NCBI GenBank assembly: GCA_027492795.1
Contig: JAPUEB010000035.1
Coordinates: forward strand, 63,221-127,220
Direction of reading: 5' to 3'
DNA from: Chryseobacterium sp.
GTDB lineage: Bacteria > Bacteroidota > Bacteroidia > Flavobacteriales > Weeksellaceae
DNA length: 64,000 nt
Positions within the stretch are counted from its first letter, which is position 1. Every line of letters begins with the position of its first letter. The notes beneath the pieces were generated by a model, which was not told the DNA's origin, ran no database searches, and worked only from the letters and a program-made list of their open reading frames with translations. Below are positions 1 through 64,000 of the stretch, in pieces. The position numbers and the translations under genes were made by a program.

Positions 1-135
1 GAAAAGATACAGCAATATGTAATAGATCCTTACCTTATTTCAAGGCGTTCAAATGTCTATACAGTAAAGTTTTTTCCGAAAGAAACTGCTGCAATAAATT
101 ATAAGGGAAAAGAATATCAATTGAAAGACGATTGA
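1..135 (+). CDS. 3' end of an unidentified CDS (partial, enters from window edge)
   Basis: Frame +1 is open from base 1 to TGA at 133-135 (44 codons, ...KGKEYQLKDD*). No recognisable motif. Confidence 0.3.
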   Translation, partial: EKIQQYVIDPYLISRRSNVYTVKFFPKETAAINYKGKEYQLKDD

Positions 136-187
136 ATTTTGTGATATTATTCATTTTTGTTTAACCTACTAAAAGGCTGCAAAAGCT

Positions 188-195
188 TAATTTTG
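188..195 (+). promoter_or_regulatory. Bacteroidota-type -7 promoter box (TAatTTTG)
   Basis: Exact TAnnTTTG match 27 nt upstream of the ATG at 222. Confidence 0.4.
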
Positions 196-221
196 CACTG
201 CTAATAATAAATCATTAGAAG

Positions 222-1910
222 ATGTTAGACTGGCTCAAAACCCTCATGCTTCCCGTAGAAAATCCTACCGTTATACAATCATTGATCGTTATAATGCTTG
301 CAATTGGCACCGGAATTTTCTTCGGCAGACTAAAAATTTCAAAAATTTCGTTAGGAGTTTCGGCAGTAATGTTTACCGGACTCATTTTAGGTCATATTGG
401 TTACCGCATTAATCTGGAAATTCTTGATTTTATAAGAGATTTTGGGTTGATACTTTTTGTTTATGCAATCGGGATACAAGTAGGGCCGTCTTTCTTCTCA
501 TCATTCAAAAGTGAAGGTCTAAAGTTTAATATATTGGCTGTTTCCTGTGTGCTTTTGGGAGGCTTAATTACATTTTTCTTGTTTAAAGCTACCGGACTGA
601 AGATTGAAAACCTGGTAGGAATAATGTCCGGTGCCGTAACAAACACTCCCGGTTTAGGTGCTGCAAAAAGCACTTTGGAAGAGATTAAAAACCAATATCC
701 TGAAAGAAATTTTGATGATCCCACCATTGGTTATGCAATTACCTATCCACTGGGAGTTTTGGGAATTATTGTTACCATCATTATATCAAAAATACTTTTG
801 AAAATAAATCCGGAGAAGGAAATGCGACTTTTCAGGCTGGCAAAAATAAAAACAGAGTTGCCGGTTATCAGCAAAAAAATAAGAATTATAAAACCGGAAG
901 TTGTTGGCAAAACTTTGCACCAACTCATTAGCGAAAGCGGAAAAAATATAGTGGTTTCCCGTTTGAAACACAGCGGCTCCGAAGCCGTTTTTTCACCCAC
1001 TTTGGATTCGCACGTAAGAATGCGCGATGTTTTGATGATTGTGGGACTAGAGAAAGACCTGGAAGAATTTACAGAAATGGTTGGCCGAAATTCCAGTGAC
1101 CAATTTATTGAAACAGGAAGCGATATTGTAACCAAGAATTTTTTTGTAACGCGACAGTCGGCAATGCATAAAAAGCTTTCGGAGCTTGATTTGTACAATA
1201 AATATGATCTAAAAGTAACCAGAGTTTTTCGTGCAGGTAAAGAGATGCTTGCAAGGCCGTCGCTCGAACTGTTTTATGGGGATAAAGTGAGGATTGTAGG
1301 AACAGAAGATTCCTTGAAAGAGGCTGAAAGAATTATAGGAAACTCCGAAAAAAAGCTTATAGAGCCGGATTTCCTGTCACTTTTTGGCGGATTATTGATT
1401 GGGATTATTGTTGGCTCAATTCCTTTCATGGTTCCATCATTACCTGTGCCTATAAAACTTGGTTTTGCAGCCGGACCTTTAATAACTGCTCTTTTTGTAA
1501 GCCGTTACGGAGGGATTTCCTTTATCCACTCCTATATCAATAATGGTGCGATATACTTTATGAAGGATCTTGGGATTTGTCTGTTTTTTGCGGCGGTTGG
1601 TGTGCATGCAGGCGAAAGTTTTTATGAAAACTTCATGAAGTACAATGGATGGATTTGGCTTTTGTACGCTTCTGCAATTACTTTTATACCTTTAGTTTTG
1701 ATGGTTTTTATTGGAAGATTTTTCATGAAAATCAATTTCCTACAGTTATCCGGAATTATGAGTGGTAGTTATACAGATCCTGCCGCGCTTTCATTCAGCA
1801 CTTCTTATCTGGATAGTGATGTTCCTTTGCAAAGCTATGCGCAAGTATATCCTTTGGTTACTATTTTCAGGATTTTTGTAGCGCAGATTCTGATACTTTT
1901 GCTGGTATAA
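222..1910 (+). CDS. Putative transporter of the YidE/YbjL (AspT/aspartate-alanine antiporter-like) family with central RCK_C/TrkA-C domains
   Basis: 562 aa. N- and C-terminal multi-TM halves flank a soluble about 170-aa segment. The duplicated architecture is typical of YidE/YbjL. Confidence 0.75.
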   Translation: MLDWLKTLMLPVENPTVIQSLIVIMLAIGTGIFFGRLKISKISLGVSAVMFTGLILGHIGYRINLEILDFIRDFGLILFVYAIGIQVGPSFFSSFKSEGLKFNILAVSCVLLGGLITFFLFKATGLKIENLVGIMSGAVTNTPGLGAAKSTLEEIKNQYPERNFDDPTIGYAITYPLGVLGIIVTIIISKILLKINPEKEMRLFRLAKIKTELPVISKKIRIIKPEVVGKTLHQLISESGKNIVVSRLKHSGSEAVFSPTLDSHVRMRDVLMIVGLEKDLEEFTEMVGRNSSDQFIETGSDIVTKNFFVTRQSAMHKKLSELDLYNKYDLKVTRVFRAGKEMLARPSLELFYGDKVRIVGTEDSLKEAERIIGNSEKKLIEPDFLSLFGGLLIGIIVGSIPFMVPSLPVPIKLGFAAGPLITALFVSRYGGISFIHSYINNGAIYFMKDLGICLFFAAVGVHAGESFYENFMKYNGWIWLLYASAITFIPLVLMVFIGRFFMKINFLQLSGIMSGSYTDPAALSFSTSYLDSDVPLQSYAQVYPLVTIFRIFVAQILILLLV

Positions 1911-1918
1911 TAAAAAAA

Positions 1919-1938
1919 GGCTGCAAAAAATTGCAGCC
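1919..1938. terminator. Bidirectional hairpin terminator between convergent genes
   Basis: ggctgcaa-aaaa-ttgcagcc is a perfect 8-bp stem. It is flanked by an A-run upstream and T-rich sequence downstream. Confidence 0.6.
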
Positions 1939-1946
1939 CTTAGATT

Positions 1947-2285
1947 TTATTCCACTTCTTCGTCCGATTCTATAGTGTATGATCTGGATTTAAAGTCTTT
2001 GTCGTGTTTTTCAGAAATTACATCCTCTCCTTTTTCATTGATGATGTATTCTGTACTTTCTTTAAACATTTCATGGAAAGCGCTGAAATCTTCTTTGTAA
2101 AGATAAATCTTATGCTTCTCGAATGTTGCCTCCCCGTTTTCTCCAAAGTTCTTTTTGCTCTCCGTAATCGTAAGATAATAATCTCCCGCTTTCGTCTCGC
2201 GCACATCAAAGAAATAGGTTCTTCTTCCTGCTTTTAACACCTTCGTGAAAATTTCGTTTTCGTGGCGTTCCTTGTAATCACTCAT
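1947..2285 (-). CDS. DUF3276 / PUR-alpha-like nucleic-acid-binding protein
   Basis: 112 aa. The ...FTKVLKAGRRTYFFDVRETKAGDYYLTITESKK... motif is typical of Bacteroidota PUR-like proteins. Confidence 0.7.
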   Translation of the reverse strand: MSDYKERHENEIFTKVLKAGRRTYFFDVRETKAGDYYLTITESKKNFGENGEATFEKHKIYLYKEDFSAFHEMFKESTEYIINEKGEDVISEKHDKDFKSRSYTIESDEEVE

Positions 2286-2400
2286 TGTACGATAATTTTA
2301 GAAATCTTATTCTAACAAATATAAAAGAAATCTTGGAATTGCAAAATAATTTTTAACCAATTCTCAACTAAAATGAATTATTTTTAGGATTTATTGAAAT

Positions 2401-4062
2401 TTATGCCGATTGCTGATCCTGTACTGCAGTGAGATTCAATATTTTATCTGCTCTTTTCGCGCTGCTTTCGCGGTGGGTAATAATGATGCAAGTGGTATTT
2501 TTTAGTTCTTTTTCTATATTTTGTAGGATATTTTCTTCGGTTTCCGTATCCAATGCAGAAAGCGAATCGTCGAAAATTAATATTCCCGGCTTCTTGATCA
2601 TGGCTCTCGCAATGCAAATTCTTTGTTTTTGTCCACCGGAAAGCATTACACCGCGCTCTCCTACCATGGTTTTGTACTGATCTTTAAACTCTATAATATT
2701 CTTGTGTACATCTGCCTTTTTTGCAAATTCTATAACAGTTTCCAGTGAAGGACTTTCGAGCGGAAAACCAATGTTATTTTCTATAGTATCCGAAAATAGA
2801 TAACTTTCCTGCGGAATATAACCTATAAATTTTCTGTAAATCTCAAGATTGTGGTCCCTCAAATCTTTACCATCAACTAATATTACCCCTTCTGTAGGAT
2901 CTATCAATCGGCAAAGCAAAAGCGCAATTGTAGATTTTCCGCTACCCGTTTTTCCCATAATTGCAAGGCTTTCTCCGGCTTTTATCTTAAAGCTTAAATT
3001 ATCCAATGCCTTTAAACCTGTGTTTGGATAAGTGTAGGAAACATTTTTAAATTCAATATCGCCTTTAATATCATAAATTGCGGAGTTGGTGTTTTTTATT
3101 TCAGTTTGCGCATCTAAAAACTCATTAATTCTGGACATGGATGCATCTGCTCTTTGATTTACAGACGTTACCCAGCCTACCATAGAAAACGGCCAGATAA
3201 GAATGTTGATGTACATAAAAAAATCTGCAATTTTTCCTACGGAGATTTCATTTGCCAAAAATTTAGAACCACCTATCAGTAATATTGCCACGTTCAAAAT
3301 CCCAATTACAAACAAGATTATTGTGAAAAAATAGGCTTCGGTTTTAGCTAGATCAAGTGCTTTATTTTGATAGTCAGCTACCTTCAAACCGTAATTTTTC
3401 TCAATGTACTTTTCTTTCGCAAAAAATTTGATAACCCGAATGCCAGAAAAGCTGTCCTGTACAAATGTGGAAATAGCAGACTGGCTTTTCTGCATAATTT
3501 TCGATTTTCGGTTAATTATCGAGCTTACTTTATAGATTACAAATGAAAGAATTGGTAATGGAATCAGCGTCCACAAAGTCATCTGTATATCGGTGTTCAA
3601 CATGTAGATGCTTGTAATAATCATCAAAACCATTAAATTCACCACATACATTACACCGGGTCCCAAATACATACGAACTGCCACTACATCTTCGCTTAAG
3701 CGGTTCATCAAATCCCCAATATTGGTTTTTTTGTATTGTGTAAGCGACATTTCCTGGTAATGCCGGTAAATTTTATTTTTCAGTTCATACTCAATCTTTC
3801 GGGAGGCTACAATAATGGTTTGGCGCATCATGAAGGTAAAAAAACCTGTGAGCAAGGATGAACCAACAATTATCGCCACATAGATAAGAACCTGCTTATT
3901 GAACCCAAAATGTTGATTTTTTGAAATTTCATCTACAGATTTTCCTACAAACTGAACTTTATAAATATTGAAGAAGTTACTTGCCACAATAAACAAAAAA
4001 CCCCAAAACAACATTACTTTGTGTTTCCAAAAATAGGGATTTAGAGTTTTTAGTGCGTTCAT
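2401..4062 (-). CDS. ABC transporter, fused permease/ATP-binding protein (MsbA/exporter type)
   Basis: 553 aa. N-terminal 6-TM domain, Walker A GKTGSGKST, signature LSGGQKQR, Walker B ILIFDD. Confidence 0.9.
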   Translation of the reverse strand: MNALKTLNPYFWKHKVMLFWGFLFIVASNFFNIYKVQFVGKSVDEISKNQHFGFNKQVLIYVAIIVGSSLLTGFFTFMMRQTIIVASRKIEYELKNKIYRHYQEMSLTQYKKTNIGDLMNRLSEDVVAVRMYLGPGVMYVVNLMVLMIITSIYMLNTDIQMTLWTLIPLPILSFVIYKVSSIINRKSKIMQKSQSAISTFVQDSFSGIRVIKFFAKEKYIEKNYGLKVADYQNKALDLAKTEAYFFTIILFVIGILNVAILLIGGSKFLANEISVGKIADFFMYINILIWPFSMVGWVTSVNQRADASMSRINEFLDAQTEIKNTNSAIYDIKGDIEFKNVSYTYPNTGLKALDNLSFKIKAGESLAIMGKTGSGKSTIALLLCRLIDPTEGVILVDGKDLRDHNLEIYRKFIGYIPQESYLFSDTIENNIGFPLESPSLETVIEFAKKADVHKNIIEFKDQYKTMVGERGVMLSGGQKQRICIARAMIKKPGILIFDDSLSALDTETEENILQNIEKELKNTTCIIITHRESSAKRADKILNLTAVQDQQSA

Positions 4063-4249
4063 TGTTGGATTTTCTGTGCTTGGAAGTCTTCTTTCGGCTT
4101 TTTGAACTGCAAAAGTATGAAAATGAAATTTGATTTCTCACCTTTAATTAATATGACATCTTTTTGTTTTTAAATTGATGTTCCGAAAATTATTAATGCT
4201 TTTCAAGAGCTTTCTTTTGTCATTCAACTTCCATCTTGCAACTTTTTCC

Positions 4250-4257
4250 TATCTTTG
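4250..4257 (+). promoter_or_regulatory. -7 promoter box (TAtcTTTG)
   Basis: Exact TAnnTTTG 21 nt upstream of the ATG at 4278. It lies inside the longer TTG-started track ORF, which argues for the 4278 start. Confidence 0.45.
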
Positions 4258-4277
4258 CACGCATAAAGTTCTTTGAA

Positions 4278-5183
4278 ATGTTAGGAAGACGACAAATTCG
4301 TGAAAAAGTAGTAGAATTTCTATATTCTTATCAGCAAAACCCTGTACCAATAGATGTTCTGGAGAGAAAACTTCTTTCAGAAATTGAAAAAATTTATCAT
4401 CTCTACATTTATCAGCTCAACTTTATGGTTGCCTTGAAAGAGCTTGCCATACAACAAATTGAGATTTCAAAAAACAAATTCATCAAAACAGATGAAACTA
4501 TAAATCCCAACCAAAAATTCATCAGCAACGAAATACTTCAGCAAATTGAAGATAATTCGGAAAGAATAGCATTCACATCCAAACACAAGGAACTTACTTG
4601 GGAGCTACACGATGATTTGCTTGTAAAAACGTTCCAGAGAATGGTGGCGGGGAAAAGGTATCAGGATTTCATGAAGGAAAGTGATGATACTTTTGAAGAA
4701 GGACAAAAATTTATCGGGAAACTTTTTTTAAGATATATTGCCGAAAATGAAGATTTCCACGAGCATTTGGAAGAAAAGGAGCTCAGTTGGGCGGATGATT
4801 TCCATATCTCGAATTCCATGATTCAGAAAACGATTGGATTTATGAAAAAAGATGAGCCAACACACACGCTCATTAAAATGATGAAAGATGAAGAAGATGA
4901 AACATTTGCCAAAAAACTCCTTCGAGAAACCGTTTATAATTGGGAAGAATCTGAAAAGAAACTAGTAGAAAAGCTGGAAAATTGGGATATAGAGAGAATT
5001 TCTTTAATAGACAAAATTATCCTCATTACCGCAATAACCGAACTGGATTATTTTCCGCTCACAGCTTCACGAATTATTATTAATGAATATATTGAAGTTT
5101 CAAAAGTATTTTCAACAGACAAATCCAATATCTTCGTGAACGGAATTTTAGATAAATATACCAAAGAAAAAAATCGAATTTAA
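4278..5183 (+). CDS. nusB: Transcription antitermination factor NusB (long Bacteroidota form)
   Basis: Starts MLGRRQIREKVVEFLY. C-terminal ...IINEYIEVSKVFSTDKSNIFVNGILDK is the NusB signature region. Confidence 0.85.
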   Translation: MLGRRQIREKVVEFLYSYQQNPVPIDVLERKLLSEIEKIYHLYIYQLNFMVALKELAIQQIEISKNKFIKTDETINPNQKFISNEILQQIEDNSERIAFTSKHKELTWELHDDLLVKTFQRMVAGKRYQDFMKESDDTFEEGQKFIGKLFLRYIAENEDFHEHLEEKELSWADDFHISNSMIQKTIGFMKKDEPTHTLIKMMKDEEDETFAKKLLRETVYNWEESEKKLVEKLENWDIERISLIDKIILITAITELDYFPLTASRIIINEYIEVSKVFSTDKSNIFVNGILDKYTKEKNRI

Positions 5184-5194
5184 TTATAAATAAT

Positions 5195-5701
5195 ATGAAA
5201 AGAACCGTTTTTATCGCAGCTTTGGCTTGTATGGCAACTGTTGCCTGCAAAGAGAACAAAAAAGCTGAAGTTCTACAAGAAGAAACCTTGATAGAAGGCC
5301 ATCCTAAAGGATTAGACAGTACGCAAACAGTAGCTCCCGCAATACCAACGCAAGATGAACTTATAAAAAACGCGCAAAGCAAACCGCTTACAAATTTAGT
5401 TTTATCCGAAAATCATTTTGATTTCGGAAAAATAAAAAAAGGTGAAAAAGTAGAGCACGTGTACGAAGTAACCAATACCGGTACAAATCCACTCATTATT
5501 TCTGAAGTAAAACCCGGTTGTGGATGTACTGCGCCAGAATTTACAAAAGAACCAATATTACCCGGAAAGAAAGGAAAAATTACTTTGAGTTTTGATTCCA
5601 GCAACTTCGACGGAATGGTGAACAAACAGGCAGAAGTATATGCCAATGTAGAAAAAACACCTATAACGCTGACATTTTCGGCAGACATACAACCTAATTA
5701 A
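5195..5701 (+). CDS. DUF1573 domain lipoprotein
   Basis: Lipoprotein signal (..ALACMATVAC). HFDFGKIKKGE...VTNTGTNPLIISEVKPGCGCT motif. Confidence 0.8.
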   Translation: MKRTVFIAALACMATVACKENKKAEVLQEETLIEGHPKGLDSTQTVAPAIPTQDELIKNAQSKPLTNLVLSENHFDFGKIKKGEKVEHVYEVTNTGTNPLIISEVKPGCGCTAPEFTKEPILPGKKGKITLSFDSSNFDGMVNKQAEVYANVEKTPITLTFSADIQPN

Positions 5702-5710
5702 TATAATAAA

Positions 5711-6043
5711 ATGCTAACAATATTTTTACAGGCAGCTCCATCCGGAGACGGAGGAATGACCATGATGCTGATGATGGCGGTAATGTTCGCGGGATTTTAT
5801 TTCCTGATGATTCGACCGCAGATGAGAAAGCAAAAACAAGAAAAAAACTTTCAGGAAGCCCTTAAAGTAGGGCAACGTGTGGTAACAACTTCCGGTTTAC
5901 ACGGTAGAATTGCCCAAATTCAGGAAGACGGTATTGTGCTGGAAACTCTTTCGGGAAAACTGAAATTTGAAAAGGCGGCTATTTCCAGAGAATTTACGCA
6001 GCAGAGATTTCCGGAAGGAGGCGCAAGCGACGAAAAGAAATAA
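5711..6043 (+). CDS. yajC: Preprotein translocase subunit YajC
   Basis: 110 aa. Single TM followed by FYFLMIRPQMRKQK...VGQRVVTTSGLHGRI. Confidence 0.85.
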   Translation: MLTIFLQAAPSGDGGMTMMLMMAVMFAGFYFLMIRPQMRKQKQEKNFQEALKVGQRVVTTSGLHGRIAQIQEDGIVLETLSGKLKFEKAAISREFTQQRFPEGGASDEKK

Positions 6044-6070
6044 CAGCAATTGAGGCTAAAAAACAAAAAA

Positions 6071-6098
6071 AACGTGTTGAAAATCAGCACGTTTTTTT
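6071..6098 (+). terminator. Rho-independent terminator after yajC
   Basis: Stem aacgtgttg / cagcacgtt (9 bp including one G-U), then a T7 run. Confidence 0.7.
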
Positions 6099-6101
6099 AT
6101 T

Positions 6102-6179
<78 letters not shown>

Positions 6180-6214
6180 GTTTTGTGGGTGCAAATATAA
6201 TACTTTTCCCAATA

Positions 6215-6934
6215 TTACAAAACTAATCCCTCAAAATTTCTGAAGGCGAGAAGTTTTTCAGTGGTAAAACCTTCTGCAAAATCACAACCTGAAAGCCTGC
6301 CTAAATTTTGGGCGCGGTAAGTAAGACTTTCTAAAAAATCTTTCGTTGCGATTGGAGTTACAGGTTCATTGGAATTTGGATCGTAAAACTGCGTTTTGAA
6401 AGCGAGACAAGCCTCAATTTTTTTATCCATAACATTCGAAATATCTACCACAAAATCTGGTGTTATTTCTTTCCATTGAATATAATGAAAAACCTGTTTC
6501 GGACGCCAAACTTCCTGATTTTTTCCTTCTAGAGAAGTTTCTATTTTCCGAAGTCCCGACAAAAAACAAGCATCCGAAACCAATTTCGAACCTTTCCCGT
6601 GATCCGGATGACGATCTTCTATGGAATTACAAAAAACAATTTCGGGACGGTATTTTCTTATCATTTTCACGACTTTTAGCTGGTGTTCTTCATCGTTTTT
6701 GAAAAAACCATCTCTCATTTCCAGATTTTCCCGATAAGAAATTCCTAATATTTTTGATGATTCCTCTGCTTCAGCTTTACGTGTTTCGTCTGTTCCCCTT
6801 GTTCCCAATTCTCCTTTGGTAAGATCCACTATGGCAACTGTTTTTCCCTCGGAAATAAGTTTCGCAAGCGTTCCGCCACAACCAAGTTCTACATCGTCAG
6901 GATGCGCGCCAAATGCTAATATATCTACTTTCAT
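6215..6934 (-). CDS. bshB1: Bacillithiol biosynthesis deacetylase BshB1 (LmbE/PIG-L family)
   Basis: MKVDILAFGAHPDDVELGCGGT...HPDH motifs. The longer track start (TTG at 6955) falls inside a -7 box. Confidence 0.8.
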   Translation of the reverse strand: MKVDILAFGAHPDDVELGCGGTLAKLISEGKTVAIVDLTKGELGTRGTDETRKAEAEESSKILGISYRENLEMRDGFFKNDEEHQLKVVKMIRKYRPEIVFCNSIEDRHPDHGKGSKLVSDACFLSGLRKIETSLEGKNQEVWRPKQVFHYIQWKEITPDFVVDISNVMDKKIEACLAFKTQFYDPNSNEPVTPIATKDFLESLTYRAQNLGRLSGCDFAEGFTTEKLLAFRNFEGLVL

Positions 6935-6952
6935 TTCAATAAAATCTAAAAT

Positions 6953-6960
6953 CAAATATA
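6953..6960 (-). promoter_or_regulatory. -7 promoter box (TAtaTTTG on minus strand)
   Basis: Plus-strand caaatata is the reverse complement of TAtaTTTG, 19 nt upstream of the ATG at 6934. Confidence 0.4.
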
Positions 6961-7025
6961 CAATTTTAAGTAAGAAAAAATCCCAACTTTAAAGTTGGGA
7001 TTATGAAAATTTCGCAAGGGAAAAT

Positions 7026-8699
7026 TTATTTATTAAGCAGTTTATTCAGATTAACTGCATCCGGATAAGTTGGATTCAGCTGTACCGCTTTTGCTGCGTA
7101 ATCTTTAGCTTTCACGATATCCTTTTTCTGGTTGTAGAAAGCTACAAGATAATAGGCATAAGAAAGCGCATCTTTGTTTTGTGCTTGTTCTGTAGGAGTT
7201 TGAGACAATACTGTGTCAATAAATTTTTGGTACGAAGCTTCTGCAGAAGCATCATTCTTCAAATGCTGATAAGCTGAACCTCTCGCGTAGTAAGAATATG
7301 CCCAAGTTGGTGAAATAGAAATCATCTTATCCCAAGTCATAATAGCACCGTTCCAGTTTTCAACCTCTTGATAAGCAGCTCCCAGCTTTACGAGTGCATC
7401 TACATCTTTTGGATTTGCTGCAACTTGCTTTTTCAGAGCTTCCACTGTTGGACTTGTAGGTCCTGCGTTTGCAGCTGAAACATCTGCACCTCCACCTTGC
7501 ATTTTAGCTAATTCCTGCGTCCAGTCTAAGGTTTCGTCCTTTGCGTTTTGAGCAATCTGTATCTTAGCCTGTGCATCCTGCATCATCGCATTCTTTTTAG
7601 CTGCATCTTTTTCATTTTTTGCCAAACCTGCAATTATCAAACCTTCTAAACCTTTATCTGCAGGTACAATCCTTGTTTTATCTACAACTGTATTTGCAAA
7701 AGTATTGAGGTTGGTTTGTGCTTGTGCATAATTACCATCGGCATAATCCAAATATGCTTTTAATTTGAATTTTATAGGATCCTGAACTGCATTAAAAATC
7801 TTGTCTAAAGTAGATCTGGAGTTTGTATAATCCTTGTTTGCAAAATATAATTTTGAAATTTCCAATTGTGTGTAGGGATCTTCATCTGCATATTTTGAAT
7901 AATTAATTAAAGCTTGGGTAGCATTTTGCGGTCTCTGAAATCTCATCTCAAAGGCAGCTAAAGCTTTGTATGCAGGCGCATAAGTAGCATCTGTAGCAAT
8001 AGCTTGTTTAATTTTCTCTTCGGCTTTTTGCCACTGCTGAGCCTGCATCCATAAAGTACCGATTCTGGTATATACCGATGCTTTATTTTTTGCTAATGGC
8101 AAAGCTTTATCATAAGCGGTCATTGCGTTTCCTGCAACCTGTGGACTGTTTGTTAATTTTAAACGATAAGCATCGCCTAATGTATAGTAATAATGTGCGG
8201 GAACACCTTTTTTATAGGCAATTTCTATTGCTTTATTAAGGTATTGAACCGCTAAATCGGGATTACTGTTTTTCGGAAAAAGAACTAAAGCTTCGCCCGC
8301 TCTGAACAATACTTCTGCATCTTTTTCTTTAGAATCTTTTACGATATTTTGGATTTCTGTTACTGCACTTTTATCACCTTTTCCCAGTCTTATGCTTGCG
8401 ATACCAACTTTATTGACTAAGCTTTTGCTACTTGCAGCCAAACCTTTCCTAAAGTTTTCTTCTGCTTTCACAAAATCTGGTTCGTTTTGCTTGAGGTAGG
8501 TATTGCCTAAATAAAAGTAATTTTCTGCGGATGGCGATTTCACCACCATTTCCTCAAAATTTTTCTTTGCTTTTGCATATTTATCACTATCCATACTTGC
8601 GATTCCTTCTTCCAAAGTTTGCGCAAAAGTGAGATTGGCAAAAAATGCTACCGCAACCCCTAAAACGATTTTCTTTGATACATTCATTATGTTTTTCAT
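7026..8699 (-). CDS. Secreted tetratricopeptide (TPR) repeat protein
   Basis: 557 aa. Signal peptide, then many A/Y/L-rich 34-aa TPR-like repeats (..YYLGNTYL.., ..AYSYYARGSAYQ..). Confidence 0.75.
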   Translation of the reverse strand: MKNIMNVSKKIVLGVAVAFFANLTFAQTLEEGIASMDSDKYAKAKKNFEEMVVKSPSAENYFYLGNTYLKQNEPDFVKAEENFRKGLAASSKSLVNKVGIASIRLGKGDKSAVTEIQNIVKDSKEKDAEVLFRAGEALVLFPKNSNPDLAVQYLNKAIEIAYKKGVPAHYYYTLGDAYRLKLTNSPQVAGNAMTAYDKALPLAKNKASVYTRIGTLWMQAQQWQKAEEKIKQAIATDATYAPAYKALAAFEMRFQRPQNATQALINYSKYADEDPYTQLEISKLYFANKDYTNSRSTLDKIFNAVQDPIKFKLKAYLDYADGNYAQAQTNLNTFANTVVDKTRIVPADKGLEGLIIAGLAKNEKDAAKKNAMMQDAQAKIQIAQNAKDETLDWTQELAKMQGGGADVSAANAGPTSPTVEALKKQVAANPKDVDALVKLGAAYQEVENWNGAIMTWDKMISISPTWAYSYYARGSAYQHLKNDASAEASYQKFIDTVLSQTPTEQAQNKDALSYAYYLVAFYNQKKDIVKAKDYAAKAVQLNPTYPDAVNLNKLLNK

Positions 8700-8779
8700 T
8701 TTTTAAATCTAAATTAAATTTTTACAACGCTATACTTTACACAATATTTATTCCAAAAATTTGAAAACCTTGATTTTTT

Positions 8780-9643
8780 TTACCTCATCTGCACTTCTCG
8801 TCTGTATAAATTATACTTTTGCAAACCTTCTTTTTCAACTATCATTTGCCCTAAATGAGTACATGAAAAGCGAATAAAACCATTTGCCATTCCGAAGTTA
8901 CCTTCGCTGGTAAGAAAATAAAGAACTCTGGTAAAAGGATATTGCATGGTGCGAAGATTATTGGAATCCGGCAAAAATATTTTACCTTTTTCGGTAATCG
9001 GCAAAATCTTTATAAGCGACCTAAGTGAATCCGCATCTTTGGAATAAGGCCTACTTATTGAGTTTAATGCAATCACACCTATCTTATTTGGATATCTTGA
9101 CAACTCTTTAATTATGTTTCTATTGCTATTAATAATAGAAAACTTAAGTTCTGACGGTTTTTTGTTCATTTTCTGCGCCACAAAGTTCAAATTACTGGAG
9201 TTCGTACCATCAAAAATAAACGGCTTATCATCCGAAAGCAATCCATTTTTAATTTCATCCATTGAAATAGATTCTTTAACAGAGTTTTTTGGAACAACAA
9301 AAACTACGGCATCCGCAGCAAACTTATCTGGTCTATACTTTAGATCCACCACTCTTTCAAACTCTGCAATCTCTTTTGCACTTAATTCGCGAGACATAAC
9401 GATGATTTGCGCCTTATTCTTCAACAGATCCATGAAACCAAAATCCTCTTTTTTTACCTGTACTTTCAACTTTGCATCCGGATAGTTAATCATGTAACCA
9501 TCTGCTAAAGCCTGTGTAACGCTTTCGAAGGATTCATCCGTAAGAATTGTAAGATTTCCTTGATGATAATTTTCAGGTTCTGAATTCTTTTTGCAGGAAC
9601 CGAAAAAAAGCAGAACCAGCAACAATATAATATTAATTCTCAT
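8780..9643 (-). CDS. PstS-like (PBP2) substrate-binding lipoprotein associated with the TonB/ExbBD locus
   Basis: 287 aa. Lipoprotein signal (FFGSC). Periplasmic-binding-protein-like sequence, in the conserved position downstream of tonB in Flavobacteriia. Confidence 0.6.
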   Translation of the reverse strand: MRINIILLLVLLFFGSCKKNSEPENYHQGNLTILTDESFESVTQALADGYMINYPDAKLKVQVKKEDFGFMDLLKNKAQIIVMSRELSAKEIAEFERVVDLKYRPDKFAADAVVFVVPKNSVKESISMDEIKNGLLSDDKPFIFDGTNSSNLNFVAQKMNKKPSELKFSIINSNRNIIKELSRYPNKIGVIALNSISRPYSKDADSLRSLIKILPITEKGKIFLPDSNNLRTMQYPFTRVLYFLTSEGNFGMANGFIRFSCTHLGQMIVEKEGLQKYNLYRREVQMR

Positions 9644-9830
9644 CTCGATTCTGTTTTATTCTGTAAATAGACCTTCCAATCCTAAAAACACCATAAAGCA
9701 TCATCAAACCACCTAATATGTATGCAATATTAGCTTCGAGCTGCACAAAAAACCACAGCTTCAGTATAATAAAAACACCTAGAAGAATGTAGAAAAAACC
9801 AGTTACAAGAGACAGCCAGTTAAACATCAT
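9633..9830 (-). CDS. Small two-TM membrane protein
   Basis: 65 aa with two hydrophobic helices. Overlaps the downstream gene start by 11 nt, suggesting operon coupling. Confidence 0.45.
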   Translation of the reverse strand: MMFNWLSLVTGFFYILLGVFIILKLWFFVQLEANIAYILGGLMMLYGVFRIGRSIYRIKQNRDEN

Positions 9831-9902
9831 TTATACTAAAAAATTATTAAAATTGAAAAAAGAGAAGCTATGCCTCTCTTTTTGATAATTTTGATTAAGA
9901 AT

Positions 9903-10745
9903 TTACTCGAAGTTCATTGTCAAAGGCAATCTGTATCTGGAACGTACGGGCTGTCCATCAATCTTTGCTGGTGTCCATTTGTTTTTTACAGATTTCACAG
10001 TTCTAATAGCCTCATCGTTGAAATCTCTGTTAGGTCCAGTAGCTTTCACATCAGTTATGGAGCCATCTCGCTCTACCACAAAAGATATTTCTGCTTTCAC
10101 TGTTCCTTCTCCTCCTTCCATTGCTGAACTGTCAAAATTTTCACGAATTTTCGTTCTAAAAGCATTAATACCACCTGGATATTCAGAGGATTGATCCACC
10201 TTATCATAAACCTGAGTGGTACTCACCTGCGGTTTTACTTCAACAGTTGATGTAGCCGTTCCTGTGGAAGGCGGCGGCGGCGGAGGTGTGTAACTTGGTG
10301 CCTTCACTCCTTCCTGATTCTGTAAACCTGTAGTAGTTTCCAACTGCTTTGTAATAGGCGGCGGTGGAGTTTCTACTTTTGGTGCTTTTTTAGGTTCAGG
10401 AACCACGTTTTGAATTACCTCAATCTTTTCTTCCTGTTTTGGCGGAGGTGGTGGCGGAGGTGGTTCTTCTTCTTTTGGTACTTCTAAAATTTTATCTTCC
10501 TGAAGAACATCAACAAGTTTTGCATCCACTTCCTGCTTGTTTTTTTCTGCCATTTGCTGAATTTTCATTACAACAAAAGGTGTAACTACTAATAATACAA
10601 AAAGCAAAGTGCCAAGAAGGAATGCCCTTGTTAATATTCTAGGATATTTTTTTCTTAAATCATAAGCACCATATTCCTTATTTCTATTCTCAAATACAAT
10701 CTCATCTAATGTTAGATTGTCATTGTATGCTGTATCATTTGCCAT
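9903..10745 (-). CDS. tonB: TonB family energy transducer
   Basis: N-terminal TM, proline-rich spacers (EEPPPPPPPPK, PPPPPPS), C-terminal TonB domain (..YPGGINAF...G.V.AEISFVVERDGSI..). Confidence 0.85.
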   Translation of the reverse strand: MANDTAYNDNLTLDEIVFENRNKEYGAYDLRKKYPRILTRAFLLGTLLFVLLVVTPFVVMKIQQMAEKNKQEVDAKLVDVLQEDKILEVPKEEEPPPPPPPPKQEEKIEVIQNVVPEPKKAPKVETPPPPITKQLETTTGLQNQEGVKAPSYTPPPPPPSTGTATSTVEVKPQVSTTQVYDKVDQSSEYPGGINAFRTKIRENFDSSAMEGGEGTVKAEISFVVERDGSITDVKATGPNRDFNDEAIRTVKSVKNKWTPAKIDGQPVRSRYRLPLTMNFE

Positions 10746-10773
10746 ATTCTATAAAAAATTTATGGTTTTACGA

Positions 10774-11343
10774 TTATTTTGTTGGTTCAGTTGCAGGTGC
10801 TGCTGCGCCTCCAACCCTCTTCTTGTAAACGGCAATTTCCCAAGGTTTCGGATCTGTAACACCGTACTGCTCACTTTTGGTAATTGCCATTTCATCAAGA
10901 ATATCAACAAAGTTTTTATATACTGCATCTTCGGTGGGCTTTATAATCACGGTAAATTTCGTAACGTCTGCCGCATTCGCTTTTGCTTGCTTTATCACAT
11001 TTCTTATTCCTTCTCTGTCGAACGTAGTTTCATTAAGGTTTGCATCCGTTAATGAAGTATTATCCTGTTGGTGCCAAAAGACTTTATTGTCTTTTCCCAG
11101 CAATATAGAGATAGAATTTGAAAGTTTAATTTCTGTATCCGGTTGTTTCTGGTTTTCCTTTGGTTTAGCTGGAAGACCTAAATCCATTACATTCGGTTTA
11201 GAGAAAGTGGTGGTGAACATAAAGAAGGTGATTAATAAAAACCCTAAATCCACCATCGGAGTCATATCTACTCGCGTGCTCAGTTTTTTCGAGCGAACCT
11301 TACCGCCTTTCGCGGCTTGTTCTTTTACTTGTACTTCTGCCAT
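10774..11343 (-). CDS. exbD: ExbD/TolR biopolymer transport protein
   Basis: Motif VDMTPMVDLGFLLITFFMFTT. Confidence 0.9.
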   Translation of the reverse strand: MAEVQVKEQAAKGGKVRSKKLSTRVDMTPMVDLGFLLITFFMFTTTFSKPNVMDLGLPAKPKENQKQPDTEIKLSNSISILLGKDNKVFWHQQDNTSLTDANLNETTFDREGIRNVIKQAKANAADVTKFTVIIKPTEDAVYKNFVDILDEMAITKSEQYGVTDPKPWEIAVYKKRVGGAAAPATEPTK

Positions 11344-11351
11344 TGTTTGAT

Positions 11352-11963
11352 TTATTCAGGTTTTACGCCTACTTCTTGTGATGTTATCAGCCAGAATTTA
11401 AGAAAATCTATATCTCTTAAACCTTCAAATAGGTTTTTAACTTTTGGGAACTTGGTGTTTACGTCTCCTTTGATTGCCAATTTGTAATCAGGATTTACCG
11501 CCAAACTTTGCTGTACCCAGTCTATTAACTCTTTTTTTGTACTGTCCATAGGGATTCCCGTAGGACTTTTATATGCTTTCCGCTCTTCATCGGGCAAATT
11601 AAGGAAACTTTTCATCTGCGACATCGGAACTCCCACTGCCTGAACTTTCGTAAAAGCTGTTTTTTCTTTGTCGTTAAAAGTCATTCCGTATTTCTGTGCC
11701 ATATTATCCAGCAACTGAAGTCTTTCTGTGCCGTTTTCTACTGGTTGAAAATAAAATTTACCGTCCGGAGTTGCATCAATGGTCATTAAACTCGCATCGG
11801 GCAACAATTTTTCCGAAATTGAAGATGGCGGCTTAATTGCTTCCACATCCGGCTTCTTGAACTGCGTCGTCAAGATAAAGAATGTAAGCAATAACCAGGC
11901 TACGTCACACATCGCAGTCATATCTACAACTACGGGGTGTCTTTTTGGTTTTACTCTCGCCAT
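11352..11963 (-). CDS. exbD: ExbD/TolR biopolymer transport protein (second copy)
   Basis: Motif VVDMTAMCDVAWLLLTFFILTTQF. Adjacent to exbB. Confidence 0.9.
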   Translation of the reverse strand: MARVKPKRHPVVVDMTAMCDVAWLLLTFFILTTQFKKPDVEAIKPPSSISEKLLPDASLMTIDATPDGKFYFQPVENGTERLQLLDNMAQKYGMTFNDKEKTAFTKVQAVGVPMSQMKSFLNLPDEERKAYKSPTGIPMDSTKKELIDWVQQSLAVNPDYKLAIKGDVNTKFPKVKNLFEGLRDIDFLKFWLITSQEVGVKPE

Positions 11964-12024
11964 TTTTTAATAATAATTTTTATTGAACTTCTTTTATTTT
12001 AAAATATACAAAACTCCTGCCGAA

Positions 12025-12891
12025 TTATTTATTAAATTCTGCAAAAGATTGTTGGATAGACATTGCAATCTCGTCGATTTTGTAAGTCAATCCGTCTATT
12101 TTAGATGTAAAGAAGTTATAAAGGATAATTGCGATAGCGGAAGTTCCAATACCTAAAGCAGTATTGATAAGTGCCTCTGCAATACCTACAGAAAGTGCAG
12201 CAGAATCTGGAGTTCCACCACCTGCTCCAAGAGCGAAGAACGCACGAATCATCCCTAATACCGTTCCAAGAAGTGCAACAAGCGTCGCAACAGTTCCTAA
12301 AGTAGAAAGAATCATCATATTTTTCTCCAACATTGGCATTTCAAGGGTTGTTGCTTCTTCGATAGACTTATTTAAAGCTGCCATTTTCTGTTCTTTATCC
12401 ATAGAGTGGTCGTTAGAAAGAACTTTGTAGGTTGTAAGACCTTCTCTTACTACGTTTCCTACAGTTCCTCTTTGTCTGTCGCACTCTTCGATAGCCTCGT
12501 CGATTCTGTTTTGGTTTAGTAAGCTTCTTACTTTTACAACAAAATGATCAAGATTTCCGTTTCCTTTTGCTTTGTTAAGAACCAAGAAACGCTCAATAGA
12601 GAACACAATTACGGTAATCATAAAAGTAATAAGGATTGGTACGATGAAACCTCCCATGTAAATCATCCCCATTGCTGATTCTGGGTGCAAATCTTTAGCT
12701 GCAATATCTGTAAACGCTACAGACGATACTCCGCTGATTCTCGGGTCTGCCTTGAAGTTCCCGGGATTGCCGAAAACAAACACATAAATTAATACACCAA
12801 TCAACAAAAGAATTGGTAAAATGATTGCAGGATTAAGCCCTCCTGTCTTTTTAGCAACTACTTGCTCCTCGTTTGAAACATTCATTTCCAT
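12025..12891 (-). CDS. exbB: MotA/TolQ/ExbB proton channel protein
   Basis: 288 aa. Three TM segments. Conserved C-terminal ..LGTVLGMIRAF....AL..TALGI. Confidence 0.9.
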   Translation of the reverse strand: MEMNVSNEEQVVAKKTGGLNPAIILPILLLIGVLIYVFVFGNPGNFKADPRISGVSSVAFTDIAAKDLHPESAMGMIYMGGFIVPILITFMITVIVFSIERFLVLNKAKGNGNLDHFVVKVRSLLNQNRIDEAIEECDRQRGTVGNVVREGLTTYKVLSNDHSMDKEQKMAALNKSIEEATTLEMPMLEKNMMILSTLGTVATLVALLGTVLGMIRAFFALGAGGGTPDSAALSVGIAEALINTALGIGTSAIAIILYNFFTSKIDGLTYKIDEIAMSIQQSFAEFNK

Positions 12892-13149
12892 ATTAAACTA
12901 AATTATAATTGTTATTTTTTTAAGTTTTCGAGCCGTAAAATAAAGGGAAATATTTCGATAATGCAAGTATTTGCACCAATCGACACCATATTTTTTTCAA
13001 TGTTACGAAAGATTAATATTACAGATTTTTTAAATATTTTTTGATATTTTGTCTAATTTTTGTGCTTTTAGAAAATAACTTGAGTATTCAGAAAAATTGA
13101 AACTAATTTTTACCGATTTGTCAATTTATTTTCAACTGAAAAAATTGAA

Positions 13150-16100
13150 TCAGGAAACAATATTAATGATTTTTTTCGGAACAATAATTACTTTTTTCGG
13201 TGAATTTCCAGCCAGTTGATTCTTTACCCTTTCATCACTCATCGCTGCCTCTTCTATTTGTTTGGCATCAAAATCTGCCGGAAGCGCCAATTTGAAACGC
13301 ATTTTTCCATTGAAACTTACCGGATATTCTATTTCATCTTCCTCCAAATAAGATTCATTTAAGATTGGGAAAGGCTCAAATTCAACACTTGTTTCATGGC
13401 CAAGCAAACTCCACAATTCCTCGCAAATGTGTGGTGCGTAAGGAGAAATGATGATTGCTAAAGGTTCTAAAATTTTTCTTTTGTTGCATTTTAGCTTTTG
13501 AAGTTCGTTTACGGCAATCATAAATTGCGAAACGGAAGTGTTAAAAGAAAAATGTTCTATATCAAAAGTAAATTTCTTGATTAAAGTATGTAGAATTTTG
13601 TACTCCTCTTTCGTTGGTTCCTCATCTGAAACTGAAAACGTATCACCATCGAAATACAGGTTATAGAATTTCTTCAAAAATCCGTAAACTCCGCTTAAAC
13701 CTTGCGTGTTCCAAGGTTTTGACTGTTCCAAAGGTCCCAGAAACATTTCATATAAACGCAGACAATCTGCACCGTATTCTTCGCAGATATCGTCGGGATT
13801 GACGACGTTGTATTTGGATTTGGACATTTTTTCGACTTCTCTTTCAGTAATGTATTTTCCCTCTTCCAAAATAAATTCTGCATCTGCGAATTCCTTTCTC
13901 CAATTTTTGAATTTCTCAATATCCAATTCATCGGAAGTTCCTTTTAATAAAGAAACATCTACGTGAATTTTTTGGAAAGAATAAGTACCGGGAAATAATT
14001 CTTTATTAAAATGACTAATATTGTCTTTAAATAATATTTTTTCAATCTCACCCCATATTTCACGATCGTATTTCCCTAATACTTCATTTTGTTTTAAATT
14101 AAATTCTAATGTTTCCTGAGATAGCTCTTTACCCTTAATTATTGGTCTTACTGATTTAAAATATTTAATTAATCTAGGATCAACATATTTATTTAACACA
14201 ATATGCTCTAAAGCTCCAAAGTCATTTTCCTTTGACGGAATTCTGTAATTAACCACTAAACGATAAACAAACGCACTCATTCCCAAAATCATTCCCTGAT
14301 TAATCAATTTTTTGAAAGGCTCTTCCTGATGGATGTAACCTCTGTCCTTCAAAAACATATTCCAAAAACGGGAATACAGCAAATGTCCTGTTGCGTGTTC
14401 GCTTCCGCCAATATACAAATCAACCTGTCCCCAATAATCTGTTAAATTTTTATCCGCAAAATTTTCAGAATTTTTCGGATCCATATATCTTAAAAAATAC
14501 CACGAACTTCCAGCCCAACCCGGCATTGTGGAAAGTTCAATGGGAAATATCCTCTCCCCAACCCTCTCCAAAGGAGAGGGGGGCGGAACTACCTTTTCAG
14601 AAAGCTCGTCCCAATACCACGCTTTAGCGTTTCCAAGTGGCGGATCGCCGTCTTCGGTTGGCAAATATTTTTCAACTTCTGGAAGTTCCAAAGGAAGCGC
14701 AGAAACTGGCAAAGTGTAAGGCATTTCATCTTTATAATAGACAGGTACTGGTTCTCCCCAATATCTTTGGCGTGAAAAAATAGCATCGCGCTGACGGTAA
14801 TTCGTTGTTCCGTGACCAATTCCGCGGTTTTCTATTTCGTCAATGATTTTCGTTTTGGCGGTTTCATAATCCAATCCATCCAAAAATTCTGAATTTACAC
14901 AGACAGAATCTTTGGAATCGTACGATTCTTCCTGAATATCATTATCATTTTTAATGACATTTACGATGTCCAAGCCGAATTTTTTCGCAAATCTGTGGTC
15001 GCGTTCGTCGTGTGCAGGAACTGCCATTACAGCACCAGTTCCGTAACCCATCAAAACATAATCGGAAATATAAATTGGAATTTCTTTTTCTGTAAAAGGA
15101 TTGATTGCATAACTTCCCGTGAATGCTCCGGAAACGGTTTTCACATCCGACATTCTGTCGCGCTCGGTTTTTTTGGAAGTTTCTTCTACATATTTTTCAA
15201 CTTCCGCTTTTTGTGAATCGGTTGTTATTTTTTCAACCAAAGGATTTTCTGGTGCCAAAACCATAAATGTTGCGCCGAAAATAGTGTCGGGACGAGTTGT
15301 GAAAACGGTGATCACATTCCCCCTTTCCCCCAAAGGGGAGAGCTGTGGCAAATTATTCTGGTTGTATTGTGGTTGATTCTCTGGGTGGATTGTGGATATT
15401 TCTTGGACTTCTGATTTTTTTTCTACAAAATCTGGTCTTGATTCTAACTTTACTACAATTTTTTCGATAACATTTTCATTATCACCGATTACTTCCTCAT
15501 TTCTGAATCTAACTACTTCAAAGCCTTCAGATTCCAAAATTTTCGTTCTTTCTTCATCTGAAATTTGTTGCTCCTCCTCATCGTGGTAACCGCCATCAAC
15601 TTCAATAATTAATCTTTTTGATAAACACACAAAATCAACAATAAAATTGTCAATTAGGTGTTGTCTCCTGAATTTATAATCTAATTTTTTAGATTTTAAT
15701 TGCTCCCAAAGAATACTTTCTGCCACAGTTGGATTATCTCTATTTTCCTGTGCTTTTTTAATTAATAGTGCAGAATTATTTCCTCCTGTTAAATATCCAA
15801 ATTTTTGAGCATCACTTTTTAAATCAGCATTTTTTAAAGACTCATTATTAGATTCATTTTTTAGAGACTCAATATTAGATTCATTTTGTAGAAATTCATT
15901 ATTAGAGACATTCTCCCCTTTGGGGGAAAGGGGGAATTTAACCTGCGCTCCCATCGATTTCCCAATCCAATATTCCTGCGAATCTTTCAACGGTTGTGGC
16001 CAATCGATTTTTTGTAAACCTTGCAATAGTCTTTCAGAATAGGCGGTAATTCTCATACTCCATTGCATCATTTTTTTCTGAAAAACTGGGAAGCCGCCAC

Positions 16101-16800
16101 GTTCAGATTTTCCGTCTTTTACCTCATCATTTGCGAGAACTGTTCCTAATGCAGGACACCAATTCACAGTTGTTTCTGCTCGGAAAGCCAATCTGTAATT
16201 CAATAAAGTATCTTGTTTATCGAGTTCTGAAGCGTTGTTCCATTCTTCTGCCGTGAAATTTAATTTTTCGGTTTCTGCAGCGTGAAGATTTTCCGTTCCG
16301 TGTTCTTCAAAATATTTGATTAAAGTAGAAATCGGTTCTGCTTTATCCGTCGTTTTATTGTACCACGAATGAAATAATTCAATAAAAATCCATTGCGTCC
16401 ATTTGTAATACGATGCATCGGAAGTTCTTACTTCGCGATTCCAATCGAATGAAAAACCGATTTTTCTTAATTGTTCTTCGTATCTGGTAATATTTTGTTC
16501 GGTGGTAATTGCAGGATGTTGACCGGTTTGAATGGCGTATTGTTCCGCAGGAAGTCCGAAAGAATCGTAACCAATCGGATGCAAAACATTAAATCCTTGA
16601 TGCCGCTTAAATCTCGCATAAATATCGCTCGCAATATAACCAAGCGGATGACCAACATGAAGCCCCGCTCCTGAAGGATACGGAAACATATCCAAAACGT
16701 AGAATTTTGGTTTATCTGTTGCGTCAGAAGTTTTATAAGTTTGGTTGTCTTCCCAATATTTCTGCCACTTTTTTTCTATCTGCTGATGATTGTAGAACAT
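13150..16800 (-). CDS. leuS: Leucine--tRNA ligase, about 300 aa longer than usual because of in-frame insertions
   Basis: HIGH-type motif (GLHVGHPLGY), TTRPDT editing-domain motif, KMSKS, and a full-length continuous ORF of 1216 aa. Confidence 0.9.
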   Translation of the reverse strand: MFYNHQQIEKKWQKYWEDNQTYKTSDATDKPKFYVLDMFPYPSGAGLHVGHPLGYIASDIYARFKRHQGFNVLHPIGYDSFGLPAEQYAIQTGQHPAITTEQNITRYEEQLRKIGFSFDWNREVRTSDASYYKWTQWIFIELFHSWYNKTTDKAEPISTLIKYFEEHGTENLHAAETEKLNFTAEEWNNASELDKQDTLLNYRLAFRAETTVNWCPALGTVLANDEVKDGKSERGGFPVFQKKMMQWSMRITAYSERLLQGLQKIDWPQPLKDSQEYWIGKSMGAQVKFPLSPKGENVSNNEFLQNESNIESLKNESNNESLKNADLKSDAQKFGYLTGGNNSALLIKKAQENRDNPTVAESILWEQLKSKKLDYKFRRQHLIDNFIVDFVCLSKRLIIEVDGGYHDEEEQQISDEERTKILESEGFEVVRFRNEEVIGDNENVIEKIVVKLESRPDFVEKKSEVQEISTIHPENQPQYNQNNLPQLSPLGERGNVITVFTTRPDTIFGATFMVLAPENPLVEKITTDSQKAEVEKYVEETSKKTERDRMSDVKTVSGAFTGSYAINPFTEKEIPIYISDYVLMGYGTGAVMAVPAHDERDHRFAKKFGLDIVNVIKNDNDIQEESYDSKDSVCVNSEFLDGLDYETAKTKIIDEIENRGIGHGTTNYRQRDAIFSRQRYWGEPVPVYYKDEMPYTLPVSALPLELPEVEKYLPTEDGDPPLGNAKAWYWDELSEKVVPPPSPLERVGERIFPIELSTMPGWAGSSWYFLRYMDPKNSENFADKNLTDYWGQVDLYIGGSEHATGHLLYSRFWNMFLKDRGYIHQEEPFKKLINQGMILGMSAFVYRLVVNYRIPSKENDFGALEHIVLNKYVDPRLIKYFKSVRPIIKGKELSQETLEFNLKQNEVLGKYDREIWGEIEKILFKDNISHFNKELFPGTYSFQKIHVDVSLLKGTSDELDIEKFKNWRKEFADAEFILEEGKYITEREVEKMSKSKYNVVNPDDICEEYGADCLRLYEMFLGPLEQSKPWNTQGLSGVYGFLKKFYNLYFDGDTFSVSDEEPTKEEYKILHTLIKKFTFDIEHFSFNTSVSQFMIAVNELQKLKCNKRKILEPLAIIISPYAPHICEELWSLLGHETSVEFEPFPILNESYLEEDEIEYPVSFNGKMRFKLALPADFDAKQIEEAAMSDERVKNQLAGNSPKKVIIVPKKIINIVS
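14549..14583. repeat. Short palindromic element (CCTCTCC-n-CCCTCTCC-aaa-GGAGAGGG) inside the leuS coding frame
   Basis: atcctctccccaaccctctccaaaggagaggg. The same 32 nt with 1 mismatch occurs intergenically at 47769-47800. Confidence 0.8.
15316..15937 (-). mobile_element. TIR-bounded cassette carrying a DUF559 (Vsr-like PD-(D/E)XK) endonuclease domain, in frame within leuS
   Basis: Perfect 26-bp inverted repeats: attccccctttcccccaaaggggaga at 15316-15341 and its exact reverse complement at 15912-15937. The interior encodes ESILWEQLKSKKLDYKFRRQHLIDNFIVDFVCLSKRLIIEVDGGYHD...GFEVVRFRNEEV (about 15455-15725). Confidence 0.8.
15830..15910. repeat. 3 x 27-bp tandem repeat inside the leuS cassette
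   Basis: Units at 15830-15856, 15857-15883 and 15884-15910. They encode (E[SF]L[KQ]NESN[NI]) x3. Confidence 0.8.
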
Positions 16801-16852
16801 TCTTTCTTGAATTAATAATTAAAAATTAATAATGAATAATTTTTTGGAAACA

Positions 16853-16860
16853 CAAATTTA
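16853..16860 (-). promoter_or_regulatory. -7 promoter box (TAaaTTTG on minus strand) upstream of leuS
   Basis: Plus-strand caaattta, 53 nt upstream of the leuS ATG. Confidence 0.35.
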
Positions 16861-16921
16861 AGGTTTTGAAATGAAAAATCCCCACCTGAAGAAGATGAGG
16901 ATTTTTTAGCTAAGCTTTTAT

Positions 16922-18538
16922 TTAATGTTCTACCAATAATTTTTTTGAAAATTCTTCGGTATCGGTTTTTATTTTAAGTAGATAAACACCGTTCAGGAGG
17001 CTTTCCGTATTCAACTCCAATTCTTTTGAAAATCCGGTTTTCTGTATTTTTTTAATCATTCTTCCAGAAGTATCATAAAGATGAACCTGGACATTTTGAT
17101 AATTTTTTGTTCCAAAATTAATCTTTACAAATATGTTTGCAGGATTGGGATAAACTCGTATTTCATCCTTCACATTCACATTGGATGTTGCCAAAGCCGA
17201 ACAAACCACAGCTGCTGTTTTGTTTGGAGATACGATATCGACCTTCTGACCAGGAAGAACAAAATTCTGCAATTCGGTTTCCGCAATAAGGGCAGAATCT
17301 GCACCCAACCAATCTTGAAGCAAAGACGCAAAAATCTGCCTGTAATCGTATTTTCTTTGACTTTGATTGTAATAAAAGCTTGTGGAATTGCTGAAAACAG
17401 GATGGTCTCCCAAAATTCCCGCTGCAATACTGTTTCCAACTACAAAAAACGGTGCAATATCCCCATGATCTGTTCCAAAATTAGCATTCTCACGAACCTG
17501 TCGACCAAACTCACTGAAAGTAACGGTAAGAATTTTGTCGCCAATTCCCAAGAGTTCAATATCCGACTGAAAAGCCGCAATTGAATTTGAAATATCTGCC
17601 AAAAGATTAGCGTGAGTTCCTAAATAGGCACTTCCGGATTGCACTTGGTTCACATGCGTATCGAAACCGCCAATGTTTACTTGAAAAATCTTGGTTTTAC
17701 TGCCGCCTTTTATCATTCTGGCAACAGTTTTTAGCTGTTTTCCAAGAATTGTATTAGGATAACTGGAAGTTGAATTTACTCCAGCTGCAAAAACTTGCAT
17801 TACTCTATTGTAATAAGCATCCATGCTGGTTGCAACGCCTTTTATGTACGTTAGCAAATCATCATATTCCGAAGGAACAATAACCTGAAGCTGCGAAAAC
17901 ATTGTACTTTGGAAACCAGTAAGATTGTATTCAATATTTTTTTCCATGGTATGTTCATAGAAAAGACAAGGATTCAGGTTTCCGAGCTGTATTGCAAGAG
18001 GATCTGGGTTCAATGTAGTTGGATTTCCTGATAAACCAGGGAATAGCGCTCCCAAATATCTTCCGAAAATTCCATCGGGCAAATCTTGGCTATTCGTACC
18101 GTCCTTTCCTGAAAACATTAAATTTTCTGAACGAAAATGGGAATAATTTGGATTGGGATAACCTACTCCATTCAGCAAAGTAAGCTTACCAGAATCGTAT
18201 AAGGATTTAAAACCCGTCATCACAGGATGCAGCCCAACTTGTTTCGTAGCTGAAACCGTAGTATCCAGAGGAATATAACTATTGGCTCCCGAATTGGATA
18301 TTTTTATATTGGGCCGAAGATTAGCGTAGGTATCATATTGATTAACAGGAATTACCGTATTCAAACCATCATTCGCTCCAGCAAGCCTTAAAATCACTAA
18401 AACCCTGTCATTTACGGCATCACAGTTGGTCTGCATATCCAGAAAACTGTTCATAAATCTTGTTGGCATTCCGTTCAGAACAAATGGTGCTCCTACTCCT
18501 GCCATAGATACCAATTTTAAAAATTCTTTTCTTTTCAT
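16922..18538 (-). CDS. DUF1501 (sulfatase-fold) protein with C-terminal T9SS sorting domain
   Basis: 538 aa. Tat-like N-terminus (KRKEFLKLVSMAGVGA), GGFDTH.. core, C-terminal IRVYPNPA...GVYLLKIKT Por secretion tail. Confidence 0.8.
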   Translation of the reverse strand: MKRKEFLKLVSMAGVGAPFVLNGMPTRFMNSFLDMQTNCDAVNDRVLVILRLAGANDGLNTVIPVNQYDTYANLRPNIKISNSGANSYIPLDTTVSATKQVGLHPVMTGFKSLYDSGKLTLLNGVGYPNPNYSHFRSENLMFSGKDGTNSQDLPDGIFGRYLGALFPGLSGNPTTLNPDPLAIQLGNLNPCLFYEHTMEKNIEYNLTGFQSTMFSQLQVIVPSEYDDLLTYIKGVATSMDAYYNRVMQVFAAGVNSTSSYPNTILGKQLKTVARMIKGGSKTKIFQVNIGGFDTHVNQVQSGSAYLGTHANLLADISNSIAAFQSDIELLGIGDKILTVTFSEFGRQVRENANFGTDHGDIAPFFVVGNSIAAGILGDHPVFSNSTSFYYNQSQRKYDYRQIFASLLQDWLGADSALIAETELQNFVLPGQKVDIVSPNKTAAVVCSALATSNVNVKDEIRVYPNPANIFVKINFGTKNYQNVQVHLYDTSGRMIKKIQKTGFSKELELNTESLLNGVYLLKIKTDTEEFSKKLLVEH

Positions 18539-18540
18539 GG

Positions 18541-20175
18541 CTAAAGAACTTGAAATTCAGGTGATTTTATTAAAGCTTTTACAAGGCGGTCAATCGGAAT
18601 TTTCACGGCAGTTGAAGTTCCGGTGTTTACATAATTGTTCCACTCGTTACTCCAATTGATGGTGCTTAAACCTCCTAAAAAGACATCTCGGAAGTATGTA
18701 TATCGTGTTCCTGTAGGAACTTCAATGTGTAAAATTGAGAAAAAATCCTGCAGTAAAATGTCTGCGTTTGCCGGATTGCTGAAATTGCCGCTATCTTTCA
18801 CAAAAATAGGCAAATTAAGCTTATACAAAAATCCAGATTTTGTAAAACCGCTAATCAACATATCTATCGAATTGTAATAACGGATTCTTAATGTGGACGT
18901 AGTAATCCAGTTTTTATCGTAATGCGGACTGCTGGAATAACCGGAATAACCGTTAACAGACTGCGGACGGAAAATTGGCATCCCTGCACTTTGCGCGTAA
19001 TAATAAATGGTGCTGAACAAACCATGTATAGAATCTGCATTGACGGTGTAAAGTGGGGTTTGTAATTGTAAGAGATTAAATAAATGAAGGTAAAATTCCA
19101 AAGGAGATTTTACGAGGCTTCCAATGATTTGGTCTCCTGCGGTGGTGTCTTCCTCGTCATAAAAGTGTTTGCTCCAAAGCAGTTCTTTAATTGTGGGGAG
19201 AATTTGGTAATTATTATTCTTTAAAAATACAGCCAGAGGAACTATAATGCCATTTTCAATTTCCGTGGTAATTTCACGCCCTACAAAATAGCGGTAAATC
19301 CTTCTGCAATAGGCTTTCGCAGTTTCATCTTGATTAAAAACCAGCGTTATAAAGTTTTCAAGTTCAGTTTGTATTGCAGCTTCTGTAGTTCCACCTGTTA
19401 TCACTGCATTTCCAAACGCGCTGCTAAAAGTTTTATCCGCAGGTTCGTGGTTGGCAACACTTATGAATCCCTTTGGAAGCTTGGTTACTGGATCCAAAAG
19501 ATTGAGACGCGCCGTTTTGTTCAACTGATTAGCGGATGTAAGTGTAAAACCTGTAAACACCTTTGCAGCCTGCTGAACGTCCGTTTCGGTATAATTGGTA
19601 TAATTTCCGGTAGCGATTTGTGGCCCCTTTAAAATTGTAAAAAGCTCCAAAAACTCTCGCGCGTAGTTTTGGTTCGGGCTGTTTTTTTTATTGAGATTAT
19701 TGTTTAGATAAATCAGCATACTTGGGTCTGAAGTTATCCTCACAGCCAATTCCTTCAAACTTCCGTTGGCGTGAAACCTTAAAAGCTCCTTATAATCGAA
19801 ATTGGTAAAAAAAGCAGCATTATCATCCGTTACAAAAAGCAAGTGCAGAAAATAGGCAATCCTGTATTGCGCAGATTGATCCTTCATCGCCTGATAAAGC
19901 CACCAATAATTGTCGTAGCTTACTGAATTATCAGTATTCAGCGTGTCTGTAATGGTAGGATTTGCAAAAGTGGGGATTATTGTTTCCTGATTGGCATTCA
20001 AAGGACTTGGCGGAATTGGAGAAGTAAAATTAAAAAGAATGTCCAAAGCCTGTTCCGGCGTTTTGGTGGACATATCCAATATCCTTGCCTTTGTAATGTT
20101 AAACGTGGTTCTGCGCAACAAATGATAGGCATTGCTATAACCCAAAACCGTTGTTTTTTTAGCTAAACTTGGCAT
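18541..20175 (-). CDS. DUF1800 family protein (usual partner of DUF1501)
   Basis: 544 aa. Motifs LLRRTTF, REFLELFTL, HE. Its stop is 2 nt from the DUF1501 gene start. Confidence 0.75.
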   Translation of the reverse strand: MPSLAKKTTVLGYSNAYHLLRRTTFNITKARILDMSTKTPEQALDILFNFTSPIPPSPLNANQETIIPTFANPTITDTLNTDNSVSYDNYWWLYQAMKDQSAQYRIAYFLHLLFVTDDNAAFFTNFDYKELLRFHANGSLKELAVRITSDPSMLIYLNNNLNKKNSPNQNYAREFLELFTILKGPQIATGNYTNYTETDVQQAAKVFTGFTLTSANQLNKTARLNLLDPVTKLPKGFISVANHEPADKTFSSAFGNAVITGGTTEAAIQTELENFITLVFNQDETAKAYCRRIYRYFVGREITTEIENGIIVPLAVFLKNNNYQILPTIKELLWSKHFYDEEDTTAGDQIIGSLVKSPLEFYLHLFNLLQLQTPLYTVNADSIHGLFSTIYYYAQSAGMPIFRPQSVNGYSGYSSSPHYDKNWITTSTLRIRYYNSIDMLISGFTKSGFLYKLNLPIFVKDSGNFSNPANADILLQDFFSILHIEVPTGTRYTYFRDVFLGGLSTINWSNEWNNYVNTGTSTAVKIPIDRLVKALIKSPEFQVL

Positions 20176-20331
20176 CGCACAAAATATTAAATTCTAAGCG
20201 AAGTTATAAAATAATTAAATTAAAATTACAAAATACAAAAAATTGTTGAAAAAATAATATTGTTTTGAATTTATGAGGAATAAAAAAAGGAAGCTTGCAA
20301 TGCCTCCTTCGATAGATATTTTATGAAAAAA

Positions 20332-20781
20332 CTATTTAACTCTTACCAGCGTATAGGTCTTGGAGTTATATACACCCGTATCTGTATCTAAATACTCGAT
20401 TTTAAGGTTCATGCCATTTTCTGTTAAATCAGAAATTTTGCCTTTATCCTGATTGGACAAATATTTAATAACGATTTCGCCTGTTTTGTCGTTGTACTGA
20501 TACGTTAGGTTACTTTCAAATTTTGTGTGGCAAACCACATAGGTGTCGTCCCTCATCCAGACACTTCCAGAATTATCCTCCTTAAAAACCCATCGCGATT
20601 CCTGTTGGCAAGTAGAATAGATGTACGTATCCGATACACTAGTGTTATTTGTTACGTTGGTTTCTACCATCTTCACGGGCTTCCAAGTTCCTACGATTTT
20701 CTGTTTCACCGGTTCGTCTTCCTTACAGCTAACTATTGTTAAAAGAAATAATGAAGCGAAAAAAATAATGAATTTTTTCAT
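20332..20781 (-). CDS. Lipocalin-like lipoprotein
   Basis: 149 aa. Lipoprotein signal (TIVSC) and a KIVGTWKPVK lipocalin-like start. Confidence 0.55.
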   Translation of the reverse strand: MKKFIIFFASLFLLTIVSCKEDEPVKQKIVGTWKPVKMVETNVTNNTSVSDTYIYSTCQQESRWVFKEDNSGSVWMRDDTYVVCHTKFESNLTYQYNDKTGEIVIKYLSNQDKGKISDLTENGMNLKIEYLDTDTGVYNSKTYTLVRVK

Positions 20782-20894
20782 GTTTTATAATTATGGGCTA
20801 AATTTAGTAATATTTTTAAAAACTCAAATCTTTTTATCACATTTTTGCACTTGGAATTTTGGTTTTGGCAAAACTAAATCCTAAAACTAAATCC

Positions 20895-20902
20895 TATCTT
20901 TG
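20895..20902 (+). promoter_or_regulatory. -7 promoter box (TAtcTTTG)
   Basis: Exact match 14 nt upstream of the ATG at 20916. Confidence 0.45.
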
Positions 20903-20915
20903 CAAAAACACAGCA

Positions 20916-21668
20916 ATGCCCGAAGTTTCCATCATCACGCCCTGTTATAATTCCTCAAAATTTTTAGGTGAAACCATTCGCTCCGTCCAAAACCAGACGT
21001 TTCACGATTGGGAATGGATCATTACGGATGATAAATCCTCCGACAATTCAGTGGAAATTTTAAATGCTGTAAAAGATTCCAGAATTATTATTATCGAAGC
21101 CAACAAAAACGGCGGAGCTGGACACGCCAGAAATTTGTCTTTGGAAAAAGCATCGGGAAGATTCATCACTTTTTTGGATGCGGATGATTATTGGGAACCC
21201 AATTTTTTGGAGGAAATGGTGAATTTCATGAAAAAAGAAAACGCCGAACTCGCCTACTCCAATTATGCACGATGCAACGAAGATTTGGTTCCACAAATTG
21301 AAGATTTTAAAGCTGATAAAGAAGTTACTTTCAATAATTTGCTAAAAACTTGCAGGCTTTCACTTTTAAGTTCGATGTACGATTCAAAGCGTGTAGGAAA
21401 AGAATTTTTTCCTGAGGGAAGCAAACGCGAAGACCACGTAATGTGGCTGAATTTGCTGAAAAAAATTCCTGTGGGAAAACCGCTTCCAAAAACGATGGCA
21501 AAATACAGAATGCACTCCACAAGTGTTTCCCGAAAGAAAACCAACATTATTAAAGACCAATATTTGGTGTACAAAGATTTTATGAAATTTTCTACGCTGA
21601 AATCGCTGTATTACACAGCAAATTGGGCAATTAACGGATTTATGAAATATTCAAAAATTTTTAACTGA
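20916..21668 (+). CDS. Family 2 glycosyltransferase
   Basis: MPEVSIITPCYNSSKFL...DDKSSDNS...FLDADD motifs. Confidence 0.85.
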   Translation: MPEVSIITPCYNSSKFLGETIRSVQNQTFHDWEWIITDDKSSDNSVEILNAVKDSRIIIIEANKNGGAGHARNLSLEKASGRFITFLDADDYWEPNFLEEMVNFMKKENAELAYSNYARCNEDLVPQIEDFKADKEVTFNNLLKTCRLSLLSSMYDSKRVGKEFFPEGSKREDHVMWLNLLKKIPVGKPLPKTMAKYRMHSTSVSRKKTNIIKDQYLVYKDFMKFSTLKSLYYTANWAINGFMKYSKIFN

Positions 21669-22294
21669 TGGAGTACAGCAAAGAATTCAAACAGGCAATT
21701 TCCAATTTTTCATCGCTTGAAAAAGACAGGCTGATTTTCAGGTTGTTGAAGAAAGACAAAATTCTTTCCGAAAAATTATATTTTGAATTAATTGATCCCG
21801 AAACTGCGGATGAAAAACGAAACCATCTTGAAAATAACATTAAAGATAAGTTCGAAAAACACTATCGAGAGGTGAAAAACGCCAAATATTTCCTGATGCT
21901 CATTCGTGGAGTTTCGGGCGATATTACCCATCACGTAAAGGTAACTTCCGATAAATTCGGCGAAATTTATCTCAATTTATTTTTGGTGAATGAAAGTTTG
22001 AGTCAAAAAAATGCATACACAAACGCACGTTTCGATGATGTGTACAAGGTGTATATTTATTGCCTTAATAAAATCTTCAAATCTCTTACTTTAATCAAAA
22101 AAATTGATGAAGATTACTGGATGGATTTTGATGAAATTCTTGAAAAAATTCTTGAAAAAATCTTGTCGAACAACCATCTTCCAAGACTTTGCATTAATAA
22201 TGGTTTGGATTTCAACTGGTTTAAAACCGAAAACATCCCCAATGACATTGCGGATATTTTGCGGGATATAAAAAATCAAGGTTTTTTGAAATAA
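21668..22294 (+). CDS. Hypothetical protein
   Basis: 208-aa ORF. Its start overlaps the upstream stop (TGATG). No motif recognised. Confidence 0.55.
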   Translation: MEYSKEFKQAISNFSSLEKDRLIFRLLKKDKILSEKLYFELIDPETADEKRNHLENNIKDKFEKHYREVKNAKYFLMLIRGVSGDITHHVKVTSDKFGEIYLNLFLVNESLSQKNAYTNARFDDVYKVYIYCLNKIFKSLTLIKKIDEDYWMDFDEILEKILEKILSNNHLPRLCINNGLDFNWFKTENIPNDIADILRDIKNQGFLK

Positions 22295-23526
22295 AGTTCC
22301 TGCATTTTCTTCAAAATAATTTCCGTAGAATTTGGCTGTGAATTGACAAAATGAGCCGCATTTTTACCCATTTCTTTAATTATTTCGGGAGTTTTCATTA
22401 ATCCAAGCAACTCATTTCCGGCAAGAAATTCATCATCGAAAGATTTTGCACCTTTTTCGGCAATCAGCGCGTCTGCTTCAGGATTTTTTCGATAATGATT
22501 TCCAAAAAACACCGGAATTCCAAAAGTGGCTGCCTCCAAAATATTATGAAGTCCAGCTGAATGAAAACCACCGCCAATAACGGCAAGATCTGCGTAAGAA
22601 TAAAGTTTGGAAAGGAGACCAATGCAATCTACGATGAGTATTTGAGTAGCTGAATGGTTTAGTGGTTTAGCGGTTTGCAATTCGCTGTAAAGTAGTGCGC
22701 TTGGAAACAATTGGTGTAAAATTTCTACTCTTTTTAAATCATGCGGCGCGATGATGATTTTTAGGTCGGATTTTTTGGCTAAAATTTGGGCAATTCGTTC
22801 TTCTGCCTCCCAAGAACTTCCAAAGACAACGGTTTTTTGTCCGTTTTTATATTCATCAATAAAATCTACAAAATTATCACGCTCGCGAAGCTGTTTTACA
22901 CGGTCGAAACGAGTATCTCCTGCTGTGGAAGACTGCATTAAGCCAATGGTTTTTGCCAATGCGGAAGAGTTTTTGGTTTGATGAAAAAACCAGTCGATAT
23001 TTTTTTTCAGTTGCTCCGTAAACCACGAACCATACACTTTAAAGAAGATCTGTTTTTCGTAAAAAAGTGCTGAAATCACGTAGGTTTTTGCGCCATTTTT
23101 TTTCAAAAAATCCAAAAGATTGTACCAGTAATCATATTTTACCGTGAAGAAAATATCGGTTTGAAAATTCGACGCAAATTCAGAAATCCATTTGTTCAAA
23201 TCGAAAGGAAGATAGCAAACCACATCTGCAATATGATTTTTCTTCACCACATTTTCGTAACCGGAAGGCGAGAAAAAAGTAATGAGAATCTTGTGTTGCG
23301 GATGTTTCTCCTTCAGTTTTTCCAAAACCGGAAGTCCCTGTTCATATTCGCCCAAACTTGCAGCGTGCATCCAAATCACTTTGTCGTTTTTTGAAAATTT
23401 CTCTTTCACACGCTCGCAACTTTGCCTTCTTCCAGCCAAACCGCGCTTCAATTTATAGTTGAAAGCCGCCCCGATTTTGAAACCGAAAATCATTAAGGAA
23501 ATGAATATGTTGTAGAGGAATTTCAA
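22276..23526 (-). CDS. waaA: 3-deoxy-D-manno-octulosonic acid (Kdo) transferase
   Basis: 416 aa. WMHAASLGEYEQGLPV motif and a GT-B C-terminal half. Apparent TTG start. Confidence 0.85.
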   Translation of the reverse strand: MKFLYNIFISLMIFGFKIGAAFNYKLKRGLAGRRQSCERVKEKFSKNDKVIWMHAASLGEYEQGLPVLEKLKEKHPQHKILITFFSPSGYENVVKKNHIADVVCYLPFDLNKWISEFASNFQTDIFFTVKYDYWYNLLDFLKKNGAKTYVISALFYEKQIFFKVYGSWFTEQLKKNIDWFFHQTKNSSALAKTIGLMQSSTAGDTRFDRVKQLRERDNFVDFIDEYKNGQKTVVFGSSWEAEERIAQILAKKSDLKIIIAPHDLKRVEILHQLFPSALLYSELQTAKPLNHSATQILIVDCIGLLSKLYSYADLAVIGGGFHSAGLHNILEAATFGIPVFFGNHYRKNPEADALIAEKGAKSFDDEFLAGNELLGLMKTPEIIKEMGKNAAHFVNSQPNSTEIILKKMQELYFKKP

Positions 23527-23569
23527 GGTTGATGTGCTGATTTTTGATTTTTGATATACTGATTTTTTG

Positions 23570-23600
23570 CTCTCGCAGATTTGGCTGATGACGCAGATTT
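23570..23600 (+). repeat. CTCGCAGATTT-type 31-nt repeat, copy 1
   Basis: ctctcgcagatttggctgatgacgcagattt. Confidence 0.8.
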
Positions 23601-23710
23601 TTGCCCAATAAAAATTTTAATCTTACAAATTTATTCTACGATATTCTCTTTAAACACAAATATTTTCTACTAATAATCTAATCTTTAGCCAAATTCACAT
23701 TTTTTTTCGA

Positions 23711-24187
23711 TTAATTATCCTTTGTTTCAATCGCAGTTTTTTCTTTTCTACCATTTCCTAAAAAAATTAACAAACCTATAATTCCCAAATATAAAAGTCC
23801 GATTAATAAACCTGCTGGAAAACTCAACTCATCTTTTTTCTGAAGCGGAGCCTGAACATTTTGATAACTTATAAACGCAAAAATCGACATTACAATAACC
23901 GTAAAAATCTGCAAAAACATTTTTAAAGATTCTGTATTTTTCTTCATATAATCGGGAAGATTGATCAACTTCGGGTTTCTTTGGAGAAACATCAAGAATA
24001 CGAAAAGTGCGGTAGCAATTCCACATTCCAGAAAAATTAGACTTTTTGAGCCAAAACCATCCGCTTTTCCGCTGCCATCAAAATGTGTTGGAATAATTTC
24101 AGGCAATTTCGAAAAATGAATCGCTGGATAAACCCAAATAAAAATTAAAAGTGATAAACTCAAAAAATTTACAAAATTTGTTTTCAT
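23711..24187 (-). CDS. DUF1648-like membrane protein
   Basis: 158 aa, 4 TM, N-terminal ..LPEIIPTHFDGSGKADGFGSK. Confidence 0.6.
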   Translation of the reverse strand: MKTNFVNFLSLSLLIFIWVYPAIHFSKLPEIIPTHFDGSGKADGFGSKSLIFLECGIATALFVFLMFLQRNPKLINLPDYMKKNTESLKMFLQIFTVIVMSIFAFISYQNVQAPLQKKDELSFPAGLLIGLLYLGIIGLLIFLGNGRKEKTAIETKDN

Positions 24188-24189
24188 TT

Positions 24190-24220
24190 CTCTCGCAGAT
24201 TTTGCTGATTGCGCAGATTT
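24190..24220 (+). repeat. CTCGCAGATTT-type repeat, copy 2 (direct with respect to copy 1)
   Basis: ctctcgcagattttgctgattgcgcagattt. Confidence 0.8.
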
Positions 24221-24222
24221 AA

Positions 24223-24606
24223 TTATTCTTCTAAATTATTGGCGATTCTTTTTATGGAATCCAAAATACTTGTTGTGTTGAAATTCACTAAAATTCCCAA
24301 TTTCTTGTTAGAAAGTTTTAGATAGGTATTGAGTTGCTTATAATGAATGTCTTCAAGATTTTTCACGGATTTTATTTCTATAACGACTTTATCTTCAACT
24401 AAAATATCCATTCTCAAATTACAATCAAAAACTATGTCATTATAAACAATTGGAATGTCAATCTCCGATTTTACTTCCAAGCCTAAATCTTCCAATTCAT
24501 AAACTAAGACTTTCTGATAAACAGACTCCAGTAATCCGGGACCTAATCCATTGTACACATTAAATATGGCTTTCCTTACAAGATAAGAAATTTCATTTTC
24601 TTTCAT
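24223..24606 (-). CDS. GxxExxY protein (PD-(D/E)XK nuclease-fold family)
   Basis: 127 aa. ..GPGLLESVYQKVLVYEL..., DILVEDKVVIEIKS, LVNFN. Confidence 0.85.
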   Translation of the reverse strand: MKENEISYLVRKAIFNVYNGLGPGLLESVYQKVLVYELEDLGLEVKSEIDIPIVYNDIVFDCNLRMDILVEDKVVIEIKSVKNLEDIHYKQLNTYLKLSNKKLGILVNFNTTSILDSIKRIANNLEE

Positions 24607-24627
24607 ATTTGTGATATAATAAAATTA

Positions 24628-24658
24628 AAATCTGCGTAATCCGCCAAATCTGCGAGAG
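24628..24658 (-). repeat. CTCGCAGATTT-type repeat, copy 3 (inverted)
   Basis: The reverse complement ctctcgcagatttggcggattacgcagattt matches copy 2 at 28 of 31 positions. Confidence 0.8.
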
Positions 24659-24660
24659 CT

Positions 24661-25362
24661 TTAAAAAACTCGTTTCACAAAACGCAATTTATGCGTATGT
24701 TTTTTCAAATCATTACTATAAATCCCCGATGAATCCAAGGAATCCAAGCGTACTTTTCCAAATGCGTGAATTACTTCATAAGCATTCAGCATAATTCCAA
24801 CGTGGTTTATTTTTCCTTCCTCGTTTTCAAAAAAAGCCAAATCTCCGGCTTCACTTTCGCCCAAAAAATCAATTACTTCGCCGGTTTCAGCCTGTTTTTC
24901 AGCAGTTCTTGGCAAAACAATTCCATGCACTTTATACACCAACTGCACAAAACCATCATCATCCACACCAAAAAAACTTCTTCCGCCCCACAAATAAGGC
25001 ACATTCAGGAATTTTTTAGCAGTCTCAACTATGCTTTCTCGTAGATTTTCAGTTTTAAGAACTTTTTCTGTCGGAAAATCAACTTCGGAACCGATGGATA
25101 AAAGACTTCTTCCCTCTTTCAAATCAAAAACTCCGAAAGGTTCTTCAACTAAATATTTTGTGGGAATTTCCTTGATTGGATGAAGATGATTGGTGTTCGT
25201 CCAACCTTTCGTGCCGTCGAAATCCATTTTTATTTTTGAAAAACTTCCATTATTTTCCAAAATTTCGCAGGTTTCGCCGTAAAGCATTTGCGAAATCATT
25301 TCACTCTGTTCCGAATTTTCTTTTCGCAGCGGCGAAATCAGAACGTGGCATTGTGCAATCAT
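24661..25362 (-). CDS. C40 (NlpC/P60) family peptidase with N-terminal SH3-like domain
   Basis: 233 aa. ..YLWGGRSFFGVDDDGFV.. and ..GDLAFF...INHVGI.. motifs. Confidence 0.8.
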   Translation of the reverse strand: MIAQCHVLISPLRKENSEQSEMISQMLYGETCEILENNGSFSKIKMDFDGTKGWTNTNHLHPIKEIPTKYLVEEPFGVFDLKEGRSLLSIGSEVDFPTEKVLKTENLRESIVETAKKFLNVPYLWGGRSFFGVDDDGFVQLVYKVHGIVLPRTAEKQAETGEVIDFLGESEAGDLAFFENEEGKINHVGIMLNAYEVIHAFGKVRLDSLDSSGIYSNDLKKHTHKLRFVKRVF

Positions 25363-25374
25363 TTATTTAGATTC

Positions 25375-25413
25375 AGATGTTAGATATCAGATTTCAGACA
25401 TCAGATATCAGTT
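25375..25413. repeat. Simple CAGAT(A/T)T-type tandem repeat tract
   Basis: ttagattcagatgttagatatcagatttcagacatcagatatcag. Confidence 0.6.
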
Positions 25414-25472
25414 TTTATAATTTTAAAATGATAGGAAAAACTCAATCACCCTCAAACTCTCCCACTCTCAAA

Positions 25473-26120
25473 CTACTTTCTGCGCAAAAGGTTCACTCCG
25501 TCGCGCAAAGGTAATATTAGATTTTCAAAATCTTCGTCTTTGGCTATGATATCGTTCAGTTCTTTAATTTTTTTTGTGGAAAGCTGTTTCGGATTTTCGT
25601 CCAAAACTTTTCCGTACCACAACACATTGTCAAAAATGATTACAGAACCAGATTTTATTTTTGGCTTGATTAAATGAAAATATTCCACATAATTTTCCTT
25701 ATCCGCATCGATGAATACGAGGTCGAAAATCTCATTCGTTTCTTTCAGAAAATCTTTCGCGTCCTGCAAACGGAAATCTATTTGAGAAGAAAACTCACTT
25801 TCCGCAAAATATTTTTTGGGAATGTAAGTCAAATCTTCATTCACATCCAACGTAATTAATTTTCCATTTTTTGAAAGTCCTTCTGCCATACAAAGTGAAG
25901 CGTAACCGGTAAAAGTTCCGATTTCGAGGATTTTCTCCGGCTTCAAAATTTTGGAAATAATGGAAAGCAATCTTCCCTGTTGATAACCGGAAATCATGTG
26001 CGGTTGCGTGGTTTTTTGGTAGGTTTCGCGACGCAGTTTTTTCAGAATTTCGGGTTCTGTGGAAGCGTGATTTTCCAAATAGCGGTCCATTTCCGGACAG
26101 TTTTCTTCAAAAAAACTCAT
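25473..26120 (-). CDS. Class I SAM-dependent O-methyltransferase (caffeoyl-CoA OMT-like)
   Basis: 215 aa. ILEIGTFTGYASL SAM-binding motif and FDLVFIDADKENY. Confidence 0.85.
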   Translation of the reverse strand: MSFFEENCPEMDRYLENHASTEPEILKKLRRETYQKTTQPHMISGYQQGRLLSIISKILKPEKILEIGTFTGYASLCMAEGLSKNGKLITLDVNEDLTYIPKKYFAESEFSSQIDFRLQDAKDFLKETNEIFDLVFIDADKENYVEYFHLIKPKIKSGSVIIFDNVLWYGKVLDENPKQLSTKKIKELNDIIAKDEDFENLILPLRDGVNLLRRK

Positions 26121-26236
26121 GTATTTTTTTATAAATGATGAATAATAGTTGATGAATGATGTAAAAATTTATCCCAAAAGTAAAGATTTTGAAATAAAAT
26201 TTTCAGATATTGAGAAATTAGCTTTGATGATTTTCA

Positions 26237-26290
26237 ATCCTCCAGCGACAAGTCGCAAGAGGTTAACATTGTGTCGCGCTCCGCGCGAAA
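26237..26290 (+). repeat. 54-57-nt intergenic repeat family (TCCTCCAGCGACAAGTCGC...), copy 1
   Basis: atcctccagcgacaagtcgcaagaggttaacattgtgtcgcgctccgcgcgaaa. Contains gcgac-aa-gtcgc and tcgcg-ctc-cgcga hairpins. Confidence 0.85.
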
Positions 26291-26403
26291 AATAATTGCG
26301 TTATCAATGGCGAAAAATATAAAAATATATCGAAAAAAAACCTTGTCAAGATTTGGAATCTTGACAAGGTTGGGAGAAATTTTCAAAATAGGTCTTCTAA
26401 AAA

Positions 26404-27240
26404 CTAATTCTTTACCGGAGCGATATCCATCAACTTCATAAATTCATCCAGTTTTGGCATAATGATAATCTCCGTTCTGCGATTTTCTGCTCTTCCAGAA
26501 ACGGATGCGTTGGTGGTTTTAGGGTTGTATTCGCTGCGTCCTCCTGCTGTAATTCTCGCCGGATTTACACCAAATTGCGTTTGCAAAACTTTCGCCATCG
26601 AAGTTGCTCTCAAAGCAGACAAATCCCAGTTGTCTTTCGGTAAATTGGCTGAACTCAATGGAACATTATCTGTATTTCCTTCAATCAGAACAGAATAAGT
26701 GTCGTAATCGTTGATTACCTTCGCAACTTTGCCCAAAACTTCCTGAGCTTGTGGAAGCACATTGTAATCACCAGTTTTATAGAGCATTTTGTCGGAAAGC
26801 GATATCATCACCACTCCTTTCAGCACTTTTACCTGAACATCGTTGTCGGAAACATTGTCCAAAGAACGCTTCAACTTGTTGGAAAGCGCCAAATTCAGGC
26901 TGTCGTTTTTAGAATTTGTGGAAATTAATTGTTTGATGTATTTGTTGGAAGCATTGATTTCGCCAATCAATTTATCAATATTTGCAGAACCTTTTCCGGC
27001 GTTGCTCAAACAGGCATCCAAAGAAGATTTCAGCGCATCATTTTGGTTTTTCAAGAGATTATTTTCGCTGGACAAACCTGCATTTACCCCCTTCAAATCC
27101 TGAATTTCGCGCTGTCGTTCACCCAAATTTTCCAAACTCTGTTTATAATTGGTATTCAGTGCGTCATACTGTTTTTGGCTTACGCAGGAAGTCAAAAAAA
27201 TCGCTGTCAATCCTGCTGCAACAAATTTTGTAATTTTCAT
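26404..27240 (-). CDS. OmpA family lipoprotein with coiled-coil N-terminal region
   Basis: MKITKFVAAGLTAIFLTSC lipobox. C-terminal OmpA motif ..NTDNVP...NWDLSALRA...GRAENRRTEI. Confidence 0.8.
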   Translation of the reverse strand: MKITKFVAAGLTAIFLTSCVSQKQYDALNTNYKQSLENLGERQREIQDLKGVNAGLSSENNLLKNQNDALKSSLDACLSNAGKGSANIDKLIGEINASNKYIKQLISTNSKNDSLNLALSNKLKRSLDNVSDNDVQVKVLKGVVMISLSDKMLYKTGDYNVLPQAQEVLGKVAKVINDYDTYSVLIEGNTDNVPLSSANLPKDNWDLSALRATSMAKVLQTQFGVNPARITAGGRSEYNPKTTNASVSGRAENRRTEIIIMPKLDEFMKLMDIAPVKN

Positions 27241-27294
27241 ATGTAGATTTTTATTATTTTTCTGAAGTATTTTTAAGTATTTGCTGATGATTTT

Positions 27295-27302
27295 CAAATT
27301 TA
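27295..27302 (-). promoter_or_regulatory. -7 promoter box (TAaaTTTG on minus strand)
   Basis: Plus-strand caaattta. The track's TTG start at 27297 lies inside this box, which favours the ATG at 27240. Confidence 0.4.
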
Positions 27303-27325
27303 CAAAATCATTTTCTCAGAAGCCT

Positions 27326-27333
27326 TATATTTG
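27326..27333 (+). promoter_or_regulatory. -7 promoter box (TAtaTTTG)
   Basis: 33 nt upstream of the tilS ATG. Confidence 0.4.
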
Positions 27334-27365
27334 TGAGATTTTAGAAGTTTTTAAGATATTTTAAA

Positions 27366-28295
27366 ATGCTTTCACAAAAAAAATTCGAAAAAGCTTTTTC
27401 GTCGCTAGAACCTGACTTTAGGGATAAAAAATACCTTCTTGCGGTTTCGGGAGGTGCAGATTCTATGGTTCTCGCTTATCTGTTTAAAGTTTCAGGTTTG
27501 AAGTTTGATGTTGCGCTCATCAATTATAGATTGCGTGGCGAAGATTCGGATTTAGACGAAAAATTGGTGAAAAACTTTTGTGAAAACCATCAAATCAAGC
27601 TTCATCTCTACCAAGTTTCCGAAAATGATCAAAAACCGGAAGGTTCCATTCAACTTTGGGCAAGAAATCTGCGCTACGATTACTTTTTTAAAGTTTTAGA
27701 AGAAAAAAATCTGGACTTCATCGTAACTGCTCATCATTTGAACGACGATTTGGAAACCTTTCTCATCAATCTTTCGCGAGGTTCGGGAATTAAAGGATTA
27801 AGCGGAATTCCGGCGAATGAAAACCAAATTTTACGTCCGTTTTTGAGTTTTTCAAAAGAAGAGATTTACGATTTTGCAAAAGAAAACAATATTGAATTTC
27901 GCGAGGATCTGTCCAATCAAAAAAATGATTATTTGAGGAATAAAATCCGAAATGAAATTGTGCCGGAACTTAAACAAATCAACGACAATTTTTTGGAAAA
28001 TTTTGGTAAAAGCTTGAATTATTTATATCAAACTAAAATTTTCGTTGAAGAAAAAATTTCTGAAATTGAAACAAAAATCATAAGGGTAAATGATGACAAT
28101 TTGGTCATTAATAAAATTCTTTTTGATAAGGAAAGTGATTTCGTAAAAACGGAAATCCTGCGAAAATTAGGCTTCATTGGAATTGAGATTGAAAAAATCA
28201 TCAACGCCGAAAACGGGAAGTTTTTTCGAAGCAAAACACATGAAATCAGCATTGGGCGTAATGAAATTTTGTGTCAGAAAAGAACTGAAAAGTAA
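27366..28295 (+). CDS. tilS: tRNA(Ile)-lysidine synthase (short form, no TilS_C domain)
   Basis: 309 aa. PP-loop LLAVSGGADSMVL. ..VTAHHLNDDLETFLINL.RGSG..G. Confidence 0.8.
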   Translation: MLSQKKFEKAFSSLEPDFRDKKYLLAVSGGADSMVLAYLFKVSGLKFDVALINYRLRGEDSDLDEKLVKNFCENHQIKLHLYQVSENDQKPEGSIQLWARNLRYDYFFKVLEEKNLDFIVTAHHLNDDLETFLINLSRGSGIKGLSGIPANENQILRPFLSFSKEEIYDFAKENNIEFREDLSNQKNDYLRNKIRNEIVPELKQINDNFLENFGKSLNYLYQTKIFVEEKISEIETKIIRVNDDNLVINKILFDKESDFVKTEILRKLGFIGIEIEKIINAENGKFFRSKTHEISIGRNEILCQKRTEK

Positions 28296-28380
28296 ATCAA
28301 AATCACTATTTTAGCCCGTCTAAATTTTCGCAGATACTTGATTGTCTGCATTCAAAAAGTAAAAAATAAAAAGTAGTAAA

Positions 28381-30459
28381 ATGAAATTCAGAAACTGGTT
28401 CATCCTTGTTTTAATGTTCCTTTTCACGGGACTTTCGGCACAAATAAAAGATCCCGTAAAAATAAAATACACCGTAAATCCTGTTGGCGACAACGTTTAC
28501 GAAGCCGTTCTCACCGCTACAATGGAAAATAAATGGCATATTTATTCCAAAGATTTGCCACCCGATTCCGGAATTCCTACCGAAGTGAAAATTTCCTCCA
28601 AAGAAGGCATCGAACTGATTGGAAAACTTGTGGAAGTCGGCAAAAAACACGACGAATTTTCGGAAGCTTTCGGTGCACAAATCGTTTATTATGCAAACAA
28701 AGTTGATTTTAAACAAAAATTTAAGCTTAAAAATCCCAACAAACCTGCGACAGTAGCTGCGGAAATCACCTATCAAACCTGCGACGACCGCGTTTGTCTC
28801 GCTCCAAATACTTTGGAATTTCAGCAAAAAATCACACCAACTTCAGCCGGAGTTGCCACAGTTACCGATGCTGAAAAAGACAAAAAAACAGCCGACAGTT
28901 TAGCCGCAATTGCAGCAATTCCTGCCGTAAAACCAGATTCTGCAACTGCCACAGTTTCCTCTGTAAGCAAATTGGATCCAAAAAATCTAAAAATAAATTC
29001 GCTCGATTTTGAAAATCCGCTCACCGATTGCGGAACCGTGAAGGAGAAAAAAAATGAAAGTTATTGGATGTACCTTTTCCTCGGATTTTTGGGCGGATTG
29101 ATTGCGTTGCTTACTCCGTGCGTGTTTCCGATGATTCCATTAACGGTTTCTTTCTTCACAAAAGGAAATAAAAATAAGGCAAAAGGAAAGCGCGACGCCA
29201 TTATTTATGGATTTTTCATTCTAATTATTTTCGTTTTACTTTCTGTTCCGTTCCACTTAATTGATGGAATTGCGGGAAATATTTTCAACGAAATTTCCAC
29301 TTCAGTTTGGCTGAACATCGCATTTTTTGTGATTTTCCTGTTTTTTGCGGGAAGTTTCTTTGGATATTACGACATTACTTTACCAAGTTCCATCGCCAAT
29401 AAATCATCAAAAGCTGAGGAAGCGGGAGGAATTATCGGGATTTTCTTTATGGCGCTTACTTTGGTAATTGTTTCGTTTTCCTGCACCGGTCCAATCTTGG
29501 GAAGCCTTTTGGGAAGCGCAGTTACAGGTTCTACTAACGTTCCGATGTTGCTGACTTTCGCACTGGCCGGTTTCGGATTGTCTTGGGCAATTGTTTTCGG
29601 ACTTTTAGCACTTTTTCCGCAAGCTTTGCAAAGTTTACCAAAATCCGGAGGTTGGATGAACACCGTGAAAGTGGCTCTAGGATTTATCGAACTTGGTTTG
29701 GCTCTCAAATTCCTTTCAAAAGCAGATTTGGTTTCCAAAACGTTCCTTTTGAAGCGAGAACTTTTCATCGTTTTATGGATTTTAATAACCATTGGTTTGG
29801 TACTTTATTTATTCGGATTGATAAGGTTTCCTCACGATGATAAAAAACCAAAAATCTCGATCGCCAGAAAAATCTTCGGTGTTTTGGGAATTGGTTTTAT
29901 AATTTATTTGGTTCAAGGTTTATTTCCATCAGAAAGGCCTAAACTGCAAATGCTTTCGGGAATTTTGCCGCCTTTAAATGTAAGTTATCTTCACAATGAA
30001 AAAGACGGAATTTTAGGAATGAAACCCGAACACGATTTCTTTAAAGCCATCGAAATTGCCCAAAAAGAAAACAAGCCTGTGATGGTGGATTTCACCGGTT
30101 ACGGTTGCGAAAACTGCCGTAAAATGGAGGAATTTGTATGGAGCGAACCCGATATTTTGCCGATTTTGCAAAACGACGTCGTTCTTGCCTCACTTTACGT
30201 GGATGACAAGGAAGAACTCCCTGAAAACGAGCAAACTAAAATCGATATGGGAGGCGGACAAATGAAAAAACTAAAAACCATCGGCGATAGATGGAGCATG
30301 TTCCAACAGGTGAATTTCAACAATAATTCGCAGCCGCATTATGTTTTGATAACTCCCGACGGAAAAGTGATTAATACTCCTGTTTCAGGATATATGCCGA
30401 AAGAAGATTTCAAAAAGTTTTTGGAATGTGGCGTGAATTTTTATAAATCGAAAAAATAA
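28381..30459 (+). CDS. dsbD: Thiol:disulfide interchange protein DsbD (N-terminal domain + CcdA-type TM core + C-terminal thioredoxin)
   Basis: 692 aa. TM cysteines (LTPCVFPMIPL, SFSCTGPIL) and C-terminal ..FTGYGCENCRKME. Confidence 0.85.
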   Translation: MKFRNWFILVLMFLFTGLSAQIKDPVKIKYTVNPVGDNVYEAVLTATMENKWHIYSKDLPPDSGIPTEVKISSKEGIELIGKLVEVGKKHDEFSEAFGAQIVYYANKVDFKQKFKLKNPNKPATVAAEITYQTCDDRVCLAPNTLEFQQKITPTSAGVATVTDAEKDKKTADSLAAIAAIPAVKPDSATATVSSVSKLDPKNLKINSLDFENPLTDCGTVKEKKNESYWMYLFLGFLGGLIALLTPCVFPMIPLTVSFFTKGNKNKAKGKRDAIIYGFFILIIFVLLSVPFHLIDGIAGNIFNEISTSVWLNIAFFVIFLFFAGSFFGYYDITLPSSIANKSSKAEEAGGIIGIFFMALTLVIVSFSCTGPILGSLLGSAVTGSTNVPMLLTFALAGFGLSWAIVFGLLALFPQALQSLPKSGGWMNTVKVALGFIELGLALKFLSKADLVSKTFLLKRELFIVLWILITIGLVLYLFGLIRFPHDDKKPKISIARKIFGVLGIGFIIYLVQGLFPSERPKLQMLSGILPPLNVSYLHNEKDGILGMKPEHDFFKAIEIAQKENKPVMVDFTGYGCENCRKMEEFVWSEPDILPILQNDVVLASLYVDDKEELPENEQTKIDMGGGQMKKLKTIGDRWSMFQQVNFNNNSQPHYVLITPDGKVINTPVSGYMPKEDFKKFLECGVNFYKSKK

Positions 30460-30627
30460 GATTACACAAAAAGCCTGAAGTTTTTTCACGAAGAACTCAA
30501 AGTGTTTTTATTCACAACCCTTTCAGCGTTTCAAATCGCTGAAAGGGTTTTTTGTTAAAGACCAAATCATAATTATTGAATTCAAGAACTCACGCAATGC
30601 AATATATTTGTGCATTAGCGGCATAAA

Positions 30628-30682
30628 ATCCTCCAGCGACAAGTCGCGAGAGGTTAACAATGTGTCTCGCTCCGTGCGAACC
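30628..30682 (+). repeat. TCCTCCAGCGACAAGTCGC repeat family, copy 2
   Basis: atcctccagcgacaagtcgcgagaggttaacaatgtgtctcgctccgtgcgaacc. Confidence 0.85.
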
Positions 30683-30863
30683 AAAAATGCTGATTTTTTT
30701 TTGTAAATTTTGTTATTCTTGAACTTCTCTGCGTTACATATGAAAAATGTCATTTTTTCAAAGAAATTACAATTCAGGCATTATTATTGATTTTCAAAAA
30801 TCAAATTCCTTATCAATTTTCTATTGATTATCAAAATTTGTTTCACTTTTAAAAAACACAATT

Positions 30864-31385
30864 ATGGCTGAAGTAATGACACCCGAAAGCAAAGGCGCGA
30901 AATCTCCTCAAAAAAAGAAATTTATTCGCGTAGATATGACACCGATGGTTGACCTTGGTTTTCTGCTGATTACCTTTTTTATGTTCACCACACAATTCAC
31001 CAAACCGAATGTGATGGATCTTGGTTTGCCAGCAAAAAGCCCAACTCCGCCCACGAATGTAATTGATTATCGCAATCAAATAACGTTTGTTCTGGGAAAA
31101 GACAACCGTATTTTCTATTATCAAAAAGAACTTCAAGATTTGTCAAAATCAGATTTTCACGAAACTTCTTTGCAAGGTTTGGAGGTAGCTAAAACGATTC
31201 AAAAATTTAAAAAATCAGCCTTGAACCCTGATATTTTTACTGTAATCATAAAACCTACTGATGATTCCAATTATAAAAACTTTGTAGATATAATGGATGA
31301 AATGGCAATTTCAAAACATGAGATTTACGGCATCACCGATTTGAAACCCAAAGAAGAACAACTTTACAAAGAACTCCTTCAATAG
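30864..31385 (+). CDS. exbD: ExbD/TolR family protein (orphan paralog)
   Basis: RVDMTPMVDLGFLLITFFMFTTQFTKPNVMDLGLPAK is near-identical in its core to the 10774-11343 product. Confidence 0.85.
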   Translation: MAEVMTPESKGAKSPQKKKFIRVDMTPMVDLGFLLITFFMFTTQFTKPNVMDLGLPAKSPTPPTNVIDYRNQITFVLGKDNRIFYYQKELQDLSKSDFHETSLQGLEVAKTIQKFKKSALNPDIFTVIIKPTDDSNYKNFVDIMDEMAISKHEIYGITDLKPKEEQLYKELLQ

Positions 31386-31389
31386 AAAA

Positions 31390-31414
31390 ATCCCGATGTT
31401 TTCGGGATTTTTTC
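31390..31414 (+). terminator. Rho-independent terminator
   Basis: atcccga-tgttt-tcgggat followed by a T6 run. Confidence 0.7.
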
Positions 31415-31433
31415 ATTGTATGTTTCTAGAATA

Positions 31434-31799
31434 TTATTTTAATTCGCGCTCCATATTTTCGGTATTAATACCGTTGGTAACGTTTTTAATGCCATTCTCT
31501 TCCAAAATTTCTTTCGCTTGTCCGCTGCGGTTTCCGCTTCTGCAAAATACAATTACAGAAGACTTTCCTTCAAATTCCTTCACTCTTTGTTTCACTTGAT
31601 CCAAAGGAATATTTACCGCCCCTTTTACGGAACCTCCTGCAAATTCTTCCGGCGTTCTCACATCAACCAGAAACGCACCTTTTTGCACCTGTTCTTTAAT
31701 AGTGATTTCCTTTTGAGCACTGTTGTTGGCGGCATTTGGTGAACCGCATTGAACTGCTACAAAAACGGATAATGATAGTATAAAAACTTTGATTTTCAT
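31434..31799 (-). CDS. Secreted rhodanese-like domain protein
   Basis: 121 aa. Signal peptide and active-site loop FCRSGNRS. Confidence 0.85.
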   Translation of the reverse strand: MKIKVFILSLSVFVAVQCGSPNAANNSAQKEITIKEQVQKGAFLVDVRTPEEFAGGSVKGAVNIPLDQVKQRVKEFEGKSSVIVFCRSGNRSGQAKEILEENGIKNVTNGINTENMERELK

Positions 31800-31873
31800 A
31801 TTTTTAAATTTAATTCACAAAATTATTTTTCCGAATCCGAATAGTCTGTAACTGTAGTTACAAAATAAAATAT

Positions 31874-31881
31874 TAGTTTTG
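31874..31881 (+). promoter_or_regulatory. -7 promoter box (TAgtTTTG)
   Basis: Exact match 32 nt upstream of the ATG at 31913. Confidence 0.4.
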
Positions 31882-31912
31882 AATATCCTTGCAAACCAAA
31901 AACAAACTCCGG

Positions 31913-32842
31913 ATGAGTAAAGATATAAACTTTGGCTTAATCGTATTCTTTCTTCTTGCAATTTTATCTCTTTTTCCTTTTATTTCCGCACCTGTCGCTT
32001 TGGTGATGGGGATTTTGTACATCAATATTTTTAAAACAAAAATTGAAAATCTAGGAAACTACACCAAAAAAGTTTTGCAGTACAGCATTGTAGGACTTGG
32101 GTTCAGCATCAATCTTCGCACCGCTGTAGAAGCAGGAAGCAACGGATTTCTGTTTACGGTTTTCAGCATCATTATGGTTTTTGCAGTAGGTTTGGTTTTC
32201 GGAAAATTTTTAGGAATTGATAAAAAAATACGGGAGTTAATTGCTGTAGGTACCGCAATTTGCGGAGGAAGCGCCATCGCTGCAATTTCGCCCATCATAA
32301 AAGCCGAAAACAATCAAAATTCAATTGCTTTGGGAATTGTATTTCTTCTCAATGCACTTGCACTTCTTATTTTCCCTTACATTGGAGAGTTTTTTCATCT
32401 TACACAGCATCAGTTTGGGATTTGGGCTGCAATTGCGATACACGATACCAGTTCCGTAGTTGGCGCAGCGAGTAAATTTGGCGATGAAGCATTACTGGTA
32501 GCTACCACCGTAAAATTGGCGAGAGCACTTTTCATCATCCCAATTGCAGTAATTTTTTCACTGGTTTACAAAAAGGAAACTAAGGTAAAATTCCCTATGT
32601 TTATACTGTATTTCGTAATCGCTATCATTCTAAATACCTATCTTCCTTTCTTAAAAAACATCACTCCTTATCTTTCCGAAATTTCAAAATCCGGACTCAA
32701 ACTGGCTTTATTTCTTATCGGAATGGGGCTTTCGATCTCACATTTTAAAATTATTGGTGCAAAACCGTTTATACTTGGAATTTCACTGTGGATTCTTATA
32801 AGTGTTGTTTCATTTTTTGCCGTAACCCATTTTATCAATTAA
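31913..32842 (+). CDS. yeiH: YeiH/UPF0324 family putative sulfate exporter-type membrane protein
   Basis: About 10 TM. ..GTAICGGSAIAA.. motif. The ATG at 31913 is preferred over the TTG at 31889 because of the -7 box position. Confidence 0.75.
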   Translation: MSKDINFGLIVFFLLAILSLFPFISAPVALVMGILYINIFKTKIENLGNYTKKVLQYSIVGLGFSINLRTAVEAGSNGFLFTVFSIIMVFAVGLVFGKFLGIDKKIRELIAVGTAICGGSAIAAISPIIKAENNQNSIALGIVFLLNALALLIFPYIGEFFHLTQHQFGIWAAIAIHDTSSVVGAASKFGDEALLVATTVKLARALFIIPIAVIFSLVYKKETKVKFPMFILYFVIAIILNTYLPFLKNITPYLSEISKSGLKLALFLIGMGLSISHFKIIGAKPFILGISLWILISVVSFFAVTHFIN

Positions 32843-32856
32843 ATTTTTCTTCAATA

Positions 32857-33035
32857 CATGACAATTTTTAAAACCATAAAAGTCACAAAAGTTTAAAAAT
32901 TTAAAAGCTTATGAATCGAATTGTTAAAGACAAAATAAAATTTGCGTAAAGACTTATTTTAACTTTAAAAAATTATGTTTTTGATAATCAATTACTTTTG
33001 TGACTTTTGTGGTTAAATATTAATTTTTTGTCATG
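32857..33035. repeat. MITE-like element with about 36-42-bp imperfect terminal inverted repeats (CACAAAAGTCACAAAAG family)
   Basis: Left arm catgacaatttttaaaaccataaaagtcacaaaagt. Right arm acttttgtgacttttgtggttaaatattaattttttgtcatg. Confidence 0.7.
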
Positions 33036-33101
33036 TACTAATAAAATTTCCATAAATTTTTCATACCGTTTTGTTTCGCTAAATTTGTTGAAAACAAGCT
33101 T

Positions 33102-33605
33102 ATGAAAAAACTAATTTTTATTTTAATATCTCTTTTAGTGGTTTCGTGTGGAAAAAAACAAACTGAAGTATCCGAAAAAAGATTGTTGCAAGATACCTTG
33201 CAAAAAATAGACAGCATAAACGCTCATCGCACAAAATATAACGACAGTATTCGTGCGTTGAACAGCCAAAACAGATACCGCGATTACAGCGGAACTCATC
33301 AATTTTCTCACAGTGAAATTAATAAAACAGGTACTGTAAAGTTCACGAAAATTGGGCGCGATGAGTACAAATTGAGTGGCAAAATCTCTTCCGGAATTAA
33401 TTCGGTCGAAATTTCTGGCGTCGGAGAATTGGTTACCGAAAAATATTTGAATTTTGATGGAAAAATCATTCAAAAAATTGATGGAACTACCTATGTACGC
33501 AATAAAAAAACATCCTTCAAAGATGAGAAAAAAGGAAATTTCTGGCGACTGCAGGATAAAGTGAACAGCGATGGTTTTGTGGATTATATTGATATCTATT
33601 TTTAG
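33102..33605 (+). CDS. Hypothetical lipoprotein
   Basis: 167 aa with lipobox LLVVSC. No motif recognised. Confidence 0.55.
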   Translation: MKKLIFILISLLVVSCGKKQTEVSEKRLLQDTLQKIDSINAHRTKYNDSIRALNSQNRYRDYSGTHQFSHSEINKTGTVKFTKIGRDEYKLSGKISSGINSVEISGVGELVTEKYLNFDGKIIQKIDGTTYVRNKKTSFKDEKKGNFWRLQDKVNSDGFVDYIDIYF

Positions 33606-33670
33606 GTTGAGGTTGAGGTAAAGGTTGAGGTAAAGGTTGAGGTAAAGGTTGAGGTAAAGGTTGAGGAAAA
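33605..33670. repeat. 12-bp tandem repeat (ggttgaggtaaa) x about 5.5
   Basis: Directly visible. It starts at the last base of the upstream stop codon. Confidence 0.9.
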
Positions 33671-33714
33671 ATTTAGAGTTGAAGTTAAAATATAAATTTT
33701 AAAAAAATTAGAAA

Positions 33715-34497
33715 ATGTTGAATTACGAAATTTCAGGAAAAGGGAAAGAACATTTGGTGCTGTTGCACGGTTTTATGGAGAATCTGATGATTTGGGAAGA
33801 TTTGGAAACAAAACTTTCCAAAGATTTTACGTTGATAAAAATTGATTTGCCGGGACACGGACTTTCAAAAATTTACAGCGAAACTCACACAATGGAATTG
33901 ATGGCGGATGAAGTGAAAAAAGTGACGGACAAACTGAACTTGCAACAATTTCATTTGTTGGGACATTCTATGGGAGGTTACGTTTCGCTTGCTTTTGCAA
34001 AGAAATTTCCTGAATTTTTGAGATCTTTCACGCTGTTTTTTTCAACATTTTTTGCAGATGACGACGAGAAAAAAGACATCCGAAAAAGAAGCCTGAAAGT
34101 GATTGATGAAAATTTCAAAACGTTTGTTGGCACAAGTATTCCGAATCTTTTTAATGCGAATGAAAAAGACATTTTGGAAGGTAAAATAGAACTCGCCAAA
34201 GAAATTGCCCTTTCCACAAAAATTGATGGCGTAAAAGCAGCCGTTCGTGGAATGATTGAGCGCACCGATAAATCTGAAATTTTAGAAAATTTTGAGGGAA
34301 AAATCCTCCTTATTTCCGGAAAACATGACAATGCTGTAAATTCCAAAAAAACGTTAGACGCCGTTCCTGAAAAAACCAATATCAAAACCTATCTTTTGGA
34401 TTGCGGACATAACGGACATTGGGAAAAGCCGGCGATTTGTGCAGAAATTATCAATTCGGAGTTGCTGCATAATTTGCCGAAGAAGTTTTTATTGTAA
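33715..34497 (+). CDS. Alpha/beta hydrolase (MenH-like)
   Basis: 260 aa. LVLLHGF, nucleophile elbow GHSMGG, C-terminal CGHNGHWE. Confidence 0.8.
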   Translation: MLNYEISGKGKEHLVLLHGFMENLMIWEDLETKLSKDFTLIKIDLPGHGLSKIYSETHTMELMADEVKKVTDKLNLQQFHLLGHSMGGYVSLAFAKKFPEFLRSFTLFFSTFFADDDEKKDIRKRSLKVIDENFKTFVGTSIPNLFNANEKDILEGKIELAKEIALSTKIDGVKAAVRGMIERTDKSEILENFEGKILLISGKHDNAVNSKKTLDAVPEKTNIKTYLLDCGHNGHWEKPAICAEIINSELLHNLPKKFLL

Positions 34498-34701
34498 TTG
34501 TAGAGAAAACGCGCGCACTATTTTCACCACAAAGTTTCGCAATAGGGATTGCAGTGGAAATCCCGCAGTAAGCGATGGGAAAGTTTTGCGGAATTTTGTA
34601 AGCGTAGGAACGAGGAATTGCAACGAAAAGCCCGACCCTTTTTGCAAAATTTTTTTGGATTTTGATGTTGGAAATTTTGCAAATTGGGGATTGCCCAAAT
34701 T

Positions 34702-35313
34702 TTAAGTCAACAAATTTTCGTACACCACAAATCCACCGTAAAAAATACACAAAAGCGAGGAAACCAAAATCAAAACAGCTTGCAGTTTCCCCGATTTCAT
34801 TAGGTTTCTGCTGAAAGGAATGCTGAACAATCCCGACGCGAGAAACATACCGAAAATAGAACCTATTCCGAAAATCAAAATATACAAAAGTCCTTCTGTG
34901 ACAGATTTCATTTGGCTTAAAACCAATACGACCAAGGCTCCGCTTCCTGCCAAACCGTGAATTAAACCAACTCCAAAAGCCATTTTGTGATGATGAGAAT
35001 GTGGTTTTTCAATGGATTTTTTTTCGGATTTTCTGAGCTTTAAAAGCCGCCAAACTCCGAGTGAAATTAGCACCAAACCGACGATTGCCTCAAAATAACT
35101 GAAGGTTTCTTCGGGAATATTGTATTTTAATAATATCATTAAAATTCCTACCATAAAAATGGTGGAAGTGTGACCAATACCCCAAAAAATACCGTCTTTT
35201 ATGGAGTGGGAAATTTTTTCGCGGTTGCTCACGAGATTATTGACCGCCAACAAATGGTCGGCTTCAAAAGCGTGTTCTAATCCGGCGTAAATGGTGACTA
35301 AAAATCCAAACAT
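34702..35313 (-). CDS. UreH/NiCoT-related nickel (cobalt) permease
   Basis: 203 aa, 6 TM. LEHAFEADHLLAVNN resembles the NiCoT signature RHA(V/F)DADHI. Also GIGHTST and a His-rich loop KPHSHHHK. Flanks the hyp genes. Confidence 0.6.
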   Translation of the reverse strand: MFGFLVTIYAGLEHAFEADHLLAVNNLVSNREKISHSIKDGIFWGIGHTSTIFMVGILMILLKYNIPEETFSYFEAIVGLVLISLGVWRLLKLRKSEKKSIEKPHSHHHKMAFGVGLIHGLAGSGALVVLVLSQMKSVTEGLLYILIFGIGSIFGMFLASGLFSIPFSRNLMKSGKLQAVLILVSSLLCIFYGGFVVYENLLT

Positions 35314-35317
35314 TTTT

Positions 35318-35407
35318 TAGATTTCAGATATCAGACTTCAGATATCAGATTTTTTTTTCAAATTAATAAAATATTTTTCAGAGTCTGAAATCTGACATCT
35401 GAAATCT
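35318..35407. repeat. Inverted repeat built from CAGAT(A/T)TCAGA units
   Basis: agatttcagatatcagacttcaga (35319-35342) pairs with tctgaaatctgacatctgaaatct (35384-35407) with 2 mismatches. A/T-rich loop. Confidence 0.75.
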
Positions 35408-35412
35408 CGTGT

Positions 35413-36489
35413 CTAACTATAATGATAATACGCTGCACAAGCGCCTTCCGAAGAAACCATTGGTGCTCCCAAAGGATTTCCGGGATTGCAAATTTTTCCA
35501 AATTGTGGACATTCAAATGGTTTTTTAATGCCTTTCAAAATTTCTCCGGCGATGCATAAATTTTCTTCAACTAAATTTTTAGTTTGGATATCAAATTTTC
35601 GGGAAGCGTCAAAATCTGCATATCGTTCTTTCATTACCAAACCACTTTTAGGAATTTCTCCAATGCCTCTCCATTCTTGAGTTCCTACTTCAAAAATTTC
35701 ATTCACTACATTTTTTGCGGGAATATTTCCTTCATCTTTTACCAATCTTTCGTAGCAATTTTCAACTTTATGTTCGCCTTTTTCCAATTGCAAAACGGCG
35801 TGATAAATAGCCTGAAGTAAATCTGCCGGTTCAAAACCCGAAATTACAATCGGAATTTTATATTTTTCTGCGAGTGGAACATATTCCGAAGTTCCCATGA
35901 TGGTACAAACGTGACCTGCGCCGAGAAACGCATCAATACTACAAAATTCATCATCCAAAATCGCTTCCATTGCTGGAGGAACCAAAACGTGGGAAACCAA
36001 AAGTGAAAAATTTTTTAAGCCTAATTTTTGCGCGTGAACCACACTTAAAGCGTTACTTGGAGCCGTCGTTTCAAAACCAACGGCGAAGAAGACCACCTCT
36101 TTTTCAGGATTTTTTTCAGCGATTTTCACGGCTTCCAAAGGTGAATATAAAATCCGCAAATCGCCACCGTCTGCTTTTGCCTGCAACAACGATTTTTTGC
36201 TTCCGGGAACACGAACCATATCTCCAAACGAACACAAAATTGCGCCTTTTTCCATTAAAACAATGGCTTTGTCAATCAAAGAAATCGGCGTCACACAAAC
36301 CGGACAACCGGGACCGTGAATCATCCGAACTTTTTCGGGAAGCAGTTCCAATAATCCGTTTTTTACCAAAGAATGCGTTTGTCCGCCACAAATTTCCATA
36401 ATGCTCCAAGGTTTTGTGATGGTTTTTTCTATCTCGTGCAAATAAAATTTGACGAGTTCTGGATTGCGGTATTCTGTGAGGAATTTCAT
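35413..36489 (-). CDS. hypD: Hydrogenase formation protein HypD
   Basis: 358 aa. MEICGGQTHS, GPGCPVCVTP, FETTAP, C-terminal GACAAYY. Confidence 0.9.
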   Translation of the reverse strand: MKFLTEYRNPELVKFYLHEIEKTITKPWSIMEICGGQTHSLVKNGLLELLPEKVRMIHGPGCPVCVTPISLIDKAIVLMEKGAILCSFGDMVRVPGSKKSLLQAKADGGDLRILYSPLEAVKIAEKNPEKEVVFFAVGFETTAPSNALSVVHAQKLGLKNFSLLVSHVLVPPAMEAILDDEFCSIDAFLGAGHVCTIMGTSEYVPLAEKYKIPIVISGFEPADLLQAIYHAVLQLEKGEHKVENCYERLVKDEGNIPAKNVVNEIFEVGTQEWRGIGEIPKSGLVMKERYADFDASRKFDIQTKNLVEENLCIAGEILKGIKKPFECPQFGKICNPGNPLGAPMVSSEGACAAYYHYS

Positions 36490-36508
36490 TCAGTTCAAAG
36501 TTCAGAAT

Positions 36509-37354
36509 TTATTGTTCAAGGTTTTTTGGTGGTTTGTTTTTATTTAAAATTGTCTTTGCATTTTTGGAACTTACCACTCTATTTCCTGTGCTTTCTTCCA
36601 AACGTTCACGCGCAACTTTTGCAACATCGCCTCCTTTTTTCGCAACTTCAATATTTTCATCTAAATTTTTAGGATTTACGGTTTGGGAAATATCTTTAGT
36701 GGATGCTTCCGCTAACATATTCAAAATCAATTCAGTATTTGTCATATGGTCGCGAAGATTTTCTTTTTTTAAATCTTTCAGTTTTTTATATTCTTTTGTA
36801 GATTTTCCTGACCAAGTTTTAGTGATAACATCTGTAAGAATAGCAAACTGAAGACCTTCCTTCATTCCTCTCTTCTTCCATTCATCTGTCAATTCTTTAC
36901 GAATTTCTATACTTTTCAAACGCTGATTTATCCAATTTTCTGAATATCCTAATTGCAAATATTCCTTCATTGCACGCTCTACCGTAAGTTCCGGATTTTG
37001 CATTTCATCCAATCTTTCATTGGCAATTTTCGCTAACCAAAGTTTAAATGGCTCCGCTTTTGGTGAAGGAATGGACTGAATTAAGCGAAAAAGTTGTTCT
37101 GTGTCTGCAACATCTGTTTTGTAAAATTTTCCGTCCGCAGATTTCATTTTCAGTTGACTACAATTTGTAGTCAACTCACTTCCTTCCTTTTTTAATCGGG
37201 TTTTTAGTACGCTCCAGTATTTTCGTGCATTTGGGCTTTCTGTTAAAACCTCAATTACATCAACGATAGAAAAATACCATTTTTCCTGTTCGTCATCCCA
37301 AATCGTACGAACTTTTTTGGATTCAAAAAGTTGTATTGCGTTTTTTTGTGTCAT
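36509..37354 (-). CDS. dinD: DinD-like DNA-damage-inducible protein with N-terminal Bro-N domain
   Basis: 281 aa. FESKKVRTIWDDEQEKWYFSIVDVIEVLTES...LFRLIQSIPSPKAEPFKLWLA. Confidence 0.7.
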   Translation of the reverse strand: MTQKNAIQLFESKKVRTIWDDEQEKWYFSIVDVIEVLTESPNARKYWSVLKTRLKKEGSELTTNCSQLKMKSADGKFYKTDVADTEQLFRLIQSIPSPKAEPFKLWLAKIANERLDEMQNPELTVERAMKEYLQLGYSENWINQRLKSIEIRKELTDEWKKRGMKEGLQFAILTDVITKTWSGKSTKEYKKLKDLKKENLRDHMTNTELILNMLAEASTKDISQTVNPKNLDENIEVAKKGGDVAKVARERLEESTGNRVVSSKNAKTILNKNKPPKNLEQ

Positions 37355-37395
37355 CGATTTTATTAAAGGTTTAGAATTTTAAAAATATGAAAATT

Positions 37396-38025
37396 TTACC
37401 TTACAATTTTATTCAACTCAATAATAAAAACCAACGTCGCATTTGGTTGAATCATTGGTGGTGCTCCATTTTCGCCATAGGCTAAATGTGAGGGAAGCCA
37501 AACTTTCCAGCGTGAACCTTCCGGCATTTTGGTGATGACTTCGCGCCAACCTTCAATCATTTCAGAAATTTTGAAAATTTGCGCTCCGATATCTTTGGTA
37601 GAATCAAAAACCTGTTGATTCAAAAGATAGCCTTCATATTCTACTTCCACAGCATCAGAGATTTTTGGAATTTCGCCGTTTCCTGCTACCAAAATTTCGT
37701 ATTGAAGTCCGTTTTCTAATTCAGTTACTTTAGGGTTTTCTTTGTTTTTTGCTAAAAAATTTCTGCCTTCTTCTTCGTTTTGCAACTGCAAATCCTGACG
37801 CAGCAACAAGACATAATTGTTGAAAATATCAATGGCTTTTTTCGGCGAAATTTTCCCCATTTCATTGTTGAAAATGGTTTTCATTCCTTCTGTAAAATCG
37901 TCGTATTTGATGTCATCAAAACCCATATCTTTCAGGCTCATCGCCAAAACAACACCCGCAGAATACGAAACTTTGTCTTGGTCTTCGGTGTGGTCTATTT
38001 TTCCTAGTAAATCGTAAATGTCCAT
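37396..38025 (-). CDS. FKBP-type peptidyl-prolyl cis-trans isomerase (FklB-like)
   Basis: 209 aa. C-terminal ..V.VEYEGYLLNQQVFDS......F....MIEGWREV...MPEGSRWKVWLPSHLAYGE. Confidence 0.85.
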   Translation of the reverse strand: MDIYDLLGKIDHTEDQDKVSYSAGVVLAMSLKDMGFDDIKYDDFTEGMKTIFNNEMGKISPKKAIDIFNNYVLLLRQDLQLQNEEEGRNFLAKNKENPKVTELENGLQYEILVAGNGEIPKISDAVEVEYEGYLLNQQVFDSTKDIGAQIFKISEMIEGWREVITKMPEGSRWKVWLPSHLAYGENGAPPMIQPNATLVFIIELNKIVR

Positions 38026-38085
38026 AAAAATTTCATTGTTAATTTGATATTGAAAATTTGATATTTGAAATTCATGTTTTTAATT

Positions 38086-40533
38086 TCAAATCTCAAATTT
38101 CAAATTGTTTAAATAATAATTCAATTGCCCGAAACTGATATTCTCATCATTTGGAGAGAGTTTTTCGTGAAAATGTAAATTAAATTTTTCGCCCAAAACG
38201 TCAATCGCCATATCTACTAATAATGCATTTTGCCAAACGCCACCGGAAAAAGCCAAGTGTTTTTCCTCTGTCACACTGAGCTTGTCAAAGTGTCTATCGA
38301 CAATTTTTTCAATAAATTTAATTAAAGTGTTGTGAAAATTTAGTCCGATTTCTCCGGCGTTTTTTCCTGAAAGTTTTTCATCTAAAATTTTATCAAAAAG
38401 TTTTTTTGTCGGAAGATTTTCAGAAGTTTCGTTTTCTAAATAATCAGTTAATCTGTGAACATCTGTGCAAAATTTTTCCTGAGAAATTTTCTCCAACCAC
38501 ATTGCAGATTCTCCTTCAAAATAAATTGGTTTTTCATAGCCCAAAACAAAAGCAACAGCATCAAAAAAACGTCCCATTGATGAAGTTTTGATTTCCGATT
38601 TATCAATGAGATTGGTGTAGATTTTCCATTCGTTTTCGTCAAAGAATTTTTTAAAAAAAATTAGATTTCGCACCTTCGGCGCTCCGCAATTCACGCCCTC
38701 ATCTTTCATTGGGCTTTGCCCAATGCTGTTGATTTCCGCCACTTCGTGGCTCAAATTGTGTTCATCAACCTTTTTGTTAAAGAAAATTGAAAGTGCGGAA
38801 ATTTTTGGTGTTTTGGACATTTTATCGCCTAAAATCCAAGCGAAATTTTCTAATTGTGAGGTTCGTGTTATTTTTGGATGTCGCACCTTCGGCGCTCCGC
38901 AATTCTCGTCCTCAATTTTCATTGGTCTTTGCCCAATGCTGTTGATTATCGCCACTTTGTGGCTGTTTTCTAAACTTTCAATTTCTGAATTTTCATACAT
39001 AAAAAATTCGCCGCCCCAAATTTCTGTTTCAGTTCCGAAACCGATGCCGTCCCAAATTATACCGAGAACTTTTTCTTTTTCCCAAAGTTTTTTTTCGCCT
39101 AAAATGGAAGCGAAATGTGCTTTGTGATGTTGGATTTTTTGGTTGCTCACAGATTTCCACAGATTTCCACAGATTTTTTGATTTTCATATCGTGGATGTA
39201 GGTCTGAAAGAATAAGATTTGGTTGAAAATTGAAAATTTTTTGATATGATTTTATCGTGTTTTCAAATCTTTCGTAGGTTTCAAAATTGGCCAAATCGCC
39301 GATGTATTCTGAAATATAAACGTGATTGTTTGGAACAACGGCGAACGTGTTTTTCAAATCTCCACCCAAACATAAAATTTTATTCTTTTGATAATTTTTT
39401 TCTGACAATTCATCCGCGAAAAAATAGTTTGGCGCAAAACCTCGTGAACGTCGGAAAATGATTTTTTGTTGGTGTTTTGGAGAAAATTTTATCACAGAAT
39501 CATCTTGTGGATGTTGAATTTCCAAAGTATTGTGCAAGAAAAAATCGGCGATTTTCCATAAAATAGTTTCGGCTTCTTCTGTGGTGGAACAAATCGGCGA
39601 ACCGTGAAAATTTCCGCTGGTTGCGATGAGCGGTTTTCCGAAAACTTTGGAAATGAGTTTCAGCGTTCCGGAATACGGAAACATTGCGCCAATCGTGTTC
39701 ATATTTGGCGAAATTTCTTCTATTGCCAAATCTTTTTTGTCTTTGATTTTTGTAACGATAATCGGACTTTCTGAAGACTTGAAATGCTGGATTTGTAGTT
39801 CGGAAACTTCTAAATATTCCTGCATTTTTTCAATTCCTGAAAACAAAACCGCGAAAGGTTTTGTTGGTCTGCGTTTGCCTTTTCGCAGTTCTGAAACGGC
39901 TTCGGGATTGGTTGCATCACACATTAATAAATAGCCTGCGGTATTTTTCAAAGCAATAATTTTCCCTTTGGCTAATTCTTCGGCTAATTTTTCAAAAATT
40001 TGTTTGTTTGTGCCTTTGAAATCGTTTCCCTGATGGTCTTTTAACCAAATTTGAATGCCACATTTCGGACAGGAATTGGTTTGGGAATGAAAACGAACGT
40101 CATCAGGATTTTTATATTCTTCCAAACAATTTGGACACATTTTGAACACTTCAATCGCCGTGTTTTCACGTTCAAAAGGGAATTTTTTCGCGATGGAATA
40201 ACGTGGTCCACATTGTGTGCAAGTCGTGAAAGGATAAAAATAGCGGGGATTTTTCTCGTCAAAAATTTCGGTTTCGCAATTTTCGCAGGTTGCAAAATCG
40301 GGCGTCAATGGAATGTCAACAACGATGTCTTTTTTCGTGGGTTTGATGAAGAAATTTTCAAAAACTTCGGTGGTTGCTATATCTTTGATTTCGGAGAAAA
40401 TGATTTCGGAAGATTTGGGTTTTCGTTCGTGAATTGCTTTGAAAAATGCGTAAGAACCTTCGCCTTGACAAATAATGATGACGCCCAATTCGTCATTTGA
40501 AACGTAACCTTTCAGTCCGTATTCTTCTGCCAA
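38086..40533 (-). CDS. hypF: Carbamoyltransferase HypF. The coding frame actually stays open to 40612, and three repeat insertions lie in frame
   Basis: Zn-finger CxxC pairs (CENC..CTQCGPRY, CPNC..CPKCG), YrdC-like and Kae1-like domains. The acylphosphatase motif GRVQGVGFRPF lies upstream of the track's TTG start. Confidence 0.85.
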   Translation of the reverse strand: MAEEYGLKGYVSNDELGVIIICQGEGSYAFFKAIHERKPKSSEIIFSEIKDIATTEVFENFFIKPTKKDIVVDIPLTPDFATCENCETEIFDEKNPRYFYPFTTCTQCGPRYSIAKKFPFERENTAIEVFKMCPNCLEEYKNPDDVRFHSQTNSCPKCGIQIWLKDHQGNDFKGTNKQIFEKLAEELAKGKIIALKNTAGYLLMCDATNPEAVSELRKGKRRPTKPFAVLFSGIEKMQEYLEVSELQIQHFKSSESPIIVTKIKDKKDLAIEEISPNMNTIGAMFPYSGTLKLISKVFGKPLIATSGNFHGSPICSTTEEAETILWKIADFFLHNTLEIQHPQDDSVIKFSPKHQQKIIFRRSRGFAPNYFFADELSEKNYQKNKILCLGGDLKNTFAVVPNNHVYISEYIGDLANFETYERFENTIKSYQKIFNFQPNLILSDLHPRYENQKICGNLWKSVSNQKIQHHKAHFASILGEKKLWEKEKVLGIIWDGIGFGTETEIWGGEFFMYENSEIESLENSHKVAIINSIGQRPMKIEDENCGAPKVRHPKITRTSQLENFAWILGDKMSKTPKISALSIFFNKKVDEHNLSHEVAEINSIGQSPMKDEGVNCGAPKVRNLIFFKKFFDENEWKIYTNLIDKSEIKTSSMGRFFDAVAFVLGYEKPIYFEGESAMWLEKISQEKFCTDVHRLTDYLENETSENLPTKKLFDKILDEKLSGKNAGEIGLNFHNTLIKFIEKIVDRHFDKLSVTEEKHLAFSGGVWQNALLVDMAIDVLGEKFNLHFHEKLSPNDENISFGQLNYYLNNLKFEI
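38668..38751 (-). repeat. 84-bp palindromic element, copy A, in frame in hypF
   Basis: tcgcaccttcggcgctccgcaattcacgccctcatctttcattgggctttgcccaatgctgttgatttccgccacttcgtggct. Encodes SHEVAEINSIGQSPMKDEGVNCGAPKVR. Confidence 0.85.
38881..38964 (-). repeat. 84-bp palindromic element, copy B, in frame in hypF
   Basis: About 90% identical to copy A and in the same orientation. Encodes SHKVAIINSIGQRPMKIEDENCGAPKVR. Confidence 0.85.
39146..39175. repeat. CACAGATTT-type tandem repeat inside hypF
   Basis: ctcacagatttccacagatttccacagatt. Related to the arms of the inverted repeat at 40889-40980. Confidence 0.7.
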
Positions 40534-40608
40534 ATTGAAAATAAATGGGCGAAAACCTACACCTTGAACGCGCCCTGAAATATGGATTTCTGTTGTTTTG
40601 ATGATAAT

Positions 40609-40755
40609 TTTTTAAACGCAAAGAGCGCAAAGATTTTTTTAAATGTTTGAAAATATTTTTAAGTTCGCAAATCGTTGATTCGCTGATTCCTCTAAAAATA
40701 ATAAAAATTTCAGAGGCAAAGATTCATCTAAAGATGAATTGCAATGTTCGCAAAG
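40609..40755. repeat. CGCAAAG-family element, copy 1 (abuts the hypF 5' end)
   Basis: ttttttaaacgcaaagagcgcaaagattttttta...caaagattcatctaaagatgaattgc..cgcaaag. Both ends are shared with 41507-41606. Confidence 0.75.
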
Positions 40756-40765
40756 ATTTTTCTTT

Positions 40766-40873
40766 TGTCATTCTGAATGTAGCACAGCGAAATGAAGAAT
40801 CTCTTAAATAGTAGATTTTTCACTCCATTTCTGAACTTCGTTCGTAAAACCACGTTTTATGTTCAGAATAACA
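40766..40873. repeat. GTCATTCTGAA-family MITE-like element, copy a
   Basis: Ends tgtcattctgaa ... ttcagaataaca. The interior gcgaaatgaagaatct is shared with copy b. Confidence 0.7.
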
Positions 40874-40888
40874 TTATTTTCTTTTTTT

Positions 40889-40980
40889 TCACAGATGTCA
40901 CAGATTTACACAGATTTTAATGTGATATATTTTAGAAACTTTTTTCTGTGAGAATCTGTGAAATCTGTGAAATCTGTGAG
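40889..40980. repeat. Inverted repeat of CACAGAT(T)T units immediately downstream of the protease gene
   Basis: Left arm tcacagatgtcacagatttacacagatt (40889-40916). Right arm tctgtgagaatctgtgaaatctgtgaaatctgtgag (40945-40980). Confidence 0.8.
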
Positions 40981-40983
40981 CGT

Positions 40984-41571
40984 TTAATTTTTTCTAATTT
41001 CATTAACCAATTCCAAAACCATTTCCGTGACTTTAGGGATGGCTGCAGCGACTTTCGGGGATAATTCTAAATACATCGGTTCCATTTTGGAAATCGTGAC
41101 GGTGTAAAGATAAATGTTCGGCATTTTTTCCATAAAGGTCAGAATATCAACCATATCTTTGAGCCCGAAATTGTGTCCGCTTAATGAAACGGGGAAATCT
41201 TCGGAAAATTTTGGTTTTAAAAGCGTGATGCTTCCTTCTTCTTTTCCGTCCATTGTTGCATCTACAATGATGACGTGTTCGTGACTTTCAATGTAGGGAA
41301 CCAAAGAAAAACCGCCAGTTCCCCCGTCCATAAAAGTTATTTTTTCGGGAAATTTTGTGGTGTCCAAATTTTTGATGAATTGAACGCCAATTCCTTCGTC
41401 GCCCATTAAATAATTGCCGATTCCGAGAATGAGGATGTTGTTTCCGTCGGAATGGAAGGAATCTGTGGTGTATTGAAATGTTTCTGTGTTTTTTTCCAAT
41501 TCTATATTTTTTAAACGCAAAGAGCGCAAAGGTTTTTTTATAATTTCTTGAAAATATTTTAAGATAAACAA
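40984..41571 (-). CDS. hyaD: [NiFe] hydrogenase maturation endopeptidase (HyaD/HupD family). Start uncertain
   Basis: ILILGIGNYLMGDEGIGV and ..IIVDAT.. motifs. The N-terminal about 25 aa of the track ORF are a translation of the CGCAAAG repeat. Confidence 0.8.
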   Translation of the reverse strand: MFILKYFQEIIKKPLRSLRLKNIELEKNTETFQYTTDSFHSDGNNILILGIGNYLMGDEGIGVQFIKNLDTTKFPEKITFMDGGTGGFSLVPYIESHEHVIIVDATMDGKEEGSITLLKPKFSEDFPVSLSGHNFGLKDMVDILTFMEKMPNIYLYTVTISKMEPMYLELSPKVAAAIPKVTEMVLELVNEIRKN

Positions 41572-41606
41572 AGATTCATCTAAAGATGAATTGCGAAGAC
41601 CGCAAA
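41507..41606. repeat. CGCAAAG-family element, copy 2 (overlaps the hyaD 5' end)
   Basis: ttttttaaacgcaaagagcgcaaaggttttttta...caaagattcatctaaagatgaattgcgaagaccgcaaa. Confidence 0.75.
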
Positions 41607-42002
41607 ATTTTATGTTTTAAATCTACAAAAAATCTACTACAAAAAGTCCGCAATTTTGAACGGTAAGTTTGTCGCAGCCCGACTTGAGCGGAGCTCTTTT
41701 TGTGGAGCGTAGCGGAACAAAAAAGCGGGAGCGGAAGGCATAAATGAAAAGGAAGCGAAGGCTTTCTTGAAATTTACGAACGTAGTTCTTGCTGCCCAAA
41801 TAAAAATTAAATCTAATGCTAGTTTTAAGATTGAACTTCCCGATAAATCGGGACAGGCTCTACGGAGTTCCTTTTTCTGCTATATCATTATTCCTACACA
41901 GATATTGTTCCTACGGAACAAAGCGTTTTTGAAAAATTAGTAAAATCTGAAATTTAAAATTCCCCGAAATGTTGTGTTTCAGGGAATTTGAAAAGGTTAA
42001 TT

Positions 42003-42758
42003 TTATTGATTTTCTTCTTGCTCCTGATAATCTTTGAAGCGCTCTTTTCTTACAAATTTGTAACCGCTGACCATTGCTGAGGATTCTCCGCGACCTTCCA
42101 ACCAATCGTGGAAAAGGACGAGGTAAAAATGCACCAAAATGAAGAGGATAAATGCCCACATTACAATGTGGTGGATTTTGCGGATTAAAAATTCGTCGGT
42201 GGTAAATAAATGCGTGAACCAAGCGAAAATTTTTGGGAAAAACCAAGTGGAAGTCGGCGCATACAAGGCAAATCCCGTGAAAATCATCACAATTGCCAAC
42301 ACGAACATTACCAAATATGACGCCGCAGCAACTGCATTGTGACCAATCGGAATGCTTGTGTATTTGTACTCTTTTTCATTGAGTAGGAAAATGTCGTATT
42401 TGATGACGTGCCACATTTTTGCCCGTCCTTCTTTGTCAAACGGCACAAACTGACGCCAATTTGAAAATCGGTTTCCCACAAAAGCCCAATAAACACGCAT
42501 TATCATCACGGCAACCATTGCATAAGCGCTTATGAAATGCACCATTCTGATTAGTCCCATCCAAAATTGTCCGGATGCTTCTTTGGCGGTCATAATTGCG
42601 GGTGGATTTGCGATGAGAAAACCTGTAATGATGAGGAAAGTGATGGCAAATCCGTTAATCCAATGGAAAAAACGAACTGGCAATTGCCAAACATAAGCAC
42701 GCCGAAAACTGACTGTTTTTACGGGAACTCCTTCTATATGAGTTGTTTTGGTTTCCAT
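42003..42758 (-). CDS. hyaC: [NiFe] hydrogenase b-type cytochrome subunit
   Basis: 251 aa, 4 TM. RFFHWINGF.. and conserved His ligands (HFISAY, HHIVMW). Confidence 0.85.
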   Translation of the reverse strand: METKTTHIEGVPVKTVSFRRAYVWQLPVRFFHWINGFAITFLIITGFLIANPPAIMTAKEASGQFWMGLIRMVHFISAYAMVAVMIMRVYWAFVGNRFSNWRQFVPFDKEGRAKMWHVIKYDIFLLNEKEYKYTSIPIGHNAVAAASYLVMFVLAIVMIFTGFALYAPTSTWFFPKIFAWFTHLFTTDEFLIRKIHHIVMWAFILFILVHFYLVLFHDWLEGRGESSAMVSGYKFVRKERFKDYQEQEENQ

Positions 42759-42777
42759 TTTTAAAAATTTTTAAAAA

Positions 42778-44514
42778 TTAAACGGTGCAAACAGAAACAT
42801 CATTAATTTCTTTAATAATATTCCCTTTTTCGTCGTAAAGATGCACTGCGCAAGCAATACAAGGATCGAAAGAGTGAATGGTTCTGATGATTTCCAAAGG
42901 AAGTTCAGGGTTTGCAACAGGCGTGTTAATCAAAGTGCTTTCGTAAGGAGAGCGTTCTCCTTTTGGATCTCGCGGCGAAGCATTCCAAGTGGAAGGAACG
43001 ATTTGCTGATAATTTTCGGTTTTTCCGTCTTTGATGTGAATCCAATGGCTTAATGCTCCACGAGGCGCTTCTATCAAACCAACGCCTTTTGCTTCTGCAG
43101 GCCAAGTTGAAATGTCCCATTTTTCCATATTTGCCATTCTTTCGTCGCCACCTTTGATATTGTTGATTAAATTATCGTAAAATTCTAAATTCCAATTGGC
43201 AACCAAAGCCGTTTCCAAACCACGTGCTGCAGTTCTTCCCAATGTTGAGAACAACGCTGCTGCAGGAACTTGTAATTTTGACAAAGTAGAATCTACAATT
43301 TCTTTAAATTCAGGACGCCCCGAAGCGTAACCAACCAAAACCCTCGCAAGTGGTCCAACTTCCATTGGTTGTCCTTTCCAACGAGGTGTTTTGATGAAAC
43401 TGTATTTTTTGGTAACGTCAAGTTGTTCGTAAGGCGGTTTTGGACCGGTGTAATTTATTTTTGTTTCGCCACTCCAAGGCTGTTTTCCAGCGTTTCCGTC
43501 GCCAGTGTAATCGTACCAAGAATTGTTGATAAATTCTTCAACAGTTTTTAAATTTCTAAAATCCGGATCGTGAACTTTGCTTAAATCTTTATTTAAAATA
43601 ACACCTTTCGGGAATTTAAAAGTAGCATCGTCTGCATTGTTGTGTCCGTTCATTGGGAAATCGCCAATCGCCATAAAATTATGGAAACCGCCAATTCCGC
43701 CCCAATCTTTATAAAAACCCGCAATCGTCAATAAATCAGGAACATAAACTTGATCTACAAATTCTTTTGCTTGAATTAATAATTTTTGAACCAAAGCCAA
43801 ACGTTCTGCATTCAAACCACTTGCATCGTCAATATTTACAGCACAAGCCATACCTCCAACCAAGAAATTCGGGTGCGGATTTTTTCCACCGAAAATCGCG
43901 TGGATTTTCACGATTTCTTTTTGCCATTCCAATGCTTCCAGATAATGCGCTGTTGCCATTAAATTGGCTTCGGGCGGAAGTTTCATTTGTGGATGTCCCC
44001 AATAACCATTGGCGAAAATCCCTAATTGTCCGCTTTCTACAAATTTTTTCAAACGTTTTTGTAAATCTGAAAAATATCCGGGAGAAGATTTTGGCCAATT
44101 AGAAATAGATTGCGCCAATTCTGAAGTTTTTTTAGGATCTGCGCTAAGTCCGCTCACAACATCCACCCAATCTAAAGCGTGAAGATGATAAAAATGCACT
44201 ACGTGATCGTGAACGTATTGCGAACCCATCATAATATTTCGCACCATTTCTGCATTTGGCGGAATCACAATTCCCAAAGCATCTTCCACCGCACGAACCG
44301 ACGCAATGGAATGTATCGAAGTACAAACTCCGCAAGTTCTTTGCACAAAAGCCCAAACGTCTTTTGGATTTCTGCCTCTCACAATATTTTCAAGTCCGCG
44401 AACCATTCCCGAAGACAAAAAAGCGTCTTTTATGGTTCCGTCGGTAATTTCAACTTCTGCTCTTAAATGACCTTCAATCCGTGTAATGGGATCTACTACT
44501 GTTCTGTTTGCCAT
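42778..44514 (-). CDS. hyaB: [NiFe] uptake hydrogenase large subunit
   Basis: 578 aa. PITRIEGH, RTCGVCTSIH, C-terminal DPCIACAVH plus a cleavable tail. Confidence 0.95.
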   Translation of the reverse strand: MANRTVVDPITRIEGHLRAEVEITDGTIKDAFLSSGMVRGLENIVRGRNPKDVWAFVQRTCGVCTSIHSIASVRAVEDALGIVIPPNAEMVRNIMMGSQYVHDHVVHFYHLHALDWVDVVSGLSADPKKTSELAQSISNWPKSSPGYFSDLQKRLKKFVESGQLGIFANGYWGHPQMKLPPEANLMATAHYLEALEWQKEIVKIHAIFGGKNPHPNFLVGGMACAVNIDDASGLNAERLALVQKLLIQAKEFVDQVYVPDLLTIAGFYKDWGGIGGFHNFMAIGDFPMNGHNNADDATFKFPKGVILNKDLSKVHDPDFRNLKTVEEFINNSWYDYTGDGNAGKQPWSGETKINYTGPKPPYEQLDVTKKYSFIKTPRWKGQPMEVGPLARVLVGYASGRPEFKEIVDSTLSKLQVPAAALFSTLGRTAARGLETALVANWNLEFYDNLINNIKGGDERMANMEKWDISTWPAEAKGVGLIEAPRGALSHWIHIKDGKTENYQQIVPSTWNASPRDPKGERSPYESTLINTPVANPELPLEIIRTIHSFDPCIACAVHLYDEKGNIIKEINDVSVCTV

Positions 44515-44525
44515 TTTAGTTTTTT

Positions 44526-45662
44526 TTAAATTTTATTTGAGTCTAATTCTTTTTCGCCAATCTCTGCTTCCTTAATTCTCCTGTCCAAATCTCTTCGTTT
44601 AGAAATATTAGAAGCCACTGCGTGAACTGCTGCTCCAACTGCAACTGCGCCCAAAGCAACTTTACCAACGTTATCGGCATTCATTTCGGCTTTTCCGCCA
44701 GTTGCGGTTAAATCTCTTGAATAGAAACTATCCGCAGCATCCCAGAATTTATCGGCACTGCAACCTAAACAAGGGTGTCCAGATTGAATTGGGTAAGAAA
44801 TTCCGCCATTCCAACGCATATTTCCGCAAGCATTATAAGTAGAAGGTCCTTTGCAACCTACTTTATACAGACAATAGCCTTTTTTCGCATTATCATCATC
44901 AAAACTTTCTACAAAAAGTCCCGCATCAAAATAAGGACGACGATAGCAAGAATCGTGAACACGTTTTGAATAGAATGCTTTTGGACGACCTGCAGAATCC
45001 AGTTCAGGCAATTTTCCGAATGCCACGTAATGAACGATAACTCCTGCCATTACCTCGCCAATTGGCGGACAACCTGGAACATTGATAATCGGTTTATCGG
45101 TAATAATTTTTTGGATTGGAACTGCGTTTGTCGGATTTGGTTTCGCAGCTTGAACACAACCAGACGTCGCGCAACTTCCCCAAGCAATAATTGCGGCAGC
45201 ATCTTTTGCGGACTCTTTCAAAATGTCAATCGCCGTTCTACCAGCAATGACGCAGTAATTTCCGTCATCTCCAAGAGGAACGGAACCTTCCACACAAAGG
45301 ATATATTTTCCTTTGTATTTTTCCATTACCGATTTTTTCGCGGCTTCTGCTTGATGTCCACTTGCAGCCATCAATGTTAACGTGTAATCCAAAGAAATTT
45401 TGTCTAAAATAATATCAGCAACAATCGGGTGATCGCTTCGGATAAAAGACTCGCTGCAACAAGTACACTCCTGAAAATGCTCCCAAATTACAGGAAGACG
45501 AGGCGTAGTTTCTAACGCTTTGGCAACTTGACCAAGCATAGAACTTTCAATTCCCATATAAGCACCAATAAAGGCGACGAATTTCATAAAATCTCTTCGC
45601 GAATAGCCCTTACTTTCAATGCTTTCAAGGTAAGTCTGGTTTTTAGTGGCTGTTTGTCTCAT
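44526..45662 (-). CDS. hyaA: [NiFe] uptake hydrogenase small subunit (Tat signal)
   Basis: SRRDFMKF twin-arginine motif, FeS cysteine clusters (ECTCCSES, GCPP, CLGCS) and a C-terminal anchor. An alternative upstream start lies at 45707. Confidence 0.9.
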   Translation of the reverse strand: MRQTATKNQTYLESIESKGYSRRDFMKFVAFIGAYMGIESSMLGQVAKALETTPRLPVIWEHFQECTCCSESFIRSDHPIVADIILDKISLDYTLTLMAASGHQAEAAKKSVMEKYKGKYILCVEGSVPLGDDGNYCVIAGRTAIDILKESAKDAAAIIAWGSCATSGCVQAAKPNPTNAVPIQKIITDKPIINVPGCPPIGEVMAGVIVHYVAFGKLPELDSAGRPKAFYSKRVHDSCYRRPYFDAGLFVESFDDDNAKKGYCLYKVGCKGPSTYNACGNMRWNGGISYPIQSGHPCLGCSADKFWDAADSFYSRDLTATGGKAEMNADNVGKVALGAVAVGAAVHAVASNISKRRDLDRRIKEAEIGEKELDSNKI

Positions 45663-45873
45663 TTTGAGATATTTTTTATAACTTAAAATTAGGAAATCCA
45701 CAAACATCTTTAAAAAATATTTTTATATCCTTATAATTTTCAAATCATCTTTAAATTAACTTTATTGAATTGATGCGCTCTTTAGAAGATGCTCAAAATA
45801 AAAATGTGACAAAAATCATATTTTTGAATGCCTTAAAAAGGTTTTTTGAACAAAAAAATCTTCAAAATATGCG

Positions 45874-45881
45874 TAGATTTG
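45874..45881 (+). promoter_or_regulatory. -7 promoter box (TAgaTTTG) for hypA
   Basis: Exact match 22 nt upstream of the ATG at 45903. Confidence 0.45.
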
Positions 45882-45902
45882 TTTTGATAAGTCCACCAAA
45901 AA

Positions 45903-46244
45903 ATGCACGAACTTTCCATCGCGACCTCTATTTTGAAAACTGCCGAAGAAGAAGTTGCGAAAATAAAAGGCAAAAAAGTGACAGAAATCTTCCTTGAAAT
46001 TGGTAAAATTTCGGGGGTTGAAATGTCATCGCTCACTTTTGTTTGGGATTTGTGTATGAAAGACAGCGTTTTGGACGGCGCAAAAGTCCACATTTCCGAA
46101 CCCGAAGGTTTTGCAAGATGTGCAGAATGTGACCACGAATTCAAAATTCAACATATTTTTGATACGTGCGAAAAATGCGGAAGTCCTTTCAAAGAAATTG
46201 TGACAGGAAAGGAAATGAAAATTAGGAAATTGTTGATTAGTTGA
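45903..46244 (+). CDS. hypA: Hydrogenase nickel incorporation protein HypA
   Basis: 113 aa. Starts MHELSI and has two CxxC pairs (CAEC, CEKCG). Confidence 0.9.
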   Translation: MHELSIATSILKTAEEEVAKIKGKKVTEIFLEIGKISGVEMSSLTFVWDLCMKDSVLDGAKVHISEPEGFARCAECDHEFKIQHIFDTCEKCGSPFKEIVTGKEMKIRKLLIS

Positions 46245-46298
46245 TGTGTTGATTTGATGATGTGGAAATTAGATAATTTAAAATAAAATTTGGAACGG

Positions 46299-46399
46299 TG
46301 TCATTCTGAATACAGACGAAAAGTCTGCGAACGAAGTTCAGAAGCGAAATGAAGAATCTATTAATTGATTGAAAGATTCCTCCTAACGTCGGAATGACA
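46299..46399. repeat. GTCATTCTGAA-family MITE-like element, copy b
   Basis: tgtcattctgaa...gcgaaatgaagaatct...ggaatgaca. Confidence 0.7.
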
Positions 46400-46450
46400 G
46401 ACTACTTATTTTTTTTGCGAAATATTAATAAAAATTAAAAACCTTAAAAT

Positions 46451-47272
46451 ATGTGTTCAACTTGCGGTTGTAGTGCCAATGAAAAAGGCATCACTTTAAC
46501 AAAAATGGGCGAAAATCATCACGTTCACGTAGGAAATGACGGACATACACATTCGCACGAACATTCCCACGATGAACATTATCACGACCACGACCATTCC
46601 CACGAACATCACCATCATCACGGCGAAACCAATATTGTGGAATTAGAAAAAAATATCCTTCATCAAAATCAATTGGGTGCAGAACGAAACCGTGGATTTT
46701 TTGAGGCTTTAAATATTTTCGCGATGAATTTGGTAAGTTCGCCAGGTTCGGGAAAAACATCACTTTTGGAAAAAACCATCGCCGATTTGAAAAATGAAAT
46801 TGAATTTTCTGTAATTGAAGGCGACCAACAAACCACGAACGACGCTGAAAGAATTCACGCTCTGAATGTTCCTGTGCTACAAATCAACACCGGAAAAGGT
46901 TGCCATTTGGATTCGGAAATGATTGCAAAATCTTTGAAAGAACTCAAACCAAAGCAAAATTCCATTTTAATGATTGAAAATGTGGGAAATTTAGTTTGTC
47001 CAGCAATGTTTGATTTGGGTGAAAATCAACGTGTTGTCATTATTTCAACAACTGAAGGTGAAGACAAACCTTTGAAATATCCCGATATGTTTTACGGCTC
47101 GCAAATTTGTATTATTAATAAAATAGATTTGTTGCCTTACCTTAAATTTGATGTTGAAAAATTGAAAGAAAACGCCAGAAAAGTTAATCCAAACTTACAG
47201 TTTTTTGAGGTTTCATCAATTTCGGGAGAAGGAATGGAAAAATGGTATGATTATTTAAAAGGTCAATTGTGA
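46451..47272 (+). CDS. hypB: Hydrogenase nickel incorporation GTPase HypB
   Basis: N-terminal CxxC and a His-rich tract (HSHEHSHDEHYHDHDHSHEHHHHH). P-loop SSPGSGKTS. ENVGNLVCP. Confidence 0.9.
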   Translation: MCSTCGCSANEKGITLTKMGENHHVHVGNDGHTHSHEHSHDEHYHDHDHSHEHHHHHGETNIVELEKNILHQNQLGAERNRGFFEALNIFAMNLVSSPGSGKTSLLEKTIADLKNEIEFSVIEGDQQTTNDAERIHALNVPVLQINTGKGCHLDSEMIAKSLKELKPKQNSILMIENVGNLVCPAMFDLGENQRVVIISTTEGEDKPLKYPDMFYGSQICIINKIDLLPYLKFDVEKLKENARKVNPNLQFFEVSSISGEGMEKWYDYLKGQL

Positions 47273-47314
47273 ATTCGCTTCGCTGTGAATAGTGAATATT
47301 TGCAATAAAAAATT

Positions 47315-47474
47315 AACCACAAAAGGAACAAAAGAATTGATGCTGTTTTAAGGATTACAAAAGAATACAAAAGTTTAGAAATCAAAGATTTCTATTTTGT
47401 GAAATTTTAAAACGCAATATATTCCATCTTTGATTGCTTCGTACCTCGCAAAGACTCTTTTGTGACTTTTGTAT
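47315..47474. repeat. CACAAAAG-family inverted-repeat element in the hypB-hypC spacer
   Basis: aaccacaaaaggaacaaaag and ttacaaaagaatacaaaagt face ctcttttgtgacttttgtat. Related to 32857-33035. Confidence 0.5.
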
Positions 47475-47513
47475 TTTAAAAAAAATAGAACTTTTGGTTT
47501 AAAAACAAAACTT

Positions 47514-47768
47514 ATGTGTTTAGCAATCCCAGGAAAATTAGAAAGCATCACGACCAAGCTCGACGAAACCTTCCGTATTGGAAGCGTTGATTTTGAAGGC
47601 ATCAAAAAGGAAGTCAATCTCGCATTGGTTCCCGAAGCGAAAATTGGCGACTACGTTTTGGTTCACGTTGGTGCCGCAATTGGAATTATTGATGAAGAAG
47701 AAGCCCAAAAAACAATGGACGCGCTGAAATTAATGGGCGAAGATTTGGAATTGGATTCGGAATCCTAA
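47514..47768 (+). CDS. hypC: Hydrogenase assembly chaperone HypC
   Basis: Starts MCLAIPGKL (essential Cys2), so the longer track ORF start is rejected. Confidence 0.9.
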   Translation: MCLAIPGKLESITTKLDETFRIGSVDFEGIKKEVNLALVPEAKIGDYVLVHVGAAIGIIDEEEAQKTMDALKLMGEDLELDSES

Positions 47769-47800
47769 ATCCTCTCCCTAACCCTCTCCAAAGGAGAGGG
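47769..47800. repeat. Short palindromic element, twin of the one inside leuS
   Basis: atcctctccctaaccctctccaaaggagaggg matches 14549-14580 at 31 of 32 positions. Confidence 0.8.
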
Positions 47801-47964
47801 AACGATTACGCTCCAGTTTTGAAAATAGAACTAAAAATGTAAAAATTATATTTTTTAAAAACAGAACACTCGCATTTAATTTTAGAATTTTTGAAATTTA
47901 GTTTAAAAAATATCACACAATCATAAAACGTACGAAGTCCTTCTCCTTCTGAGAAGGATTTAGG

Positions 47965-48972
47965 ATGAGGCTTATGGAATCAATCAACCTGCAACACGGA
48001 AGTGGTGGCGAAAAGCAAACAGAACTTCTTAACAATCTGATTTTCAAAATTTTAGATAATGAAATTCTGAACCAAAAACACGACGGTGCTTTTCTGAATC
48101 TTTCCGGAAAATTGGCTTTTTCCACCGACAGTTTTGTGGTTTCGCCGATATTTTTTAAAGGTGGAAACATTGGAGAACTCGCAGTTTTTGGAACAGTAAA
48201 TGACGTTTCAATGTGTGGTGCAGAACCGAATTATTTGTCGCTTTCATTCATTATTGAAGAAGGTTTTTCGATGGAAGATTTTCAAAAAATCATCAATTCC
48301 ATAAAAATTGCATCAGATAAAGCGCAGGTAAAAATCGTAACGGGCGATACAAAAGTTGTGGAGCGTGGAAAAGGCGATAAAATCTACATCAACACGTCGG
48401 GAATTGGCACGGTTTACGAAAATTCTAAAATCGGAATTCAATATATCAAACCAAACCAAAGCATCATCATCAACGCGGGAATTGCTTCTCACGGAATGGC
48501 GATTATGAGCGAAAGAGAAGGTTTGAAATTTGATTCTGAAATTCTCAGCGACACCAAAAACCTCAATTTTGAAGTCAAAAAATTAATAGAAAATTTCGGA
48601 GAAAAAATACATTTTTTGCGTGATGCAACAAGAGGAGGAGTAGCGTCCGTTCTCAACGAAATTACTTCCGAAAGCAACCTCGGAATTCATCTTTTTGAAG
48701 AAAAAATATTTGTAGAAAAACAAGTGCGAAGCGCTTGTGAACTTCTCGGCTTAGACCCAATGTATGTTGCAAATGAAGGCGTTTTTCTTTGTGTTTGCGA
48801 TGATGAAATTGCCGATGAAGTTTTAGAAATTCTAAAAATAGTAAATTCTCACGCTTCAAAAATTGGTTTCATTACAGAAGAACACGCAGGAAAAGTAATT
48901 ATGGAAAGTGCTTTTGGTGGAAAACGCGTGGTAAACCCTTTGATTGGAGAGCAGTTGCCGAGGATTTGTTAA
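47965..48972 (+). CDS. hypE: Hydrogenase expression/formation protein HypE
   Basis: ..LQHGSGG.., AIR-synthase-like fold, C-terminal PRIC. An alternative ATG lies at 47974. Confidence 0.9.
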   Translation: MRLMESINLQHGSGGEKQTELLNNLIFKILDNEILNQKHDGAFLNLSGKLAFSTDSFVVSPIFFKGGNIGELAVFGTVNDVSMCGAEPNYLSLSFIIEEGFSMEDFQKIINSIKIASDKAQVKIVTGDTKVVERGKGDKIYINTSGIGTVYENSKIGIQYIKPNQSIIINAGIASHGMAIMSEREGLKFDSEILSDTKNLNFEVKKLIENFGEKIHFLRDATRGGVASVLNEITSESNLGIHLFEEKIFVEKQVRSACELLGLDPMYVANEGVFLCVCDDEIADEVLEILKIVNSHASKIGFITEEHAGKVIMESAFGGKRVVNPLIGEQLPRIC

Positions 48973-49053
48973 TTTTATCACCACGAATGCAAGAATTTTC
49001 GCTCAAAATCACTTAATTATTCGAGCATACGTAGCAAATTTAAATGAAGAACT

Positions 49054-49419
49054 ATGGAAATTATATCAAAAATCTTAATTGCACTCGTTGCTTTAGAACA
49101 CCTTTATATTTTATATATGGAAATGTTTGCTTGGGAAACTTTAGGCAAAAAATCGTTTAAAGGTGCGCTTCCCGACGAATTATTTAAACCAACGAAAGGA
49201 TTGGCAAAAAATCAAGGTTTGTATAACGGATTTCTTGCTGCGGGCTTGATTTGGTCGCTAATGATTTCTGATGAAATTTGGTCTAAAAATATTGCGATTT
49301 TCTTTCTGGGATGTGTTATTGTTGCAGGAATTTACGGTGCAATTACGGCTTCCAGAAAAATATTTTTTGTACAGGCGCTTCCTGCGATTTTGGCGTTGAT
49401 TGCTTTACTTCTTTCGTAG
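49054..49419 (+). CDS. DUF1304 family membrane protein
   Basis: 121 aa, 4 TM. ..LEHLYILYMEMFAW.. and NQGLYNGFLA. Confidence 0.7.
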   Translation: MEIISKILIALVALEHLYILYMEMFAWETLGKKSFKGALPDELFKPTKGLAKNQGLYNGFLAAGLIWSLMISDEIWSKNIAIFFLGCVIVAGIYGAITASRKIFFVQALPAILALIALLLS

Positions 49420-49696
49420 AAAAAAGAGTTTTAAAATTCTGAAAAAGTAAAATAAATACAATAAGAAAAACAACTACACTTAGAAAATACTTCAATAAAC
49501 GATTACCAATTCTAGGCAATTCTTTTACATAATCCGGTTGATAGTTTTTCCAAATGAAAAACAGAAAAATAAAGATTGAAACAAATCCAAAAACTTCCGA
49601 AATTCTCGCCAACCACAATTCTCTATTTGCCGAAAACCACTCCTGCAAATATTCCTTTAGTTCAGAGAAGAACTGATTAAAAATCCTCATTTTCAA
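49343..49696 (-). CDS. Hypothetical membrane protein (3' end overlaps the convergent DUF1304 gene by 77 nt)
   Basis: 117-aa ORF with 2 TM. Its start overlaps the nrnA stop region. Confidence 0.4.
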   Translation of the reverse strand: MKMRIFNQFFSELKEYLQEWFSANRELWLARISEVFGFVSIFIFLFFIWKNYQPDYVKELPRIGNRLLKYFLSVVVFLIVFILLFQNFKTLFSTKEVKQSTPKSQEAPVQKIFFWKP

Positions 49697-50687
49697 TTTT
49701 CTCTTTGAAATCTTCTATCGTTTCATAAATATCTTTAAAATATTTTCCGCCGGCTGCATTGATGTGTCCACCTCCGTTGAAGTATTTTCGTGAAAACTGG
49801 TTTACATCCACATCATCTTTGGAACGGAAAGAAATTTTAATAAAATCCTCATACAAATCTTCCATAAAAAACGCGGACATTCTCGTTCCGGCAATGCTTA
49901 AACCATAGTTTACAAAACCTTCGGTGTCGCCTTTTTCAAATCCAAATTCTTTCAATTCGTCGCGTTTTAAATATAGAACGGCGACTTTTCCGTCTTTTAC
50001 AACTTCTATTCTGCTTAAAATTAAAGATAAAAGATGAAGGCGTGAAACGGTATTGGTGTCCCAAGTATTAGAAGTAATCATCGCCGGATCTGCACCTTTT
50101 TCAATTAAATTTGCAATAATTCGGTGTGTTGTAGCCGAAGTGGAACGAAAACGAAATCCACCTGTATCCGTCATAATTCCGGTGTAAAGGCACTCTGCAA
50201 CATCTTGGTTTACATGTTTTTCTTCATCCAGAGCTTCAATAAAATGATAAACCATTTGGGAAGTCGCGGGAATCGTAACATCCGAATACACAAAATCAAA
50301 ATTTTCTGGCTGCTGATGATGGTCAATAAGTATTTTTTTTGCCTTTGCACGCTCAATCCAAGGTGCTACCAAATTTCCGGCGCGGTGAGAAGCATTGAAA
50401 TCGAGAACGAAAATAACATCTGCCTCATCAATCATTTCCCAAGCTTTTTTACGCTTGTAGTCGGCAATGGTGATTTTTTTTGCTTCTGGCATCCATTTTA
50501 AGAACTTTGGAAAATCATTTGGAACAACAATTTCTGCTTCCAATCCCTTGTTTTTCAAAAAATATTTCAACCCAAGCGAACTTCCAATCGCATCGCCATC
50601 CGGATTGTAATGCGTGATGATGACTATTTTGTTTTCAGGCGTTAAGAGTTGATTGATTTGGGAAAGTTCGGTAGAATTAAACATCAT
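49677..50687 (-). CDS. nrnA: Bifunctional oligoribonuclease / pAp phosphatase NrnA (DHH-DHHA1)
   Basis: 336 aa. HYNPDGDAIGS, DHH, C-terminal GGGHINAAG. Confidence 0.85.
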   Translation of the reverse strand: MMFNSTELSQINQLLTPENKIVIITHYNPDGDAIGSSLGLKYFLKNKGLEAEIVVPNDFPKFLKWMPEAKKITIADYKRKKAWEMIDEADVIFVLDFNASHRAGNLVAPWIERAKAKKILIDHHQQPENFDFVYSDVTIPATSQMVYHFIEALDEEKHVNQDVAECLYTGIMTDTGGFRFRSTSATTHRIIANLIEKGADPAMITSNTWDTNTVSRLHLLSLILSRIEVVKDGKVAVLYLKRDELKEFGFEKGDTEGFVNYGLSIAGTRMSAFFMEDLYEDFIKISFRSKDDVDVNQFSRKYFNGGGHINAAGGKYFKDIYETIEDFKEKIENEDF

Positions 50688-50852
50688 TTTATTGAAATTT
50701 TTTGGGAGGTCAAAGATAGGGATTTGAGAAGTAAGTTTGAAGTTAAACGGAAAATTTGTAAAAAATTAAAATTAATTCTGAAAATTAATTTATACATTAA
50801 GATAATATTTATATATTAGTCAAAATTTTACGAAATATAGCATTTGCTATTT

Positions 50853-50964
50853 CTTGTTAAGGAAAACTGGTAATTTTTCGAAAAGCAACAAGAATAGGCG
50901 ATGCTCACGCTTCGGCGTGGGCTTGTTTATTTGTTGCTTGGGTATACCAGTGCCTCCTTAACAG
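50853..50964 (+). ncRNA. Candidate structured RNA (three-tier hairpin capped by a C(UUCG)G tetraloop). Class unknown
   Basis: P1 is 50853-50872 paired with 50945-50964 (16 bp, one bulge, one internal loop). P2 is 50884-50891 with 50931-50938 (8 bp). P3 is 50903-50910 with 50915-50922 (8 bp, UUCG loop). Confidence 0.35.
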
Positions 50965-51001
50965 TAAACATAGTTCCACGCTTTTTTTATAAACAAAAAA
51001 C

Positions 51002-51044
51002 AACGGAACTGTTATAGAATATTTTGTATGCCGTTCCGTTTTTA
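51002..51044 (+). terminator. Possible terminator hairpin with a competing upstream alternative pairing
   Basis: aacggaac (51002-51009) pairs with gttccgtt (51033-51040), followed by TTTT. The 23-nt loop is large. agttccacg (50972-50980) can instead pair with cggaact (51004-51010). Confidence 0.35.
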
Positions 51045-51217
51045 CTTTGCGTTTTAAGAGTATAGCACAGAAAGTTTTAAAAAACTATACCAAATGGAAA
51101 ATATTTTATGACAAAAGGTAGGAAAAACCGAAAACCTACCTCCGAAAGGAAAGTCTGAAAACTTCTCTGTAGAAGTTTCGGTAAAAAAAGTAGGATTTTT
51201 ATAAATTTAATAACATC

Positions 51218-51454
51218 ATGAAAAAAATTGTTTTTCTTGCCACTATCATGTTTATAATAGGTGGCTCCTCATTAGTAAATAATGCAAATGCATGTTCAGT
51301 AGATGGATATGTAGGTCCAAATGGAACTAGCTGTATATATAAGGATTCTGCTGGCTGTTTTTGGAAAGTTACAAGTCATCGATTTCTATTCGGTTTATTC
51401 AAATGGAATACTGAAGAGATGGTTACTTGTGATCAATCATTTGCTCCTTTTTAA
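51218..51454 (+). CDS. Small secreted Cys-rich protein
   Basis: 78 aa. Signal peptide ..SLVNNANA, then a 53-aa mature part with 4 Cys. Confidence 0.45.
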   Translation: MKKIVFLATIMFIIGGSSLVNNANACSVDGYVGPNGTSCIYKDSAGCFWKVTSHRFLFGLFKWNTEEMVTCDQSFAPF

Positions 51455-51504
51455 TCAATCTTTGGCTTTCCAGTCGGAAAGCCATTTAAATTTCATTATA
51501 ATTT

Positions 51505-52170
51505 ATGAATAGAACACCTTTAATCGTTTTTTTACTTTTTTATTTTCAGTTTTTTAATTCTCAAACGAAATTTGAGGATACATTAAAAACAAAAGAAATA
51601 GAAACAGTAATTATAAATGAACATGATTACACAAAAGTTAATATTTCCTATGATTTGACTAAAGAAACAAACACCAGGTTACTTGTAGATCCTTTTTTTG
51701 AAATTGGAGTTGTGTTTAGAAATACTGAAAAACAAAAAGGACGGATAAACAATGTAAAGCTATATCTCCATAAAACTGAAAAAGAAAGAGTTACAACCAC
51801 TCTCGAAATTATTTTTTATGAACTGGATACCTTAACAGGGAAACCCGGAAAAAAAATTAATACAGAGAATCTTTATTATACTCCCCCAAACAAAACAAGG
51901 AAAATTGTAAATATCAATGTTTTGAATAACAAAATTCCATTTCCTGAAAACGGAATTTTTGTGGCAATAAAATGGTTGCCGACTCCAAATGGAGATAAAA
52001 AAGTTGGTCCTTCCGTACGATTGACGGCTTATTCTGAAGAACTTACTTTTATGAGACACAATGGTGGGAATTGGATTAGAAAAGGAAATATATTTTCTAA
52101 AAGTAATCGTTATACCAATTTGATGATGGGAATTGATGTATACTATAAAAAGAAAAAAAATGAAAACTAA
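51505..52170 (+). CDS. Hypothetical secreted protein
   Basis: 221 aa with an N-terminal signal-like helix. No motif recognised. Confidence 0.55.
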   Translation: MNRTPLIVFLLFYFQFFNSQTKFEDTLKTKEIETVIINEHDYTKVNISYDLTKETNTRLLVDPFFEIGVVFRNTEKQKGRINNVKLYLHKTEKERVTTTLEIIFYELDTLTGKPGKKINTENLYYTPPNKTRKIVNINVLNNKIPFPENGIFVAIKWLPTPNGDKKVGPSVRLTAYSEELTFMRHNGGNWIRKGNIFSKSNRYTNLMMGIDVYYKKKKNEN

Positions 52171-52579
52171 ATATTTGTACATAATCATTGCGCTATTGTG
52201 CATTGTTATCGTTTCGCTACTTACATATGAGAAAACGGAAACTTATGTTTTTAAAAGTGACAATACTGTTTTTACACATAATTTTGGAACAATTAAAAAA
52301 GAAGCAGACTCCATTATTGAAATTGAAATCAACTACCTAAACAAAGAATTTGATTCCTTAAAAGTTTATGACGTAAAAGATGGTTGTGATTGCACCAACA
52401 GTAATGTGAGAGCAGGAGTGTATAAAAAAAATGAAACTATTTCTATAAAAACCTTTTACAATCCAAACAAATACAATGATTCAGGTGAAACGATTAAACA
52501 AATTTTCCTACGTACAAATAAGAAAACCATTAGGTATGATACCATAATTCCTATAAAAATAAAAGGATTTGTGAAATAA
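52160..52579 (+). CDS. DUF1573-like membrane-anchored protein
   Basis: MKTKYLYIIIALL.. anchor. HNFGTIKKE and DGCDCT resemble the DUF1573 HFDFG/GCGCT motifs. Confidence 0.55.
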   Translation: MKTKYLYIIIALLCIVIVSLLTYEKTETYVFKSDNTVFTHNFGTIKKEADSIIEIEINYLNKEFDSLKVYDVKDGCDCTNSNVRAGVYKKNETISIKTFYNPNKYNDSGETIKQIFLRTNKKTIRYDTIIPIKIKGFVK

Positions 52580-52617
52580 TTTTTAATAAAAACATTTGCA
52601 GTATAAAAAAATATTCC

Positions 52618-52625
52618 TACTTTTG
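52618..52625 (+). promoter_or_regulatory. -7 promoter box (TActTTTG) for rpmH
   Basis: Exact match 45 nt upstream of the rpmH ATG, with a TTTG -33-like element at 52595-52598. Confidence 0.45.
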
Positions 52626-52669
52626 CAGTCTGAAAATAAAGAGATAGTTTTACACTAAAGATATTAGAA

Positions 52670-52828
52670 ATGAGCAAGAGAACATTCCAACCATCAGAAA
52701 GAAAAAGAAGAAACAAGCACGGTTTCCGCGAAAGAATGTCCACGCCAAACGGTAGAAGAGTTTTGGCAGCTAGAAGAGCAAAAGGCAGAAAGAGTTTAAC
52801 TGTTAGTGCAGCACGCGCTAAAAGATAA
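52670..52828 (+). CDS. rpmH: 50S ribosomal protein L34
   Basis: Not in the ORF track (52 aa). Translation: [52 protein letters not shown]. Confidence 0.9.
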
Positions 52829-52850
52829 TTCTTCAATTATCATAAAGATT

Positions 52851-52884
52851 ATGCTTGAAAAAGAAATTTTTCAGGCATTTTTTG
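52851..52884 (+). terminator. Rho-independent terminator after rpmH
   Basis: atgcttgaaaaa-gaa-atttttcaggcat followed by a T-run. Confidence 0.65.
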
Positions 52885-53013
52885 TTGTTAAAATTTGCTA
52901 AAATTTACAGTTTTCAAAGCTTTTTTAGTTACTTTTGAAAATTCAACTTTTCACGTTTTTTTGGAAACTTTGAAACAAATCATTTATCAATAATCACTTA
53001 TCATTTTATAAAG

Positions 53014-53724
53014 ATGCCGCACAGAAACGATACCGGAGAAAATATCATCAGCCTAAGCAACGCTACGATTGCACAGAAAAATTTCACGGTTCTTACCAAT
53101 GTAGATTTACACATCCAAAAAGGTAAATTTTGCTATCTTATTGGAAAAACAGGCTCTGGGAAAAGTTCTCTCTTGAAGACGCTTTACGGCCATATTCCGT
53201 TAGCTGGTGGACAAGGGAGTGTTGCCGGATTTGATCTTGCGAAAATGAAAATGTCGCTTATTCCAGATTTGCGCAGAAAATTAGGAATTGTATTTCAGGA
53301 TTTCCAGCTTTTGCCGGATAGAACGGTGGAAAAGAACCTAAAATTCGTACTTGAAGCAACCGGATGGAGCGATTCTAAAAAAATGGACGACCGAATCAAT
53401 GAAGTTTTGGGTAGTGTTGGGATGAAAACCAAAAAACACAAAATGCCGCACGAACTTTCCGGTGGAGAACAGCAACGTGTAGCAATTGCGAGAGCTCTAC
53501 TGAATCATCCGGAACTTATTCTTGCTGATGAGCCAACAGGAAACCTTGATCCAGAAACTTCCAACGAAATTATGACGCTGCTGAAACAGGTAGCTATTGA
53601 AAACAATGCTGCTGTTGTAATGGCAACCCACGATTACCACATGATTCAGAATTTTCCGGGCGAGGCGATAAGATGTGAAGATGGTAAAGTAACAGTATTG
53701 GAAACTGCCGAACTTTTTGAATGA
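53014..53724 (+). CDS. ftsE: Cell division ATP-binding protein FtsE-like ABC ATPase
   Basis: GKTGSGKSS, LSGGEQQRVAIARAL, ILADEPTGNLD. Confidence 0.8.
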   Translation: MPHRNDTGENIISLSNATIAQKNFTVLTNVDLHIQKGKFCYLIGKTGSGKSSLLKTLYGHIPLAGGQGSVAGFDLAKMKMSLIPDLRRKLGIVFQDFQLLPDRTVEKNLKFVLEATGWSDSKKMDDRINEVLGSVGMKTKKHKMPHELSGGEQQRVAIARALLNHPELILADEPTGNLDPETSNEIMTLLKQVAIENNAAVVMATHDYHMIQNFPGEAIRCEDGKVTVLETAELFE

Positions 53725-53766
53725 TTTTTTTTCATTTTATATGATAGTATTTTTTTTAGCTATCAT

Positions 53767-53823
53767 GTCCTCCAGCGACAAGTCGCAAGAGGTTAACAAT
53801 TGTGTCGCGCTCCGCGCGAAACC
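53767..53823 (+). repeat. TCCTCCAGCGACAAGTCGC repeat family, copy 3
   Basis: gtcctccagcgacaagtcgcaagaggttaacaattgtgtcgcgctccgcgcgaaacc. Confidence 0.85.
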
Positions 53824-53831
53824 AAAGATCG

Positions 53832-54530
53832 CTAATTTTTATCAAAAAGATGAAACTCTTTGGTGAGTTCAAGATATTGGTCCGAGTAGTTTCTCGGACT
53901 TTTTTCTATCACAAAATCTTCTTCAACTAAATTTTTCGGTGAATGCGAAAATTCCACAATATTTCTTTTTAAAATACCATCTTTAATTCCGTAAATATTG
54001 ATTTTTCGGATTAATTTTAAATTAAACTTTTGAGAAATTTTACAAAAATCTTCGGTAGATTCAGAAGGAATAATCACTGAAAAAACTCCTTTGCTCGATA
54101 AAAGTTCGGCAGATTTTGAAATTAGATTTTCAAAACTTAACTCCACTTTTTGTCTTGCCAAAACATCTTTCTCTGAAGAATTTTCTTCAAAATAGGGTGG
54201 GTTGGAAATGATCAAATCAAATTTTTCATCCGTTTGAAAGTTTTTGAAATCTTGGTGCAAAACCTTTAATTTATCAGAAAAAATTGAATTGGTAAAGTTT
54301 TCTGAAGCGAGATTTGCAGCAATTTTATCGATTTCCAAAGCCAAAATATTTGCAAAAGGATTTCTTTGCGCCAACATTAGGGAAACCAGCCCTGCTCCCG
54401 TTCCCACCTCCAAAATTTTTGAGGAATTTTCAACAGATGACAATGCTCCAAGCAAAACGCCGTCCGTTCCTACACGAAAAACTTTCTTTAATTGTTGAAT
54501 TGTAAACTTTTGAAAACGAAAAGGTTTCAT
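53832..54530 (-). CDS. tRNA1(Val) (adenine37-N6)-methyltransferase (TrmN6/YfiC-like)
   Basis: 232 aa. ILEVGTGAGL SAM motif and the NPPY catalytic motif (ISNPPYF). Confidence 0.8.
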   Translation of the reverse strand: MKPFRFQKFTIQQLKKVFRVGTDGVLLGALSSVENSSKILEVGTGAGLVSLMLAQRNPFANILALEIDKIAANLASENFTNSIFSDKLKVLHQDFKNFQTDEKFDLIISNPPYFEENSSEKDVLARQKVELSFENLISKSAELLSSKGVFSVIIPSESTEDFCKISQKFNLKLIRKINIYGIKDGILKRNIVEFSHSPKNLVEEDFVIEKSPRNYSDQYLELTKEFHLFDKN

Positions 54531-55984
54531 TACAGATTTGTAGGTAAACTAATGACAAATTTGGTACCTTTATCTATTTCTGATTTTAATGAAATTTGCC
54601 CTCCATAATCTTCCACCATTTTGCGAACCATGGTAAGTCCAAGTCCCATTCCCGAATTTTTGGAGGTGAAATTGGGTTCAAAAATTCGCTCAAACATATT
54701 TCTAGGTATTCCAACTCCATTGTCTTCAACAGAAATTACTATGCGTTTGTTCATCTGTTCTATATCTACATTTATAATTGGATTTTTATGGTCTATAAGA
54801 GCCTGTTGTGAATTGGTGACTAAATTGGTAATAATGCGGTTGAGGTAAATCCTGTCCATATTAACCATAATGCTTTCTTTGTTGGAATGCACAAAAATGC
54901 GGTCATCATTAAAAATGCGCAGAATATTTTCTACCTCTTTATTGAGGTCGAAGATTTCATTATTTTTTTCCGGCAATTGGGCAAACTGTGAAAAAGCATT
55001 GGCTACTGTGGCAATCATATCTATTTGATCTACCAGAGAATCGCTCATTTTCTTCACTTTTGATGAAATACCAGGATCTTCTGGGTCAAATTTTCTTTCA
55101 AAATTCTGAATGGTAAGCTTCATGGGCGTTAGAGGATTTTTTACCTCGTGCGCTACCTGTTTAGCCATTTCGCGCCAAGCTTTTTCTTTTTCACTAAAGG
55201 CAAGTCTTTCTTTCTGATCCTGAATTTGCAAAATCATTTTATTGTAAGCTTTTACCAGCGCACCAAGTTCATCATTATGATAGTATTTCACCGGTTGCAT
55301 TTCCTTATCGAAAAGCGTAATGCGTGTAATCATCTCAGAAAATCTGGTAATAGCATTGGTTAAATTGCTAGAAATTATCCAGCTGAGCCAGATGCTGAAA
55401 ATAATAATTAGTAGGTTTACAAGCACCATATATTTTAGATACTTGTTCAGAACACTTAAATAAGCTCCATCGTTATGATAATAAGGAAGATAAACAATGC
55501 CAATTGGCTCCAGTGAATTATTAGATAATATCGCGTAGGATGAAGTCTTGTTTGCACCAACACTCTGATCGTATTCCTGAATATCTACTCTTCGATCTTT
55601 TGTGATTATCTTCGTTAAAATATTGTGGGGAATTTTCTTTTGAGAAACTTGGTTTTTTTCCTTGTTTGAAATTAGAAAGTTACCATCCAGATCATAAATC
55701 ATGATATCATGTTTGTTGATATCTGCAATTTCCATAATCTTGTTTTTCAAAACCTCGGGAATATCTTCGGTAGAAATATGCTTTCTGCTTACCGCATAAT
55801 CTAGTGAAGATGTGAGAACATTGGTTTTATTTTGCAAATCTGTTCGGCTTTGTTCATCTGCATTATTTTTTAAAATAACATAGGACAATACAGAAGCTCC
55901 GGTCATACTCAGGATACATACAATCAAAAATCCCCAGAAAACACGATTCCGAAGACTGTACCCTTTATATTTGCTTAATGCCAT
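54530..55984 (-). CDS. Sensor histidine kinase (2 TM, HAMP, HisKA, HATPase_c)
   Basis: H-box AKQVAHEVKNPLTPM. N, G1 and G2 boxes (..NSQQA.., DNGVGI, GMGLGL). Confidence 0.85.
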   Translation of the reverse strand: MALSKYKGYSLRNRVFWGFLIVCILSMTGASVLSYVILKNNADEQSRTDLQNKTNVLTSSLDYAVSRKHISTEDIPEVLKNKIMEIADINKHDIMIYDLDGNFLISNKEKNQVSQKKIPHNILTKIITKDRRVDIQEYDQSVGANKTSSYAILSNNSLEPIGIVYLPYYHNDGAYLSVLNKYLKYMVLVNLLIIIFSIWLSWIISSNLTNAITRFSEMITRITLFDKEMQPVKYYHNDELGALVKAYNKMILQIQDQKERLAFSEKEKAWREMAKQVAHEVKNPLTPMKLTIQNFERKFDPEDPGISSKVKKMSDSLVDQIDMIATVANAFSQFAQLPEKNNEIFDLNKEVENILRIFNDDRIFVHSNKESIMVNMDRIYLNRIITNLVTNSQQALIDHKNPIINVDIEQMNKRIVISVEDNGVGIPRNMFERIFEPNFTSKNSGMGLGLTMVRKMVEDYGGQISLKSEIDKGTKFVISLPTNL

Positions 55985-56567
55985 TTTTTGAAATAAGTTT
56001 TGCTATATATTTCCCAATAATATCGAACTCCAAATTCACTTGGTCGCCAATTTTCAGAAATTTCATATTGGTAAACTCCCAAGTATAAGGAATTATGGCG
56101 ACGGAAAACTTAAAATCTCCACTTTCTGCAACTGTTAAACTAATGCCATTCACCGTTATCGAACCTTGCGGAACGGTGATGAAATTTCCAGCTGCATCAT
56201 ATTTGAAAGTGATGAAATAACTTCCGTCACGATTTTCGATAGCAACAACCTCGCCAGTTTTATCAACGTGGCCTTGAACAATGTGTCCATCCAGTCTGCC
56301 GTCCATTTTCATACAGCGCTCCAAATTTACCACGCTTCCAGCTTGCCATTTTCCCAGGTTTGTTTTTTCTAAAGTTTCGTCTATTGCCGTTACAACATAT
56401 TGATTTTCTGAAATTTCAACCACAGTGAGGCAACAGCCGTTGTGCGCAAGACTTTGGTCGATTTTCAATTCGTTGGTGAATGGACAACTTAATGTGAAAT
56501 TGATATTTCCACCAATTTTTTCAATTTTTTCGACGGTTCCGGTTGCTTCTATGATGCCTGTAAACAT
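55965..56567 (-). CDS. ribE: Riboflavin synthase
   Basis: Starts MFTGIIE. Duplicated lumazine-binding repeats (..GHVD..). Confidence 0.9.
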   Translation of the reverse strand: MFTGIIEATGTVEKIEKIGGNINFTLSCPFTNELKIDQSLAHNGCCLTVVEISENQYVVTAIDETLEKTNLGKWQAGSVVNLERCMKMDGRLDGHIVQGHVDKTGEVVAIENRDGSYFITFKYDAAGNFITVPQGSITVNGISLTVAESGDFKFSVAIIPYTWEFTNMKFLKIGDQVNLEFDIIGKYIAKLISKNGIKQI

Positions 56568-56696
56568 ATTTTTGATTTTAAGAGCCAAGAAAAAAGTAAA
56601 AAGAAACAAGTGATTTCAAACGATTTTTTTACTTTTTTTTAAAATTTTCATTTGAATTAAACATAAAAAAAATGTTGTGCATTTAGTGATAAATTT

Positions 56697-56880
56697 AATC
56701 GCAAGGAACGCAAAGAATTTTTATTTAATATTTTTTTTAAACATTTACGTTCGCAAAGACACTTCGTTCAGCAATTGCTAAAAAAGAAATTCACCAATAT
56801 TTTGCTAAGCTAAGCGCCTTTGCGAACGATTTTGATATTTATTAAAAAAATCTCCTTGCGAACTTTGCGTTAAAAAATTA
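56697..56880. repeat. Nested inverted repeats of the CGCAAAG family
   Basis: cgcaaggaacgcaaag...gttcgcaaag faces ctttgcgaac...ccttgcgaactttgcg. Confidence 0.6.
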
Positions 56881-56959
56881 TTAATCAAGCTGTTATTGAT
56901 TGTATTTCAAATGCATAACTGATATAAAAAATAATTCAAACCACTAATTTCTAATTCCC

Positions 56960-56967
56960 TAAATTTG
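56960..56967 (+). promoter_or_regulatory. -7 promoter box (TAaaTTTG) for pdxA
   Basis: Exact match 34 nt upstream of the ATG at 57001. Confidence 0.4.
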
Positions 56968-57000
56968 TAAAATTCAAATAATCATCAAAGATAATTAAAA

Positions 57001-58092
57001 ATGAGCAGTCATAAACACCAAAAGGTAAGAGTAGGCATTTCTGTAGGCGATTTCAACGGTATTGGTCCGGAAATTATTATGAAAGCACTTTCCGATAAGA
57101 ATATTACGGATTTTTTTACTCCCATTATTTTTGCTTCCGGAAAACTTTTCACTTACCAAAAAAATATTTTCAAACTGAACCTGAATTTTAATTACATTAC
57201 AGAAGTCAGTCAAGCTCAAGGTGGAAAACTGAACATGGTAAACCTTTGGAAAGACAATGTGAACGTAGATTTGGGAAAACCTACCGAAGAATCCACAAAA
57301 ATGGCAATCGATTCCTTGGAAGCTGCTACGGATGCTTTAATGAAAGGCGAAATCGATGTTTTGGTAACCGCTCCTATTAACAAGGACGAAATGATGAAAC
57401 ATGGTTTCAAACACGCAGGACACACCGGCTATTTGGAAGAAAAATTTGGCAAAAAAGGCTTGATGTTTTTGGTAACAGACGATTTGAAGGTTGCAGTTTC
57501 CACGCATCACATTCCAATTGCCGAAGTGGCACAAAATATTTCCAAAGAAAAAATAAAAAAGCAAATAAAACTGCTCAATCAATGCCTTATCGAAGATTTT
57601 TGCATTGAAAAACCAAAAATCGCGGTTTTGGGACTCAATCCACATTCTGGCGACGGCGGCGTGATTGGAAATGAAGAAATTGAAATCATCCAACCGGCAA
57701 TTCGTGAGCTTTTCGACAACGGCATTATGACTTTCGGGCCTTTTCCGGCAGACAGTTTTTTCCAGCCCAATAAATACAAAAATTACGACGCCGTTTTGGC
57801 GATGTATCACGACCAAGGATTGGCACCGTTCAAAACTTTGGCTTACGAAGAAGGCGTGAATTATACAGCCGGACTTCCATTCATCCGCACTTCTCCCGAC
57901 CACGGAGTTGCGTATGACATTGCAGGACAAAACGTTGCAGATGCGCAAAGTTTTTCCGAAGCTATTTTTATGGGAATTAAAATTTTCAAAAATCGCTCAG
58001 AATATCAAGATTTAATGGAAAACCGCTTGAAACCGAAAAAAGTTTTGGCGGATAATGGTGTGGATGAGGATTTGCCGGATGAAATGCATTGA
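57001..58092 (+). CDS. pdxA: 4-hydroxythreonine-4-phosphate dehydrogenase
   Basis: 363 aa. ..GDFNGIGPEI.., GHTGYL, LNPHSGDGG, MYHDQGL, RTSPDHG. Confidence 0.9.
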   Translation: MSSHKHQKVRVGISVGDFNGIGPEIIMKALSDKNITDFFTPIIFASGKLFTYQKNIFKLNLNFNYITEVSQAQGGKLNMVNLWKDNVNVDLGKPTEESTKMAIDSLEAATDALMKGEIDVLVTAPINKDEMMKHGFKHAGHTGYLEEKFGKKGLMFLVTDDLKVAVSTHHIPIAEVAQNISKEKIKKQIKLLNQCLIEDFCIEKPKIAVLGLNPHSGDGGVIGNEEIEIIQPAIRELFDNGIMTFGPFPADSFFQPNKYKNYDAVLAMYHDQGLAPFKTLAYEEGVNYTAGLPFIRTSPDHGVAYDIAGQNVADAQSFSEAIFMGIKIFKNRSEYQDLMENRLKPKKVLADNGVDEDLPDEMH

Positions 58093-58104
58093 GAGGTTTG
58101 AAAA

Positions 58105-58190
58105 ACGAAGTGAGAAATGCGAATTACGAATAGTGAATTACGAAGTTTGAACTACGAAATTTGAACTACGAAATTTGAAACTATCATATG
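58105..58190. repeat. Degenerate tandem repeat (GAA(T/C)TACGAA(A/G)TTT units)
   Basis: ..gaattacgaatagtgaattacgaagtttgaactacgaaatttgaactacgaaatttgaaac. Confidence 0.7.
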
Positions 58191-58209
58191 CAGAAAGTTT
58201 AACACAAAG

Positions 58210-58319
58210 TTTGTCATTCTGAAAGAATCTCAACAAATTATTTAGAGATTTCATTAAGAATTATATTCAATATTAAAGAGATTGATTATTAAACGTTTAG
58301 ATTCTTTCAGAATGACAAA
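58210..58319. repeat. GTCATTCTGAA-family MITE-like element, copy c, with perfect 21-bp TIRs
   Basis: tttgtcattctgaaagaatct (58210-58230) and its exact reverse complement at 58299-58319. Confidence 0.85.
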
Positions 58320-58375
58320 AAAACCGCTTATTTTTAGGATTAAACCATTAGTTGTAAAGATTAAAGTAGGAAAAA

Positions 58376-58777
58376 ATGAAAAAGATTGCCATAAATAGAA
58401 GCAGTGAATATGTAAACGCTCTTCGGGATTATAAAATTTATGCAGACAATCAAAAAATCGGGGCGATTGGAAATGGAGAAATCAAAACTTTTGAAATCCC
58501 AGAAAATGCCAAACAAATTTCTGCGAAAATAGATTGGTGCGGAAGCAATTCCGTTGAAATTTCATCAGCGGAAAACCAAAATTTTGAAATCAAGGGGCAA
58601 GAATTTTTAACCAAAACTTTTCTGATCTCATTTGTAGGAATTATTTTACACTTAATTTGCACTTATTTCTTCCCAGACATTTATTGGCCAAGTATTTTCA
58701 TCATTCCCTTCTTTTTAATTTTGATTTTTCATCTTACTATAAATAGAAAAAACTATCTAACGATTAGAAAAATTTAA
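58376..58777 (+). CDS. Hypothetical membrane protein
   Basis: 133 aa. Soluble N-terminal half followed by 2 TM. Confidence 0.5.
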   Translation: MKKIAINRSSEYVNALRDYKIYADNQKIGAIGNGEIKTFEIPENAKQISAKIDWCGSNSVEISSAENQNFEIKGQEFLTKTFLISFVGIILHLICTYFFPDIYWPSIFIIPFFLILIFHLTINRKNYLTIRKI

Positions 58778-58860
58778 GGTTAAAAAAGTGAGTTTAAACT
58801 TCAAACATTAAACTTTAAACCTCAAACCAAAAAATTATTTGTAGAATCAAAAAATTTGCA

Positions 58861-58868
58861 TATTTTTG
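58861..58868 (+). promoter_or_regulatory. -7 promoter box (TAttTTTG)
   Basis: 12 nt upstream of the ATG at 58880. Lies inside the longer track ORF. Confidence 0.45.
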
Positions 58869-58879
58869 CACCCTCAATT

Positions 58880-59401
58880 ATGGACAATTTCAGAGACTAT
58901 GAAGTAGCGTTCTCCGGATTGAAAACCGGAAAGCATACGTTTCAGTTTGAGATAGATAAAGCGTTCTTTGACCTTTTTGACACTGAAAAAGAATTTACAA
59001 ATCCTAAAATTGTAGCCGATGTTCTGCTCGACAAACATTCTACTTTTTTAGAATTTTGGATAAAAACTTCAGGAACTGTAGAGCTGATTTGCGATATTAC
59101 CAACGAAGCTTTCGATTATCCTATCGAAAACGAAATCAAGGTATTGGTGAAATTTGGAGAGGAATATGATGACAGCGATGAAGACGTTATTACCATTCCA
59201 ACCAGCGACCACGCTTTCAATGTAGCGCAACTGATTTACGAAGATGTAATGCTTTCTATCCCAATGAAGAAAATTTCTCCAAATGTAAAGGAAGAAGATT
59301 TGGAAATTCTAGAAAAATTCAGTCCAAAAAAAATTGAAGAAACAGAAGAAGAAGTGGATCCGAGATGGGAAGCTTTGAAAAAATTGAAAGACAACAATTA
59401 A
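58880..59401 (+). CDS. yceD: YceD/DUF177 family 23S rRNA accumulation protein
   Basis: Conserved position immediately upstream of rpmF. Acidic C-terminal tail. Confidence 0.75.
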   Translation: MDNFRDYEVAFSGLKTGKHTFQFEIDKAFFDLFDTEKEFTNPKIVADVLLDKHSTFLEFWIKTSGTVELICDITNEAFDYPIENEIKVLVKFGEEYDDSDEDVITIPTSDHAFNVAQLIYEDVMLSIPMKKISPNVKEEDLEILEKFSPKKIEETEEEVDPRWEALKKLKDNN

Positions 59402-59476
59402 TTAAATTTGAATAATGATGAGCAGATTTGGGATCACTCATCACTCATCAATTATCATTTATAAAAATAAAGAGAA

Positions 59477-59680
59477 ATGGCACATCCAAAGAGAAGACAA
59501 TCGTCAACAAGAAGAGACAAAAGAAGAACTCATTATAAGGCAGAAGTTCCTCAATTGGCAAAAGATGCTACTACAGGTGAGCTTCACCTTTACCACAGAG
59601 CACATTGGCACGAAGGAAAACTATACTACAGAGGAAAAGTAGTATTGGAAAAAGCAGTAGAAACTACAGAAGAAAACTAA
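59477..59680 (+). CDS. rpmF: 50S ribosomal protein L32
   Basis: [21 protein letters not shown]. Confidence 0.9.
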
Positions 59681-59713
59681 AAGAATTTTTTAGAAAAACT
59701 TCGTTTTCATACC

Positions 59714-59760
59714 AAAACCACTCGATTTTTGCAAAAATTGAGTGGTTTTTTGTTGTTTTT
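59714..59760 (+). terminator. Rho-independent terminator after rpmF
   Basis: aaaaccactc...gagtggtttt is a 10-bp stem (59714-59749), followed by T-rich sequence. Confidence 0.75.
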
Positions 59761-59773
59761 TGTGTTTTTTTGG

Positions 59774-59781
59774 TATCTTTG
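59774..59781 (+). promoter_or_regulatory. -7 promoter box (TAtcTTTG) for accBC
   Basis: Exact match. It overlaps the track's ATG at 59783, which favours the start at 59807. Confidence 0.45.
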
Positions 59782-59806
59782 AATGTTAAAATCAAATACC
59801 ACATAT

Positions 59807-60292
59807 ATGGACATCAGAGAAATCCAAAACCTCATCAAATTTGTTTCTAAAGCAGAGGTTTCCGAAGTAAAGTACAAAACCAAAGATTTTGAAATCACCA
59901 TCAAAACTCCACTTGCTGGAAACGAGGTAAGTTATATGCCACAACCTGCGGTTTACCAATCCGCTCCACAAATGGCGGCTCCTGTTGCTGCTCCGGCTGC
60001 AAGTTCTGCTCCTGCTGCTGAAAAAGCTGAGGCTTCTGCAGACGACAGCAAATTCGTAACCATAAAATCTCCAATGATTGGAACTTTCTACAGAAAACCG
60101 GCGCCGGATAAAGATGCTTTCGTAAGCGTAGGTGACGAAATTTCTGTAGGAAAAGTAGTTTGCGTAATCGAAGCGATGAAGCTTTTCAACCAAATAGAGG
60201 CTGAAGTTTCAGGAAAAATCGTGAAAATATTGGTAGATGACGCTACTCCTGTAGAATACGACCAACCTTTATTCTTAGTTGACCCATCTTAA
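59807..60292 (+). CDS. accB: Acetyl-CoA carboxylase biotin carboxyl carrier protein
   Basis: MDIREIQNLIKF.., Ala/Pro linker, biotinylation motif EAMKLFN. Confidence 0.9.
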   Translation: MDIREIQNLIKFVSKAEVSEVKYKTKDFEITIKTPLAGNEVSYMPQPAVYQSAPQMAAPVAAPAASSAPAAEKAEASADDSKFVTIKSPMIGTFYRKPAPDKDAFVSVGDEISVGKVVCVIEAMKLFNQIEAEVSGKIVKILVDDATPVEYDQPLFLVDPS

Positions 60293-60373
60293 TTATAATT
60301 GATAAATGATGATTGATGAATGATAATGTTCATCAATTTCAAATCTCAAATCTCAAATCTCAAATTAATTAAG

Positions 60374-61726
60374 ATGTTCAAGAAAATATTAATAGCCAAT
60401 CGTGGCGAAATTGCGATGCGTATTCTTCGCACGTGTAAAGAAATGGGAATCAAGACGGTAGCTGTCTATTCCACTGCGGATAAAGACAGTTTGCACGTTC
60501 GTTTTGCGGATGAGGCAGTTTGTATAGGACCACCTGCGAGCAAAGATTCCTACCTTAAAATTTCGAATATTATTGCGGCGGCAGAAATTACCAATGCGGA
60601 TGCCATTCATCCCGGATATGGCTTTTTATCGGAAAATTCTAATTTTTCCAGAATTTGTCAGGACAACGGCATCAAATTTATCGGCGCAACACCTGAACAA
60701 ATCGACAGAATGGGCGATAAAGCCAATGCAAAAGCAACCATGAAAGAAGCTGGAGTTCCTTGCGTTCCCGGTTCCGATGGTTTGATTGACGGCTACAAAA
60801 CCGCTGCAAAACTCGCTGAAGAAATTGGCTATCCTGTAATGATAAAAGCAACTGCAGGTGGCGGTGGAAAAGGAATGAGAGCCGTTTGGAAAGCGGAAGA
60901 TTTGCAAGATCATTGGGATTCTGCGGTTCAGGAAGCAACTGCAGCTTTCGGAAATGGCGGAATGTATATGGAAAAATTGATTGTCGAGCCACGACACATC
61001 GAAATCCAAATTGCAGGAGACCAATACGGAAAAGCGTGTCACCTTTCGGAAAGAGACTGCTCTGTTCAGCGTAGAAACCAAAAATTAACGGAAGAAACGC
61101 CATCACCATTTATGACCGATGAACTTCGTGAAAAAATGGGTGAAGCAGCAGTAAAAGCAGCAGAGTATATTGGTTATGAAGGAGTGGGAACTATAGAATT
61201 TTTGGTGGATAAACACCGCAATTTCTATTTTATGGAAATGAATACGAGAATTCAGGTAGAGCATCCAATTACGGAGCAAGTAATTGATTATGACTTAATT
61301 AGAGAGCAAATTCTACTTGCAGCCGGAACTCCAATTTCAGGAATTAACCATTTCCCAAAATTGCATTCTATAGAATGTAGAATTAATGCGGAAGATCCTT
61401 TCAACGATTTCCGTCCAAGTCCAGGAAAAATTAAAGAATTAAACATTCCTGGAGGACACGGAATCCGTGTTGATACACACGTTTACTCTGGTTACACGAT
61501 TCCTTCCAACTACGATTCGATGATTGCAAAACTGATTACCACGGCGCAAACCCGTGAAGAAGCGATTGCAAAAATGAAACGCGCTTTGGAAGAATTCTAT
61601 ATTGAAGGTGTAAAAACCACCATTCCTTTCCACAGACAACTGATGGAAAATCCAGATTATCTTGCCGGAAACTACACCACGAAGTTTATGGAGGACTTTG
61701 TGATGGATAGGAAGTATGATAATTAA
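60374..61726 (+). CDS. accC: Acetyl-CoA carboxylase biotin carboxylase subunit
   Basis: [17 protein letters not shown].., [19 protein letters not shown]. Confidence 0.95.
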
Positions 61727-61746
61727 GTGATTATTTTTATATTATT

Positions 61747-61780
61747 AAAACTGCTCATAAAGGGCAGTTTTTTTGTTTTT
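61747..61780 (+). terminator. Rho-independent terminator after accC
   Basis: aaaactgctc-ataaa-gggcagtttt followed by a T-run. Confidence 0.65.
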
Positions 61781-61802
61781 ATAAACATCAGAAAAAAAAC
61801 AT

Positions 61803-61810
61803 TAATTTTG
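61803..61810 (+). promoter_or_regulatory. -7 promoter box (TAatTTTG) for the toxin-antitoxin pair
   Basis: 17 nt upstream of the ATG at 61827. Confidence 0.4.
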
Positions 61811-61826
61811 TTTAAATTCATATGAT

Positions 61827-62030
61827 ATGGAAAATACATTCACAATAGAGGTAAAAAACAGTAAGACAATAGATTTACTGAAAAAACTTGAGGAGTTAAA
61901 TCTAATTAAGTTTTTAAAGAAAGAAAAGAAAAATAACATGAAACTTTCTGATAAACTGCGTGGAAGCCTAACAAAAGAACAAGCTGCCGATTTGGACGCA
62001 CACATTAAGAAAGCAAGAGAAGAATGGTAA
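61827..62030 (+). CDS. Putative antitoxin of a type II TA pair
   Basis: 67 aa and Lys/Glu-rich. Its stop overlaps the PIN gene start (ATGGTAA). Confidence 0.5.
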   Translation: MENTFTIEVKNSKTIDLLKKLEELNLIKFLKKEKKNNMKLSDKLRGSLTKEQAADLDAHIKKAREEW

Positions 62031-62413
62031 ACTTCATATTTGATACAAATGTAATGTCAGGTTATGTTTCAAATAAATATGACACGGACAAAATGTTGAT
62101 TCTTACAAAAATAATCGATGAAGGATTTAGCATAAGTGTGATTTCGAAAATTGAAATTCTAAGTTGGAAAGCGGATGAGGAAATCGAAAAGGTAATGAAA
62201 GACTTTGTTGACGGTTCCAGTGTTTTGTCATTATCAGAAGAAATTTGTGACCACACTATTGTTATTAGAAGAAAGAAAAATATAAAGACTCCAGATGCTA
62301 TTATTGCAGCAACAGCAATCCTTTACAATTTGACTTTAATTACCGAAAACGAAAAGGATTTTGCGAATATTAAAGGATTAAAAATTACTCACCCTGACAG
62401 ACTCAGCATTTAA
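62024..62413 (+). CDS. vapC: PIN-domain (VapC-type) toxin
   Basis: 129 aa. N-terminal FIFDTNV, central acidic residues, C-terminal ..LITENEKDF. Confidence 0.75.
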   Translation: MVNFIFDTNVMSGYVSNKYDTDKMLILTKIIDEGFSISVISKIEILSWKADEEIEKVMKDFVDGSSVLSLSEEICDHTIVIRRKKNIKTPDAIIAATAILYNLTLITENEKDFANIKGLKITHPDRLSI

Positions 62414-62500
62414 TAAAAATTAGGGAGATTTAACGAATTATAAAAACTTGATAGGTCTTTTCTTTGAGATTTACCTTCTTTGCTATTCAATAATAATCAT

Positions 62501-62508
62501 TAATTTTG
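62501..62508 (+). promoter_or_regulatory. -7 promoter box (TAatTTTG) for rocD
   Basis: 16 nt upstream of the ATG at 62524. Confidence 0.45.
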
Positions 62509-62523
62509 TAAAAAAGTAAAAAT

Positions 62524-63774
62524 ATGTCAACAGCTACCAAAACCAAAAATTCGCAATATTTTATAGACCTAGAAAACCAGCACGGCGCACACAATTATCA
62601 CCCGCTTCCGGTGGTTTTGGATAAAGGTGAAGGCGTTTATGTTTGGGATGTGGAAGGTAAAAAATATTTCGATTTCCTTTCGGCTTATTCTGCTGTCAAT
62701 CAAGGGCATTCTCACCCAAAAATTGTGGAAGCTTTGGTGAATCAGGGGCAAAAACTGGCTTTAACTTCCCGAGCTTTTTACAATTCAAAATTAGGGGAAT
62801 ACGAAAAGAAAATTACCAAACTTTTTGGTTTTGATAAAGTTTTACCGATGAATTCTGGTGCGGAAGCGGTAGAAACTGCCATAAAAATTGCAAGAAAATG
62901 GGCTTACGAAGTAAAGGGGGTTCAAGGAAATACTGCGAAAATAATTGTTTGCGAAAATAACTTCCACGGAAGAACAACTACCATCGTTTCTTTTTCTACT
63001 GATCCCGAAGCAAGCACGAATTACGGACCTTACACTCCAGGTTTTATAAAAATTGCCTACAATGATACAGATGAGCTGGAAGATGTGTTGGAAGCTGAAG
63101 GAGAACATATTGCGGCGTTTTTGGTTGAGCCAATTCAGGGTGAAGCCGGTGTTTATGTTCCCTATGAAGGATTCTTAAAAAAAGCCTCCGAACTTTGCAA
63201 AAAACATAACGTACTTTTCATTGCAGACGAAGTTCAGACTGGAATTGCAAGAACAGGTAGATTAATTGCGTGTCATCACGAAGACGTTCAACCCGATATT
63301 TTAGTTTTAGGAAAAGCACTTTCCGGAGGAATGTATCCTGTTTCGGCAGTTTTGGCAAATAATAATATCATGAACGTTATTCATCCCGGACAACACGGTT
63401 CTACTTTTGGTGGAAATCCTTTAGCTTGTGCTGTTGCAATGGCGGCATTGGAAGTGGTGGAGGAAGAAAATCTTTCTGAAAAAGCCGAAAAATTGGGCAA
63501 AATTTTCAGAAATGAAATGAAAAAACTCATCGAAAAAACCGACCTTATTGCAAGTGTTCGTGGAAAAGGCTTGCTGAACGCCATCATCATCAACGATTCC
63601 CAACACTCTCCTACCGCATGGAATTTGTGCGTAGATCTAATGAAAAACGGACTTCTTGCAAAACCAACCCACGGAAACATCATCCGTCTTGCTCCACCTT
63701 TGGTAATTACCGAAGAACAACTGATGGAATGTGTGGCGATTATCGAAAAAACGGTTTTGGAGTTTAAGAGGTAA
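62524..63774 (+). CDS. rocD: Ornithine--oxo-acid aminotransferase
   Basis: 416 aa. [39 protein letters not shown] (PLP Lys). Confidence 0.9.
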
Positions 63775-64000
63775 TGAGACTTTCGGTTGCCGTCATTACT
63801 TTTAATGAAGAAAAAAACATTGAAAGACTTCTAAATTCTGTTAATGATATAGCAGATGAAATTGTTGTGGTCGACAGTTTTTCGACGGATAAAACAAAAA
63901 ATATTTGCGGAAAATTCAATAAAGTAAAATTTGTTCCGCATCAATTTGAAGGATATGGACCGCAGAAAAATTTCGCAATAGAAAATTGCGCCGGAAAATG
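63774..64000 (+). CDS. Family 2 glycosyltransferase (5' part, runs off window end)
   Basis: [20 protein letters not shown]...VVVDSFSTDKT. The ATG overlaps the rocD stop (TAATG). Confidence 0.7.
   Translation, partial: MRLSVAVITFNEEKNIERLLNSVNDIADEIVVVDSFSTDKTKNICGKFNKVKFVPHQFEGYGPQKNFAIENCAGK

What the first reader, a model, noticed from the sequence alone, without database searches (positions are those of the whole stretch)
15316..15937. DUF559 endonuclease cassette with perfect 26-bp terminal inverted repeats, read in frame inside leuS
attccccctttcccccaaaggggaga (15316-15341) recurs as an exact reverse complement at 15912-15937, so a 622-bp segment is bracketed by perfect TIRs.

The interior holds an apparently intact DUF559/Vsr-like nuclease domain (ESILWEQLKSKKLDYKFRRQHLIDNFIVDFVCLSKRLIIEVDGGYHD..EGFEVVRFRNEEV) and three 27-bp tandem repeats. 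All of it is in the same frame and orientation as LeuRS with no stop codon.

The insertion falls between ..GAQVKF and ITVFTTRPDT, which is the entry loop of the CP1 editing domain. No intein junction residues are present: there is no Cys/Ser/Thr at the N-junction and no His-Asn at the C-junction. Either the nuclease domain is displayed on an essential aminoacyl-tRNA synthetase, or the insert is dealt with at the RNA level.

In the mRNA, the two TIRs could form a 26-bp duplex that loops out the whole insert. That is speculation.

I know of no description of a TIR-bounded, nuclease-carrying element that persists by staying in frame in a host gene. It resembles Rickettsia palindromic elements, but with a nuclease cargo.

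The TIR-to-TIR length (622) is not a multiple of 3, so the ancestral junction cannot be deduced from this window.
Basis: partly seen in the sequence, partly recalled or inferred. Interest (0 to 1): 0.88.

Follow-up and report, generated by a model that had tools for sequence, protein, structure and literature searches.

The report
Unspliced nuclease element inside leuS
An essential gene (leucyl-tRNA synthetase) carries, in frame and apparently never spliced out, a selfish-looking DNA element made of a Vsr-like nuclease gene between two inverted G/C hairpin repeats, and related elements sit the same way in many housekeeping genes across Bacteroidota, with no published description found.

Summary
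A perfect 26-nt inverted repeat (15316-15341 / 15912-15937) brackets a near-full-length DUF559 (Vsr-like) nuclease domain (Pfam E=6.6e-34). It is read in frame inside a 1216-aa LeuRS, just before the TTRPDT editing motif.

It is not an intein, an intron or an assembly artefact.

Orthologues show that the element replaces a 7-8-codon surface loop. Filled, empty and decayed alleles are interleaved in the Weeksellaceae LeuRS tree. Two unrelated DUF559 lineages have invaded the same loop. One strain pair (97% nt identical) differs by presence or absence of the element, with a divergence patch around the site.

The nuclease core is under purifying selection (dN/dS 0.12-0.21). The hairpin arms are conserved at the nucleotide level.

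The pattern is general. Of the 80 closest metagenomic relatives, 63 are fused in frame to host ORFs (LeuRS, IleRS, ValRS, RecG, Gmk, MetH and others). 41 of 79 testable loci have flanking inverted hairpin arms (0 of 790 shuffles). None has a target-site duplication. Arm-only copies are scattered in genes and between genes.

Best reading: an unspliced, homing-type selfish element. Nuclease activity and mobility mechanism are inferred. No prior description was found.

The parts
13150..16800 (-). leuS ORF (1216 aa) hosting the element
   Evidence: ORF. (tRNA-synt_1, LeuRS editing domain, anticodon-binding domain). (orthologues in Kaistella, Chryseobacterium and Cloacibacterium).
15316..15937 (-). 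Whole element, arm to arm (622 bp). The translated insert is aa 290-496 (15313-15933).
   Evidence: Empty alleles (L091, L092) have a 7-8-codon loop instead.
15912..15937 (-). Upstream (N-terminal side) hairpin arm: C5-TTT-C5-AAA-GGGGAG. Translated as FPLSPKGE.
   Evidence: The single strand forms a hairpin. It is 96% nt identical to the Kaistella copy, although third codon positions elsewhere are 54-66% identical.
15828..15908 (-). Three 27-nt tandem repeats (ESNxESLKN) in the N-terminal linker
   Evidence: Absent from orthologous elements. AF2 pLDDT is below 50.
15445..15759 (-). DUF559 / Vsr-like PD-(D/E)XK nuclease domain (aa 348-452). A conserved N-terminal helix starts at about aa 333 (15804).
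   Evidence: Pfam. (3HRL E=5e-20; I-Bth0305I 3R3P E=6e-4). (invariant D, E-x-D-G, H, D). (dN/dS 0.12-0.21). (pLDDT 74-91).
15343..15435 (-). C-terminal low-complexity linker (aa 456-486)
   Evidence: length and sequence vary among orthologues, always in frame. (pLDDT below 50).
15316..15341 (-). Downstream (C-terminal side) hairpin arm: TCTCCCC-TTT-GGGGG-AAA-GGGGGAAT. Translated as LSPLGERGN.
   Evidence: It is 100% nt identical to the Kaistella copy.
14551..14586 (-). Solo arm of a second subfamily ('B': CCCTCTCC-TTT-GGAGAGGG-TT-GGGGAGAGG) in frame in leuS (PPPSPLERVGER). It replaces 27 nt of host sequence (SVDLIDNET).
   Evidence: The same subfamily flanks the DUF559 inserts of type-B LeuRS alleles.
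47769..47803 (+). Second B-type solo arm. It is intergenic and starts directly after the stop codon of a hypC-like ORF (47469-47768).

Best explanation
The 622-bp segment is one copy of a widespread family of selfish elements in Bacteroidota.

Anatomy. Each element is a Vsr-like (DUF559) nuclease gene bracketed by two inverted G/C-rich hairpin arms with the layout C-run, 2-4 nt, C-run, 3-4-nt loop, G-run. The leuS copy has neither its own start codon nor its own stop codon. It sits in the surface beta-hairpin at the entry of the LeuRS CP1 editing domain, where it replaced the ancestral 7-8-codon loop.

Expression. It is not removed at the RNA or the protein level. It is translated as part of LeuRS, as a folded nuclease domain held by two disordered linkers that the arms partly encode. 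The arms have no stop codon in any of the six frames.

Persistence and spread. It behaves like a homing endonuclease gene. The nuclease is expressed by riding on an essential protein. It cuts or nicks DNA that lacks the element (an empty allele or an arm-containing site). Recombinational repair from a filled copy then transfers the element together with flanking markers, leaving no target-site duplication. Embedding it in frame next to an invariant motif of an essential gene makes it hard to lose or silence. Arm-only derivatives (solo arms and 80-180-bp arm pairs) are spread through genes, in frame, and through intergenic DNA, in the manner of RPE or REP sequences.

Shown: the anatomy; the in-frame state in many independent assemblies; purifying selection on the nuclease; nucleotide-level constraint on the arms; patchy distribution; independent invasions of one loop; a recombination patch around a recent presence/absence difference; absence of TSDs; and the generality of the pattern across host genes.

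Inferred: nuclease activity, what it cuts, homing as the copying route, and mobilisation of arm-only copies in trans.
For: Anatomy and in-frame state.

Nuclease probably active. There is strong homology to the solved DUF559 protein 3HRL and detectable homology to the homing endonuclease I-Bth0305I. The acidic and His residues are invariant in 73 embedded copies and in 18 diverse cores. dN/dS is 0.12-0.21 at saturated dS. AF2 gives a confident domain between two linkers with pLDDT below 50.

Arms constrained as nucleic acid. In window versus Kaistella, 16 of 17 arm codons share the third position, against 54-66% elsewhere. pS is 0.05-0.15 in the N-linker, against 0.6-0.75 elsewhere.

Mobility.
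- Empty alleles carry a conserved ancestral loop that filled alleles lack.
- Filled A, filled B/C, empty and remnant alleles are interleaved in the LeuRS tree.
- The type A nuclease is closer to the nucleases in ValRS, Gmk and RecG (57-65% identity) than to type B/C in the same loop (46-54%).
- In the filled/empty pair L093/L092 (96.9% nt identical), 21 of 26 upstream mismatches lie within 220 nt of the site and 6 lie within 115 nt downstream. Nearby background is about 0.5-0.8%.

Generality.
- Embedded relatives occur in LeuRS, IleRS, ValRS, RecG, Gmk and an acetyltransferase.
- 73 embedded cluster representatives carry 101 Pfam families.
- The 80 best metagenome loci comprise 45 internal, 12 N-terminal and 6 C-terminal fusions and 17 free-standing copies.
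- Flanking inverted repeats score 14 or more in 41 of 79 loci, against 0 of 790 shuffles.
- Arms also flank the Hoylesella gmk copy (33 nt, 91%), MetH copies and a free-standing intergenic copy.
- There are no TSDs.
- Arm-only copies: 61 occurrences, of which 15 are internal to long ORFs, 21 lie at ORF ends and 25 are intergenic.

Insertion sites adjoin invariant motifs, as is typical for homing elements: TTRPDT in LeuRS, TTRPET in ValRS, WTTTPWT in IleRS, between DEQHRFG and MTATPIPRT in RecG, and before the Gmk P-loop.
Against: - No cleavage activity, target site or transfer event has been observed. Everything about the mechanism is comparative inference.
- A homing endonuclease does not need terminal inverted repeats. 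Their nucleotide-level conservation implies a cis function that this model does not specify.
- Arm-only copies far outnumber nuclease copies in the sampled Bergeyella loci. Two arms at LeuRS site 2 of P0165 may flank host residues. Arms might therefore move independently of the nuclease.
- The window and Kaistella copies are old: dS is saturated. This particular copy may no longer be mobile.
- The divergence patch around the L092/L093 difference is equally expected from ordinary homologous recombination after allele transfer. Other patches exist in the same gene.
- The trees are NJ on short alignments.
- 18 of 45 internal copies show no clear flanking repeat.
Confidence: 0.6

Rival explanations
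1. Nested passenger. The hairpin arms belong to an independent REP/MITE-like repeat family that is moved by some other enzyme or by host processes. The DUF559 gene is a separate homing endonuclease gene that lands inside arm pairs, so the 'TIRs' are those of the landing pad.
For: - Arms occur mostly without a nuclease: solo arms and 80-180-bp pairs.
- The window has two solo B-type arms with no B-type nuclease within 64 kb.
- Mini-elements have a symmetric sub-terminal motif (TATTAGAGAT) on both sides. The leuS element keeps it only on the N-terminal side.
- Possible independent arms occur at LeuRS site 2.
Against: - All 17 free-standing nuclease genes and most fused ones carry arms of the same architecture but of lineage-specific sequence.
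- Both arm subfamilies seen in Weeksellaceae are associated with their own DUF559 lineage in leuS.
- No other candidate mobilising enzyme was seen next to arms.
Confidence: 0.2
2. Domesticated or lineage-specific domain. The DUF559 domain is a stable, vertically inherited accessory domain that serves the host, for example a mismatch nickase tethered to abundant proteins. On this view it is not a mobile element.
For: - Purifying selection acts on the domain over saturated dS.
- The domain is present in several genera at the same site.
- DUF559/Vsr-like proteins can have host repair roles (PMC12907096).
Against: - The same domain is embedded in proteins carrying 101 Pfam families with unrelated functions.
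- Filled and empty alleles are interleaved, and there are decayed remnants.
- Two lineages occupy one loop.
- Flanking inverted arms are conserved as DNA.
- A strain pair 97% identical differs by presence or absence.
Confidence: 0.08
3. RNA-level handling. The 26-bp arm duplex in the mRNA loops the insert out, and it is spliced, processed or bypassed by ribosomes, so mature LeuRS lacks it.
For: The long-range arm stem is in the predicted MFE structure (z=-5.3). The arms are conserved at synonymous sites.
Against: - No Rfam family matches in 14300-16900, even at E up to 1.
- Every orthologue keeps the frame through both variable linkers despite many indels, all in multiples of 3. Nothing would select for this if the insert were removed.
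- Arm-to-arm lengths are not multiples of 3, so excision at the base of the stem would usually shift the frame.
- N-terminal fusions have one arm outside the ORF.
Confidence: 0.04
4. Intein, group I/II intron, or assembly chimera.
For: It is an in-frame insert beside a conserved motif of an essential enzyme, which is the classical intein niche.
Against: - There is no Hint/intein Pfam hit and no nucleophile or His-Asn junction residues.
- No intron family matches.
- The same arrangement occurs in many independent assemblies, including complete genomes (Kaistella beijingensis CP071953, Chryseobacterium suipulveris, C. foetidum).
Confidence: 0.01

Closest known systems
Inteins carrying homing endonuclease domains
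   Same: An in-frame insertion beside invariant motifs of essential and informational enzymes. It has sporadic distribution with empty alleles and encodes a nuclease of a family used for homing.
   Different: There is no Hint splicing domain and no splice-junction residues, so the insert stays in the mature protein. It has inverted hairpin arms and arm-only derivatives, which inteins lack.
Vsr-like / EDxHD homing endonucleases (I-Bth0305I; Dassa et al. 2009, PMC2677866)
   Same: The catalytic domain is homologous (3R3P E=6e-4). These are selfish nuclease genes that interrupt conserved genes.
   Different: The known ones lie in group I introns, or as separate ORFs between split-intein or gene fragments ('fractured genes'). 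Here the nuclease is fused in frame on both sides, without any splicing element. The domain is much closer to the cellular DUF559 protein 3HRL (E=5e-20).
Rickettsia palindromic elements (RPEs) and other in-frame MITEs
   Same: [quoted passage not shown] The solo arms and arm pairs here behave this way.
   Different: No enzyme is known to be encoded by RPEs. Here a long form carries a nuclease. The phylum and the sequences are different, and no TSD is present.
REP/REPIN sequences with their RAYT transposase
   Same: A nuclease-type gene is flanked by inverted hairpin repeats, and many more singlets and doublets of those repeats are dispersed in the genome.
   Different: RAYTs are HUH Y1 transposases, single-copy and extragenic. 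Here the enzyme is a Vsr-like PD-(D/E)XK nuclease, and both the enzyme gene and the repeats are frequently intragenic and translated.
Mitochondrial GC clusters and 'byp' elements of yeasts (from my own knowledge)
   Same: G/C-rich hairpin elements that spread in A+T-rich genomes and can lie inside protein-coding genes.
   Different: Byps are skipped by translational bypassing, and GC clusters encode nothing. Here the insert is translated and encodes a nuclease.
IS200/IS605-type elements (from my own knowledge)
   Same: Hairpin-forming ends and no target-site duplication.
   Different: Those use HUH transposases (with or without TnpB) and lack true terminal inverted repeats. No such gene is present here.

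Membership tests
DUF559 / Vsr-like PD-(D/E)XK nuclease domain (PF04480) | Profile match above the curated cut-off over most of the model | tested here: met
   116.5 bits against a cut-off of 20.6, E=6.6e-34, profile positions 5-108 of 109.
DUF559 / Vsr-like PD-(D/E)XK nuclease domain (PF04480) | Conserved catalytic acidic and His residues (D..E-x-D-G..H..D) | tested here: met
   Invariant in 73 embedded homologues and in 18 diverse cores, with the window sequence as reference (D45, E56, D58, G59, H62, D71). Homology to the solved 3HRL, E=5e-20.
DUF559 / Vsr-like PD-(D/E)XK nuclease domain (PF04480) | Endonuclease activity | not testable with these tools
   Supported only indirectly, by dN/dS of 0.12-0.21.
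Intein | Hint domain, N-terminal Cys/Ser/Thr, C-terminal His-Asn followed by Cys/Ser/Thr | tested here: not met
   No Hint or intein family in Pfam. The junctions are F289|P290 and V496|I497.
Group I / group II intron | Match to the intron RNA structure; no constraint on the reading frame through the insert | tested here: not met
   No Rfam match at E up to 1. The frame is conserved through the whole insert in all orthologues.
Homing endonuclease gene (functional class) | Nuclease family with known homing members | tested here: met
   3R3P (I-Bth0305I) E=6e-4. The Vsr-like homing family is described in PMC2677866.
Homing endonuclease gene (functional class) | Sporadic presence at one site of a conserved gene, with empty alleles and flanking co-conversion | tested here: met
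   Interleaved filled, empty and remnant alleles. Independent lineages in the same loop. A divergence patch of 220 nt upstream and 115 nt downstream in a pair 97% identical. The patch is also compatible with ordinary recombination.
Homing endonuclease gene (functional class) | Site-specific cleavage of the empty allele, and nuclease-dependent conversion | not testable with these tools
   Needs biochemistry and genetics.
Homing endonuclease gene (functional class) | Association with a self-splicing intron or intein, or an intergenic location, so that the host gene stays intact | tested here: not met
   45 of the 80 closest relatives are internal in-frame fusions without a splicing element.
TIR transposon / MITE | Terminal inverted repeats | tested here: met
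   26/26 in the window. Score 14 or more in 41 of 79 loci, against 0 of 790 shuffles.
TIR transposon / MITE | Target-site duplication | tested here: not met
   31 of 41 loci have none, 9 have 1 nt (the chance level) and 1 has 2 nt. In leuS the host loop is replaced rather than duplicated.
TIR transposon / MITE | A recognised transposase (DDE, HUH, serine or tyrosine) in the autonomous copy | tested here: not met
   Only DUF559 and MTES_1575 are detected in the insert.
Rickettsia palindromic elements | Palindromic repeat inserted in frame in protein genes, in multiple copies | tested here: met
   Met as an analogy only: arm-only copies lie inside long ORFs in Flavobacteriia. The sequences and taxa are unrelated, so this is not a member.
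REP / RAYT system | Enzyme gene flanked by inverted hairpin repeats that are also dispersed as singlets and doublets | tested here: met
REP / RAYT system | HUH Y1 (IS200/IS605-like) transposase; extragenic location | tested here: not met
   The enzyme is DUF559. 63 of 80 copies are intragenic fusions.

The most novel reading that the evidence does not exclude
This is a new lifestyle for homing-type nucleases: a hairpin-armed, unspliced, in-frame selfish element. Its Vsr-like nuclease is expressed as a domain of the essential protein it interrupts. It colonises permissive loops beside invariant motifs of many housekeeping protein families across Bacteroidota. It also mobilises arm-only, RPE-like derivatives, which would make it a continuing source of peptide and domain insertions in proteins.
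Probability: 0.45. Interest if true: 0.92.

Novelty: categorically new. Interest (0 to 1): 0.86.

Why it matters
Homing endonuclease genes are thought to survive inside genes only by hiding in self-splicing introns or inteins, or by splitting the gene. This case suggests a further solution: stay in frame, encode your own flexible linkers, and be displayed on the host protein.

If confirmed, it would matter in four ways.

- It would define a new class of mobile element in a major phylum that includes gut Prevotellaceae.
- It would explain many unexplained large inserts and Pro/Gly-rich loops in Bacteroidota housekeeping proteins.
- It would give a testable link between a nuclease and RPE/REP-like in-frame repeats, whose mobilising enzymes are a long-standing puzzle in Rickettsia.
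- It would provide naturally validated permissive insertion sites, and possibly new sequence- or structure-specific nucleases.

It also has a practical bearing on annotation. These proteins are currently named simply 'leucine--tRNA ligase' or 'guanylate kinase'.

Tried and rejected
- Intein: no Hint domain and no junction residues.
- Intron or other structured RNA: no Rfam hit at E up to 1 in 14300-16900.
- Phage origin or vector:
  - No blastn match of the element in 50,697 phage records.
  - The 20-mer arm core occurs once in IMG/VR.
  - No close DUF559 relative was found in viral contigs.
- Classical transposition: no TSDs.
- Assembly artefact: the same architecture occurs in complete genomes and in dozens of independent assemblies.
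- Foldseek of the AF2 fragment returned only LeuRS editing domains. The model was poor outside the two domains (mean pLDDT 59.5), so I used a sequence search against the PDB for the nuclease instead.
- The DNA of P0165 could not be retrieved.
- L094 shows IleRS in several ORFs around a DUF559 ORF. Overlapping ORFs suggest frameshift errors, so I did not count it as a fractured gene.
- The Campylobacter concisus matches to the 20-mer are one conserved locus without the element's features, and were excluded.
- Ten literature searches found no description of in-frame DUF559 elements or of these hairpin repeats. The library lacks most subscription-journal papers.
- I could not census a whole genome, so copy numbers per genome and the match between arm subfamilies and resident nucleases remain untested.
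Full report
**1. The observation**

The sequence is as described.

- ATTCCCCCTTTCCCCCAAAGGGGAGA at 15316-15341 has an exact reverse complement at 15912-15937. It has no other match in the 64-kb window with up to 3 mismatches, against zero expected in shuffles.
- Three 27-nt tandem units lie at 15828-15908.
- A single minus-strand ORF, 13150-16800 (1216 aa), is LeuRS and reads straight through the segment.
- Pfam finds DUF559 (PF04480) at aa 348-452: E=6.6e-34, profile positions 5-108 of 109. The LeuRS editing-domain profile resumes at aa 494 from profile position 20.
- The insert (aa 290-496) lies between GAQVKF and ITVFTTRPDT.
- There is no Hint/intein family hit, and the junction residues are Pro and Val|Ile.
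- No Rfam family matches 14300-16900, even at E up to 1.

**2. The empty site and the organism**

The best LeuRS matches are from Weeksellaceae: Kaistella, Chryseobacterium, Cloacibacterium and Bergeyella. Some of these proteins are 1081-1216 aa and carry DUF559. Others are 934-1027 aa and do not.

One metagenome contig has the same gene order as the window (DUF1800, DUF1501, leuS, motA/exbB). It has an empty site that reads VKF-ETENGEEH-IEVFTTRPDT. The element therefore replaces a 7-8-codon beta-hairpin loop directly in front of the threonine-rich editing motif. The Kaistella beijingensis complete genome carries the element at the same place, with 24/24 perfect arms. This excludes an assembly artefact.

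**3. Selection**

I compared the window with two Chryseobacterium copies.

| Region | dN/dS | Synonymous divergence |
|---|---|---|
| DUF559 core | 0.12-0.21 | dS about 1.1-1.3 (saturated) |
| LeuRS flanks | 0.04-0.08 | pS 0.66-0.76 |
| N-linker containing the upstream arm | not meaningful | pS 0.05-0.15 |

The two Chryseobacterium loci had been found through the right arm, which biases that comparison. I therefore repeated it with the Kaistella copy, which was found by protein similarity. There, 16 of 17 arm codons share their third base, against 54-66% in LeuRS and in the nuclease.

The nuclease is therefore kept as a protein, and the arms are kept as nucleic acid.

AlphaFold2 on aa 205-665 gives a confident nuclease domain (pLDDT 74-91) between two linkers with pLDDT below 50. 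The overall model is poor because the fragment lacks its structural context. By sequence, the domain matches the solved DUF559 protein 3HRL (E=5e-20) and, weakly, the catalytic domain of the homing endonuclease I-Bth0305I (3R3P, E=6e-4).

**4. Turnover at the leuS site**

I built an NJ tree of 84 LeuRS sequences with the insert masked. Four allele states are interleaved in it:

- filled type A (junctions PLSPKGE..SPLGERG);
- filled type B/C (LTPTLSKGEG.. and similar);
- empty (7-8-aa loop);
- 19-25-aa remnants that still show linker motifs such as ..DNQP...

The type A nuclease is 66-80% identical within its type but only 46-54% identical to type B/C. It is 57-65% identical to the nucleases embedded in ValRS, Gmk, RecG and IleRS. 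The B junction lies 2-3 codons further into the loop. At least two nuclease lineages therefore entered the same loop independently.

One filled/empty pair is 97.8% identical in protein and 96.9% in DNA.

- 21 of its 26 upstream mismatches lie within 220 nt of the site.
- 6 lie within 115 nt downstream.
- The adjacent background is about 0.5-0.8%.

This is what co-conversion during homing would leave. Ordinary recombination after allele transfer would look the same, and the gene has other divergent patches.

**5. Generality**

A search with the insert found DUF559 relatives at 55-65% identity embedded in LeuRS, IleRS, ValRS, RecG, guanylate kinase (hundreds of Hoylesella timonensis entries) and an acetyltransferase. 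All have Pro/Gly/Ser/Glu-rich junction peptides.

An exhaustive phmmer search against 1.84 billion cluster representatives gave 23,406 hits. About half of the top 150 are 280 aa or longer, with the domain internal. 73 of these carry 101 different Pfam families, including class I synthetases, GT2, SpoIIE, chorismate synthase, DegT and the B12-binding domain.

A profile scan of metagenome contigs is unbiased with respect to repeats. Its 80 best loci break down as follows.

| Arrangement of the DUF559 gene | Loci |
|---|---|
| Internal in-frame insertion | 45 |
| N-terminal fusion | 12 |
| C-terminal fusion | 6 |
| Free-standing gene | 17 |

The recognisable hosts include the following:

- LeuRS (at least 14) and RecG (8);
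- Gmk (6) and IleRS at two sites (4);
- ValRS and MetH;
- by motif only, Glf, IspF, acetyl-CoA synthetase, BirA and DegT.

The sites adjoin invariant motifs. In the three editing synthetases the element sits before the homologous TTRPDT / TTRPET / WTTTPWT motif.

**6. The arms**

In 41 of 79 testable loci the nuclease is flanked by inverted repeats scoring 14 or more. None of 790 shuffles reaches that score.

The arm sequences differ between lineages but share one architecture:

- an outer C-run;
- 2-4 nt;
- a hairpin made of a C-run, a 3-4-nt loop (often GAA, TTCG or GAAA) and a G-run;
- the mirror image of this at the other end.

Examples outside leuS:

- Hoylesella gmk: 33 nt, 91% complementary. 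The upstream arm lies in the 5' untranslated region and the downstream arm is read into Gmk.
- Maribacter MetH.
- A free-standing intergenic gene with doublet arms.

There is no target-site duplication: 31 of 41 loci have none, and the remainder are at chance level. Arm-to-arm lengths (416-681 nt) show no preference for multiples of 3.

The 20-nt core of the window's arm occurs in 86 loci of species-representative genomes. 29 of these loci are one conserved Campylobacter concisus locus and were set aside. The remaining 61 occurrences are mainly in Flavobacteriia: 15 are internal to ORFs of 250 aa or more, 17 lie at 5' ends, 4 lie at 3' ends and 25 are intergenic. They include 80-180-bp arm pairs read in frame, for example in a MurG-like ORF.

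The window itself has two solo arms of the B subfamily. One is in frame in leuS (14551-14586), where it replaces 27 nt. The other (47769-47803) starts right after a hypC-like stop codon.

**7. Interpretation**

The best-supported reading is a selfish element that combines a Vsr-like nuclease gene with hairpin arms. It survives inside essential genes by being translated rather than spliced. It turns over by recombination-dependent, homing-like transfer.

I hold this at about 0.6. The anatomy, the selection pattern, the distribution and the generality are shown. Nuclease activity, the cleavage target, the role of the arms and trans-mobilisation of arm-only copies are inferred.

The main rival (about 0.2) is that the arms are an independent REP/MITE-like family, and that the nuclease gene is a homing gene nested in them. 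Supporting this, arms greatly outnumber nuclease genes in the sampled loci, and the sub-terminal motif is symmetric only in mini-elements.

The remaining rivals fit the data poorly, for the reasons given under each:

- a domesticated host domain;
- RNA-level removal;
- an intein or intron;
- an assembly artefact.

**8. Novelty**

Ten full-text searches found no description of this arrangement. The searches covered only an open-access library.

The element shares single features with inteins, RPEs, REP/RAYT systems, IS200/IS605 and mitochondrial GC clusters. It fails a defining feature of each of them. I therefore rate it as a new kind of element. The caveat is that its mobility mechanism is unproven.

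Noticed in passing
window 14551-14586 (minus strand, leuS aa 739-750): A solo G/C hairpin arm of a second subfamily is read in frame as PPPSPLERVGER. It replaces 27 nt (SVDLIDNET) that are present in empty orthologues. At the same LeuRS site, Cloacibacterium and Bergeyella orthologues carry a two-arm mini-insert (LPLSPEGENGGK..SPLGRFGGA).
   Followed up: partly
window 47769-47803 (plus strand): A second B-type solo arm (ATCCTCTCCCTAACCCTCTCCAAAGGAGAGGGAAC) starts immediately after the stop codon of a hypC-like ORF (47469-47768). It is intergenic and has no T-run, so it does not look like a classical terminator.
   Followed up: partly
window 13966-14265 (minus strand, leuS aa 846-945): A 100-aa, very A+T-rich (26% GC) segment lies before the KMSKS region. 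It is absent from most orthologues and is replaced by unrelated sequences of different length in others (P0172, P0176, P0208, P0164, P0165). This is a second hypervariable insertion hotspot in LeuRS, with no arms and no Pfam hit.
   Followed up: no
L002-L004 and about 26 further loci (Campylobacter concisus): The exact 20-mer CCCCTTTGGGGGAAAGGGGG occurs once per genome at one conserved locus in many C. concisus genomes, in a 167-174-codon open frame. This is a different phylum, and no DUF559 is adjacent. It could be chance, or a transferred hairpin.
   Followed up: no
L138 (about 2250-2500) and L102 (2375-3000): Tandem arrays of arms flank some DUF559 inserts. Examples are three consecutive SPLEGEARKGL units in L138 and repeated NPPNPQRGD / PPSG.GG units in L102. 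This suggests that arms can amplify locally.
   Followed up: no
L094 434-4425: IleRS is called as three ORFs with a separate 157-aa DUF559 ORF between them. It could be a genuine 'fractured gene', or frameshift errors in a long-read metagenome contig (the ORFs overlap).
   Followed up: no
L097-L176 (arms listed): The hairpin loops of the arms are very often GAA on one strand and TTC(G) on the other, or GAAA. From my own knowledge, these are unusually stable DNA/RNA mini-hairpin loops. This hints that a single-stranded hairpin form matters.
   Followed up: no
L087 2858-3000 (Hoylesella timonensis, upstream of gmk): In N-terminal fusions, the element supplies the start codon and about 140 nt of leader for the host gene. 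Expression of gmk therefore appears to depend on the element.
   Followed up: no

Follow-up and report, generated by a model that had tools for sequence, protein, structure and literature searches.

The window, by which we mean the whole 64-kb stretch of DNA analysed here, carries on its minus strand a leuS gene (13150..16800) encoding a LeuRS of 1216 amino acids (TIGR00396, E 8e-270). LeuRS relatives without inserts are only 934-963 amino acids long, and the closest LeuRS match found is 86% identical to the window protein. Kaistella is represented among the LeuRS matches by 39 clusters of near-identical sequence. The gene holds one solo copy of a 32-nt hairpin module and, about 730 nt away, one complete DUF559 cassette. 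A second solo module is intergenic (47769..47800, plus strand) and begins one base past the stop codon of hypC (47469..47768, plus strand; Pfam: PF01455, E 9e-26), directly adjoining the TAA at 47766-47768.

The leuS module, ATCCTCTCCCCAACCCTCTCCAAAGGAGAGGG, lies at 14549..14580 of the plus strand and has the composition CCTCTCC-CCAAC-CCTCTCC-AAA-GGAGAGG. This corresponds to the general layout CCTCTCC-N5-CCTCTCC-AAA-GGAGAGG, with two direct units and one inverted unit, the latter pairing into an 8-bp hairpin. In the minus sense the solo copy has the 'right-end' orientation, in which the hairpin is followed by the G-rich third unit. Its translation is PSPLERVGER, and it is read through in frame within LeuRS as ..VVPPPSPLERVGERIFPIELSTMPGWAGSSWYF... 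The intergenic copy is 31/32 identical, the sole mismatch being C/T at position 11, and is the only further match in the 64-kb window when up to three mismatches are allowed. No inverted partner was found downstream of it. An earlier note on this DNA had described a palindromic 32-nt element in frame in leuS with a one-mismatch twin right after the hypC stop. The sequence and the leuS reading frame bear out both placements, but the word palindromic holds for 19 nt only, CCCTCTCC AAA GGAGAGGG, since the rest of the 32-mer is a third, direct CCTCTCC heptamer. In their 46-nt contexts the modules have a DNA hairpin minimum free energy of about -9 to -10 kcal/mol (z -2.8 to -4.1).

The shortness of the match could suggest chance similarity, or an ancestral LeuRS peptide whose DNA resembles intergenic sequence, and nothing else does. 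None of 100 dinucleotide-preserving shuffles contained any match to the 32-mer, the peptide that 12 relatives have in place of the LeuRS copy is unrelated, and other genomes contain the 24-nt core in at least 120 stretches. These observations refute the chance or ancestral-peptide reading, to which we give practically no credence.

Protein alignment and DNA comparison with three other leuS loci (L001, L002 and L003) delimit a 39-nt block, PPPSPLERVGERI, at 14548..14586 on the minus strand. This block stands in place of 30 nt in 12 relatives, where the peptide S[TV]DLIDNxTV is encoded, so that the net change is an addition of three codons. It consists of the module and 6 extra bases (CCGCCC), the origin of which is unaccounted for. 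The empty-site DNA of L002 reads TTTGAGACCGAAAACGGCGAAGAACACATTGAAGTC, and the closest LeuRS orthologues are observed to lack the module at this position. The earlier note had asked whether about 12-15 residues are absent from LeuRS orthologues; the element is indeed missing there, but with 39 nt standing for 30 nt the difference amounts to three codons. It had also stated that the same peptide encoded by unrelated DNA in orthologues, together with a lack of further copies, would speak against an insertion, and this combination was not found. That native codons were replaced, that the same leuS gene holds a complete cassette and that the 32-mer is the terminal module of DUF559 cassettes had been missed.

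Two LeuRS fragments, P0246 and P0151, carry a DUF559 domain in exactly the loop which holds the solo module in the window. Their right flank reads PSPLVERGQGVR-ETNTMPGYAGSSWYF, compared with PSPLERVGERI-FPIELSTMPGW in the window, and the right flank of their cassette matches the window solo module in both orientation and loop. The solo copy in leuS is tolerated because all six of its frames are free of stop codons, because the length of the gene changes by a multiple of three and because this variable loop hosts full cassettes in other species. Among the solo copies inside a single leuS gene, several module types are represented.

The complete cassette (15316..15937, minus strand) comprises about 207 codons in frame and was recognised by a DUF559 profile match, protein alignment and its terminal inverted repeats. 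In LeuRS it is preceded by ..GAQVKF and followed by VITVFTTRPDT, where the chain enters the CP1 editing domain. The left terminal module, TTCCCCCTTTCCCCCAAAGGGGAGA (15912..15937, minus strand; translated PLSPKGE), and the right terminal module, TCTCCCCTTTGGGGGAAAGGGGGAA (15316..15341, minus strand; translated LSPLGERG), form a perfect 26-nt inverted repeat. Both ends share the layout of the 32-mer but are of a different module type. Within the 64-kb window we found neither further DUF559 copies nor a cassette with the module type of the 32-mer.

The DUF559 domain itself covers LeuRS residues 348-452 (15445..15759, minus strand) and belongs to the Vsr-like PD-(D/E)xK nucleases. The match to the family profile (Pfam: PF04480, E 6.6e-34) spans positions 5-108 of 109, by which family membership is met. 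Structural relatives are PDB 3hrl (E 5e-20) and PDB 3r3p (E 7e-4), the latter being I-Bth0305I, deposited as 'Mobile intron protein'. The invariant columns D60, E71, D73, G74, H77, D86 and R89, numbered in the 136-aa window query (LeuRS 330-465), are all present, and the equivalent columns are also kept in long DUF559 host proteins. In comparison with K. beijingensis, the DUF559 core has a dN of 0.10 and a pS of 0.73, with synonymous sites saturated; its dN equals that of the host gene (0.109). The embedded nuclease is under purifying selection; its nuclease activity remains an inference, as it has not been demonstrated for any member.

Pfam annotated the window LeuRS with aminoacyl-tRNA synthetase domains, DUF559 and MTES_1575 only, and no Hint domain was found. 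The junctions read KF|PLSPKGE and LGERGN|VITV and lack intein splice-junction residues. Without a Hint or intein domain and without splicing residues at the junctions, the cassette is apparently retained in the mature protein. DUF559 cassettes insert in frame, and apparently remain unspliced, in essential genes throughout the Bacteroidota, this leuS among them. NCBI labels the LeuRS proteins which bear a cassette simply as 'leucine--tRNA ligase'.

Modules of the 32-mer type are found at the ends of DUF559 insertions elsewhere. At the leuS site which holds the complete cassette in the window, the DUF559 cassettes of other species have the 32-mer itself at their ends. In the leuS gene of C. taeanense (L001), a DUF559 insert is bounded by GTCCTCACCCCAACCCTCTCCAAAGGAGAGGG and an inverted copy of it, 30/32 identical to the window 32-mer. 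In a Bergeyella MAG, modules of this type form perfect 38-nt terminal inverted repeats, and in locus L010 one adjoins a DUF559 domain embedded in an IcmF-like mutase. One and the same site in MiaB has a full cassette in P0183 and a module doublet in L107. Among metagenomic DUF559 loci with full flanks, a module was found upstream in 56 of 75, an inverted module downstream in 59 of 75 and both in 49 of 75, compared with 3.7% of the control windows of these loci. Furthermore, an inverted-repeat score of at least 14 was reached by 29 of 79 DUF559 loci and by 3.5% of mismatched-locus controls. The association of modules with DUF559 is therewith established, as is the anatomy of the cassettes. It runs from DUF559 to the modules and not from the modules to DUF559. 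The proposition that every module copy flanks a DUF559 gene was rejected, with only 1 of 122 listed copies of the 24-mer core touching a DUF559 ORF and 105 of 116 listed copies of the 32-mer variant lacking an inverted partner within 1.5 kb.

Embedding in host genes is likewise a direct observation. We counted a domain as embedded when at least 60 codons were open on both sides in the DUF559 frame, which applied to 46 of the 80 metagenomic DUF559 loci. Searching for DUF559 matched 23,507 representative clusters, and 68 of the best 150 of these matches are proteins of at least 300 amino acids, with DUF559 internal in nearly all 68. In these long proteins 100 different Pfam families co-occur with it. 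In LeuRS, two lineages of DUF559 cores can be distinguished, which share 45-55% identity and have a module type each, although their LeuRS hosts are 80-90% identical to each other. At leuS site 1, empty orthologues (937 aa) occur as well as filled ones. Judged by these identities, separate DUF559 lineages would have invaded LeuRS site 1 independently. The criteria for a homing endonuclease are met with respect to kinship to a proven enzyme and to presence or absence at one site with independent lineages. Among 50,697 phage records, only two weak matches to DUF559 were detected.

Other genomes, of Bacteroidota, Ignavibacteria and Chlorobiota, contain the exact 24-nt core of the 32-mer, in at least 120 stretches altogether. 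Counts of module copies are lower bounds among the matches listed and are not copy numbers per genome. The listed copies have sharp borders at 32 nt with unrelated flanks, and their consensus is [g/a]CCTC[A/T]CCC[C/T]AACCCTCTCCAAAGGAGAGGG[ag/ct]. Most of the 122 listed copies are intergenic or at gene ends, and about 17 (~14%) lie deep in frame inside housekeeping genes, such as those for ValRS, HtpG, MiaB, HemC, AsnB, IspG and a RecD-like helicase, among others. No target-site duplication was seen above permutation expectation (7 x 5 border offsets, k = 3-6). Together with the orthologues that lack the element, this spread lends support to what the earlier note had proposed, namely a mobile palindromic repeat which tolerates in-frame insertion. 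Mobility is deduced from the distribution and not from any demonstrated transfer.

Many copies adjoin stop codons, as REPs do (PMC3733652), and this location agrees with two further explanations. The 32-nt module could itself be mobile in the manner of REP/REPIN sequences and be moved in trans; the leuS and hypC copies would then be primary insertions, and DUF559 would lie between inverted modules merely as RAYT transposase genes lie between REPs. Such an origin agrees with the predominance of solo copies (105 of 116 listed), with inverted doublets of 20-74 nt spacing, mainly in Mucilaginibacter, with the absence of target-site duplication and with the window copies being 31/32 identical without a cognate cassette nearby. 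It is opposed by the lack of a GTAG or CGTC tag, by the fact that no Y1 transposase was seen and by the sharing of LeuRS site 2 and the MiaB site among solo copies, doublets and full cassettes. One leuS gene with several types of solo module moreover resembles repeated invasions by different cassettes. In addition, nucleases of the restriction fold (PD-(D/E)xK) are not known to have strand-transfer activity. We consider a REP-like origin possible, if unlikely.

Alternatively, the hairpin may be a host cis-element, for instance a protein-binding site or, behind hypC, a terminator or a stabiliser of transcript ends, and the leuS copy incidental. A stable, GC-rich 8-bp hairpin right after a stop codon would suit this role, as would the many copies at gene ends elsewhere. 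Neither strand has a T-run behind the hairpin, by which an intrinsic terminator is rejected. At gathering score no Rfam family matched the module, and the whole window yielded only one tRNA. A host signal would also hardly be expected to occur in both orientations, to be read in several frames within unrelated proteins and to bound nuclease cassettes as inverted ends, as the module does, and orthologues do without the leuS copy. A role of this kind is very improbable.

The reading we prefer, with a probability of roughly 0.6, is that both 32-mers derive from a family of selfish DUF559 cassettes, as non-autonomous copies of one end only, namely of the terminal hairpin module. A full cassette starts with the module [C-rich unit - 3-5 nt - C-rich unit - 3-4 nt loop - G-rich complement], continues with a DUF559 coding segment which is open in frame without being an ORF of its own, and finishes with the inverted module. 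In host genes it would settle in surface loops, on the coding strand and in the reading frame of the host, and be translated within the host protein, with the modules encoding linkers rich in Pro, Ser, Gly and Glu, so that neither a promoter of its own nor splicing would be required. The Vsr/I-Bth0305I-like nuclease may then cut an empty site and start the copying of the cassette into it; this homing-like step without target-site duplication is inferred and has been shown for no member. Solo modules may arise when copying is aborted after one end, or by later deletion of the cassette, a route which is equally inferred and undemonstrated in any member. The copy next to hypC would be a neutral intergenic insertion. 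We rejected the idea that solo copies result when the two hairpins of one cassette recombine: it predicts a full palindrome of 45 nt (unit-hairpin-unit'), which neither the leuS copy, the hypC copy nor the consensus displays.

Several observations weigh against an origin of the two 32-mers from cassettes. Solo copies far outnumber cassettes, which is no less compatible with a self-moving module. In the window, the two copies differ at 1 of 32 positions while a cognate cassette is absent from the 64 kb, and two independent decays to near-identical solo copies are not parsimonious. Moreover, the resident leuS cassette carries another module type.

More tentatively, at somewhat less than even odds, we propose that hairpin-bounded DUF559 cassettes constitute a hitherto undescribed class of mobile elements, in-frame parasites of host genes without intron or intein. 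Retained in the mature protein, they would use the promoter and the essentiality of the host gene as a haven and shed 32-nt single-end modules as non-autonomous progeny. The searchable literature yielded no account of either DUF559 cassettes or in-frame hairpin repeats in Bacteroidota, and papers beyond it cannot be excluded. If the proposal is true, a selfish nuclease would have a third lodging in essential genes beside introns and inteins, namely a tolerant loop in which it simply stays as an additional domain. Such cassettes would explain many unannotated length differences and Pro/Ser/Gly/Glu-rich peptides in proteins of Bacteroidota, and the large orphan family DUF559 would gain a testable role. 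Naturally permissive insertion sites would be mapped in LeuRS, IleRS, ValRS, MiaB and SpoIIE phosphatases, and a nuclease and hairpin pair, possibly structure- or sequence-specific, would be available for study. How REPs, RPEs and other very short palindromes enter coding sequence would become directly testable, as candidate enzyme and repeat are physically linked. The 32-mer would then be the smallest visible trace of a phylum-wide system that has remodelled loops in about 100 further protein families as well as in class I aminoacyl-tRNA synthetases.

Of the known systems, the small dispersed repeats (SDR) of heterocyst-forming cyanobacteria, reportedly described by Elhai et al. in 2008, are said to be mobile, capable of forming hairpins and about 20-30 nt long. 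They reportedly can sit within genes and within other repeats, and no nuclease cassette is known to be associated with them. SDR and module are both very small hairpin repeats but differ in phylum and sequence.

Bacterial MITEs (Correia/NEMIS, ERIC, Nezha) are 50-500 bp long, derive from DDE-type insertion sequences and have target-site duplications (PMC10969869). Like the module in its doublet form they are short, non-autonomous and bounded by inverted repeats, with occasional in-frame fusions (PMC10969869). The module, in contrast, is commonest as a single end and has no detectable duplication, so the MITE criterion of terminal inverted repeats with target-site duplication is not met.

With inteins that contain homing endonucleases and with I-Bth0305I, the cassette shares a selfish nuclease gene in conserved, often essential genes (PDB 3r3p; PMC2677866), presence or absence at the same site in orthologues and a homologous nuclease fold. 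I-Bth0305I resides in a group I intron (Taylor et al. 2011, via PMC3424549), and 3r3p/I-Bth0305I has been grouped in the same clade as DUF559 (PMC3424549). Unlike inteins and introns, only the cassette has hairpin inverted-repeat ends, and it has neither a Hint domain nor splice residues.

REP/REPIN sequences are GC-rich hairpins of 20-40 nt, found as singlets and inverted doublets and often after stop codons, and RAYT is the presumed cognate enzyme gene between two inverted REP copies (PMC3116915, PMC3733652). The module resembles them in being a GC-rich hairpin, in its singlets and inverted doublets, in its location after stop codons and in the lack of target-site duplication, and the DUF559 cassette likewise has a presumed cognate enzyme gene between two inverted repeats. 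With 32 nt and an 8-bp stem, the module meets the REP criterion of a dispersed, mostly extragenic imperfect palindrome of 20-40 nt; the GTAG/CGTC tetranucleotide at one end is absent from its consensus. No RAYT gene (Y1, IS200/IS605-type) was found in the window, and it is DUF559 that lies between inverted modules, in the 49 of 75 loci mentioned above. Furthermore, host genes commonly contain the DUF559 gene together with its modules in frame, a situation without a described counterpart among RAYTs.

The Rickettsia palindromic elements (RPE-1 to RPE-10) are, like the module, dispersed palindromic repeats of which many lie in frame in unrelated housekeeping genes, where translation adds them to the protein as further loop peptides that do not destroy it. 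According to Ogata et al. (2000/2002, via PMC10969869 and PMC3733652), RPEs are about 100-150 bp long, restricted to Rickettsia and without a known enzyme. By its length of 32 nt and its host phylum, the module is not a member of the RPE sequence families. The RPE criterion of in-frame palindromic repeats in many unrelated ORFs is met (about 17 of the 122 listed copies). In contrast to RPEs, the 32-nt module occurs in Bacteroidota and neighbouring phyla and doubles as the terminal inverted repeat of a nuclease cassette.

We found the 32-mer ATCCTCTCCCCAACCCTCTCCAAAGGAGAGGG at 14549-14580, within the minus-strand gene leuS (13150-16800; LeuRS of 1216 aa, TIGR00396, E 8e-270). With up to three mismatches allowed, the window contains one further match, the copy at 47769-47800, which has one mismatch and, as the earlier note had stated, begins at the base directly after the TAA stop codon of hypC (PF01455, E 9e-26). 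None of 100 dinucleotide-preserving shuffles of the window gave any match, and coincidence has next to no support as an explanation of the pair. The claim that the leuS frame stays open through the element also holds, with the translation VVPPPSPLERVGERIFPIELSTMPGWAGSSWYF. The palindrome ascribed to the whole 32 nt is present but limited to 19 nt: the layout of this module is CCTCTCC-CCAAC-CCTCTCC-AAA-GGAGAGG, i.e. two direct heptamers and one inverted heptamer. In the window, which has a G+C content of 35.9%, perfect GC-rich hairpins with 8-bp stems are found only at the two module sites. The window has the T-variant of the module, whose sequence, as read directly, is free of stop codons in all six frames. 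The hyp genes at 46451-48972 are ordered hypB, hypC, a 196-nt spacer with the module and a hypE-like gene; hypD is absent between the last two genes.

The LeuRS relatives found by the search belong to Kaistella, Chryseobacterium, Cloacibacterium and Bergeyella (Weeksellaceae) and are 934 to 1215 aa long. In an alignment of 16 sequences, the site of the solo leuS copy reads VV-S[TV]DLIDNxTV-FP in 12 relatives versus VV-PPPSPLERVGERI-FP in the window, and in the DNA 39 nt (14548-14586) stand in place of 30 nt. The expected 12-15 extra residues absent from orthologues were thus borne out in part: the element is lineage-specific, but instead of a clean insertion it is a replacement that adds three codons net. 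Separately, a further insert of ~100 aa (VVNYRIPSKEN...FPGTYSFQK) precedes KMSKS at leuS residues ~845-945 (roughly 13965-14265); it is present in the proteins P0051 and P0052 and missing from the 934-963 aa forms, and its borders showed no hairpin modules.

The leuS gene of the window also carries a DUF559 cassette of ~207 codons (15316-15937), which separates GAQVKF from VITVFTTRPDT at the editing-domain entry. The complete DUF559 domain (Pfam: PF04480, E 6.6e-34) covers LeuRS residues 348-452. At its ends the cassette has TTCCCCCTTTCCCCCAAAGGGGAGA and the complement of this sequence, an inverted repeat of 26 nt without mismatches that shares the unit-spacer-unit-loop-complement layout of the 32-mer. 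The domain retains every family-invariant residue and matches the structures 3hrl (DUF559; E 5e-20) and 3r3p (homing endonuclease I-Bth0305I; E 7e-4). VSR, DUF559 and 3r3p form one PD-(D/E)xK clade (PMC3424549). The domain is under purifying selection and co-inherited with leuS, because its dN between the window and K. beijingensis (0.10) equals that of the host gene (0.109) and synonymous sites are saturated (pS 0.73). A tandem 27-nt (9-aa) repeat, NESNIESLK / NESNNESLK (~15830-15885, minus strand), lies in the linker between the left module and DUF559 and has no counterpart in the K. beijingensis cassette. By sequence, the closest orthologue is P0061 (encoded in locus L002, 86% identity to the window); it has neither the cassette nor the solo copy.

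In C. taeanense leuS (L001), a DUF559 insert at the site of the window's cassette ends with GTCCTCACCCCAACCCTCTCCAAAGGAGAGGG on the left and CCCTCTCCTCGGGAGAGGGATTTAGGGAGAGGAT on the right, which are the window 32-mer (30/32 identical) and its inverted copy. In a Bergeyella MAG (L204), terminal inverted repeats of this type are perfect over 38 nt. The LeuRS hosts are mutually 80-90% identical, and their DUF559 cores fall into two lineages that are 45-55% identical to each other. The window, K. beijingensis, C. suipulveris and Cloacibacterium share one lineage with TCCCCC-type modules; C. taeanense, Bergeyella and K. palustris share the other with CCCTCTCC-type modules. Since two Kaistella species differ in lineage at the same site, the comparison argues for independent invasions of one leuS site, with nuclease and module travelling together.

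leuS looks like an insertion hot spot. Three of the four window modules are in this gene, and leuS of the Bergeyella MAG (5001-8387) holds four distinct insertions: one solo module close to the N-terminus (hairpin 5104-5120), a cassette with the 38-nt ends (hairpins 5930-5950 and 6363-6383), a doublet of inverted modules in the loop that holds the solo copy of the window (hairpins 7101-7114 and 7153-7169) and, immediately ahead of KMSKS, a second solo module (hairpin 7654-7670). No modules were found in the 10 kb around it. Two LeuRS fragments, P0246 and P0151, have a whole DUF559 cassette in this same loop, with PSPLVERGQGVR-ETNTMPGYAGSSWYF as right flank; read in leuS sense, the window's solo copy has the right-end orientation, with the hairpin first and the G-rich unit after it. 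The best-supported reading derives the 32-mers from DUF559 cassettes, as single-ended, non-autonomous forms of them; we assign it a probability of about 0.6, and it is favoured by the host sites shared between solo copies and cassettes and by the mixed module types inside one gene. The cassettes would be selfish nuclease genes, inserted in frame and translated within the host protein, that may spread by an inferred homing-like break-and-copy route without target-site duplication. That the nuclease is active, that the insert stays in mature LeuRS and that copying takes this route are likewise inferences.

Using the window's DUF559 as query, a profile-free search of 1.84 billion cluster representatives gave 23,507 matches at E up to 1e-3. 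Among the best 150 of these, 68 proteins have at least 300 aa, with the domain internal in nearly all, and contain 100 different Pfam families, such as class I aaRS (8), GT2 (7), SpoIIE (6), Type ISP (5), DegT (3) and chorismate synthase (2). Host motifs are kept on both sides of the insert (LeuRS NWIGRSEGAE...FTTRPDT; SpoIIE DFYW...AADCTGHGV), and junction peptides are of module type (PLSPKGE, LSSGEGSGVR, PPLEGLGEV, LQGGAGGRL). A metagenome scan confirmed at least 528 DUF559 loci, of which 80 were kept for analysis. The DUF559 frame is open for at least 60 codons on both sides in 46 of the 80 (no control given), and the flanks reach an inverted-repeat score of at least 14 in 29 of 79, against 3.5% of mismatched-locus pairs. 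A C-rich hairpin module lies upstream in 56 of 75 loci, an inverted one downstream in 59 and modules on both sides in 49, compared with 3.7% of control windows from the same loci. The module architecture is conserved and the sequence variable, with 23 different stem sequences in these loci.

Individual hosts include an IcmF-like fused methylmalonyl-CoA mutase (1319 aa; locus L010, 2014-5970) and an IleRS (locus L034, 4615-7998), both with DUF559 in frame; the ORF of the latter also has a solo module, 743 nt further downstream. Seven clusters of SpoIIE-type phosphatases, each defined at the 50% identity level (P0133, P0142, P0171, P0191, P0231, P0256 and P0261), share the position of the cassette, with DFYW before it and AADCTGHGV after it, so that either the insertion is ancient or one site has been targeted repeatedly. 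P0121, P0122, P0157 and P0176 differ from the embedded single-domain cassettes in being made up of DUF559 domains in tandem, two or three per protein.

Species-representative genomes contain the exact 24-nt core CCYAACCCTCTCCAAAGGAGAGGG in at least 120 stretches, among the matches listed in Flavobacterium, Mucilaginibacter, Chitinophaga, Paludibacter, Bacteroides and Prevotellaceae as well as Ignavibacteria, Chlorobiota and one Saccharibacteria MAG. The consensus of the aligned copies is [g/a]CCTC[A/T]CCC[C/T]AACCCTCTCCAAAGGAGAGGG[ag/ct]; relative to the core, information content falls at positions -6 and +2, so that the unit measures 32 nt. The flanks are unrelated and AT-rich, and no target-site duplication was found at the aligned copies. 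The module is mostly intergenic or at gene ends, because only 48 of the 122 listed copies lie within a frame that is free of stops for at least 150 codons, versus 84% of random positions. A host cis-element is a poorly supported account of the module. About 17 of the listed copies lie deep in ORFs, with ValRS, HtpG, RecD-like helicase, MiaB, HemC, AsnB and IspG among the hosts, and the ValRS copy occupies a site homologous to the editing-domain entry of LeuRS. Depending on frame and strand, in-ORF modules read LTPTLSKGEG, SPQPSPKER, PSPLERVGxR or SLSFGEGWGE. Among the 116 classifiable copies in the matches listed, 105 are without an inverted partner within 1.5 kb, eight are doublets with 20-74 nt spacing and three have a partner at 197-651 nt. 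This dominance of solo copies, together with the near-identity of the two window copies, speaks for the main rival, which we consider possible though rather unlikely: a self-mobile, REP/REPIN-like module, in which case DUF559, like the RAYT genes, merely lies between two copies.

A second, unrelated repeat family of ~54-73 nt, TCCTCCAGCGACAAGTCGCAAGAGGTTAACA(T)TGTGTCGCGCTCCGCGCGAAA, has three apparently intergenic copies in the window (26236-26290, 30627-30698 and 53768-53840; 89-98% identical), and every copy has a pair of small hairpins, GCGACAAGTCGC and TCGCGCTCCGCGCGA. Two more direct-repeat pairs, 38661-38751 / 38874-38964 and 40607-40663 / 41506-41563, are 89-91% identical.

We came across no account of DUF559 cassettes or of in-frame hairpin repeats from Bacteroidota in the full-text literature searched; an earlier description elsewhere is not excluded. 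As the module shows no target-site duplication, it is not a MITE. Among the systems closest in behaviour are the Rickettsia palindromic elements, which are likewise in-frame palindromic repeats, although the module is outside the RPE sequence families. REP/REPIN-RAYT systems are similarly close in combining a hairpin repeat with a flanked enzyme gene, but the module does not belong to them because it has neither a GTAG or CGTC tag nor a Y1 transposase. The cassette, which has no Hint domain and no splice junctions and is thus not an intein, resembles intein- and intron-borne homing endonucleases as a selfish nuclease in essential genes.

Follow-up and report, generated by a model that had tools for sequence, protein, structure and literature searches.

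A GxxExxY gene between inverted arms of a dispersed repeat in Chryseobacterium: a possible PD-(D/E)XK nuclease with cognate repeats

A 127-aa gene of the GxxExxY family (TIGR04256; Pfam PF13366, PDDEXK_3) in a Chryseobacterium sp. genome is tightly bracketed by inverted arms of a repeat that is dispersed between the genes of the same genome, and across related genomes the type of arm covaries with the clade of the protein. We propose, with a probability of roughly one half, that gene and arms together constitute a nuclease with cognate repeats, comparable to the RAYT–REP and Ssn–NTS systems and based on a minimal Cas4/RecB-like PD-(D/E)XK enzyme. Plain coordinates refer to the window, the whole 64,000-nt stretch of DNA that was analysed; the source genome (G000) comprises 2.96 Mb in 46 contigs with 36% G+C, and the sampled Weeksellaceae include Halpernia, Cloacibacterium, Kaistella and Chryseobacterium.

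The gene lies in a run of genes that are all encoded on the minus strand and separated by tiny gaps, with the following features:

25473-26120, minus strand: O-methyltransferase gene
24661-25362, minus strand: NlpC/P60 peptidase gene
24628-24658, minus strand: 5' arm (copy 3), 2 mismatches in the pattern search; on the gene strand CTCTCGCAGATTTGGCGGATTACGCAGATTT
24607-24627, minus strand: 21-nt inner spacer between 5' arm and ATG, taattttattatatcacaaat
24223-24606, minus strand: GxxExxY (PDDEXK_3) gene, 127 aa
24190-24220, plus strand: 3' arm (copy 2), inverted relative to the 5' arm, 3 mismatches in the pattern search
23711-24187, minus strand: DUF1648 gene
23570-23600, plus strand: copy 1, a lone third arm in the DUF1648–kdtA gap, 0 mismatches in the pattern search
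22276-23526, minus strand: kdtA/waaA

The three 31-nt copies reported in the initial annotation were recovered at these positions as the only matches of a pattern search in the window (0 expected from 100 shuffles), and reverse-complementing copy 3 brings 28 of its 31 positions into agreement with copy 2. The inverted copies enclose the GxxExxY gene as closely as had been described, with 21 nt from arm to ATG and 2 nt from stop codon to arm. The outer TCTCGC end of the 5' arm lies 2 nt past the NlpC/P60 stop codon, an arrangement repeated at the upstream stop codon in the relatives G015 and G024, and the outer end of the 3' arm lies 2 nt ahead of the DUF1648 ATG. The 21-nt spacer, the sequence of which varies among the cassettes of the same protein clade (clade A), may be the site of the gene's own expression signals. 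A chance origin of the repeat was rejected: none of 100 shuffles gave even one match, and the GxxExxY gene ranks 17th of 2501 crudely called genes for bracketing by inverted repeats (score 47; median 17, 99th percentile 40).

Copy 1 repeats copy 2 in the same direction, that of the 3' arm; it lies 110 nt past the DUF1648 stop codon, is followed by 43 nt to kdtA, and forms with copy 3 the better inverted pair (33 nt, 94% complementary). The direct copy had been interpreted as enclosing the DUF1648 gene together with copy 2. It does so by position, but DUF1648 is a resident gene: its synteny is conserved in relatives that lack arms, where it is ancestral, and the third copy is therefore a lone arm and not part of a second cassette.

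Other repeats occur in the neighbourhood. Between the third arm and the kdtA start (23529-23567) are two 17-nt direct repeats, TTGATGTGCTGATTTTT and TTGATATACTGATTTTT, with a 22-nt period. Directly upstream of the NlpC/P60 start (25372-25406) are about five ATCTGA/TCAGAT units; since this array is similarly placed in G015 (L002), it is conserved and is no relic of a cassette arm. Right after the methyltransferase stop codon, at about 25440-25472 on the minus strand, is a lone arm of TTTGAGAG/GGGAGAG units, a type that also brackets a PF05635 gene at C35:182425-182820. Beside hypF (40887-40972), a gene-less inverted pair of CACAGAT units has 28-nt arms (89% complementary) and a 30-nt loop; in other genomes, arms of this type accompany GxxExxY proteins of a sister clade, and they flank none of the five GxxExxY genes of the source genome.

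The 127-aa protein matches TIGR04256 with 133.4 bits (cut-off 35; positions 2-115 of 116) and PF13366 with 134.6 bits (cut-off 22; positions 2-117 of 117); PDDEXK_3 is its sole Pfam match, with no Y1 or GIY-YIG domain. The family motif is present as G24-L-L-E27-S-V-Y30, with D67, E77 and K79 as catalytic residues. Across 34 homologues the latter three are invariant and E27 is at least 90% conserved, a pattern in the sequences that favours a functional nuclease. Searching the PDB by sequence gave no significant relative; with the AlphaFold2 model (pLDDT 94.9), the best Foldseek match in the PDB was Cas4 SSO0001 (4ic1; E 4e-4, TM 0.51), other top matches being the AdnAB nuclease domain (6ppj) and lambda exonuclease (1avq). 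The modelled structure thus places the protein, as a prediction, in the RecB/Cas4/lambda-exonuclease branch of the PD-(D/E)XK fold. Cas4, the AdnAB nuclease and lambda exonuclease are enzymes that act on single strands or DNA ends.

Behind its TCTCGC end, each arm carries three 9-nt units made up of GCAGATT and two variable bases. In the consensus of 45 genomic copies (TCTCGCAGATTTtGCaGATT..GCAGATT) the TCTCGC end and the GAT cores are near-invariant, and the two bases between units vary freely. Genome-wide, this repeat family (family A) has about 48 copies by profile search and 45 by a degenerate pattern. All 45 lie between genes, while a crude gene call assigns about 85% of the genome to coding sequence. 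The arms occur singly or as close inverted pairs. In all nine close inverted pairs the outer ends point outward, the same topology as in the cassette, and a single adjacent pair is direct; with four arm families taken together, 103 of 104 inverted pairs face outward. Family-A pairs 150-230 nt apart also enclose elements of other families, namely a CACGAAT hairpin and GATTCCTACGGAATGAC elements (C17:78856-79089, C18:87435-87719 and C11:93419-93619 in G000), the repeat families of this genome being nested in one another.

In 19 of 45 cases the outer end of a family-A arm lies no more than 15 nt from a gene boundary; for the inner end this is so in 1 of 45. Such placement, like the one-stranded flanking genes with their tiny gaps, would be expected if the arms were signals for expression or RNA processing (for example an RNase III stem that frees the nuclease mRNA from the operon transcript, operators, terminators or promoters), with the dispersed copies serving the expression of host genes and no mobility involved. 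The predicted RNA pairing of the arms across the 384-nt ORF (-118 kcal/mol, z = -4.5) fits the same explanation, as does the presence of PF05635 genes in bracketed cassettes, PF05635 being the classical content of the intervening sequences that RNase III excises from 23S rRNA. We nevertheless regard this explanation as very improbable, because it accounts neither for the match between arms and protein clade nor for the rapid gain and loss of arms between genera (both below), because the invariant catalytic triad favours a working nuclease, and because a simple terminator scan found none at the arms. A simple promoter scan similarly found nothing specific at the arms, and an Rfam scan of the window at the gathering thresholds returned only a tRNA, with no match at the arms. 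RNA-level effects are compatible with the nuclease reading, in which they could explain the tolerance of arms, not their origin.

The genome contains five GxxExxY genes. The initial annotation had proposed to test how many genes of this family are flanked by the 31-nt repeat, and had named paralogues lacking it as the observation that would refute its suggestion; family-A repeats are in fact absent from the other four (0/4), and with only one of five genes carrying the repeat, the idea that it flanks every GxxExxY gene is discarded. A connection of the family with repeats survives in another form, since three of the paralogues lie between arms of other dispersed families and the fourth between weak, locus-specific ones:

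C11:33482: GxxExxY gene, arms GCCACGAATGCACGAAT, at least 104 genomic copies, mostly as hairpin pairs with a 6-nt loop
C10:22065: GxxExxY gene, arms AACCACAAAAGTCACAAAAG, about 160 copies, pairs about 100-125 nt apart
C30:28947: GxxExxY gene, CGCAAAG-type units, about 19 copies
C10:13574: GxxExxY gene, family-D arms, weak and locus-specific

The family-D arms fall within the range of shuffled sequence and have no dispersed copies in the genome. Of the five GxxExxY genes, four are thus each enclosed by a different unit-repeat family (about 45, at least 104, about 160 and about 19 copies), and in the ranking of 2501 genes by inverted-repeat bracketing three of the five take places 3, 7 and 17 (P = 2.6e-6). 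The paralogues diverge from one another and differ in their arms, with one gene per clade. In family C, 49 gene-less elements have 79% identity to the ORF-stripped cassette of that family and 78% identity among themselves, from which it follows that the ORF occupies the centre of an otherwise ordinary family member.

Among the top 28 bracketed genes were also three GIY-YIG genes (Ssn-like, 102-106 aa), six Y1_Tnp genes (RAYT-like) and nine genes for PF05635, the '23S rRNA intervening sequence protein', all with their own repeats; ten of these proteins were run against Pfam and the other counts come from reading their sequences. Examples of bracketed small genes in G000 are C11:70869-71189, C24:159990-160310, C35:182425-182820, C41:7480-7833, C24:204376-204810 and C35:177842-178294. 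Because RAYT-like and Ssn-like genes are bracketed in the same genome, the design has known working precedents there. The arms of the PF05635 genes are likewise arrays of short tandem units, and their link to the gene looks as undescribed as that of the GxxExxY arms. A cassette in leuS had been put forward as another small PD-(D/E)XK-fold gene framed by inverted repeats. The inverted repeat is present (perfect, 26 nt, G/C-rich; 15316-15341 and 15912-15937), but it brackets an in-frame domain of the DUF559 family (Vsr-like; residues 349-455 of the 1216-aa leuS product, window 13150-16800), so that the example differs in family, is read in frame and has unrelated arms.

The association between arm type and protein clade was evaluated on a tree of 82 GxxExxY proteins from 34 Weeksellaceae genomes. 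With a crude classifier that left 37 of 84 loci unlabelled, the arm-unit class changed 34 times on the tree against 45.2 times for shuffled labels, and none of 200 shuffles gave a value as low; the ATTAAG class was confined to one branch (7/7). Twelve clade-A cassettes from at least four contexts conserve only the TCTCGC end and the GAT cores at 9-nt phase, their spacers and flanking DNA being unalignable. Among homologues with 48-60% identity, from Bacteroidales, Chitinophagales, Cytophagales and a gammaproteobacterial MAG, C[GA]CAGA units were found in the arm orientation in 15 of 38 cases versus 2 of 38 in the opposite orientation, and below about 48% protein identity the arm unit changes. 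A stricter unit count within Weeksellaceae gave a weak contrast (4/16 versus 4/67). Furthermore, at least five family-A arms are present in all seven genomes with a clade-A gene (median 29) versus 12 of 54 without one (median 0; Fisher P = 1.2e-4, with relatedness not corrected for). Part of the covariation between arms and clades reflects shared descent.

The order methyltransferase–NlpC–(DUF1648)–kdtA is conserved in about 25 Weeksellaceae genera, in most of which the GxxExxY gene is absent from this locus. Clade-A proteins with TCTCGC-type arms (clade support 100/99) were found at the following sites:

After NlpC: source genome, Halpernia frigidisoli and G058
Before NlpC: G015, G024, G051, Kaistella haifensis, two Chryseobacterium and a Cloacibacterium MAG
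A third site: six Chryseobacterium species
A fourth site: G007

The cassette occupies the NlpC/P60–DUF1648 gap in the source genome, the NlpC–kdtA gap in two genera and the methyltransferase–NlpC gap in several. The nearest relative, G015 (NlpC 79% identical), has its cassette before NlpC, and its NlpC stop codon overlaps the DUF1648 start as ATGA, leaving a clean empty site for the source insertion; the gap before NlpC in the source genome has no family-A arm, and the DUF1648–kdtA gap of G015 has no arm. Similarly, within one genus G007 has the gene and three arms, and G068 a lone arm between the same flanks (73-77% identical). Empty sites in relatives, which the initial annotation had suggested looking for, thus exist in these two forms.

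Whole units in different gaps, an intact empty site in G015 and a filled/empty pair within a genus would be natural products of an autonomous mobile cassette, that is, a tiny transposon or homing element moved by its own nuclease, with the gene-less pairs as MITE-like derivatives; the arm pairs do have the topology of the cassette, and the gene-less family-C elements correspond to a cassette minus its ORF. Several observations make this rather unlikely. Each genome carries a single gene copy per clade. In the clade-A tree, sequences cluster mostly by site (six Chryseobacterium sharing one, support 98/99; Kaistella, G051 and FF12 another, support 99/97), which implies rare relocation and mostly vertical inheritance, with few moves over family-level divergence; the tree is compatible with one or several origins of the position after NlpC. 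No target-site duplication is readable at the four filled/empty sites compared; at the cassette junction (tttttTAAAG/CTCTCGC...GCGAGAG/AAATG) a possible AAA duplication is indistinguishable from the A/T-rich background. The empty site in G068 retains a lone arm, and the sole other contig found by an exact-protein look-up shows no difference in context or in any of the 4540 aligned bases. What is left of the minimal mobile cassette suggested at the outset is a unit that behaves as one cassette at several sites, relocated only rarely within clade A.

Between genera the arms turn over quickly, the gene being mostly vertical. A pattern search counted 45 family-A arms in the source genome, 5 in G015 and 12 in G024, and in a comparison of four orthologous gaps with the nearest relatives the gene-less arms are insertion polymorphisms. 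A pair of arms on C9 begins 2 nt past a stop codon where the G015 gap measures 12 nt, arms on C17 begin 3 nt past a stop codon where the G024 genes overlap, and an arm on C11 is one of several repeat elements in a gap that in G015 and G073 contains nothing but a plain terminator hairpin. One orthologous gap (L159:1960-2440 versus L163 and L164) contains a different unit-palindrome in each of three genera (GCAGATT and CACGAAT pairs in the source genome, GTACAAWG in G015, GGAAGWTG in G024), and intergenic gaps of this kind seem, from their contents, to be shared landing sites.

If such gaps are general landing sites, the GxxExxY gene could be a passenger: the repeats would be spread by the host or by RAYT-like machinery, and the gene would land or survive in their loops without recognizing the arms. 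Arms are indeed plentiful in a genome without the gene (51 family-A arms in G068, which has no clade-A gene), and the unrelated PF05635 genes lie between similar arms. Random capture, however, would not yield an arm type that tracks the protein clade across genera, contexts and orders, and family-A arms accompany the clade-A gene in 7 of 7 genomes; we judge the passenger explanation improbable. Because the arm sequence tracks the protein clade, the gene, for which a role as cargo had initially been suggested, is probably not passive cargo.

The reading we prefer, a nuclease with cognate repeats, would work as follows. The 127-aa protein would recognize the arrays of units typical of its arm family, in the arms next to the gene as well as in the approximately 45 dispersed copies. 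It would cut at or near these arms, with the conserved outer end as the probable site and single-stranded or hairpin/cruciform DNA as the probable substrate. Lone arms and arm pairs would be gene-less forms, the gain, loss or upkeep of which depends on the enzyme acting in trans. The gene itself persists as one copy per clade per genome, inherited mostly vertically and rarely relocated, with fast turnover of the arms. What the sequences show directly is the anatomy, the dispersal, the covariation of arms with protein clades, the differences in site between genera and the intact catalytic residues; binding, cutting and any influence of the protein on the spread of arms are inferred. Counting against this reading are the many arms in genomes that lack the clade-A gene, G068 among them, the lack of a readable target-site duplication, the share of the covariation due to descent, the loci left unlabelled by the classifier, the weak stricter unit count and the chance-level arms of C10:13574. 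A wider formulation, which we offer tentatively and consider doubtful, is that GxxExxY proteins are nucleases specific for arrays of 8-10-nt units, with arm–gene–arm as the autonomous form and lone arms and pairs as non-autonomous forms that spread by cutting at hairpin or single-stranded arms and repair of the break from another copy; together they would constitute an undescribed class of elements, with PF05635 as a parallel guild beside RAYT and Ssn.

Of the known systems with a comparable design, Ssn proteins are GIY-YIG single-strand nucleases associated with NTS/SRM repeats, for which cleavage of the protein's own repeat has been shown, and Ssn homologues are each flanked by their own repeat variant (PMC11893778). 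The likeness consists in a nuclease gene of about 100-130 aa that is flanked on both sides by a genome-wide multicopy repeat (PMC11893778). The fold is different (GIY-YIG, cd10448, in Ssn; PD-(D/E)XK here), as is the repeat, a hairpin in NTS and unit arrays in the GxxExxY arms; the three Ssn-like genes with their own repeats lie elsewhere in the source genome.

REPtrons combine a RAYT gene with REP/REPIN repeats (PMC3733652, PMC5581495, PMC8049555). Shared with the GxxExxY arrangement are a small single-copy enzyme gene flanked by inverted repeat copies, the intergenic dispersal of the repeat as singlets and inverted doublets, a separate repeat family for each gene paralogue, a mostly vertical gene with a dynamic repeat population, and copies located just past stop codons. 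However, RAYT is an HUH/Y1 (IS200-like) transposase and GxxExxY a Cas4/RecB-like PD-(D/E)XK protein; REP sequences are short imperfect palindromes with a GTAG/CGTC end, whereas an arm is a TCTCGC-ended array of three 9-nt units and is not palindromic; and true RAYT-like genes with hairpin repeats form a separate guild in the source genome.

With insertion sequences and MITEs the cassette shares terminal inverted repeats around one small gene and the many gene-less pairs with the same ends and topology, the gene-less element being a cassette minus its ORF. Unlike an insertion sequence, it contains no recognized transposase family, shows no readable target-site duplication at its filled and empty sites, and is present with one gene per genome, with no near-identical copies that would point to recent bursts. 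The nine PF05635 genes of the source genome are similarly bracketed by inverted arrays of short units, but PF05635 is an unrelated four-helix bundle without nuclease motifs, and its link to the arms is equally unexplained. Homing endonuclease genes differ in that the GxxExxY gene stands free between genes, with no intron or intein; of the GxxExxY empty sites, that of G068 keeps a lone arm and that of G015 none.

The very common family PF13366/TIGR04256 has no known function and appears as 'Unknown' in a 2012 survey of the PD-(D/E)XK superfamily (PMC3424549). Our literature search found no paper linking GxxExxY/PF13366 to repeats, and no description of such a nuclease–repeat partnership. As the arms provide a concrete candidate substrate for each protein clade, oligonucleotide assays like those performed for Ssn could test the function directly. 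If GxxExxY proteins are indeed unit-array-specific nucleases, a large part of the short intergenic repeats of Bacteroidota genomes would be accounted for, the repeat-partner design would gain a third enzyme fold, and the proteins may offer compact nucleases with a readable specificity.
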